DNA from: a virus
Taxonomy: Duplodnaviria > Caudoviricetes
Virus record (IMG/VR): IMGVR_UViG_3300012667_000297
Coordinates: 1 to 34,974 of that record
Strand: one strand, 5' to 3'
DNA length: 34,974 bases
This document shows positions 1 through 34,974 of the stretch, piece after piece (within the stretch, counting starts at the first letter, position 1; each line of letters begins with the position of its first letter). A program made the position numbers and the translations under genes. Under the pieces are notes generated by a model. The model saw only the letters and a list, made by a program, of their open reading frames with translations, was not told the origin of the DNA and ran no database searches.

Positions 1-1462
1 CTTCAGTTAAATTTGCAGATCTTACATAATTATCTACAAACTTTTTTCTAACAACTTCAGCATTATATTTATTTAATTCCTCAACTCCTTTAGCTACAAT
101 AGCATCTTCAGGATTAGTAATATATTCATCCTTAAAGCCTTTAGGTCCACTACCAACTAATACCATACCTGGACTAGCAATACCTGCTGACAATGCTCCA
201 ATAATACCTGAATGCCATCCTTCTTGAGTTCCATAAGCTTCAGCTAATCCATGAGTCATTGAATCTGCAAAATCAGAAGCATAAGGATTATAATATTTTT
301 TAGTATAATAATCTTCTACTGTTTTACCAATAGCAAATTGTAATTGTTCTTGAGTTCCTTCAGAAAGTAATGGAGTACCAAACTTACTTGCTCTGTAACC
401 TAAGTTAGCATATTTACCTTTTTCAGCAATCTTATAAGCACCAGTAGCTTCATCTAATATAGAACCTTCTTTAACAATTTTAGCAAAGTCATTTGTTTTA
501 TTTCCAAATAAAGCTTTACCAAATGTTAACCAGTTATCAGCCATAATTACAGGTAGGTTCATTGCAAATGCTGCATCACCTGCTTGTCTAGCCATCATCT
601 TAGCATATTCTAATTCTCCTTCTGATAAGTTTAATTCATTACCAAAATCATCATGAGTTAGTTTATATAAAACATTTTTTTCAGCTTCTCTAGCTTCAGC
701 ACCAGATTCACCTTGAGCACCAGCTCCTGAAATGATACCTCTTTTTAAACCATCTTTAACATCTTTCTTAAAAGCTTGATCAGCAACATATTTTAATTTA
801 TCAGATGCTGCACCTATTCCTACATTTTTAGTTTCAGCTAATATTGCAGCAGCTTCTTCAACGGTTCCTGCAGCTCCCATAGCCTTACCTAATAAAGATA
901 AACCTTTACTCCAAGCTCCACCTGCTAAACCAGCACCAATAGTTGTACCAGCACCACCTAAAATATCTCTTGATATAGTATTAAATGACCAAAGTTTTCC
1001 TAAACCTGTAGCATTAGCTTCAGCTTTAGTTTCGTAAGTAGGAAAATTTTCTTCAGCAGCTTTAGAAATTTTATCTAAAGATTGAGTTAAAGCATTATTA
1101 TAATAAGCATTAGCACTAGGATCCCATTCACCTTTAGCATTAGTATTAGTTAATGCAGCAATAGTTCCATAAAAAGGATTAATAATACCTTCAGTAGCAG
1201 TAGTAAATGCTTTACTACCCATGTTATATAAACCATTACCTAATTTATCTAACTTTGTTTGTCTTTCACCACGAAGATATTTATAATCTCCTGATTCTAC
1301 CATTGAAACAGGAGTATTTACATCATACTGAGATTCACCAAAATCTACATTTTGTTTATTACCTATAAATTCAGATTTTGCTGTAAAAAAACTATCAGAA
1401 AAATTGAAAGTAGGTTCTTTTACTACTGGTATATTACTATTTAATGTTTCTTTTTTTCCCAT
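1..1462 (-). CDS. Large ejected virion cargo protein, N-terminal part (runs off the window; crAss-like cargo 3 / virion RNA polymerase-associated giant protein)
   Basis: Not in the ORF track. ATG at 1462-1460 opens a frame with no stop to the window edge: MGKKETLNSNIPVVKEPTFNFSDSFFTAKSEFIGNKQNVDFGESQYD...RGERQTKLDKLGNGLYNMG...GESGAEARE...AGDAAFAMNLPVIMADNWLTFGK...SEGTQEQLQFAIG. It has Gly/Ala-rich hydrophobic stretches and follows two cargo genes, as in crAss-like synteny. Confidence 0.8.
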   Translation of the reverse strand, partial: MGKKETLNSNIPVVKEPTFNFSDSFFTAKSEFIGNKQNVDFGESQYDVNTPVSMVESGDYKYLRGERQTKLDKLGNGLYNMGSKAFTTATEGIINPFYGTIAALTNTNAKGEWDPSANAYYNNALTQSLDKISKAAEENFPTYETKAEANATGLGKLWSFNTISRDILGGAGTTIGAGLAGGAWSKGLSLLGKAMGAAGTVEEAAAILAETKNVGIGAASDKLKYVADQAFKKDVKDGLKRGIISGAGAQGESGAEAREAEKNVLYKLTHDDFGNELNLSEGELEYAKMMARQAGDAAFAMNLPVIMADNWLTFGKALFGNKTNDFAKIVKEGSILDEATGAYKIAEKGKYANLGYRASKFGTPLLSEGTQEQLQFAIGKTVEDYYTKKYYNPYASDFADSMTHGLAEAYGTQEGWHSGIIGALSAGIASPGMVLVGSGPKGFKDEYITNPEDAIVAKGVEELNKYNAEVVRKKFVDNYVRSANLTE

Positions 1463-1481
1463 TATAAAATTTAATTAAAAA

Positions 1482-3401
1482 TTAATCTTCTTCTTCTACT
1501 TCTGAAGGTTTTACGGTTTCTGCAACTTTAGTATTATATTGTGTTAAAGATCCTCTAGTTTCAATTTCTCTAACTTTTTTTGCTTGAACTTCATCTAAAG
1601 ATGACGCTGTTATATTATTTTTTGTAACATTATATGTTACTGCTTTTAATTCTGGAACACCTTTAGAATTATCTACATAACTACCCATTAAAACAATATC
1701 ACCATATCTATTTTTTTCTGTAGAAGTAGCTACTAATTTAGGAGCATTTCCATAATTTTGTCTTTTAAATTCATTATCAAAAGCAGTTTGTAATACTGAT
1801 AATGCATTTTGATCTACATACTTATCATTAACTTTACCTGTTTTAGCAAATTCTAAAGCTCCTCTTGATATAGCATGTACAGCTCTTGTATCTTGTTCAA
1901 AACCTTTATCTCTAGGTACAGCTAAATAAGCTTTATCTACAATACCATCATCTTTAGTAGATACTGCTAATTTCCAACCAGCTTGTGCTGGACCAAAGAA
2001 ATCTACACCAGTATATGATGCATTTTTAGGAATATTTTTAACTTCTTCATTTGTTACTTTAGCATTAGAAGATTCATCTCCTTGTAAATAAAACTCCATA
2101 TTATGAATATCAGAGTTAGGACCCAACATTGCCTTATTCATACCTTGTGCAGTAGATTGTTGTAATTTAGTTGTAGTACTTCTTCTTTTTGCTACTTCTA
2201 CTGCATAATCATAAATTTGTTTTCTATAATTACCATCTGCAGGTGCAGGTAAATTTAACTCCTTAGATTTTTTAGCTAAAGCTGCAAATCCTTCATTTAC
2301 AGTTTGTTCTGCAGATTTACTAGGTAAAGCTGCCTTAATTGCAGATCCAAATATTGGAATATTTAAAATACCTGGACCAGAAGCATTATCAGCTTTAATA
2401 TTTATATTTTGTTTAGTAATATACTCTCCTTTATTATTAATAATGTTTCCTAAACCTAAATCATTTATTACAGTATCCATACTTACTAATTCAGGATTAC
2501 CTTGTTCATTAGTAGTAATAATATCAGCTTCTCTTTTTTCTTGATCTCTAGCAGAACTTAATGCTGTTGTTTTTACACCAGTAATCTCACCTATATCACT
2601 AAATATTTGATTAGAACCTGCAGCAAATAAATAATCAGAAACACCTTTCATTAATTGTTCAGGTGTTGCATTAGGATTTTGATATTGTAATAATTGTAAA
2701 TAATCTTGACCTTTTTGAGTTTGAATAAATTTATCAGCTTTTTGATTAGCTAAATTTCTAACTCTTTCATCTTTAACATATTTACCACTCTTACCCTTAG
2801 TATAAATATTGCCATCATTAGGATCTAAATATGAATTTTTAGAATCATAACCCATTTTAGCAATGTCTGCCATCTGTGCTCTAGCTTCAGAAGCATGGTC
2901 TTGTTTTTCACCCATGCCAGAATATCTAAATGGTTGTAATTCACCAGTTTCAGATATTAATGCTTTATTTCTATAAGGATCTTTATAAATAGCATAAGCA
3001 TCTCCTTTTTTAGCAGCATCTTCTTTATAAGTTTTATAATTAAGATAAGATTCTTCAAGTTCTTGTCTAACAGGATTATTAGCAAAATCTCTTTTAACTT
3101 GTTCTAATTCTCTATAAGCATTAGGATCTCCAGCGTATATCTTATTAGTAAGTTCATCAATCTTAGGTGCAAATTGTGCATCTAATTCTTGTTTCTTTTT
3201 AATATTAGATAAACCTAAATTAGGATCATTAATAGCTGGTACTTTAGTCATTAAATCTTTTAACTTATAAGTATCATCAATAGCAGCTTCATGTGCTTTT
3301 TGAGTTTGTGCTCCCAATGCACCTATAGCTTCAAAAGGCATAGGTACATATTGGGAAACATATTGTTGTTGTACTGAGGTATCAAAACGTGAACTAGGCA
3401 T
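1482..3401 (-). CDS. Virion cargo/ejection protein (cargo 2-like)
   Basis: Long ORF beginning QYVSQYVPMPFEAIG, helical and charged, lying between cargo 1 and the giant cargo gene. The ATG at 3401 is preferred over the track's TTG at 3407, which falls inside the promoter -7 box. Confidence 0.65.
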   Translation of the reverse strand: MPSSRFDTSVQQQYVSQYVPMPFEAIGALGAQTQKAHEAAIDDTYKLKDLMTKVPAINDPNLGLSNIKKKQELDAQFAPKIDELTNKIYAGDPNAYRELEQVKRDFANNPVRQELEESYLNYKTYKEDAAKKGDAYAIYKDPYRNKALISETGELQPFRYSGMGEKQDHASEARAQMADIAKMGYDSKNSYLDPNDGNIYTKGKSGKYVKDERVRNLANQKADKFIQTQKGQDYLQLLQYQNPNATPEQLMKGVSDYLFAAGSNQIFSDIGEITGVKTTALSSARDQEKREADIITTNEQGNPELVSMDTVINDLGLGNIINNKGEYITKQNINIKADNASGPGILNIPIFGSAIKAALPSKSAEQTVNEGFAALAKKSKELNLPAPADGNYRKQIYDYAVEVAKRRSTTTKLQQSTAQGMNKAMLGPNSDIHNMEFYLQGDESSNAKVTNEEVKNIPKNASYTGVDFFGPAQAGWKLAVSTKDDGIVDKAYLAVPRDKGFEQDTRAVHAISRGALEFAKTGKVNDKYVDQNALSVLQTAFDNEFKRQNYGNAPKLVATSTEKNRYGDIVLMGSYVDNSKGVPELKAVTYNVTKNNITASSLDEVQAKKVREIETRGSLTQYNTKVAETVKPSEVEEED

Positions 3402-3404
3402 ATA

Positions 3405-3435
3405 CAAATATAATTATTTAATTAGTTAGGACAAA
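3405..3435 (-). promoter_or_regulatory. Bacteroidota sigma-A-type promoter TTTG-N19-TATATTTG
   Basis: Minus strand reads TTTG tcctaactaattaaataat TATATTTG tat ATG, an exact match to the -33/-7 consensus TTTG-N19-21-TAnnTTTG. Confidence 0.8.
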
Positions 3436-3439
3436 ATTA

Positions 3440-6241
3440 TTATCCTAAATCATAACCTGCTTTTTTCATAGCAGCTTTAAATTGAGGATTGTTAAAATAT
3501 GATTGATACATAGCTAATGTTTTTTCATCCATTTTACCTTTTTTAGAATCCAACATTTGTTGAGAAACATTTTGACCAATACCTGCAATAGCTTCACCTT
3601 TACCAGATCTAGTTCTAGCTCTATTCTGAGCATTAGCAATAACTTCTTGCATAGCTAATTGAGTATTATACTGATTAGCTCTATTCTGAATTTCAGCATT
3701 AGTATTAGCATACTGTTGTCTTATTCTATCAATATCTTGAATATTTGAAGAAGTTAATCCTAATCTATTACTCATATATGCAGCAGCATTTCCACCTGAA
3801 GCTCCTCTAAGATTATACTCAGCAGCTTTAGCTTGTAACTTAGCATCTCTTATAGCAGCAGTAGGATCTACTTTTTCAGATTGCATTCTTTCATATTTTT
3901 CAATCTCAGGTTTATTATATCTTGATAAGTTATAAAGATTACCTGCATTTTGAACTAATCCCATACCAACTTGACCTGCTAAATTCTTCCAATTAAATCC
4001 TTCAGTTTCAGTTCCTGTTGTAGGTTTTATAGCATTAGGATTTAATGCAGTATCTGCATCCCAAGCTGATTTATTTAATCTAGCTGCATCCCAAGTATCT
4101 AAAGGTTTTCCAAATGTATTATATCTATCTGGAGCAAGTACATTAGTAAAATCAGGTTCTTGTTTAACTGATGTACCAGGAACAACAACATTTTCTCCTT
4201 CAGATTCATTAGGCATTGTTGGTACAAATTTTACAGAATCAGGTACTTTTATTCCACCTTTACTTAATTTAGGATATACTTTTAATCCTGAAGTATATGG
4301 TGCTCTTTGAGCAACAGGTTTAGCTTCAGGTCTGTTTGCAAGATATACTTCTTCATCAGGAAACTCAGTCATTCTAGTAGGTTCTACTTCTAAGTTTCTA
4401 TAATTAAAAGGTTGTTGCATTCTAACTCTTTCAACATCTAAATTTCTATAGTTAAAATTATTAGGTCTAGACATCATTCTAACATCTTCCTCAGTCATTG
4501 GTGTCATTCTAGTAGGTTCAACACCTAATGCTCTATAAGTAAATCTTGGAGGTATAGTACCACCATCAGGATATTGATTCATATATCCACCATAAGCTTT
4601 TTGAGGAAACTGTTTATTCCATTGCTCTTGGTAAGTTCCATATTTAGGATCGTTAATATATTGAAAAGTTTTAGGAGTAGCTACAGGATTCATTATAGGT
4701 TTAGGAGCTTCTTGACGTGGTGTAGGTTCTGTAAAGTTTTCCTCATTATAAGGAACCATTGTAGGTCTTGCAAATTTAACAGAAGGATGTGAAGGATCAT
4801 ATCCTGCATAACTTTGACTAAACTCACCTGAAATAGGTTTAGCAGCTCCTCTATTATATAAATTCATATATGCAGTATTTACTGCAGAATCCATACCTTG
4901 TTTTCCAATAGTAGGATATTTTAATCCAGATTTATATAAAGTCATACTATCTTTTTGAGCTTGCTCATATTCAGGTTTAGTTAAAGTAACTTTACCTCCA
5001 CCTGGATACATAGGAACATCACCTTTAAAATTATGATAAGGATTAGTCATTGCTGGATATTGTCCACCCATTGCATAAGTTGGATTACCTGCATTATCAG
5101 TATTATAATAAGGTAATTGAACTCCACCCATTGCCATCTTATTCATCATACCACCATATCTTACCATTGGCATTTCACCTTCAGCTTGTTCAGGTAATCC
5201 TTGAGGTTCCATTTGCTCATCATCCATAGAAGGTAATTGTACTCCCATCTTTTTAGCATAAGCAGCAACTTTATCTTTTTTTAATTGCTCTTGCATAGCA
5301 AAAAGCATATCACTATTTTTCATCTTAGCCATCATATTAAGTTTTAATGAAGCTTCACTCTTAGGATCTAAGTTACCTTTAGTAAAAAGTTTATCTTCTC
5401 TATTAGTATTATTACTAGCATTTAACTTAGCAAATGTTTTATTAGTTCCTGGCATTTTAAGTTTATCAGAAAAGATTCTAGTACCTGGAGCCATGTCAGT
5501 TTTAATACCACCATTAGAATGAGAAGCACCATTAAACTGTGTAAATTGACCATCAGGAGATACAGCATTTTCTTGTTTTTCAACTTCAGAATTTATTTGA
5601 CCAGTACCACCATTAGCATATTGAATACCTCCCATTGCAAACTGTTGTTGCATAAAAGGTTGTAGCATATTCATATATTCATTACCTCCACCTTGATTCA
5701 TAAACTGATTATATTTATTTAAACCTTGACCAAAACCTGAAGCATTAAAGTTTGCAGCTTGTGATTGCATTCCAGAACTCATAGGAGAACCAGCTTGACC
5801 ATAAGCCATAGCACCAATTTGTCCTGCAGTATTTAAAGCCATACCAGCACCTTGTGCCCAATCTTTACTTTCATTACCTTTACTTACTCCAGCACCTAAT
5901 CCTTTACCAGTCTGACTAATAGCAGTACCTGTAGCAGCAGGATTAATTACAGCACCACCTATTGCTCCTGCAGCATTACTAAACCCTCTAATAGAATCTT
6001 GTTCTCTCATTTCATCTTGAGTAGAGTTACCAGCTTTTTGTAAAGCATAGTATCCCTTATCAGTAATCTGATCAGTAGCACCCATAGTTACAGTATCTAA
6101 TAATCCTTCTCCTATTCCATAAGCAGCAGTACCAATTTGTTTACCAGCTTTATTTATTTTCTTTTTATCTCCTTTAGTTAAATTAAATATACCACCACTA
6201 TTATATTTAGGAACATAAGGAGTTTTTTTATTAGACTTCAT
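3440..6241 (-). CDS. Virion cargo protein 1-like (ejected protein) with many xxGG motifs
   Basis: 933 aa, directly downstream of the muzzle gene. It has an N-terminal Gly/Ala-rich hydrophobic segment, a conserved-looking block SEVEKQE...GASHSNGGI...IFSDKL, a low-complexity middle and a C-terminal Ala/Gln/Asn coiled coil. Confidence 0.7.
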   Translation of the reverse strand: MKSNKKTPYVPKYNSGGIFNLTKGDKKKINKAGKQIGTAAYGIGEGLLDTVTMGATDQITDKGYYALQKAGNSTQDEMREQDSIRGFSNAAGAIGGAVINPAATGTAISQTGKGLGAGVSKGNESKDWAQGAGMALNTAGQIGAMAYGQAGSPMSSGMQSQAANFNASGFGQGLNKYNQFMNQGGGNEYMNMLQPFMQQQFAMGGIQYANGGTGQINSEVEKQENAVSPDGQFTQFNGASHSNGGIKTDMAPGTRIFSDKLKMPGTNKTFAKLNASNNTNREDKLFTKGNLDPKSEASLKLNMMAKMKNSDMLFAMQEQLKKDKVAAYAKKMGVQLPSMDDEQMEPQGLPEQAEGEMPMVRYGGMMNKMAMGGVQLPYYNTDNAGNPTYAMGGQYPAMTNPYHNFKGDVPMYPGGGKVTLTKPEYEQAQKDSMTLYKSGLKYPTIGKQGMDSAVNTAYMNLYNRGAAKPISGEFSQSYAGYDPSHPSVKFARPTMVPYNEENFTEPTPRQEAPKPIMNPVATPKTFQYINDPKYGTYQEQWNKQFPQKAYGGYMNQYPDGGTIPPRFTYRALGVEPTRMTPMTEEDVRMMSRPNNFNYRNLDVERVRMQQPFNYRNLEVEPTRMTEFPDEEVYLANRPEAKPVAQRAPYTSGLKVYPKLSKGGIKVPDSVKFVPTMPNESEGENVVVPGTSVKQEPDFTNVLAPDRYNTFGKPLDTWDAARLNKSAWDADTALNPNAIKPTTGTETEGFNWKNLAGQVGMGLVQNAGNLYNLSRYNKPEIEKYERMQSEKVDPTAAIRDAKLQAKAAEYNLRGASGGNAAAYMSNRLGLTSSNIQDIDRIRQQYANTNAEIQNRANQYNTQLAMQEVIANAQNRARTRSGKGEAIAGIGQNVSQQMLDSKKGKMDEKTLAMYQSYFNNPQFKAAMKKAGYDLG
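4365..4545 (-). repeat. Three imperfect in-frame repeats F[TN]YR[AN]L[GDE]VE[PR][TV]RM
   Basis: Copies are FTYRALGVEPTRMT, FNYRNLDVERVRMQ and FNYRNLEVEPTRMT. The DNA word cattctagtaggttc recurs at about 4370 and about 4505. Confidence 0.85.
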
Positions 6242-6268
6242 ATAATTTAATTTATTATAAGTAATACA

Positions 6269-6300
6269 TTAATATAATTATTTTAGTTTATATATACAAA
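6269..6300 (-). promoter_or_regulatory. Promoter TTTG-N20-TATATTAA upstream of cargo 1
   Basis: Same architecture and spacing as the 3405-3435 promoter, placed just after the muzzle terminator. Confidence 0.65.
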
Positions 6301-6330
6301 TAAAACAGTAGTTAAGTTATAACTACTGTT
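6296..6330 (-). terminator. Intrinsic terminator after the muzzle gene
   Basis: 11-bp perfect stem aacagtagtta (6304-6314) / taactactgtt (6320-6330) with a 5-nt loop, followed on the minus strand by TTATTTG, right after the stop codon. Confidence 0.75.
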
Positions 6331-6331
6331 G

Positions 6332-9300
6332 TTATCTATCAGAAATATTAAATATTGATTTTACTGTGTGTATTATAAACCTTAAGTTAGGACTGTTATT
6401 ATAGTATAAGTCTACTATTGCCCACTTATCTCTAAGTCTTTCTCCAAAAGTTGTTCTAGTTAATTTACTAGAATCAAATAATGAATTAGTAGAAACAGGT
6501 GTAGTGTTATAGTTAAACTTATTTCTAGGTAACTGAACATTAAAAGATTGTTCTAGTTTTCTTAAATTGTTATTAGGAGGAGTTATTGTTAAATCAACCC
6601 AATCTGTATTTTGATATTGATTATAAACTCTTAACTTACTAAAAGTATTATCTCTTATTGGAACATCATCAGGATAAGTAGGAGTAGTAATAGTTCCTGG
6701 ATTAATATTTAAATCATCAGACCATTGTAAATTATCATTAATAGATTCAGTAATCCATTGTAAGTTATTAAATACTTTAGTATATAAAGGTTGTTCATTA
6801 GACAATAGTTTTAAAGTACTAGGATAAACAGTACCATAGAAATTACCATATTGTCCATAGTTATGTAAGTAAATTTTATTTCTTAAAGAATCAGAATTCA
6901 CATTACTTAATAAATATCTATTACTGTTAATGTATAAGTTTGGAGTAAATGAATAATAACTTACAAACTTATTTAATTGCTCAGAGAAAGTTATTGTATA
7001 AAATTCATCTGTTGTAGCAGGAACTGTATTATTTTTATTTAAGAATGTAATTAAGAATTCATTATGAGTATAATCATAAGTAGTTAATATACCTTCACCA
7101 ATTACAGGATTATCATGATTAATAATATTATCATGTAATTTTTTCATTAAGAAATTTCTTTGACCTAATGTATCAGATATTGGATTTGCAGTTTGACCAT
7201 TATATAAATATAATTTCTTACTTCTTATATCTAAGAATATTACTTGATTTTGAGATTTATTTACAGACCACTGATGATTAGTACCAACATCTAAATGATT
7301 ATATTCATGTCTTTCAATAGTGCTACCAGTACCTAATTTAATAGGAGTATTTACAGTTGTAGAATTTATCATAGCTACTGGATTAACAATTAAATATCCA
7401 ATACCTCTTTCCTGAATATAGTGTAATTGATTATTAAGTGCAACTACAGCATTAATAGCTCCATAGTTTCCTTCTACATCATAGTAGTTATTTGTTAAAT
7501 ATTGAGTCCAACTATCATCAATTTCATTATTAAATTTCTTTTCAGAATAATGAATTCTATTAATCCATTTATTAGATAATATAAAATCTAATGGTTTAGG
7601 AAAATACTTATTAATATTCTTTTCATTACTATGGTAAGATGCATAACCATAATCATCATATGAGCTATAAGCACTTCCATTTAAATTTACATCTACATGT
7701 GCACCATATCTTACTTGTTGGTTATTAGAATTAGTACAAGGAAAATAAAATATATTTCCAATATCAAATTTAATAATATCTCTTACTCCTCCACCAGGTT
7801 CATCGTTAGGATTATTACCAGTCCATCTATTTCTTTTAAATTCAGTACCTCCACCAATATTTTTTTTAATCTTATTTAAATCCCAATAATTTAAAAATAC
7901 ATCACCATTAAAAACTTTATGTGTAAGATTAATATTATTATTTAATAATTTTCTATTTCTATTTACAGGAATATAACTTCCACAAGCAATATATTCATTA
8001 GTAGTTCTAGCAGTATAAGTATTACCATTATATTGATTAGGGTTTGCTCTATAATAAAGAGCCATTATTTTAGCACCCATTTCTTGTTCACTGTTAAAAA
8101 AATAGTAACTATCTACCATTTGCTCAGTGTCAAAAGTTAACATAACAGATTGACCTCCAGTACCAGGAGTACCTCCTAAACCATCAAATACTGAAAACCT
8201 ATTATAAAAAGTATAATTTCCTATACCTGTATCTATTGTAGCATTTGAACCAGCAAACTGACCTGACTTTATAACTTTATTTAAATTTTGTTTTTGTTGA
8301 GAAGTTCTAGGATCTTGAAATATATTATTACCTGCATTATTATTATTTGAATTTTTATAAAAAACTCTTTGATCATAATAAAATAACATAAAGAAAGGCA
8401 TCTCTGAAGAATCAAATCCTGTTTGTAATGATGGTATTCTATCACCTACATAACTTCCAGGTAATGTACGACAAGCTGGTTCTGATCCTGAAGGATCATA
8501 AGTATTTTTTAACCACATGTCTAAGTTATCTCCAGTATCATCAGAATTAAAACCTATTCGATATCTTCCATTAGGTAATCCAGATTGAGCATTATAAAAA
8601 TTTATAGGTCTAACTTTAGATCTTAATAATAGTCTATCTCCTTCTTTAAAAGAATAACCATTAGTCATAAAATCAAAACTATCAAATGTAGTTATTCTAC
8701 TAGATGTTATAAATTCAGCATCTGATAATACATGTAAATAAGAAGTAGAACCAATAGGTGCTTGACTAAGTGTTTCAAAAGATTTTTGACTTGGATAAGG
8801 AGCGTATATATTTTGAAAAATACCACTACTTGAGTCTACTAAACCTCCTCCTAAAAAAGCAGTTTCACCAAAATTTTCAGCTACTGTATTAGTAACCATT
8901 CCTGTACCTAAAATAGTTTTATCAGCATCAGTTCTTTCAACTCTAACTATTTGATAACCACTAATTATATTTTTAACAGCACTAACATCTATTTTAAACT
9001 TTATACATAAAGCTTGTCCATAAACATTACTATTATATAAAAATGAATTTCTAAAATCATTAATACCTGCAGCAGTAGCAATAGGTCCTCTATTAGTTAA
9101 ATTACCATCACTATATCTAGGCATTTTAATATCACCTATCCATTGTACAAAATATGGACTTCCTTGTAAATCAAAAAACTGAATACCAAACCTATAAATT
9201 TCTTCATGTTGAAATCCTTTAAGAGTGGAAGTAAAATATGGATTTTTAGATAATCCAATACCAGTCATTGTATAAGTTTGATCAGAAGAATCTGAAGGAG

Positions 9301-11119
9301 CTGTAATTAAAGTAGTAGGGTTAGATGGTCCTTCTAAAGCTACATTTATAGTACCTCCATATCTATTCCATAATGGATTAGGTACTCCTTCATTAGCAAT
9401 TTGATTCATAGTCCAAGTAGAGTTATCACCTTCTGTAACTTCTAATCCTGATAATAATATTTCTTCAGTACCAAATTCATATTCAATATATTTACCTTTA
9501 CCTCCAACAATAGCTGATCCAGGTTTATAATATCCTGCTTTAATATATTCATCACCATTACTATCATAGTATTTATTAATACAATCTGCTGTTTGAGGTA
9601 AATCTATAGCTTCTTGTAAAGTATAATCATCTTCAGTATCAGTATTAGTTAACCATATTTTAGAATCTTCTGCTGCTCTAAAAGCTCTAGCATCAAACTT
9701 TTGACTAATATCTACAGTACTACCACCATAAACATTACCCCAGAATAATCTATTATCTTTAGTATCTACAGTTTTAGCATGTGTAAAACCTGAACTAATA
9801 GATAAATATTCTGTTAATTCCATAGTTGTTAAACTAGTTACAGAACTTAAAGTAAAATCTTTAGTTTCATAAGTACCAATATTTATTGGATCTGTAATAT
9901 ATATTTTAGGTAAATCAGTTTTACTATCTCTATAAAGTATTACATATTCTATATAATCAAAGTTAGTATCAATATTATTTATCATCCAAGTAATACTACA
10001 ACCTGAATTACCAATACTAGAAGGACCTTCATAGGTTCTGTAATTACCTGATACAGGATTAATTACTAAGTTGACTAAATTAGATGTTGCTGAATAATTA
10101 CTTATTAAAGTATTTGCTTTTTTTAATCTATATGCTAATTCATAAGTACCTTGATCTAACGAACCTGTAGAATTAATAGTTTTTAAAATAGGTATTTCAA
10201 ATGATACTGATGGGAATACAGATAATAAAGCTGGATCAAAAGCCATTATTTGTGGATTAGCCACATTAAGAGTTCTTATCTTATTATAAAAATCTGTCCA
10301 ATAAATTCTTTTAATTTCATCAGATTCATATCTTCCTGTTATAGCAGTAGGAGCTACAGGATGTTGTTCAGTAAAATCTAAATAGTTAGCATAAATTAAT
10401 GATAATGTGTGTTCTCTAGTAATATCATTTATTACTAATTTCCATATACTACCAACTCCAGTAAATGAATCTGGGCTAGGTACTAATCCAGTAAAATGTT
10501 CTACTAATAAGAATATTTCTTCTCTAATAAAAGTAGAACCTATTATTTTAAAAGTATTATTTGTAGGAACATTTGCACTTTGAGTATTTGAAAATACTCC
10601 TTCATTGTTTTCAAACTGAAGAGTATATTTAATATCAGTAGTAGTAGTGTTAACTGTAATAACAAATGGAGTATTGTTTCCTGTTGAACTACAAGTTTTA
10701 TAATTAGGTTGTTGATATAAAATTACATAATCATCAGAGTAAGCTACAGCAAATGTAGCAGTAGGTTTATCTATTACACTATCATAACAGTTAGATAATT
10801 TTTGTATAACTGCAGCAATAGATGAACCTTGAGTTCCTTGAGAAATAGTAATAGGTACAGTAGTTTGTCCATTAATAGTAATTGTAACAACAGCATTATT
10901 AGTACCTGTAAGTTCTACTACTTTTAATTTATAAATACCTTGAAATGTAGGAAAAGTAATTCCACATTCATTACCTTTAATATTAACTAATGACCCAGTA
11001 GAACCACCTAATTCAGTAATAGCTCTAAAGTTTAAAGCTTGTAAATAAGAATCTTTTGCTTGTATAGTTTTAGATAAGTCAGATGACATACCTCCATTAA
11101 ATGTATTTATTGACTCCAT
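6332..11119 (-). CDS. Muzzle / tail stabilisation protein (P22 gp10-like, crAss-type)
   Basis: 1595 aa, beta-rich. Motifs include N-terminal NTFNGGMSSDLSK...ALNFR, IYWTDFYNKIRTLN, KDNRLFWGN, GFQHEEIYRFGIQF, NRIHYSEKK and GERLRDKW. Position after ring and IHF genes matches crAss-like phages. Confidence 0.85.
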   Translation of the reverse strand: MESINTFNGGMSSDLSKTIQAKDSYLQALNFRAITELGGSTGSLVNIKGNECGITFPTFQGIYKLKVVELTGTNNAVVTITINGQTTVPITISQGTQGSSIAAVIQKLSNCYDSVIDKPTATFAVAYSDDYVILYQQPNYKTCSSTGNNTPFVITVNTTTTDIKYTLQFENNEGVFSNTQSANVPTNNTFKIIGSTFIREEIFLLVEHFTGLVPSPDSFTGVGSIWKLVINDITREHTLSLIYANYLDFTEQHPVAPTAITGRYESDEIKRIYWTDFYNKIRTLNVANPQIMAFDPALLSVFPSVSFEIPILKTINSTGSLDQGTYELAYRLKKANTLISNYSATSNLVNLVINPVSGNYRTYEGPSSIGNSGCSITWMINNIDTNFDYIEYVILYRDSKTDLPKIYITDPINIGTYETKDFTLSSVTSLTTMELTEYLSISSGFTHAKTVDTKDNRLFWGNVYGGSTVDISQKFDARAFRAAEDSKIWLTNTDTEDDYTLQEAIDLPQTADCINKYYDSNGDEYIKAGYYKPGSAIVGGKGKYIEYEFGTEEILLSGLEVTEGDNSTWTMNQIANEGVPNPLWNRYGGTINVALEGPSNPTTLITAPSDSSDQTYTMTGIGLSKNPYFTSTLKGFQHEEIYRFGIQFFDLQGSPYFVQWIGDIKMPRYSDGNLTNRGPIATAAGINDFRNSFLYNSNVYGQALCIKFKIDVSAVKNIISGYQIVRVERTDADKTILGTGMVTNTVAENFGETAFLGGGLVDSSSGIFQNIYAPYPSQKSFETLSQAPIGSTSYLHVLSDAEFITSSRITTFDSFDFMTNGYSFKEGDRLLLRSKVRPINFYNAQSGLPNGRYRIGFNSDDTGDNLDMWLKNTYDPSGSEPACRTLPGSYVGDRIPSLQTGFDSSEMPFFMLFYYDQRVFYKNSNNNNAGNNIFQDPRTSQQKQNLNKVIKSGQFAGSNATIDTGIGNYTFYNRFSVFDGLGGTPGTGGQSVMLTFDTEQMVDSYYFFNSEQEMGAKIMALYYRANPNQYNGNTYTARTTNEYIACGSYIPVNRNRKLLNNNINLTHKVFNGDVFLNYWDLNKIKKNIGGGTEFKRNRWTGNNPNDEPGGGVRDIIKFDIGNIFYFPCTNSNNQQVRYGAHVDVNLNGSAYSSYDDYGYASYHSNEKNINKYFPKPLDFILSNKWINRIHYSEKKFNNEIDDSWTQYLTNNYYDVEGNYGAINAVVALNNQLHYIQERGIGYLIVNPVAMINSTTVNTPIKLGTGSTIERHEYNHLDVGTNHQWSVNKSQNQVIFLDIRSKKLYLYNGQTANPISDTLGQRNFLMKKLHDNIINHDNPVIGEGILTTYDYTHNEFLITFLNKNNTVPATTDEFYTITFSEQLNKFVSYYSFTPNLYINSNRYLLSNVNSDSLRNKIYLHNYGQYGNFYGTVYPSTLKLLSNEQPLYTKVFNNLQWITESINDNLQWSDDLNINPGTITTPTYPDDVPIRDNTFSKLRVYNQYQNTDWVDLTITPPNNNLRKLEQSFNVQLPRNKFNYNTTPVSTNSLFDSSKLTRTTFGERLRDKWAIVDLYYNNSPNLRFIIHTVKSIFNISDR

Positions 11120-11124
11120 ATTAT

Positions 11125-11826
11125 TTATCTAAGTCTACGTTGTTCTCTTTGTTCTAAAGATCTAAATCCTAATTGATATTCATTTTGCTTAGGTATTAAT
11201 CTTACCCAAACATTTTTAATTCTTTCCATCATTGAAGAATCAGGCATATAAGCTGAACCTCTTGCTGAATTAACATAAAATAACCAGTCTTTCTGTGACT
11301 CTTGATAAACATCTTTAGGAATTAATCCTCTTCTAAATTGTATTCTATCAAACATATAAGTACAATAAGACTTTAAAGCTTTATCAAAATATACATTATC
11401 TGGAACTAAAGGAAATCCTTCATCATCTACAGGAACTCCTAAATAAACTATACATAGTTCTCCTGATTCTAATGAAGTATTAATATATCCATCATGAATA
11501 TAAAAATTATATTCTGAACAACAAGTAGGAATAGTATTACAATCTTTACAAGAATAATTATTTGCTGCAGATTTTGTAGACCACATTAAAGGTTTACCAT
11601 TATAAGTAATATCTTTAGGATAAGCAAAATCACAAGGTAATGCAACTCTATGATTTTCTACTGTAAGTATAGTAGAAATCTCTTGCATTTGAGGATATGA
11701 TCCAATTAGTGCTAGTCCTTCAGCACACCATTCAATAATATCAGCTTCATTAAGTTCTGTATTATTACCTAAATCCCTGTATAAACCAGCAATAATTGCT
11801 TTTGAAGATTTAAAATTTACTATCAT
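11125..11826 (-). CDS. Tail ring protein 1 / tail tubular protein (P22 gp4-like)
   Basis: 233 aa with DIIEWCAEGLALIG, ENHRVALPCD, YLGVPVDDEGFPLVPDN and WLFYVNSA; immediately upstream of the muzzle gene. Confidence 0.75.
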   Translation of the reverse strand: MIVNFKSSKAIIAGLYRDLGNNTELNEADIIEWCAEGLALIGSYPQMQEISTILTVENHRVALPCDFAYPKDITYNGKPLMWSTKSAANNYSCKDCNTIPTCCSEYNFYIHDGYINTSLESGELCIVYLGVPVDDEGFPLVPDNVYFDKALKSYCTYMFDRIQFRRGLIPKDVYQESQKDWLFYVNSARGSAYMPDSSMMERIKNVWVRLIPKQNEYQLGFRSLEQREQRRLR

Positions 11827-11832
11827 TTATTT

Positions 11833-12315
11833 TTACTTTATACGTTCATAATAATCAAATCCTGGATTATCTTTTAATTGTTTAGCAATTGCTCTTGAAG
11901 TATCTCTAGCAGGAGTAAACTTATAATATTTTTTACCAGTTAATTTTAATTTAGATTTATCCCACTTCCACTTATATCTATAAGGTTGATCATGATATAT
12001 GATAACTCCTTGTTTTTTAGATTCACCATAATTAACTTTCCAATTCTTAATCTTTTCAGGATCAAAGTTTACTTCATACTTAATGATGCCTAAATGTCCA
12101 AGTTTATAAGGCATCTTAAATGTTCTAGCTTCAGTAATAATTTTATCTCTTAATCTTAAATTGAATTCTCTAATTACTTTATAGTATATATTATAATCTA
12201 TTGGGATACGTTTATTGTTTAAAGAAGCTCTACAATAATCTTTGTAAAAGTTTTTAGTACTTAGATCTTTCTTATGTTTACCTTCACTTCTTTTAACAGT
12301 CTTAAATTCTATCAT
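11833..12315 (-). CDS. IHF/HU-like basic DNA-binding protein
   Basis: 160 aa, very Lys/Arg-rich. Helix followed by FKMPYKLGHLGIIK and YKFTPAR resembles the HU-fold proteins found between ring genes in crAss-like phages. Confidence 0.7.
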   Translation of the reverse strand: MIEFKTVKRSEGKHKKDLSTKNFYKDYCRASLNNKRIPIDYNIYYKVIREFNLRLRDKIITEARTFKMPYKLGHLGIIKYEVNFDPEKIKNWKVNYGESKKQGVIIYHDQPYRYKWKWDKSKLKLTGKKYYKFTPARDTSRAIAKQLKDNPGFDYYERIK

Positions 12316-12995
12316 TTTTTACCAATCTGATTTTGAGATAATGCATCATTACTTGTATCCTGTGGCATTTGTAAGAAAGGCATTACTTTAGTCTGCATTA
12401 CTATGTTAGTAACATCATTAGCCATTTTAAGACTTAATGGATATGGACTATCCCAATTAAAGCAGCTACTAATATTATTACATAATGTAAATTCTGACAA
12501 CTCTTCAGGATTCTCAAAAATAGCAAAAACATTTATATATTCCAATAACTTATCATTGGTAATATATAAGTAACCATCTTGAAAAAACCATTGTGGTTTC
12601 TCTGCAGTATATTTATTATACTTATTGTATTTAGCTTCAAACCTATTAGATTTAGTAATAATATCTCCAGTAGGAGTAGTAACACTTAATACTAAATTAT
12701 CTGCTGAAGTTTCTACAGTAATAGGTATTCTTCTTTTAGTTTTAAGAATATAACATTTAGTTGTTACAATACAACAATCTGAAGAATCTACTAATTCTAA
12801 TTCAAGGCATGGTATGTTTTGAACCCACACATCAGAAATATCTTGTCTTTTAGAAACAGCTTGAGATATAAGCATAGCTCTTACCTCATGAATCCAAAAG
12901 GCTATCTGATAATCAGTAATTCTAAATGAATAGTTGTTTTCACCTGAATCAGCAATATTTCTAATATCTGCAACTACTTTTCTTAATGTAAGCAT
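12312..12995 (-). CDS. Tail ring protein 2-like
   Basis: 227 aa with QIAFWIHEVRAMLI, QNIPCLELELVD, GYLYI, AIFENP, DSPYPL and PQDTSND. ATGA overlap with the IHF-like gene; synteny fits. Confidence 0.7.
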   Translation of the reverse strand: MLTLRKVVADIRNIADSGENNYSFRITDYQIAFWIHEVRAMLISQAVSKRQDISDVWVQNIPCLELELVDSSDCCIVTTKCYILKTKRRIPITVETSADNLVLSVTTPTGDIITKSNRFEAKYNKYNKYTAEKPQWFFQDGYLYITNDKLLEYINVFAIFENPEELSEFTLCNNISSCFNWDSPYPLSLKMANDVTNIVMQTKVMPFLQMPQDTSNDALSQNQIGKK

Positions 12996-12997
12996 AT

Positions 12998-13567
12998 TTA
13001 CTTAGTGCTTTTAAAAATTCTATATTTAATTCCTATTATTGTATTTTTATTTAGAATATCATAACCTAATGTATATGACATATCTTTATAATTTAAATCT
13101 AATACAGGAGACAATGTTTTAAAACTAGTTACTAAACCTAAGTAAGCATTAAAAGTATTAGGTTTATAAACAGTAGTATCTTTAGTTACAAATACACTAT
13201 CTCTAATAATCAAAGGTACTTTAAGTTTTACTTTAGTTTCCAATTGTCTTAAAACTCCTTGAACTACTCCAGTATTAATAATTTCATATTCAACACTTTT
13301 AATAGTATCTGTATAGTCTAATACTTTATTACAATCTACAGAGTCTAATGGTAAAAATACAGTATCATGTTTAGTAATAAACTTAGGTTTATAAACATAA
13401 GTAATAAAAGTATCTTTAGCAAATATAGTATCAGTAACATGAACAGTTTCTATCAAAGGTTTAATAACATTGTTCTCTTTTTGAGAACTACAATGTCTTC
13501 CTAAAAAGAAAGCTAAACATATAATAACTATACTAGCTATAAGTTCAAAGTTGTACTTTTTTCTCAT
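12998..13567 (-). CDS. Membrane-anchored protein, spanin candidate
   Basis: 189 aa with an N-terminal TM helix (LIASIVIICLAFFLG), repeated DT-I/V motifs and C-terminal amphipathic beta strands ending GIKYRIF; last gene of the lysis-like cassette. Confidence 0.5.
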   Translation of the reverse strand: MRKKYNFELIASIVIICLAFFLGRHCSSQKENNVIKPLIETVHVTDTIFAKDTFITYVYKPKFITKHDTVFLPLDSVDCNKVLDYTDTIKSVEYEIINTGVVQGVLRQLETKVKLKVPLIIRDSVFVTKDTTVYKPNTFNAYLGLVTSFKTLSPVLDLNYKDMSYTLGYDILNKNTIIGIKYRIFKSTK

Positions 13568-13775
13568 TTGCTTTAAATTTTGTTACATAACCTCCTAATG
13601 CAATGATTGCAGATAATACTAACTTAGGATATTCTTTTTCAATAATAAAATTTGCCCAGTCAATAGTCATCCAAGCTTGAGATAAAGCTACTGCTAAACC
13701 TAATACTGTAGCTAAGTAATCATGTAAGTTTTTCTTAAACTTTTTTATCAATAATTTGAATTTCATAAGTATCAT
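13545..13775 (-). CDS. Putative holin
   Basis: 76 aa with two hydrophobic helices (YLATVLGLAVALSQAWM; LVLSAIIALGGYV) and basic termini; overlaps the DUF5675 gene. An alternative ATG lies at 13766. Confidence 0.55.
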   Translation of the reverse strand: MILMKFKLLIKKFKKNLHDYLATVLGLAVALSQAWMTIDWANFIIEKEYPKLVLSAIIALGGYVTKFKANEKKVQL

Positions 13776-14175
13776 ATTTTTTAAGTTCAGTCATTAATGC
13801 TGTTAAAGCTTTTACACTAGTTCCTCCTTTAAGACAATCTAATCCTCTTGTTCCTACTAAAATGCAGCCATGAGTATGAGAAGGTAGGTTTCCTGAATGA
13901 ATGAGCACTCCTTCATAGCCATCAATGTTTAAAAGTCTAGGTAAAAGTTTTTTAAATCTTGGAGAGATATTAATAATCATTGGATATGTACCAGAAGGTA
14001 TTGCAGTTTCACCATATACTTTAGTTTCACCTACATCTTTTAAATCTCCATCTCTATTTAAATCTCTACATACATCTTCTAATGTATCACATATTAGTTT
14101 ATCATTTACATATAATTTACCAATAGTTGATTTAGAAGTATAAGTATCTCTTATTAATTTTAACAATGCTTTCAT
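13735..14175 (-). CDS. DUF5675-family protein, putative endolysin (L,D-transpeptidase-like His/Cys motif)
   Basis: 146 aa with STIGKLY...CDTLED...ETAIPSGTY...SPRF...VLIHSGN...HTHGCILVG, the characteristic DUF5675 pattern; flanked by TM proteins. Confidence 0.8.
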   Translation of the reverse strand: MKALLKLIRDTYTSKSTIGKLYVNDKLICDTLEDVCRDLNRDGDLKDVGETKVYGETAIPSGTYPMIINISPRFKKLLPRLLNIDGYEGVLIHSGNLPSHTHGCILVGTRGLDCLKGGTSVKALTALMTELKKYDTYEIQIIDKKV

Positions 14176-14582
14176 ATTGTAATAAATTTAGAATTTACTC
14201 TTTTTTCTAATTCTAATTGTCTAGGAATTAACATTACAGTAGTTAATGTTGCAATAGGTTTTCTGTTATCAACAGGTAATGATTTTTTATTACTAATAGT
14301 TTCATTTACAAATAAAGTATCTATTACTTTACGTTTAGGTACTTGAGAAAACTTAGTAGCTTCCAATAAATCAATTCTGTTATTTAACTTCATAATCTCT
14401 ACCGTATAAGAATACATTAAATCTTTTCTAATCATAGCAATACTTGAATCTAGGTTAGCTTCAATATTAGCCATCCTAGTTTCAAATCTCCAGATCCCAG
14501 TACCTATAATTATAGCTATAGATATGAACCATTTAATATCGTTGAACTTAAAACTTAATTTATCTGTATTTACAGTAGTCAT
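14172..14582 (-). CDS. Single-TM membrane protein of the lysis-like cassette
   Basis: 136 aa with one TM segment (WFISIAIIIGTGIW) followed by a coiled coil; ATGA overlap with DUF5675. Confidence 0.55.
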   Translation of the reverse strand: MTTVNTDKLSFKFNDIKWFISIAIIIGTGIWRFETRMANIEANLDSSIAMIRKDLMYSYTVEIMKLNNRIDLLEATKFSQVPKRKVIDTLFVNETISNKKSLPVDNRKPIATLTTVMLIPRQLELEKRVNSKFITI

Positions 14583-14595
14583 AAAATAATATTAC

Positions 14596-14817
14596 TTAGT
14601 TTTGAAAATCATCAGGTACTTGAAATGTTAAAGCATAACCTCTTACAGGAACTTCATCAACAACTTCTTTTGTAAATGTAAATCTGTCAGAAAGAATTTC
14701 ATAGTCTACTAAAATTGTAGCTCTATCAGCTAAGAATTGTTGTAGATTATCTGTCAATTGTGATATACCCATATTTTCAGGTTTATCAGGAGCATTAAAA
14801 TAAATAAAAGTTTTCAT
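14596..14817 (-). CDS. Hypothetical protein
   Basis: 73 aa with an A-rich leader; first gene after the 14840 promoter. Confidence 0.6.
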   Translation of the reverse strand: MKTFIYFNAPDKPENMGISQLTDNLQQFLADRATILVDYEILSDRFTFTKEVVDEVPVRGYALTFQVPDDFQN

Positions 14818-14839
14818 ATTTTTTTATAATAGTATATAT

Positions 14840-14871
14840 ATAATATAATTAATTTTTTTATAAAAAGCAAA
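14840..14871 (-). promoter_or_regulatory. Promoter TTTG-N20-TATATTAT upstream of the lysis cassette
   Basis: Minus strand TTTG ctttttataaaaaaattaat TATATTAT in one of the few intergenic gaps. Confidence 0.65.
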
Positions 14872-14878
14872 TAAATTT

Positions 14879-15121
14879 TTACAATTCAAACTGTTCTTTT
14901 ATAAAAGATGGTACATTCTCCATAGATTGAAAATCATTAAATAATATAGGAGTCATTTCTGTAATAAAGTTTGTAATATAAGATTGTACATCTTCCTTAC
15001 TACTAATTGTAGAATATGATGCTATGTATTTTGATATTAATGTATTAGAAGGATAAACTCTAATGTTAATTTGGTTATCATCTAATATTATTACTTCTGA
15101 TGTTAATGTAAATTTTTCCAT
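14879..15121 (-). CDS. Small acidic protein after the long tail fibre (possible fibre assembly factor)
   Basis: 80 aa, starting 2 nt after the fibre stop. Function is inferred from position only. Confidence 0.55.
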   Translation of the reverse strand: MEKFTLTSEVIILDDNQINIRVYPSNTLISKYIASYSTISSKEDVQSYITNFITEMTPILFNDFQSMENVPSFIKEQFEL

Positions 15122-15123
15122 AA

Positions 15124-18100
15124 TTATAAAAGTGAGTATACTCCTAATTTTAATAAATCAAATTGTCCTGAGTTAGTAATACTTGTACCCATTGCTCTAG
15201 AAGCAAAAAAGTTTAATCCTTGAGTTATTGCTGGTAAATCTGTAGTTAAAGTTCCTTCTGCAATTGCTCCAGTTTCATTATTTATTACTCTATAATTTAC
15301 CTCAGTTGATGCAGGAGCATTATATAGTAATATAGAATATACTGTAGTCATAACTGCACCAGAAGTTCTATTTGCAGGGAAATTAGCACCTAAATCAATT
15401 TTACTACAAGTACCTGTAGCATCATTGTAAATTATTTGAAGATTTGTATCAGCAGCTTCACTACCTACTCCTATTAAATTAGTTAATGTACTTAATGCTG
15501 TTAAACTTACACCTCCATATGCTAAATCTGCAACAGATCCAGCAAGACCATAAAATTGTTGACAAGTTGAATTAAATGCAGTATCTGAAATATTTACATC
15601 ACAGTTGAATAAAAATCCTCCATGAATAAACCACAATAATGCTGAACCTCTAGTACCAGTATATCTTCCTGTAGAAACTACAGAAGCATAATATCTTAAT
15701 CTTATTTGTTTAGATACAAAGTTTGTAGAAGCTACAGATTGAGCTAAAGTAGATGCTGATGAAGACATTGTTACACCACCATCAACAACAGCAGTAGTAG
15801 AGTTATTATTAAATACTACACCTCTAAATATATATCCTGGTTTTAATTCAAATAAATTACTAGAAGTATTTATTGTAGATGTTGCTAATAAACCTAAATT
15901 AGATAATGCATCAGCAATACCTTGAGTAGTAGTTACTGCTGATGGTTGTACTATTGGAGTAGCATTATAGAAACCTAATTTTTGTGTAGTAGAAGTACCT
16001 ATTTTAGTTCCTGTTGTAGTTTCTAATATTATATTTCCACCATCTTTTAATAAGAAATTTCCTCCAGATAGTGTTAATCTTTCAGTAGGTAAAGCTGTTC
16101 CTATACCTACGTGACCAGTTGCATCTTGACCATATACAAATATTCTAGCATTTAATACTGAAACTGCTTTAAAATCTTTATAGGTATTAAATGCACCACC
16201 ATATAAACTATTAACAGGATCTCCTATTGAATCAAATCTATTTATTATATAAGATGAGTCACCTATGTAAATAGTGTTTGGTAATCTTATTTTATCTATG
16301 CTTGTAAAAATTCCCCATCCATATACTGAATATGGAGTTGCCCAATCTGAAAATCTTAAAAATTTTCCAGTACCATCTAAATCAATTTCTAATTTACCCT
16401 TTAAACCTAAAGCATAATTATTAGTTATAGTTGCATTAGTGTTTGCTGTAGGAGCTGAAATATAAGCTGTGTAAGCATTAGTAATAGTTGATGCTGTTGT
16501 AAAATTATAAACAGGAGAAATTAACTCAAATTCTTTTTGTGTAGTAATATTTCCTCCTATCCATTGTCTACTTCCTAAATTCCAAGTAGTACCATTAACT
16601 GCTGTTGATGCAGTTTGACCTGTATTTGAAGGTGCTGTAAATTCAAATCCAATATATGACCCTGTAGTTTGTGGTGATATAACTCTTAATCTAGTTATTC
16701 CTAAAGTATTTAAATTAACTACTGATGTAGCATTTAAAGTTGTTGTAGTACTGTTACCTGATAAAGCGGAATTACCTCCACCACTAGGGGTTGTTTGGTT
16801 AAAATAAATAGCACCTACATCTGTACTAGTAGGCATTGATCCAATATCTACCCAAGCAGTATCTTGACCTATTCTTACTTGTCTTTGATTAGTTGCTACA
16901 GCATTACCTATATTTACTAAATTAGTAAATGTTTTTAATCCAGTAATAGTTTCTGTACCTGTTAAATGAACTACATTAGAATCATTTGCGGGAGTATATC
17001 CTAATACTGAAGGTATAGTATTAGTTTTCCATAAGTTTGTAGAAGTATCTCTATATAAAACTCCATTGTTAATATAGGTTGGAATATACACATCATGTAA
17101 TTCTTCTAGTTCCCAACCATTCATTATTTTTACATAAATCTTACCATTAACTGCATGAGAATATTCTATATATCCTAATACAACTATATGACCTGTAGAA
17201 CCATTTGGTTTAACTTTAGTCATACCACCTGGAGTTGTAGGACTTAAATAAAGTACATCACCATCAGCCCAAGTTTCACCTTGTAATGAACCAGTAGTAT
17301 TAATTCCTGTTAATTGTCCAACAGTCATAATAAAACCTTCTTGATTAGTAGCAATAGTTTCAATTACTACTCCTAATGTATCAGCACTATTTAAGTCAAC
17401 ATTAGCTTGTGCTAAATCTACACTTAATCTACCACCTGTTGCTCCAACTACTTTAACAACTTGATATTGTGCTTTTGTTAAAGTTTGATTAGGAACAGCT
17501 TTATTAACTACTCTAGCTACTAAATCAACACCATTTTTAAGAGTTACATTTCCTCCTTTTAATAATGTTTCAGAAGTACCATCTGTATTATTCCATTGAG
17601 TTGTACCAACTACAAATCCTGCTCCTGATGGATTTACATTTAGAGAAAGATGATCTGCAGTTAAATTATAAGTTCCTAAGTCTACATCATTTGTAGCACC
17701 AGTATAAGGAACATATCCTGTTAAAGCAGGAAACGTAGCCAAAGTACCATCACCTCTTATATACTGAGATATAGTTCCTGCACCTGTAACAGCAATATCT
17801 CCACTACTTGTTATTGGAGAATTAGAAACAGTAAATGCAGTAGGCATTGTTAATCCAACACTAGTAACACTACCACTTCCACCACCTCCTGTACCATCAA
17901 TTCTTTCTGAATTAATAATATAGAAATTATCTAAGTTATGGTAATCTATTGCTTTAATATCTATTGAATAGACTAAAGCTACTTCAGCATCTGTATAAGT
18001 TCCTGAAGCAGTCCAAGTACCATCTATATTTAAATTAGCAGTAACAACTACATTACCACTTGTTAAAGGGCTTGAATACGTTGGTTTATCTTCAACATTA

Positions 18101-18318
18101 ATTTTTGAAAGTATTGAATTACCTGACGTACCAAACTCACCTTCGTTAATTGTTGCTCCTGTAGGGATTGTGATGCTTCCGCTTGTTCCTGACACAATCT
18201 CATAATATGTAATTTTGTAGACATTGTTTTCTAAATTAGTTACTCTATTATTTAATGAAGGATCTGATCCAGGTTGACTGAATATTTTTTTAGAATTTTT
18301 TACAACAGATTGACCCAT
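15124..18318 (-). CDS. Long mosaic tail fibre protein
   Basis: 1064 aa, Thr/Gly/Ser-rich, built of typical fibre modules: GSVTSVGLTMPTAFTVSNSPITSSG, GYVPYTGATNDVDLG, WADGDVLYLSPTTPG, GWELEELHDV, LGYTPANDSNVVHLTGTETITGLKTF, HVGIGTALPTERL and GTKIGTSTTQKLGFYNATP. Confidence 0.85.
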   Translation of the reverse strand: MGQSVVKNSKKIFSQPGSDPSLNNRVTNLENNVYKITYYEIVSGTSGSITIPTGATINEGEFGTSGNSILSKINVEDKPTYSSPLTSGNVVVTANLNIDGTWTASGTYTDAEVALVYSIDIKAIDYHNLDNFYIINSERIDGTGGGGSGSVTSVGLTMPTAFTVSNSPITSSGDIAVTGAGTISQYIRGDGTLATFPALTGYVPYTGATNDVDLGTYNLTADHLSLNVNPSGAGFVVGTTQWNNTDGTSETLLKGGNVTLKNGVDLVARVVNKAVPNQTLTKAQYQVVKVVGATGGRLSVDLAQANVDLNSADTLGVVIETIATNQEGFIMTVGQLTGINTTGSLQGETWADGDVLYLSPTTPGGMTKVKPNGSTGHIVVLGYIEYSHAVNGKIYVKIMNGWELEELHDVYIPTYINNGVLYRDTSTNLWKTNTIPSVLGYTPANDSNVVHLTGTETITGLKTFTNLVNIGNAVATNQRQVRIGQDTAWVDIGSMPTSTDVGAIYFNQTTPSGGGNSALSGNSTTTTLNATSVVNLNTLGITRLRVISPQTTGSYIGFEFTAPSNTGQTASTAVNGTTWNLGSRQWIGGNITTQKEFELISPVYNFTTASTITNAYTAYISAPTANTNATITNNYALGLKGKLEIDLDGTGKFLRFSDWATPYSVYGWGIFTSIDKIRLPNTIYIGDSSYIINRFDSIGDPVNSLYGGAFNTYKDFKAVSVLNARIFVYGQDATGHVGIGTALPTERLTLSGGNFLLKDGGNIILETTTGTKIGTSTTQKLGFYNATPIVQPSAVTTTQGIADALSNLGLLATSTINTSSNLFELKPGYIFRGVVFNNNSTTAVVDGGVTMSSSASTLAQSVASTNFVSKQIRLRYYASVVSTGRYTGTRGSALLWFIHGGFLFNCDVNISDTAFNSTCQQFYGLAGSVADLAYGGVSLTALSTLTNLIGVGSEAADTNLQIIYNDATGTCSKIDLGANFPANRTSGAVMTTVYSILLYNAPASTEVNYRVINNETGAIAEGTLTTDLPAITQGLNFFASRAMGTSITNSGQFDLLKLGVYSLL

Positions 18319-18358
18319 AAATTTATGTAAATTTTATTAATTAAATTTTTGAAATAAT

Positions 18359-19039
18359 TTAAACAAATCTTGATTTAGATATGTTATAGTTTTGTAAAAC
18401 TTCTTCTGCTGATAAGGATCTATTATAAATTCTTATTAATCCTAAATTTCCAGGTTGACAGAAAACTCCTCCTCTACCCATTATATTAATATTTGATGAG
18501 TTAGCTGCACCAAATCCTAAACCCATTTGATTTAGAATAGTTCCATTAAAATAAATAATGTTAAATCCTGAACCTGTTACTAATACAATATGATTCCAAT
18601 TATTATTATAAATATCTGCATACTTTGTAGAAATAGTATTAAATGGATAATCTGCAAAATATAAATCATCTGCTGTATTTCCAGGTTGAAAAAACATTTT
18701 TTGATTTGCACCTTTTTCACAAATTACTCTATTACCTGAGTATGTAGTCTTTATCCAAAACTCTATACTATAAGATCTCATAACAGATAGAGTTGCTGAA
18801 TTACCTAAAATATTTAAGTATTGATTTGTACCATTAAATCTAAGATTTCCTTGTTTACCAGTATCAAGTGTTGGAGTATTATATAAAGTTGCATTATTAC
18901 TATTACCACTAATATCATACCATAAACTACCTGTACCAGGATAAGATGCAGTGTTACCTGCATCTAAATATACTATTAGTCCATCAGTAACAACTGATGG
19001 ACTTTTATCTAACATTAGTAATAAACTATTAACTCCCAT
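18359..19039 (-). CDS. LamG / concanavalin A-like domain protein (putative receptor-binding)
   Basis: 226 aa with VTDGLIVYLDAGNTASYPGTGSLWYDISGNSNNATL, FNGTNQY, YSIEFWIK, WNHIVLV and IRIYNRSLSAEEVLQNY, a classic phage LamG pattern. Confidence 0.85.
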   Translation of the reverse strand: MGVNSLLLMLDKSPSVVTDGLIVYLDAGNTASYPGTGSLWYDISGNSNNATLYNTPTLDTGKQGNLRFNGTNQYLNILGNSATLSVMRSYSIEFWIKTTYSGNRVICEKGANQKMFFQPGNTADDLYFADYPFNTISTKYADIYNNNWNHIVLVTGSGFNIIYFNGTILNQMGLGFGAANSSNINIMGRGGVFCQPGNLGLIRIYNRSLSAEEVLQNYNISKSRFV

Positions 19040-19043
19040 TATA

Positions 19044-19208
19044 TTAGTTTTCTTCTACAACTTCAACTTCAGTATTTTCTACTTGAGCTAATGCTAATTT
19101 TTGTACTTCTAAGATTAATTTTAAAGATGCTTCAGCAGGTAATTTTCCTAATCCAGCTAATACTAAATTAACTTCTTGTTCTGTAAATTCAAATGTAAAT
19201 TTTTTCAT
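19044..19208 (-). CDS. Small helical protein (possible tail fibre chaperone), not in the ORF track
   Basis: 54 aa, MKKFTFEFTEQEVNLVLAGLGKLPAEASLKLILEVQKLALAQVENTEVEVVEEN. It fills the gap, has an A-rich leader and has its own promoter candidate. Confidence 0.75.
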   Translation of the reverse strand: MKKFTFEFTEQEVNLVLAGLGKLPAEASLKLILEVQKLALAQVENTEVEVVEEN

Positions 19209-19230
19209 ATATTATAATTTTAAAGTTTAG

Positions 19231-19262
19231 TAAATATAATAATAAGTTAATTAATAAGCACC
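19231..19262 (-). promoter_or_regulatory. Promoter candidate GGTG-N20-TATATTTA
   Basis: Good -7-like box with a degenerate -33 box at the same spacing as the other copies. Confidence 0.45.
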
Positions 19263-20195
19263 GTAAAAAGAATTTAATTGTGTATTAATATTACTTCTAT
19301 CAGTTCTCATATCAGCGTTAAATACTGTAAATTCTTGAAATTTACCATCCAAATAACTAGCTCCGCCAAAAGTACCTAATGCAAAATTAGCCCCACTATT
19401 AGCTGTACTTATCGCTGCTGTATTTGTATTATTCTTAAACAAAGAGCCATTGTTAACTTGCATTTCAGACCTATTGGCCGCTGTTGCATCATTGGCTTTT
19501 ATGTATAAAGATAAAATATTTTGAACTGATTTAGTTAATGAATTAAGCTGTAAATTTTGTACAGGAACAGTTGAGCCCGAACCATTGTAAACATAATTAC
19601 CTAACCTATCAGAGAAACCATTTAAAGGTGAGTTAAAAAATAAACCAGAACCTATTGCACTACCTGTTGAATTAATGGTATTAAATATAGTAGAAGTTTG
19701 AGCATTATTATTTAATGATAATGACATGAAGCTAGTTGAAAAACTGCCATTGTGGAATAAATTAAACACTACATTATTAGCAGCACTCAATGAACTACTT
19801 GAAAAAGTCAACGCTACTTTACCATTCAATGTTTCTAAAACTCCGCTTGTGACTATTTTAGGCTGATTAACAGCTGTGGCCTGACTTAAATCTAATGAGG
19901 CTGTCGTACTTTGGTTATACCATTTAGTAACAAATCCATTGTTAGCTCCTACAAAAGTTAACAAACTAGCCGTATCTAATACATTATTTACAAAGCCAAT
20001 ATCTTGTTCTGCATTATCAGATGATCTTCTAACCCTTATACAACTGCCTGTATATGCTGTTCTTAACTTTCTTAAAGAATAACCAGCATATCCATTTGCA
20101 TAAGTATCAAATAAATATTGATAAGATTGACTTACTTCTATAATAGATCTAATAATTCCATTCCTAGTTCTTAATCCATATTTTTCATTACTCAT
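19251..20195 (-). CDS. Concanavalin-like (arabinofuranosidase B N-terminal-like / LamG) receptor-binding protein
   Basis: 314 aa with YSLRKLRTAYTGSCIRVRRSSDNAEQDIGF, GFVTKWYNQS, QATAVNQPKIV and YLDGKFQE. Confidence 0.75.
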   Translation of the reverse strand: MSNEKYGLRTRNGIIRSIIEVSQSYQYLFDTYANGYAGYSLRKLRTAYTGSCIRVRRSSDNAEQDIGFVNNVLDTASLLTFVGANNGFVTKWYNQSTTASLDLSQATAVNQPKIVTSGVLETLNGKVALTFSSSSLSAANNVVFNLFHNGSFSTSFMSLSLNNNAQTSTIFNTINSTGSAIGSGLFFNSPLNGFSDRLGNYVYNGSGSTVPVQNLQLNSLTKSVQNILSLYIKANDATAANRSEMQVNNGSLFKNNTNTAAISTANSGANFALGTFGGASYLDGKFQEFTVFNADMRTDRSNINTQLNSFYGAY

Positions 20196-20198
20196 AAA

Positions 20199-20417
20199 TT
20201 AAAATAATATTGGTGTTGATGGTGCTACAAATGGACTCAAAGGAATTTCTAACAAATATGCATAAGTTGTATTTGCTAAATCAATTTCATCCTGTTCACT
20301 TAAAAATAAAAAATAAATGTCATTAATATCTTTGATAAAATTCAAAAAAGTATCAGCATCAATGAATGTGCCTTGTAGCTGTTCAGCTTGTTGATTAGTT
20401 ACTATTCGTCCTTCCAT
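20199..20417 (-). CDS. Small acidic partner protein in the fibre cluster
   Basis: 72 aa, coupled to the upstream 288-aa gene by a TAATG overlap. Confidence 0.6.
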   Translation of the reverse strand: MEGRIVTNQQAEQLQGTFIDADTFLNFIKDINDIYFLFLSEQDEIDLANTTYAYLLEIPLSPFVAPSTPILF

Positions 20418-21283
20418 TATATTTGACGTCCTAAAGTTGTTTGGTAAGCCTGTACGGCATTATAAAATGATATTGCTTCAGCATCAGATAAACCGTCGCC
20501 TATTGATGCAAAGGCATACTGTTTTTGCGAATACTGAATTATTTGATTTTGTGGAACAGCACTATTATCAAAATAATTTAAAGCACCTATTAATATTGAG
20601 TTTTGTCCTAACCCTTGATAGATACCACTGTTAACAGTACTATTACTGCCTTTTAAAAGATTATTTTGAAACAATTTAAATGATGATGTGCTAGTTCTTG
20701 TAGCTGCAAAAAAACCACTTGCATTGGTTTGACTTACTATAATTCTATTCGCATCAGAGCTATATAAATAACTAACAGAATTATTATCAGTAGACCTACC
20801 TGCAGCTAATATTAAAAGATAAGCTTGAGTACCACCATTAACCCAATACTGACCTATATCAGTTACACCCAAATTAGAACTAGTTCTAGAGTATATACTT
20901 AAGTGTGTATTATTAAGAGTTAAAGGTGCTGTTGACGGCACTAAATTAGTATTTGCATAAGTAGCTCCATTAGGTGTCATCCCTGTAGATGAATGTGTCC
21001 AACCTGTAGCAAATGATAAGGTAAATGTACCAGGTTGCTTTAAATTAACGGCATGCGATGAAGCAGAACCACCAACTACAGGATACAATGCTTTCATCTT
21101 AGTCCATATATTAGCAGATTTTAAACTAAGTACCAACGTATTAACAGCACTTTTTTGAGTAGTATCTGTAATACTTGCCGCTGTAAAGAAAGCTAATGCA
21201 TCAGGGTCATAAAAAGAAAATTGATTTCCTTCAACAAAAGATCTTATTAATCCATTTCTAGTTATAGTACCAAATCTTGACAT
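20417..21283 (-). CDS. Putative receptor-binding / lectin-like virion protein
   Basis: 288 aa with DPDALAFFTAASITDTTQKSAVNTLV.LK...IWTKMKALYP.VGG and C-terminal FASIGDGLSDAE...YNAVQAYQTTLGRQ; beta-sandwich-like core. Confidence 0.65.
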   Translation of the reverse strand: MSRFGTITRNGLIRSFVEGNQFSFYDPDALAFFTAASITDTTQKSAVNTLVLSLKSANIWTKMKALYPVVGGSASSHAVNLKQPGTFTLSFATGWTHSSTGMTPNGATYANTNLVPSTAPLTLNNTHLSIYSRTSSNLGVTDIGQYWVNGGTQAYLLILAAGRSTDNNSVSYLYSSDANRIIVSQTNASGFFAATRTSTSSFKLFQNNLLKGSNSTVNSGIYQGLGQNSILIGALNYFDNSAVPQNQIIQYSQKQYAFASIGDGLSDAEAISFYNAVQAYQTTLGRQI

Positions 21284-21645
21284 TAACTAATTCTATTTAC
21301 ATATCCAACAATATTGATAACATTTGTAGTTGCTGCAAATGCTCTAATATTTCTACCTGTACTACCATCACCTGTTAATATTAATCCAGGTAATAAAATA
21401 CTTAAACCACTACCTGCTGGTATAGCTACAAGAATTTGATTATCAGGATTAGTAACTCCACCATATTCAATAGTTAAATTTACTGATGAAGCACTTGTAT
21501 TATTAGCATATAACCAAACTTCATCAATAGTAGATGAACTAGTTCCTGTAGTATGTATTAAAGTTCCTGCAGTTGCAGTAGCAACAACCTTTATAGGTTG
21601 ACCACCAGTTGAACCACTTAATAAAACTTTTGTATAAGTTGCCAT
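21283..21645 (-). CDS. Small beta-sandwich structural protein (fibre adaptor)
   Basis: 120 aa, all-beta pattern (DEVWLYANN, VNLTIEYGG, IRAFAATTNVINIVGYVNRI); TAATG overlap with the next gene. Confidence 0.6.
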   Translation of the reverse strand: MATYTKVLLSGSTGGQPIKVVATATAGTLIHTTGTSSSTIDEVWLYANNTSASSVNLTIEYGGVTNPDNQILVAIPAGSGLSILLPGLILTGDGSTGRNIRAFAATTNVINIVGYVNRIS

Positions 21646-21670
21646 ATTATATTTTTATTTTTTTGTAAAA

Positions 21671-22708
21671 TTAAGAAAAAACTTGAATTTGTAAAACATC
21701 CATTGTAACTGTTGATGGACTAGCTCCTTCTAAAGCAACACCTACTACATCCCATTTAGCATCATCACTATTATATACTAATGCAATATATAAAACTTTA
21801 GATATTGTAGTAGATACTGGTAAAGTAGTATTTACTGCTCTATACATAGTATCAAAAGCAATAGTTCTAGAAACACCATCATCTTTAATTTTAATTAACA
21901 TTGATTGTCCTTGAACAGGAGAACCTGTTGGATTAGCCAATGTTAATCCTACAGCTTGTGCTGTAATTATAACTACATCATTATTACTTGTTGGAGTTAC
22001 TGTAGCAGCACTAGTTACTGTTTGTAATCTTGGAGTTATAAAAGTTTGATCTCCAGTATTAGTTCCTGATAAAGTTAACCCACTATCTTTAATTACTTTT
22101 CCTGTTGTCCCATCAAAAAATGCAACATTATTATTTACTGAACTTGCAGGACCTGTAACAGCACCTACAATATTCTTTTGAATAATATTCCAATAAATTC
22201 CTACAGTTGCTTGATTTCCACTTACAGTTCCATCAGTGTTACAAATAATCATATCACCAACTTCAACATCTATTCCTGAAGCACCACCTATTTTACCAGC
22301 AACATTTGCAATATACATAAATCCAGCATCTGCAGCAGGATAATTAGGATTTGTAGAACAATCTAAAACACCTTTATAAACTAAAGCATTAGCATTTCCT
22401 AAAATATTATCAGTGTAAACTTTAACAGCATTTTGAGTAGGATATAAAGTATCACTTGTTCCTAAAGAAGTATTTGTAGATTTATTAGATACATTTTCAG
22501 GAGTAAAACCTAAACTTGTTTGAAATAAAGAAGTTGCCCAATCATAAACTGCTTTTACACTAGGATATTTTACATTACTAGTTTGATCAGTTACAACTGA
22601 AGTACTTTTATTTGCTACATCTTCAGGAGTATAAGGTAATGGTGTACCACCTCCACCTCCACTATTGCTAGAAAAAACTTTTCTAATATTTTTTACTATA
22701 GAAATCAT
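21671..22708 (-). CDS. Short tail fibre protein
   Basis: 345 aa with two TPE[DN]V[AS]NKST...YP[ST]xxAV repeats, NPNYPAADAG, VTGPASSVNNNVAFFDGTTGKVIKDSG, LSGTNTGDQ and a C-terminal LANPTG...YNSDDAKWDVV domain. Confidence 0.8.
   Translation of the reverse strand: MISIVKNIRKVFSSNSGGGGGTPLPYTPEDVANKSTSVVTDQTSNVKYPSVKAVYDWATSLFQTSLGFTPENVSNKSTNTSLGTSDTLYPTQNAVKVYTDNILGNANALVYKGVLDCSTNPNYPAADAGFMYIANVAGKIGGASGIDVEVGDMIICNTDGTVSGNQATVGIYWNIIQKNIVGAVTGPASSVNNNVAFFDGTTGKVIKDSGLTLSGTNTGDQTFITPRLQTVTSAATVTPTSNNDVVIITAQAVGLTLANPTGSPVQGQSMLIKIKDDGVSRTIAFDTMYRAVNTTLPVSTTISKVLYIALVYNSDDAKWDVVGVALEGASPSTVTMDVLQIQVFS
22405..22640 (-). repeat. Tandem protein repeat in the short fibre
   Basis: LPYTPEDVANKSTS...KYPSVKAVYDW and LGFTPENVSNKSTN...LYPTQNAVKVY. 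Confidence 0.8.
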
Positions 22709-23061
22709 TATTTATAATATTGAATATGTAAAGTATTAGTTCCTCCTGAAATAGGAATAACTCTAAAATTAATTAAATTTGGATAACCTGTAACATCAAA
22801 AAAGTCTAATCTTGATAATGCTAAACCATCTGTAGAAGTAGGTTCAACAATACTACCTAACATTAAATATCTTAATGCAGGAGTATCTGTAATATCAGAT
22901 TCTACTCTAATTTCAACATACTTAGCATCTACTGGAATATTATTAAATCCTGTTAAACCGCTAACATCTAGTTTTTCATAACCACAAGCTAATAAATTAT
23001 TTCTATTTACTCTAAGTAATTCTCTTAAAAGACTTTTACTATTATCTATTGAAGCACTCAT
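22708..23061 (-). CDS. Small structural protein (fibre base / adaptor)
   Basis: 117 aa with an N-terminal helix then beta strands, ending LHIQYYK; TAATG-coupled to the short fibre. Confidence 0.55.
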   Translation of the reverse strand: MSASIDNSKSLLRELLRVNRNNLLACGYEKLDVSGLTGFNNIPVDAKYVEIRVESDITDTPALRYLMLGSIVEPTSTDGLALSRLDFFDVTGYPNLINFRVIPISGGTNTLHIQYYK

Positions 23062-23072
23062 TATATTTTATT

Positions 23073-23720
23073 TTAGTTTATTAATTGACAATCACAGATA
23101 TTACATTCATGCATTATTTTATGCATCATATCATCTGCTTCTTCTTCTTTTAAACAATTTTTTGCTATTGTTGTAGTAATTTCACAAACACCGTTATTTG
23201 GTGGTGCAGCATTCGTATATTGTAATACTAAAGGTACACTATCTTCCGTATAATGTAAATCAAATCTAAGAACTTCATCTGAACATGTAAGATATAAACT
23301 ATAAATAGTACAAAAACTATTACAAAATTCATCAATAAGAATACCTAATTCAGTTAATTTTTTTACTAATAATGACTGAGTATTTAAAATACCATCTCCA
23401 TATATTGTATAACTATTAGTTAAACTATTTAAATAAATTACTAAATAGTCAGAAGTTGTAGGAATATAAGATACAAATTTACTTCTTCGTAAATTATCAT
23501 TTATATAATAACAATTATTAGGTTGTATAGTAGTAACTACAGTTTCATCAAAACCATATGAAGTCAATGCTTCAATTCTATCTATTAGTAATTTTAATTT
23601 TGCAAATTCAGAATCAGCACACTTATTTCCACTAGCATATAAGTCAGCAACTTGAACTGCTAACTCACTAGAGCATTTTAATGCATTTGTTAATACTAAA
23701 TTTAAATTAGTTTCTGTCAT
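23073..23720 (-). CDS. Tail hub protein B-like, Cys-rich
   Basis: 215 aa with helical N- and C-termini (NCLKEEEADDMMHKIMHECNICDC) around a beta-rich middle; synteny downstream of hub A. Confidence 0.45.
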   Translation of the reverse strand: MTETNLNLVLTNALKCSSELAVQVADLYASGNKCADSEFAKLKLLIDRIEALTSYGFDETVVTTIQPNNCYYINDNLRRSKFVSYIPTTSDYLVIYLNSLTNSYTIYGDGILNTQSLLVKKLTELGILIDEFCNSFCTIYSLYLTCSDEVLRFDLHYTEDSVPLVLQYTNAAPPNNGVCEITTTIAKNCLKEEEADDMMHKIMHECNICDCQLIN

Positions 23721-23722
23721 AT

Positions 23723-24502
23723 TTAAAAAGATCTAATTGCTCTTACTTTAGATACATCTGTAAGTTTATCAATATTAGCAAAATAAGGTGGATTTATTAA
23801 AGAGTATTGATATGATGCAGCTTGTAAATTATTATATTCTGTAGAAGACCAATATACAGCAGCATCTTCAAATCCTCCTACTGCAACAGCTTGAAGTAAC
23901 AATAACTCTAATTCATATTTAGAAGGTAAATACCAATCTCCAAAATTAGAACCTTGATAATTAGCACATAATTGTGCTGCATAAGTACCTACTCCTTGAT
24001 CTATAATTATTCTTTCAGTATTATATTTTCCAGAATTTATAGTATTTCTTACAGCATTTGTAACAGTTTGAGTATTACTCCATGTAAAATTAGTTGTTGG
24101 ACCTACTGCAAAATCTGATAAAGCTGCTATTAAACCATGTTTACCACCATCATAAGTATGAAATACAATACCACCACCATAAGATTCTCCAACAGTATGA
24201 ATTGTATCAGCACCATCTTGAGCTATAATTTCCCAAGAGTCACCATCCCAAATATAACTTTTACCTAAAGTAGTATTATAATATCCCCAATTTAAACTAG
24301 GAGATGTTGGTGCAGAAGATAAACTTCCTTGCCATACTATACTAACTCCATTAGTACCAGGTGTACCAGGAACTCCTTGAATACCTTGTATTCCTTGTTC
24401 ACCTTGTGGTCCAGTATTACCAGTTGGACCTGTAGGTCCTATTGGTCCTTGAGGACCTGTTAATCCACTAGGGATTGTTAATGCATCACATTCTTTACAC
24501 AT
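23723..24502 (-). CDS. Collagen-repeat fibre with a C-terminal Lcl/DUF1566-like (C-type lectin fold) domain
   Basis: 259 aa with about 13 G-X-Y triplets, then VGESYGGGIVF...HGLIAA...DWYLPSKYEL...YWSSTE...VRAIRSF. Confidence 0.85.
   Translation of the reverse strand: MCKECDALTIPSGLTGPQGPIGPTGPTGNTGPQGEQGIQGIQGVPGTPGTNGVSIVWQGSLSSAPTSPSLNWGYYNTTLGKSYIWDGDSWEIIAQDGADTIHTVGESYGGGIVFHTYDGGKHGLIAALSDFAVGPTTNFTWSNTQTVTNAVRNTINSGKYNTERIIIDQGVGTYAAQLCANYQGSNFGDWYLPSKYELELLLLQAVAVGGFEDAAVYWSSTEYNNLQAASYQYSLINPPYFANIDKLTDVSKVRAIRSF
24345..24466 (-). repeat. Collagen-like G-X-Y repeat
   Basis: GLTGPQGPIGPTGPTGNTGPQGEQGIQGIQGVPGTPGTNG. Confidence 0.9.
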
Positions 24503-24506
24503 ATAT

Positions 24507-24538
24507 ATAATATACTATATTTTTTTATTATTTGCAAG
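24507..24538 (-). promoter_or_regulatory. Promoter CTTG-N20-TATATTAT upstream of the collagen fibre gene
   Basis: Same spacing as the other copies; the ATG begins 4 nt after the -7 box. Confidence 0.5.
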
Positions 24539-25118
24539 TTTTACAGTCAGTATTTATACAAAGTTTACTAATTATTTTTTGCAATTTTGCAAAGTTTGTA
24601 ATATCTCCACATTTAGAAGCATTTTTTAAAGCTTGTAAAAAAGTCCAAGTTTTTATATAATTATTGTAATTAGCATCATCGCAATTACATCCACAATCTG
24701 CTAAGTCTAAATTAGACAATTGTTCATTGACACAACATTCAGCATTACAATAAAATAACTGATATACAGTTCTTGTCAATGCTGGTCCTGAACCTGTAAC
24801 ATCATATTTAAAAGTCCATTTACCATCTACTATTGCTGTTAATCCTCCTAAGTCTGCTGAAGTCAAATCATAATAATGACTTACATTATTAGTAGGAAAT
24901 CCTTTTAAGGTTAAGTCTATAGTATATACTACATTACTAGGACTAGTAATTGTTAAAATAGCTGAATCATAATCAGACAAAGGATAATTTTGACCACTAC
25001 TACCATCACCATATCCTCCTGTATTAGTAGATGAATATATTCCTGTAGTTTCATAAAATCTAATTTGTGTACATCCATTAACTACACAACTATTTAATTT
25101 TAAAGTTCCTGTTGTCAT
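24528..25118 (-). CDS. Tail hub protein A-like, Cys-rich
   Basis: 196 aa: Ig-like beta domain (ETTGIYSSTNTGGYG, IVDGKWTFKYDV) plus a helical Cys-rich tail (YCNAECCV, DCGCNC, CINTDCKTCK); follows the auxiliary capsid gene. Confidence 0.55.
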   Translation of the reverse strand: MTTGTLKLNSCVVNGCTQIRFYETTGIYSSTNTGGYGDGSSGQNYPLSDYDSAILTITSPSNVVYTIDLTLKGFPTNNVSHYYDLTSADLGGLTAIVDGKWTFKYDVTGSGPALTRTVYQLFYCNAECCVNEQLSNLDLADCGCNCDDANYNNYIKTWTFLQALKNASKCGDITNFAKLQKIISKLCINTDCKTCK

Positions 25119-25139
25119 TTATTATTTATTTAATTTGTT

Positions 25140-25188
25140 TATAAAGTAAAGCCCCTGGAAACTTTTAAGGAAGAAAAACCAGGGGCTT
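25140..25188 (-). terminator. Intrinsic terminator after the auxiliary capsid gene
   Basis: 10-bp GC-rich stem aagcccctgg (25149-25158) / ccaggggctt (25179-25188) with a 20-nt loop, followed by TACTTTAT on the minus strand. Confidence 0.7.
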
Positions 25189-25254
25189 ATTATACTAATT
25201 AAGGCTTTAAAGTTTGATATACCAGAGTGGTATAATAAGTCTTTATCTTAAGGA

Positions 25255-26511
25255 CTAAGATAAAGAAAGAAAAGGTTTAGCTGGTGTAGTTGCTAAAAAA
25301 TTGTTTAATCTAGAAGCTACTTCATTATAAAGATCAGATACACTATCATAAGTTCCACCTTCATTAATAGCAGGTACAGCAAATAAAATAGCTTTACGAG
25401 ATTTAGCTACAACATCAGCACCAGTAGTAAAAGTAGTATCATCAAATAATACATTAACTACATTGTAGAAATAACGTACTTTAACTTCAAATCCACCACC
25501 AGTAGCTTGTGCAAAAGGAGTAGTTAATACTGCAGTAGTTGCATCTATTACATATTTAATTTCATAATTATAACCAGAAACAGTGATTAATTCACCTGGT
25601 CTAATAATACCTACTATAGAACCACTAAAACCAATTACATCAGAACCCAATGTTGCACCACTTGTAACAGCAAGTGCAGCAGATAAAGTTGGAGTAGCAC
25701 TTACACCAAATTTAACTTGTTGAGCTGGCCATAATCTACGGTTAGAAAGACCTTCATATTGATATTCAAAGTTTTCTTTATTGTAGATAGAGTTATAAGT
25801 TCCTGTACCAAAGCTGTTAGCTAAGATTTGAGAACAAGCAGTAGTATCTTCAAAAGCTGAAGAATCATCTACAAATACATCAAAATATACACGGTTTTCT
25901 TTATAAGTAGAAGATTGGAATTGGTTAATATCTAAAGCTGTAATTTCTACACCGTAGTTAGTAGCTCCAGTTAAACCATAAACTCCAGTACCATCACCTA
26001 CAACAACTGCTTTAATTTGAGTTTTGTAAGCACCATTGTTAATCAAGTTTGCTGCTTGAGTAGCAATAGATAATTGAGTAGCATTACTAGAAGAAGTAAA
26101 GTTAGCTGTAAATCTTTCAGGTCTTTCAGAATAAAAAGATTTATCATTTTTAAATTTGATATAGAAACTATACAAAGAAGCTGGATTAACTGCAATAGAA
26201 CCTGCACCTGTAGCACGGTTATATCCAATAGACCATACTTCACGTTGAGCAGGAGCATATTTTTCAGCAGTAGCACTGATTACACTTCTACCATTTACCC
26301 ACATTGATTTTTTGAAAGATCCATCAGCATAAGTTAATGAAGCTTGGAAAGCTGGAGTAGTTTCTACACCTGCACTTTCAGAATATTGATCATTTAATTC
26401 TTGTTGTTCGTAGTTAAACAAACCTAATTTTCCTGGAGTAAGAGTATTTACGTCAGCTTCTAATGCTGGTAAGTTACTTACAAATACGTTAGTTACTTTA
26501 TGAATTGACAT
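25255..26511 (-). CDS. Auxiliary capsid protein-like (abundant structural protein)
   Basis: 418 aa, beta-rich, beginning MSIHKVTNVFV. It has MCP-like codon usage (CGT for Arg), is followed by a terminator, and sits between the ring and tail hub genes. Confidence 0.65.
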   Translation of the reverse strand: MSIHKVTNVFVSNLPALEADVNTLTPGKLGLFNYEQQELNDQYSESAGVETTPAFQASLTYADGSFKKSMWVNGRSVISATAEKYAPAQREVWSIGYNRATGAGSIAVNPASLYSFYIKFKNDKSFYSERPERFTANFTSSSNATQLSIATQAANLINNGAYKTQIKAVVVGDGTGVYGLTGATNYGVEITALDINQFQSSTYKENRVYFDVFVDDSSAFEDTTACSQILANSFGTGTYNSIYNKENFEYQYEGLSNRRLWPAQQVKFGVSATPTLSAALAVTSGATLGSDVIGFSGSIVGIIRPGELITVSGYNYEIKYVIDATTAVLTTPFAQATGGGFEVKVRYFYNVVNVLFDDTTFTTGADVVAKSRKAILFAVPAINEGGTYDSVSDLYNEVASRLNNFLATTPAKPFLSLS

Positions 26512-26557
26512 TGTTTTTTAAATTTTAAATTTATTATTTAAGATATTGATTTTAAGA

Positions 26558-26782
26558 TTAAAGATCTGCTATTGTAGCAAATACGTTAGTTCCACTTGGT
26601 GTAGCTGCACCATCTAATGCTGCTTTTTGAGCTGCAGTAGGTAACAACAATTGAGCTGCTGCTAATTGAGTTTGTAAAGAATTTATAACTTCTATCATTT
26701 CATCAATTTTAGATGCATAAACCCTAGGATTTGTAATTTCTGCACCTAAGAAATATTTTGGTGCTACTTTAGTTATTGCCAT
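26558..26782 (-). CDS. Small coiled-coil structural protein (minimal head fibre?)
   Basis: 74 aa with a coiled coil (KIDEMIEVINSLQTQLAAAQ) and a fibre-like motif QKAALDGAATPSGTNVFATIADL. Confidence 0.55.
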   Translation of the reverse strand: MAITKVAPKYFLGAEITNPRVYASKIDEMIEVINSLQTQLAAAQLLLPTAAQKAALDGAATPSGTNVFATIADL

Positions 26783-26793
26783 TTTTTAAATTA

Positions 26794-27471
26794 TTATTCG
26801 TTAGTATTATTAATTAAAGGATTAAATGTTTGAGACCTCTTACCTTCTATTCCTTCTAATGCTATTTTAACAGCTTCATCAATTATTTCACTATGCATGT
26901 GACTAGATAATTCAGAAGTAACATTTGTTGTTAAATCAATTTTATTAGGTTGTTTAATATATCTCATTCTATATTCAATTATTTGACAAGATGATATTAA
27001 TTCAACTCTACCTTTTTCCATTAATCTAAGAACAATTACATCATCTGGTTTTCCAAAAGGGTCTTTAATCCTTTTAGAAAATTCAGAGTGATTTATTGGA
27101 ATAACTTCAGCAAAACTATTAGTTTCTGACCCACATATTTCACATAAAAGTTTACATCTTTCTTGAATAGTAAACCAATGATCAGTAGGTAGATTTACAA
27201 ATCTTGCACTAGCGTCAATATTATCTGAAGCATAAGGTTGTGTAGTTAAGACTGCATTTACAACTATATTTTTTAAATCCTCAATCCTTTTCTGAGTTTC
27301 TTCAAAAGATTGTCTTTTTAAGTTGGTAAACCCATATCTTTGTTTAACAATCCTCTCTTGAGCATTATTTAAAATTAAGTCTATTTCTTCAGGTAAAAAG
27401 TTAGGATAATTTAATGAATCCATTTTATCCATCCTAAACTTAAACTCTGTATGCATCTCTGCTACTGTCAT
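26794..27471 (-). CDS. Tail ring protein (ring 3/4-like head-tail connector)
   Basis: 225 aa with MTVAEMHTEF...DKMDS...PEEIDLILNNAQ, FEETQKRIEDL, YRMRYIKQP and HSEIIDEAVKIAL; a conserved crAss-like gene two positions after the MCP. Confidence 0.75.
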   Translation of the reverse strand: MTVAEMHTEFKFRMDKMDSLNYPNFLPEEIDLILNNAQERIVKQRYGFTNLKRQSFEETQKRIEDLKNIVVNAVLTTQPYASDNIDASARFVNLPTDHWFTIQERCKLLCEICGSETNSFAEVIPINHSEFSKRIKDPFGKPDDVIVLRLMEKGRVELISSCQIIEYRMRYIKQPNKIDLTTNVTSELSSHMHSEIIDEAVKIALEGIEGKRSQTFNPLINNTNE

Positions 27472-28274
27472 TACTCAACTTCTTTTTTTAGTTTCTTAGG
27501 TTTTAACTTATTTTCTAATGCTAATCTTACAGATTGATTCTTCATATCTGTTAAGTAACCTACAACTTCATCTGTAGAACTACCTAATAAATCTTCACCA
27601 TTATAGTAATAAGTACCTTTCTTTTTAATGATTTCTTTTTCTAACAAAGCTTCTAACAATGCTTTAGTTGGAGTATCTTTAGAAGTAGATAATCTTAAAT
27701 ATTCTTTAGGATCACGTTTTACCTCTTTATATAACTCAGCTTTAATCATTGTTTCAGACATTGTATCTACTCCACGTTTACCAAAGATTCTTAGTAATCC
27801 TCTTTTCTCTTCAATAGTTGCCGTAGTAAATGCTTCAATAGCTGCAAATTCAAACTCCATTTTAGCAGCTTCAATTTTACTTGCTGCTTCAGGATCGTAA
27901 ATATAAAATTTCGCTGTTGAATTACCAGGAACGTCATGTTCACTATTTGCAATCCAATCATGTTCTAACAACATCTTATATTTAATCTCATCTAATGGAG
28001 TTACCACATTAAATATTGTAATTTTATCATTTTTTAATCGTACTTCTAAATCTCCCCAAAAATCAGAATTTCTTTTATTCAAAGTTCCTTTTGGTACATT
28101 TAAAAGTTCTTCATAATGAGCTTCATCTTTAATACTTAATCCTGTTTTATAAACACCATTTTGACTAAGTTGTGCTCCCATTATTACAGTAATAGTTTTA
28201 TTGTAATAAGATTGACCTGAAAATTTATTTTTAATAATAGGTCTGATGACATACTGTTTAAATCCTTCTTCCAT
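27471..28274 (-). CDS. Conserved crAss-like protein immediately downstream of the MCP
   Basis: 267 aa with YKTGL, SDFW, PLDEIKYKML, AKFYIYD and YYYNGEDLLG..DEVVGYL.D.KNQ; identified by synteny. Confidence 0.7.
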   Translation of the reverse strand: MEEGFKQYVIRPIIKNKFSGQSYYNKTITVIMGAQLSQNGVYKTGLSIKDEAHYEELLNVPKGTLNKRNSDFWGDLEVRLKNDKITIFNVVTPLDEIKYKMLLEHDWIANSEHDVPGNSTAKFYIYDPEAASKIEAAKMEFEFAAIEAFTTATIEEKRGLLRIFGKRGVDTMSETMIKAELYKEVKRDPKEYLRLSTSKDTPTKALLEALLEKEIIKKKGTYYYNGEDLLGSSTDEVVGYLTDMKNQSVRLALENKLKPKKLKKEVE

Positions 28275-28301
28275 TTGTTTTAATAATTTGCCTTTATTAG
28301 T

Positions 28302-28334
28302 TTAAAAATAAAGGGTGTTTAAGGTACACCCTTT
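28302..28334 (-). terminator. Intrinsic terminator after the MCP
   Basis: 9-bp stem aaagggtgt (28310-28318) / acacccttt (28326-28334) with a 7-nt loop, followed by ATTTTT on the minus strand. Confidence 0.8.
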
Positions 28335-28349
28335 GAAAACCTTATTATT

Positions 28350-29801
28350 TTAGTTTAATGAACTTGCATCTAAGATCAATTGAGCTGCATCAGATGGGTC
28401 ACGTAACATGATTCCACATTCTGTCATAGCTTCAAAAGTGTATCCATCTACTGAACTAGCAGAAGATCCATTTTTCTTAGGACCATAAGGACCATACATT
28501 CCTTCAATATAAGTAGTTACCATTTCACGGTCTTTAGAATATACTTTTTGAATATTTGGTTCTCCTTTATTGTAAGATTTGAAATTCAAGAAAGTAGCTT
28601 TGTAAGACTCTGCTGGTTTACCAGTTTGAGGATGTAATAGACGATTTCTCACAGTATCATTGTAAGGTTTGTATTCTTTCAAGGTAATTTTATCACCATT
28701 CAAACCTGTGTAAGTAATGAACTGACCAGATAAAGTTAATTCTTGTCCTTGACCACCAATGAATTTGCTATCTACTAAGTTGAAAGCAGATGCTGAACGC
28801 TTCATAGCTTGATCAAATAAATTCATGAATTCCCTTCCACAAAGTGCAACGTATTCACGAGGACCATCTTCAGTACCGTTATATGCTAAATCTGACATGA
28901 AATCACGAATAGTTTTTTCAGTCAAAGTAGTATAAAGACGTTTGTTACCTGGAGCAATTTGAGCTTCTAATCCAGCACCAGAATAAACTGTATTACCAGA
29001 TGCACCTTTAATGTCAGTAGTACCGTTAGCTTTAACATTAGACTCACCAAACATTAACATTACTTCGATTTCATCCATGAACTGTTTCCAAAATTCCCAC
29101 TCAGCATATTTTACCCAAGTGTTAGTTTTTTCATTAGTTTCAGGGTTTAACATTGAAATAACCATTACACGGCTATGAGCAGCACCAGTAACAGAATATT
29201 TTTTACGCAATGTAGACATGAAGTTTTCTAACATCATTGGAGTAGCATAATGAGTTTCTCCAGAAGTACGAGAATGATCATGTTCTACGATGTTGTATTC
29301 TTTAGAAACTTCTTTACCTACTGCAACTAATACTGCAGGAATTGATTTAGTAACATCAGCAGTAACTAATTGACAAGTTAAGATATAGTCATTTCCATCG
29401 TAGTAAGGTTCTGCCATTACACGAGCTTTGTATTCAGGGCTGTCAAATAAAATAACATCACCTTCTGTGAACCATTTTTCTCCAACACCAAATTTAAAAG
29501 TAGTAGCATTTACACCTACTGATCCTGCTGCTTCAAATACTGCACGAGTAATAGAAATAGCTTTACGAGAATCACCAATGATATTCCAACGATATTGGAT
29601 ACCATCAATTTCTTTAGATTTACCCATTCCACCTGTTAAGAAAGAAAGAGCATTTTTATAACCATTTTGTTTGTTATAAATACGAGTAATAACTTGGCTA
29701 GCAATAGCTGGCTCAGTTAAAAAGAATGTGGACAAATGAGAGTCTTGAGTAAGACCAGCATGCCAATTCATGTTTGTTATTTGTAATGGACTAATTTGCA
29801 T
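28350..29801 (-). CDS. Major capsid protein (crAss-like, HK97 fold)
   Basis: 483 aa with WHAGLTQDSHL, QYRWNIIG, ENFMSTLRKKYSVTG, SGAGLEAQI, GQFITY.GLNGDKITL, HPQTGKPAESYK and SSVDGY. It shows high-expression codon bias, is preceded by a scaffold-like gene and is followed by a terminator. Confidence 0.92.
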   Translation of the reverse strand: MQISPLQITNMNWHAGLTQDSHLSTFFLTEPAIASQVITRIYNKQNGYKNALSFLTGGMGKSKEIDGIQYRWNIIGDSRKAISITRAVFEAAGSVGVNATTFKFGVGEKWFTEGDVILFDSPEYKARVMAEPYYDGNDYILTCQLVTADVTKSIPAVLVAVGKEVSKEYNIVEHDHSRTSGETHYATPMMLENFMSTLRKKYSVTGAAHSRVMVISMLNPETNEKTNTWVKYAEWEFWKQFMDEIEVMLMFGESNVKANGTTDIKGASGNTVYSGAGLEAQIAPGNKRLYTTLTEKTIRDFMSDLAYNGTEDGPREYVALCGREFMNLFDQAMKRSASAFNLVDSKFIGGQGQELTLSGQFITYTGLNGDKITLKEYKPYNDTVRNRLLHPQTGKPAESYKATFLNFKSYNKGEPNIQKVYSKDREMVTTYIEGMYGPYGPKKNGSSASSVDGYTFEAMTECGIMLRDPSDAAQLILDASSLN

Positions 29802-29843
29802 TTTTGTTGTTGTTATATTAAATTAATAATTGTTCTATTTTAT

Positions 29844-30959
29844 TTATAATAAGCCTTTATCTAAAGCTTGTCTAAAAGCACTGAAGTTACCTGAAGATTT
29901 TTCTGATCCAAAACCATCAGACTGACCAGTCTTTAATTTAGATCTACCATCTTTAAAGTTAGATAACTTACTTGCTAACTCAGAGTTAACTTTAGTTTTA
30001 ACTTGTCTTTCTAACTTACTTAAGTCCCAATCATTCATTGCTAAATAAGCATACATGAATTGAGCATTAGTGTTAGTTTCATTATGTTTCTGTAATCCTG
30101 TCTTACCAGTCTTATCAGGTTTCATAATAAAGTCCCAAAGATTATCTTTCATTTTAGGGGTTAATTTAAACCCTTGAATTTCTTCTTTGGCATATAAGTC
30201 AGCTTTGAAATCTTCATATTGTTTCTTAGCTGCTGCTCTTTGTTCAGCTTCATACTTCTTTTGAGATTCTACCAATTGTTCTTGATAACCTTTCTCATAG
30301 TTTTGTAATTTGCTTAATGCACTTTTGGCTTTCTTTTCTAAAATACCAGAAACTTCATATGTATCTAAAGTTTCTTCTATTTCTTCCATATCTTCTCCTT
30401 GTGCCTTTAAGTATTCTCTTAATACAATCTTTTGAGTAGTGTCAGTGTCTATTTCAAAATCACTCCAAGTTACTTCATTATAATATGCATTAATAAAATC
30501 TTTAGGATTACCTCCTGCTTCAACAAATTCTACTAACTTGTGAACATCATCTGGTAAACTCTTTTTATAGTTTTCCACTTCACGCTCAACAGTAGAACTC
30601 ATTAGTTTTTTTAAACCATCTTCAGAATCTTCAAAAGTTTCTTCATCATAGTCTACTAAACCTTTATCTCCTAGCCAACTTGCAAATACTTTGAGAGAAG
30701 AACCCTCTTCAGTAGTTTCTTGTTTAGATTCAACCTTAGCAACTTCTTTAGTTTCTTTGGTTTCTTCTTTAGGTAGATCTTTAACAACTTCTTTAGTTTC
30801 ATCAACTGTAGGTGTTACATCTTCTAGTTCTGGAACTAGTGGTTGTGCTACTGAATTGTTCTCTTGAAAATCACTAGAGAACTCATCATTAAACTGCATT
30901 TCTAGACCTTCACCAAACGGTGTGTCAAGAATATTAAATTCTTTTTTTTCCTTACTCAT
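29844..30959 (-). CDS. Scaffold-like protein upstream of the MCP
   Basis: 371 aa with a highly acidic disordered N-terminus, helical coiled-coil body and basic C-terminus; conserved position before the MCP. Confidence 0.7.
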   Translation of the reverse strand: MSKEKKEFNILDTPFGEGLEMQFNDEFSSDFQENNSVAQPLVPELEDVTPTVDETKEVVKDLPKEETKETKEVAKVESKQETTEEGSSLKVFASWLGDKGLVDYDEETFEDSEDGLKKLMSSTVEREVENYKKSLPDDVHKLVEFVEAGGNPKDFINAYYNEVTWSDFEIDTDTTQKIVLREYLKAQGEDMEEIEETLDTYEVSGILEKKAKSALSKLQNYEKGYQEQLVESQKKYEAEQRAAAKKQYEDFKADLYAKEEIQGFKLTPKMKDNLWDFIMKPDKTGKTGLQKHNETNTNAQFMYAYLAMNDWDLSKLERQVKTKVNSELASKLSNFKDGRSKLKTGQSDGFGSEKSSGNFSAFRQALDKGLL

Positions 30960-30985
30960 TTTTTTGCCTTATTAGTAATATACTA

Positions 30986-31017
30986 TAAATATAACTGTTT
31001 TGGTTATGATCTCCTAA
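30986..31017 (-). promoter_or_regulatory. Promoter TTAG-N20-TATATTTA for the scaffold-MCP operon
   Basis: Same spacing as the other copies, in the intergenic gap before the scaffold gene. Confidence 0.6.
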
Positions 31018-31068
31018 TTCTAAAAATCACACAGTCAGGTGAACTTTTATAGCTTAAACGTTTAAATG

Positions 31069-32904
31069 TTATTTAGTGTTTTTTAATTTTTCATCTTGAT
31101 ATTGATCATAAGCTTGATAAGCATCTGAAACTTTACCTGCTTTAAAAAGTTTGTTAGCTGTATTAACAGCTATTTGTGAACTTTTCCATTTTTCAGGATT
31201 AATGTAGGGTATATTATTTTTAAGTAGTTCAACAGGCTTTGCTAACATATTATCTATATTTTTACCACCCATCTTTACATAAGACTGATAAGCATCGTAT
31301 GCTTTATTTAAAACTTTTTCTTGTGTTTTAGCAGGTAAATATTGAGCAGCCTTAACTGTATTTTGAAGCATCCCAAAACCACCTGTAATAACTTTACCAC
31401 TTTTACCTATTTTACCAATCACGGGTAATGCACCTAAAACTTCTAAAGTTGTTTCTCCACTAAATCCTGTCTTCTTAGCTGCTCTATAAACATCATCCCA
31501 AGAAGATAATCCAGTAGGATCAAATACTTCAAAAAGATTTTCCCCTGTAGTATCTCCATCTTCTTCATAATGTACTTTAGTATCTATTAATCCTTTTTTA
31601 ATCATGTCTTCAGCTTCTATTTGAGATTTAGGATAAGTATTTGACGTAGTTCTTCTAGATCCTTCAAAATCTATTTTAGGTTTATCATCAAATTTTAATT
31701 TTGAATTTGATTTATATAAGTCATTTCTATTTATTTTATATTTTTTATTAAAATCTAAATCTTTTGAAGATTTGGTTCTTTCTAAAATACTTTTAGTTTT
31801 TTCAAATGATTCAGGAAAACTAAATCCGTAAGAATCATGTGAATCTCCTGTAGCTAAAGGACCAGGTTGTGTATAATCATTAAACTCACCACCATTTTCA
31901 AACTTTTGTATACCTCCGTATCTATGTTGTTGAGGTTGTTGACTTTGATAATACTCATTAAAAGATTTATTAATTAATTCATCAGTATCTTTAGGAGATA
32001 AGTTTTTACCTGTTTTAAAATAATCTCTTAATGCAGGTTTATATTCTTCTATTGTTTTTGCAAATTCTTCTCCTTTAATTATAGAATTTAATTCTTCTTG
32101 ATTTAAGTTTTTACTTTGTATATGTTTATCTGCTAAATTAGATATTAAATTGGGAACATTTAAATTTGTATCTGAATATTGACCAAGTACCTTATAATGC
32201 TCAGGGTCTTGTTTAAACTTATAATATTCACCATATTTAGGTTCTACATTTTTTTCTACAAATTCACGAGTAGCTCCAAATGCTGCATCTTTATTTCCTT
32301 TAAATTTAAATAAATTTTGAGCATATAATTCTTTAAATACATTTTGTTTTATCTCATCTGTATTATAAGCACGAGTAGGAGTATTTTCAACATTACCACT
32401 TTTAGTTCTATATAAATCAGCAGTTTGTTGTTGACCTTCACCTGCAACATCTAAAACAAATCTTCTAAGATTAGCAGATTTATCTCCTGTCATAGGTATT
32501 TCTTTATAAGGTTTATAGTTAGCAGGATTTAATTGGTAATTAGTTCCTGTCTTTTCATCCCAAGCTAATACACCTTCTAATCCTTTTTGAGGATGACTAA
32601 TAGGTGCATAGTATTGATTTGCCCCATAAGTATAAGCTCTATATGAAGGAAGTTCAGATAAATTTTTAGGAGTTTCTACAGTATTATAAAGACCTGAATA
32701 CAAATCTTCTTCTACTCTAGGACCAACCTTTTGTTGTGTTTTTGAAAAATCAAATTCATTATCTTCTTTTATTCCACCATCTTTAAATTTTTGATAACTA
32801 GTATTATAGTCATTTACCATGTCACGATAAGACATATCTTTGTTAGCCTTTCTGTAAGACTTCATCAATTCTATTCTTTCTTTTACTGGTAACTTATTAT
32901 ACAT
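31069..32904 (-). CDS. GG-motif modular protein, probable minor virion cargo
   Basis: 611 aa with a short helical leader ending KFKDGG, a second junction HRYGGIQKFENGG, and a C-terminal FDPTG...WDD...LGALPVIGKIGK segment. Confidence 0.6.
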   Translation of the reverse strand: MYNKLPVKERIELMKSYRKANKDMSYRDMVNDYNTSYQKFKDGGIKEDNEFDFSKTQQKVGPRVEEDLYSGLYNTVETPKNLSELPSYRAYTYGANQYYAPISHPQKGLEGVLAWDEKTGTNYQLNPANYKPYKEIPMTGDKSANLRRFVLDVAGEGQQQTADLYRTKSGNVENTPTRAYNTDEIKQNVFKELYAQNLFKFKGNKDAAFGATREFVEKNVEPKYGEYYKFKQDPEHYKVLGQYSDTNLNVPNLISNLADKHIQSKNLNQEELNSIIKGEEFAKTIEEYKPALRDYFKTGKNLSPKDTDELINKSFNEYYQSQQPQQHRYGGIQKFENGGEFNDYTQPGPLATGDSHDSYGFSFPESFEKTKSILERTKSSKDLDFNKKYKINRNDLYKSNSKLKFDDKPKIDFEGSRRTTSNTYPKSQIEAEDMIKKGLIDTKVHYEEDGDTTGENLFEVFDPTGLSSWDDVYRAAKKTGFSGETTLEVLGALPVIGKIGKSGKVITGGFGMLQNTVKAAQYLPAKTQEKVLNKAYDAYQSYVKMGGKNIDNMLAKPVELLKNNIPYINPEKWKSSQIAVNTANKLFKAGKVSDAYQAYDQYQDEKLKNTK

Positions 32905-33103
32905 TCTTATTTATATTAAAAGTATCATTTTTACATAATCTAACATCATTACTATTATAATGTTTTATTACACCATTTTCTTCAAGTGCTACAACAAATA
33001 CAGTATTTTCTTGTGGACCATAATCCATTATGAATAATACTATACCATCACCATGAGGGGTTGTTACCCAAAGTATTTGTTTTACTTCGTGAATTAATGA
33101 CAT
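32897..33103 (-). CDS. Hypothetical small beta protein
   Basis: 68 aa, tightly packed between ferritin and the 611-aa gene. Confidence 0.65.
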   Translation of the reverse strand: MSLIHEVKQILWVTTPHGDGIVLFIMDYGPQENTVFVVALEENGVIKHYNSNDVRLCKNDTFNINKNV

Positions 33104-33106
33104 TCA

Positions 33107-33634
33107 TTATCCTTTTAGTTCATGATCAAATAATCTCATTGCAATCTTATCTTCACCAAATGCTTCTAATTGATCAACTAAGTTTTGTACTTTTCCTAAT
33201 TCTTCTTGTTGCTCAGTTAAGAATTTCATAGCTAACTGATATAATAAATGATTACCGTATTTCATAGCATGTGAAGCTAACTCATTACATTGTTGGGTAA
33301 CTAATATTTCATGAGCATATGATTGTTTAATAACATCAGGTAAACCTGTAAATGTTTGAGGTGGTTCTTTCAATGCTGGAGTCTTAGGTGTAATACCCAT
33401 ATCCAATAAGAAAGACTTAGCCCAACCTGCGTGAACCATTTCTCCTTCTGCATCTTTTTCCCAAACTGCTGCAGCACCTAAATACCCATGGTCATTTAAC
33501 CACATTGACATTGCAGTATAAAATCTTGAAGAATATTCTTCTTGTTCAATTCTAAAGTTTAATATATCAATACATTCCTTACTTACAAAAGGATTTGTCT
33601 TTGCTACTGGGGGTGTTAGTTTTAAACTACTCAT
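33107..33634 (-). CDS. ftnA: Non-haem ferritin (FtnA-like)
   Basis: 175 aa. It aligns by eye with bacterial FtnA at LNFRIEQEEYSSRFY..MS.W, GAA, EGEMVH, HEILVT..NELA and EQQEE; the ferroxidase A/B-site ligands are present. Confidence 0.9.
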   Translation of the reverse strand: MSSLKLTPPVAKTNPFVSKECIDILNFRIEQEEYSSRFYTAMSMWLNDHGYLGAAAVWEKDAEGEMVHAGWAKSFLLDMGITPKTPALKEPPQTFTGLPDVIKQSYAHEILVTQQCNELASHAMKYGNHLLYQLAMKFLTEQQEELGKVQNLVDQLEAFGEDKIAMRLFDHELKG

Positions 33635-34974
33635 TATTTTTTAGGTGTTTTAGGTTTGGAAGCAATTTTCATTTTTTCAATCTGCATTTTCTTATCCATC
33701 ATCTCTCTATCTAACTTAGCTTTCTTATTGGCTAGTTCTATCTGATTAGCATTTTGAACTTTTATAGCTTCAATTTTTTTATTTTCAAGCTCATTCTTGA
33801 GCTTCATTTCTTTATCTTTTAATGCAATTTGAGCTTCATGTTTAGATTTATCATGTCCTATCTTAGATTGTTCTAAGAACATTCTAGAAGATAATTCTTG
33901 TTGAGCTAAAGCATTAGCAGCAATCTCTGAAGAATCTGGTATACCATTGTCATTAAGGTCAATGTCCTGTTGTTTATTAAATACAGCAATCTCAGCAACT
34001 TGTATCTTAGTTTCATTATTTTGTTCAGCAATATATCTTTCTTGATCAAGTTTAAGATGATCAAATTCAATTTGTTCAGCATGCATTTGTTGTTGTACTT
34101 GTTCAATTTGCATTTGACTTTCTTGTTGAGCTTTACTATTATCAGCTTGACGTTTATAAAATTCTTCTTCTTTACGTTGTAACATTCTAACAATATCTCT
34201 AGGAGAATCATTTATCAATGTTTCAACTATTGTAGATAAATCTACTTTTTCAGACTGTAATGCTACTTGAACTAATTGATCTAACTTAGCTTTTAATTCT
34301 AAATCTTTAGTATTATTAGTTACAAATACACTAAACTCTGAGTTCTCAAATTCATTTTCTTCTAATTGTAATAATTCAATAGTTGTATCATCTAACATGT
34401 ATTGAGCAACTAATCCTTTTTTATAAGCAATCTTAGCTACTTCAATCATACAAGTATAAGCTCTACGTTTTACTTCAGCATGAGCTTCATATAAGTATTC
34501 AGTAATTAAAGAAGATTGATTAACAGATCTTTCTACATTACCAACTAGTTCTGAGTTATTAATAGCACCTAATCTTTGTGGAGTAACTCCAGATACAAAG
34601 GCTACTTGTGACTTAATATAATCTAGCATGTTGATGTACTGCTGAATAGATTGACTAAGACTTAAATCTATTGCTTGGAACTGATTAAACTTATTAGCTA
34701 ATTGTCCAGTAGCAGCACCTTTCTTACCTTCTTCAAAACTATTAATAAAAGCAATATTCATTTCTTTTAGATAGTATAACCATCTATCCATGTCAATACC
34801 ATGACTTGCAGGTATTTGAGCTAAGTCCATAATGAACTTCTTACCTTGATCAGAAGCAAATGCTATCTCTAATCTATAAGATATAATATCATATAAATAC
34901 TGATAAGGTTTTAACCTGTCAATTAAACTAACTGATTGAGAGTTAGTTGCTTCATATATAAATCCTGTATAACC
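33634..34974 (-). CDS. Portal protein, C-terminal part (5' end outside the window)
   Basis: The frame is open to the window edge: GYTGFIYEATNSQSVSLIDRLKPYQYLYDIISYRLEIAFASDQGKKFIMDLAQIP...FNQFQAIDLS...SGVTPQRLGAI...ELVGNVERS...HAEVKRR, followed by a long Q/E/K coiled coil. This is the typical crAss-like portal pattern. Confidence 0.9.
   Translation of the reverse strand, partial: GYTGFIYEATNSQSVSLIDRLKPYQYLYDIISYRLEIAFASDQGKKFIMDLAQIPASHGIDMDRWLYYLKEMNIAFINSFEEGKKGAATGQLANKFNQFQAIDLSLSQSIQQYINMLDYIKSQVAFVSGVTPQRLGAINNSELVGNVERSVNQSSLITEYLYEAHAEVKRRAYTCMIEVAKIAYKKGLVAQYMLDDTTIELLQLEENEFENSEFSVFVTNNTKDLELKAKLDQLVQVALQSEKVDLSTIVETLINDSPRDIVRMLQRKEEEFYKRQADNSKAQQESQMQIEQVQQQMHAEQIEFDHLKLDQERYIAEQNNETKIQVAEIAVFNKQQDIDLNDNGIPDSSEIAANALAQQELSSRMFLEQSKIGHDKSKHEAQIALKDKEMKLKNELENKKIEAIKVQNANQIELANKKAKLDREMMDKKMQIEKMKIASKPKTPKK

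What the first reader, a model, noticed from the sequence alone, without database searches (positions are those of the whole stretch)
4253..6196. Repeated [FYML]-x-x-G-G / YGG motif punctuates cargo protein 1 and recurs in an unrelated protein 26 kb away: candidate virion packaging or processing code
Seen in sequence: the 933-aa cargo protein carries ten such motifs, often in tandem pairs about 7-9 residues apart. They are KYNSGG (GG at 6191-6196), QFAMGG-IQYANGG (5627, 5606), VRYGG-MMNKMAMGG (5150, 5123), TYAMGG (5063), MYPGGG (4994), KAYGG-YMNQYPDGG (4586, 4559) and KLSKGG (4253). They sit at boundaries between otherwise unrelated segments. The same motif and tandem arrangement appear in the non-homologous 611-aa protein (KFKDGG; HRYGG-IQKFENGG), but I see no comparable series in the MCP, scaffold or ring proteins. 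Established: di-glycine sites are the cleavage signal of Ulp1/adenain-clan viral maturation proteases (adenovirus protease, ASFV pS273R). Inference: the motif is either a maturation-protease site that cuts cargo polyproteins into separately ejected peptides, or a short linear tag that docks cargo in the procapsid. Either would let the phage load variable effector modules. No protease is visible in this window.
Basis: partly seen in the sequence, partly recalled or inferred. Interest (0 to 1): 0.85.

Follow-up and report, generated by a model that had tools for sequence, protein, structure and literature searches.

The report
Gly-Gly seams of shuffled crassvirus cargo
A short peptide ending in Gly-Gly marks the joints between swappable protein modules in two genes of this uncultured crAss-like phage, and related strains gain and lose whole modules at exactly these joints; it is likely a cutting site that frees the modules the phage would pack and inject, but no cut and no protease have been shown.

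Summary
The motif is real: 10 sites against 1.8 expected in the 933-aa cargo protein 1 (C1), 725 against 166 in 108 homologues. Its full form is a 13-residue pair, [KRA][YH]GG-x-[IVM][PQ][KR][YF]xxGG, also found in five large ORFs of a distant termite-gut crassvirus. The 611-aa protein is an optional gene: a constant 44-aa leader plus modules joined at this seam (34 alleles, 32 module families, including cell-wall enzymes, ADP-ribosyltransferases and metallopeptidases). Contigs from two studies drop one module in frame, seam to seam. It is not a general packaging code: C2 and the virion RNA polymerase lack it. No adenain/Ulp1 protease or ThiF occurs in 5 near-complete relatives, and a small zincin fails co-occurrence. 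My re-analysis of published crAss001 virion gel spectra finds 11 of 13 tested proteins near full mass, but not C1 or C2. That tilts towards cutting (0.45) over an uncut docking tag (0.38). I found no description in print (10 searches). This scan noted the same tag earlier on at least eight other crassvirus genomes.

The parts
3440..6241 (-). Cargo protein 1 (crAss001 gp45 homologue), 933 aa
   Evidence: Directly after the muzzle gene; domain match to gp45 481-558 and to PF25725 by ESM features; 108 homologues
6191..6205 (-). Motif YNSGG closing the basic N-terminal leader of C1
   Evidence: consensus PKYxxGG
5606..5641 (-). Tandem seam FAMGG-IQ-YANGG before the portal-binding domain
   Evidence: G204-G205 conserved in 90% or more of 109 rows
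5219..5596 (-). CARG1-like folded domain (aa 216-341), portal-bound in crAss001; contains a structural SH-x-x-GG
   Evidence: block pLDDT 71-96
5123..5161 (-). Tandem seam RYGG-MMNK-MAMGG after the domain
   Evidence: 31 of 133 HSP ends fall at aa 360-379
5063..5077 (-). Motif YAMGG
4994..5008 (-). Motif YPGGG opening a variable module
4559..4597 (-). Tandem seam AYGG-YMNQ-YPDGG
4253..4267 (-). Weak motif LSKGG at a conserved GG
3452..3991 (-). Conserved C-terminal helical region of C1 (aa 751-930)
31069..32904 (-). Optional accessory cassette-array gene (611 aa) between portal/ferritin and scaffold
   Evidence: Present in 16 of 48 informative MCP-anchored loci; 34 alleles
32773..32904 (-). 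Constant 44-aa leader ending in KFKDGG, predicted capsid-targeting sequence
   Evidence: 117 clusters at 50% identity, 108 of 114 full-length leaders end in the motif (the profile contained it)
31927..32772 (-). Module D (function unknown)
   Evidence: First in the window and L011, second in P0109 and P0110; skipped in frame in contigs of runs X2 and X6
31888..31926 (-). Full 13-residue seam HRYGG-IQKFENGG; the DNA crossover lies at its Phe codon
31072..31887 (-). Module AF, itself a mosaic
1482..3407 (-). Context: probable cargo protein 2 (by gene order only); no GG at all
6332..11119 (-). Context: muzzle protein
27471..28274 (-). Context: gp33-like core gene, no catalytic residue set
28350..29801 (-). 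Context: major capsid protein, one SFLTGG site
29844..30959 (-). Context: probable scaffold, one invariant GG
   Evidence: identity by gene order
33634..34830 (-). Context: portal protein (C-terminal part; the gene runs off the window)

Best explanation
The motif is the seam of a modular cargo system: its DNA copies are where related phages gain, lose and reorder whole modules in frame, and its peptide is likely a recognition site at which a still unidentified protease cuts C1 and the leader-tagged accessory protein into separate pieces that would be packed and ejected. Shown: the motif is enriched, conserved, sits at module borders, and is the crossover point in DNA. Inferred step 1: short homology (about 20-40 nt) between seam copies drives the exchange, without a dedicated recombinase. 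Inferred step 2: the 44-aa leader (or, in C1, the portal-binding domain) brings the polyprotein into the prohead. Inferred step 3: a protease reads hydrophobic-[PQE]-K-[YFH]-x-x-G-G and cuts inside it (for example between the two Gly) rather than after GG, because Pro is tolerated after GG. Inferred step 4: freed modules (cell-wall enzymes, ADP-ribosyltransferases, metallopeptidases, membrane-channel pieces) leave through the narrow tail one by one.
For: (1) In the published crAss001 virion gel (Shkoporov 2018, PMC6235969, source-data peak lists), my mass fingerprint finds 11 of 13 tested proteins above all 100 shuffles in a band near their full mass. These include the 12-copy portal (93 kDa, 11 vs 1.8) and the 6-copy muzzle (17 vs 4.0). 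The 12-copy, 90.8-kDa gp45 is at chance in all 13 bands (0-4 vs 0.2-6.3), although it has 25 usable tryptic peptides. (2) The two gp45 pieces resolved by cryo-EM lie about 420 A apart on opposite sides of the portal (Bayfield 2023). Each sits between motif copies (209/263 and 427/562). (3) Folded payloads start at once after the GG: LysM starts at residue 46 after GG 43-44. Unrelated modules are chained in changing positions (8 of 12 repeated families occur at more than one position). (4) F and GG vary only at synonymous positions while the two x codons change freely; the one broken GG seen has an intact partner. (5) phi14:2 gp081, annotated as a virion protein by MS, is a C1-domain-like stretch plus two HExxH modules at such seams. 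(6) Leader plus short site is the layout of T4 and SPN3US propeptides (PMC10052503, passages).
Against: (1) The portal-bound gp45 model 425-552 runs through A-F-G-G (425-428), so that copy is not cut in or after its GG. (2) gp46, which has no motif, is also missing from the gel; band 10 (about 58 kDa) gave a failed spectrum and may be it. No gp45 fragment was found either, but no band between 35 and 15 kDa was excised, faint bands may have been skipped, and disordered proteins run oddly. (3) No protease follows the motif: C48, C5 and ThiF are each 0 of 5. The small zincin was not found in phi14:2 or ProJPt-Bp1, and is present in phi13:2, which has no motif-rich ORF. (4) The fixed 8-9 spacing of the pair across distant clades suits one binding element. 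(5) Some copies lie 4-12 residues from the C-terminus, where a cut frees nothing useful. (6) Mosaic joints also occur inside modules.
Confidence: 0.45

Rival explanations
1. Uncut docking or hinge tag: the 13-residue pair is a short linear motif that binds a prohead protein (scaffold, portal wing or an adaptor). It ties disordered cargo to the prohead many times over and sets the order of ejection; modules swap at it because a joint there keeps each module tagged.
For: Fixed pair geometry with two aromatic anchors from lake phages to ProJPt-Bp1. AFGG is ordered at the start of the portal-bound gp45 segment. Pro is allowed at -2 (48 of 431) and +1 (11 of 431). Terminal copies exist. No protease tracks the motif. 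Peptides 275-300 and 307-320 of gp45 stay in virions.
Against: Full-length gp45 is missing from the gel bands. C2 and the RNA polymerase proteins lack the tag, yet their crAss001 homologues are in virions, so it is not needed for loading. Twelve uncut chains must thread a 25-45 A portal channel (inference).
Confidence: 0.38
2. DNA seam only: the peptide is a flexible linker whose sequence persists because seam copies are homogenised by recombination, with no protein-level reader.
For: Accessory-gene seams share rare codons (TAC 7 of 9 vs 14% genome-wide; AAG 6 of 6 vs 17%), so they are copies of one DNA stretch. Crossovers map to them.
Against: Changes follow the reading frame: x codons vary at all positions, F and G only at third positions. 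C1 copies share no DNA beyond the Gly codons. The pair survives between phages whose MCPs are 29% identical.
Confidence: 0.1
3. Ubiquitin-like or adenain-like route: a C48/C5 or JAB protease cuts after GG, and a ThiF enzyme could activate the new C-terminal Gly-Gly.
For: crAss001 encodes ThiF (gp76, E 8e-16) and a JAB-like protein (gp77, E 5e-4). Several alleles end in YGG plus a short tail.
Against: ThiF, C48 and C5 are each 0 of 5 in near-complete close relatives; no JAB hit in 89 of 111 ORFs of G002. Pro after GG occurs; that these enzymes cut GG-Pro poorly is recalled.
Confidence: 0.05

Closest known systems
Cargo protein C1 (gp45) of Bacteroides phage crAss001 (Bayfield et al. 2023, PMC10172136; Pfam crAss_CARG1 PF25725)
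   Same: Same gene position, homologous portal-binding domain, same GG motif in the form A[FY]GG / FAxGG.
   Different: The paper treats gp45 as one chain threaded through the portal and has no occurrence of 'cleav', 'proteoly', 'protease' or 'peptidase'. gp45 alone is not significant for my pattern (3 vs 1.3), and the order of two sub-motifs in the domain differs.
Polyvalent proteins of phages and conjugative elements (Iyer et al. 2017, PMC5512222)
   Same: Chains of unrelated effector domains (ART-PolyVal, zincin-like metallopeptidases, peptidoglycan enzymes) proposed to be injected and possibly processed.
   Different: Here each joint carries one conserved peptide and DNA seam and a constant leader; 'linker' and 'glycine' do not occur in that paper's text. 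Most modules have no Pfam family.
T4 capsid-targeting sequence / gp21 and SPN3US gp245 (AXE) prohead-protease propeptides
   Same: N-terminal leader ending in a short site on internal, ejected proteins (PMC10052503 passages).
   Different: Different motif; sites are internal and repeated between modules. The crAss001 MCP (peptides 8-493) and portal (33-771) look unprocessed, and no prohead protease was found.
Adenain, ASFV pS273R and Ulp1 di-glycine processing (recalled)
   Same: Hydrophobic-x-x-G-G look.
   Different: No C5 or C48 gene in 5 relatives; Pro tolerated after GG; the motif is longer and paired.
Lambda tape-measure protein gpH
   Same: Ejected protein with FATGG (733-737) and YATGG (778-782) near the region where about 14 kDa is removed; site and enzyme are unknown (PMC12617516 passages).
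   Different: No homology to the C1 domain by HMM; a cut at FATGG would remove about 12 kDa; a lead only.
Integron cassette arrays; Rhs and CDI swappable tips (recalled)
   Same: Modules exchanged at a conserved border.
   Different: Seams are in-frame coding sequence that tolerates synonymous change, all modules are translated as one chain, and no integrase turned up in the G002 Pfam scan.

Membership tests
Crassvirales-like structural module | crAss-type MCP, portal, ring proteins and muzzle in the known order | tested here: met
   PHROG 11589, 6547, 28748; MCP 28-40% identical to crAss-like records; CrAss_Ring_1, _2, _3_4 and crAss_MUZ in relative G002
Crassvirus cargo protein C1 | Gene directly after the muzzle | tested here: met
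Crassvirus cargo protein C1 | CARG1 portal-binding domain | tested here: met
   hhalign 255-339 to gp45 481-558, 34% identity, E 8e-4, probability 25; ESM features 0.93, 188 shared, PF25725 cluster; tblastn to the same ORF in Suoliviridae and Fpv phages. Weak: the Pfam scan itself gave no hit.
Crassvirus cargo protein C1 | Present in the virion and ejected | not testable with these tools
   Uncultured phage; shown only for crAss001 gp45
Adenain/Ulp1 (C5/C48) substrate | Cognate cysteine protease in the genome | tested here: not met
   0 of 5 relatives (96-100% complete) for PF02902 and PF00770; the window's own genome is partial; the controls were weak (1 and 2 of 14)
Adenain/Ulp1 (C5/C48) substrate | Cut after GG, no Pro at the next residue | tested here: inconclusive
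   Pro follows GG at 11 of 431 unique C1 sites and 1 of 153 leader-family sites: depleted but allowed
Ubiquitin-like ThiF/JAB conjugation | ThiF (E1) and JAB genes in every motif-bearing genome | tested here: not met
   ThiF 0 of 5 (control 12 of 14); present in crAss001
Prohead-protease propeptide system (T4, SPN3US type) | N-terminal leader ending in the site | tested here: met
   108 of 114; partly circular, since the profile held the motif
Prohead-protease propeptide system (T4, SPN3US type) | Phage prohead protease; MCP and portal processed | tested here: not met
   No such Pfam family in 89 of 111 G002 ORFs; crAss001 MCP and portal found near full length
Prohead-protease propeptide system (T4, SPN3US type) | Cleavage shown in virions | tested here: inconclusive
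   Full-length gp45 absent from 13 bands, no fragments seen
Polyvalent proteins (Iyer 2017) | Several unrelated effector domains in one chain, drawn from the ART, metallopeptidase and cell-wall sets | tested here: met
   ART-PolyVal (P0123 below cut-off; P0221 and P0232 above), YkuD+LysM, SLT, glucosaminidase, DUF6782 and Tox-MPTase4 (both below cut-off). 11 of 90 family members had any Pfam hit; the window's own allele has none.
Polyvalent proteins (Iyer 2017) | Delivered with the phage DNA | not testable with these tools
   Only the analogue phi14:2 gp081 is annotated as MS-detected
Integron cassette array | Tyrosine integrase and non-coding attC sites | tested here: not met
   No integrase family in the G002 scan; seams are coding and vary synonymously

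The most novel reading that the evidence does not exclude
Crassviruses run a plug-and-play injection system in which one 13-codon element works twice: as the DNA site where effector cassettes are shuffled and as the protein site that loads and releases them. The same aromatic-x-x-Gly-Gly signal is the unknown processing site of ejected proteins in other tailed phages, lambda gpH included, read by a protease class not yet recognised.
Probability: 0.15. Interest if true: 0.92.

Novelty: new variant of a known kind. Interest (0 to 1): 0.68.

Why it matters
Crassviruses are the most abundant gut phages and are common in water, yet how their cargo is loaded and ejected rests on one model in which gp45 spans head and tail uncut. 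If the motif is a cut site, that model changes: the head and tail pieces would be separate products, and an unknown maturation protease exists. Either way, the leader-plus-seam grammar points to a large, fast-shuffling set of candidate injected effectors (32 module families in 34 alleles of one clade, most with no known family). It also offers a defined handle for loading foreign proteins into Bacteroidetes phages. The question is cheap to test on cultured crAss001, and it suggests a candidate site for the long-unmapped cut in lambda gpH.

Tried and rejected
Protease candidates. (a) ThiF/JAB: in crAss001 only, ThiF 0 of 5 relatives. (b) C48 and C5: 0 of 5 each. (c) A 130-aa HExxH...E protein upstream of the terminase. 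It was found in 28 of the 80 MCP-anchored loci (many loci do not reach that far), FpV4, cr53_1, phi13:2 and PhiCrAssBcn4. In the crAss001 record its frame is broken and the stretch is one base shorter than in 28 related records. It was not found in phi14:2 or ProJPt-Bp1, so I rejected it as the general reader. Its model is confident (pLDDT 93), but fold searches named nothing; the best sequence hit was aureolysin, E 0.036. (d) The HExxH domain of the giant RNA polymerase protein: in all four relatives and crAss001 gp47, but none found in the large ProJPt-Bp1 ORFs. (e) The gp33-like core gene: found in four distant references, but no conserved catalytic set; the Atlas gave no named family. Complex prediction of the leader with the gp33-like protein and scaffold 85-371 gave no verdict (score 0.00); it is no evidence either way. 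PDB sequence searches with C1 and its profile found nothing, not even gp45; fold searches with the whole model were dominated by long helices. The C1 domain HMM does not match lambda gpH or any ProJPt-Bp1 cargo ORF. No module pair was seen in both orders under my family clustering; the window's D-AF against H-D in P0109 is only a partial reversal. No gp45 fragment was found in any gel band. Weak joints (side under 30, or 'between not known') were dropped. Literature: 10 searches found no description of the motif. Yutin 2018 was not held. Figures are not held, so Extended Data Fig. 3 of Bayfield 2023 (gp45 peptide coverage), which bears directly on cutting, was not seen; its supplement 1 is a scan without text.
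Full report
Setting. The window is the structural half of an uncultured crAss-like phage, with all genes on the minus strand. It is the whole assembly held. Runs that hold its accessory region are mostly from lakes and other fresh water. The 933-aa ORF follows the muzzle gene, like crAss001 gp45. Its folded domain (aa 216-341) aligns with the portal-bound part of gp45 and falls near PF25725 by language-model features, although Pfam itself gave no hit. I accept it as cargo protein 1 (C1).

All coordinates are right. The pattern occurs 10 times against 1.78 expected; plain GG is barely enriched. In 108 homologues it occurs 725 times against 166. The logo of 431 unique sites is hydrophobic-[PQ]-K-[YFH]-x-x-G-G-[MIV], with a spacing peak at 8-9 between successive copies. 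The complete unit is a 13-residue pair, [KRA][YH]GG-x-[IVM][PQ][KR][YF]xxGG. It occurs in 72 of 108 C1 homologues and, as A[YH]GGxV[PRQ]R[YF]xxGG, in five large ORFs of Azobacteroides phage ProJPt-Bp1, whose MCP is 29% identical. A weight matrix trained only on the accessory family and ProJPt-Bp1 gives 23 hits in 5,503 aa of C1 and leader proteins, against 4 in 117,457 aa of all other ORFs of four near-complete relatives and the window. Of the 23, 19 are in C1, and four of those are the structural SH-x-x-GG of the domain. C2 and the giant RNA polymerase proteins have none, so this is not a code for all cargo. Alignments to homologues break at the motifs: 75 of 133 HSP ends lie within 8 aa, against 14.4% expected.

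The 611-aa protein is the clearer case. The gene lies between portal and scaffold in 16 of the 48 MCP-anchored loci that reach that far (80 fetched), and in 1 of 4 whole relatives. It is a constant 44-aa leader ending in KFxxGG, followed by one to three modules joined by the pair. In 34 distinct alleles I count 62 modules in 32 families; 8 of the 12 families seen more than once occur at different positions. Examples: the window is D-AF, L011 D-A, P0110 B-D, L005 A, L054 J-A, L019 G-B-C and P0124 Z-G. Joints also occur inside modules, and no pair was seen in both orders. A profile of the leader finds 117 clusters at 50% identity; 108 of 114 full-length ones end in the motif, and downstream copies number 103 against 19. 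Named payloads are LysM plus L,D-transpeptidase, SLT, glucosaminidase, ART-PolyVal and metallopeptidases; 79 of 90 scanned members have no Pfam hit. A related layout fills the same slot in the gut phage cr53_1, and phi14:2 gp081, annotated as a virion protein by MS, carries two HExxH modules at such seams.

The seam is also a DNA crossover site. Internal seams keep rare codons (TAC 7 of 9, AAG 6 of 6, against 14% and 17% genome-wide), so they descend from one DNA stretch. But F and G vary only synonymously while the x codons change freely, which points to selection on the peptide; C1 copies share no DNA beyond the Gly codons. Contigs of two studies (X2, X6) skip exactly 885 nt, module D in frame, from the Phe codon of the leader seam to that of the internal seam. 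The X2 contig appears to be the source of P0109 and is not counted as further support; the X6 contig is short (238 nt, depth 3.6).

Cut or docked? Bayfield et al. 2023 (I read parts 2-4 of 7, term passages and the text supplement) resolve gp45 214-245 in the tail and 425-552 on the portal, 420 A apart, and assume one chain. Both pieces lie between motif copies, but the second starts with A-F-G-G and runs on through it. Shkoporov et al. 2018 (term passages and source-data file) cut 13 bands from a virion gel and deposited the MALDI peak lists. My fingerprint finds gp47 and gp50, gp49 and gp44, gp20, gp26, gp22, gp25, gp23, gp32 and gp36, each above all 100 shuffles and near full mass, with minor components seen beside major ones. 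gp45 is at chance in every band, as is gp46. The 13 proteins were picked from the 39; contaminant masses were recalled. gp46 (60 kDa) could be the failed 58-kDa band; no unassigned band lies near 90 kDa. No fragments were found, but nothing between 35 and 15 kDa was excised. This is indirect and moves my odds only moderately towards cutting.

No protease tracks the motif. ThiF, C48 and C5 are each absent from five relatives 96-100% complete. Pfam on 89 of 111 ORFs of G002 gave one weak peptidase hit, a 134-aa HExxH...E protein upstream of the terminase. It is widespread, but was not found in phi14:2 or ProJPt-Bp1 and is present in phi13:2, which has no motif-rich ORF in the 70 kb read. Pro follows GG at 11 of 431 sites, which fits poorly with a cut after GG. 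Drobysheva et al. (bioRxiv 2020.03.07.982082, passages) suggest a zincin for the RNA polymerase polyprotein only. A host enzyme or an unrecognised fold remains possible.

Verdict. Shown: a conserved paired motif at module borders of C1 and of an optional leader-tagged cassette array, and in-frame module exchange at its DNA. Inferred: loading by the leader, cutting inside the motif (0.45) or uncut docking (0.38), and ejection of the modules. It works like a polyvalent protein (Iyer 2017, abstract and passages) with a T4-style targeting leader, but fails the protease tests for the adenain/Ulp1, ThiF/JAB and prohead-protease systems. Ten literature searches, plus term passages of a 2023 Crassvirales review, gave no description. 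Lambda gpH carries FATGG and YATGG near its unmapped cut; this is a lead only. Earlier notes of this scan report the same tag on at least eight other genomes and mostly lean to docking; they are not independent evidence.

Noticed in passing
L081:288-593 (crAss001 MH675552, + strand): An unannotated small HExxH gene lies opposite the annotated gp2. Its frame is broken in this record, which is one base shorter over the stretch than 28 related Kehishuvirus records; PhiCrAssBcn4 annotates the intact 101-aa gene. Sequencing slip or real loss is open.
   Followed up: partly
L083:10240-10644 (G002) and 27 other loci: A conserved 130-aa gluzincin-like protein (PHROG 1365 and 1233) lies just upstream of the terminase genes in many crAss-like phages; role unknown.
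   Followed up: yes
window 29844-30959: The probable scaffold has an invariant Gly-Gly (F145-VEA-G149-G150) in 47 of 47 homologues; a helix turn or a single motif copy.
   Followed up: no
window 33107-33634: A ferritin-like gene (Pfam E 3e-19) sits between portal and scaffold. A 175-aa or shorter 126-130-aa ORF fills this slot in most relatives, and some have neither.
   Followed up: no
L082:31394-35804 (crAss001 gp76-gp79): ThiF plus JAB-like cluster in crAss001, absent from this clade.
   Followed up: partly
L125:27948-41440 and L130 (ProJPt-Bp1): Five large ORFs carry more than 30 motif sites, mostly as perfect 13-residue pairs; the best system for defining the motif.
   Followed up: partly
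L139:143-2704 (lambda gpH 733-737 and 778-782): FATGG and YATGG flank a 40-aa stretch near the unmapped gpH cut.
   Followed up: partly
P0111-P0114, P0133; L067: Other cassette-array families with different leaders share modules with the 611-aa protein and carry the same seams, so modules move between gene families.
   Followed up: no
L001 and L049: These contigs have an MCP 100% identical to the window's but a different, 177-aa accessory allele and a different scaffold N-terminus.
   Followed up: no
window 15124-24502: A run of tail-fibre-like and collagen-repeat genes that differs wholly among close relatives.
   Followed up: no
L121:33828-34850 (cr53_1): A reverse transcriptase is annotated next to a tail gene, as in diversity-generating retroelements; the record shows in-frame stops under table 11.
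   Followed up: no
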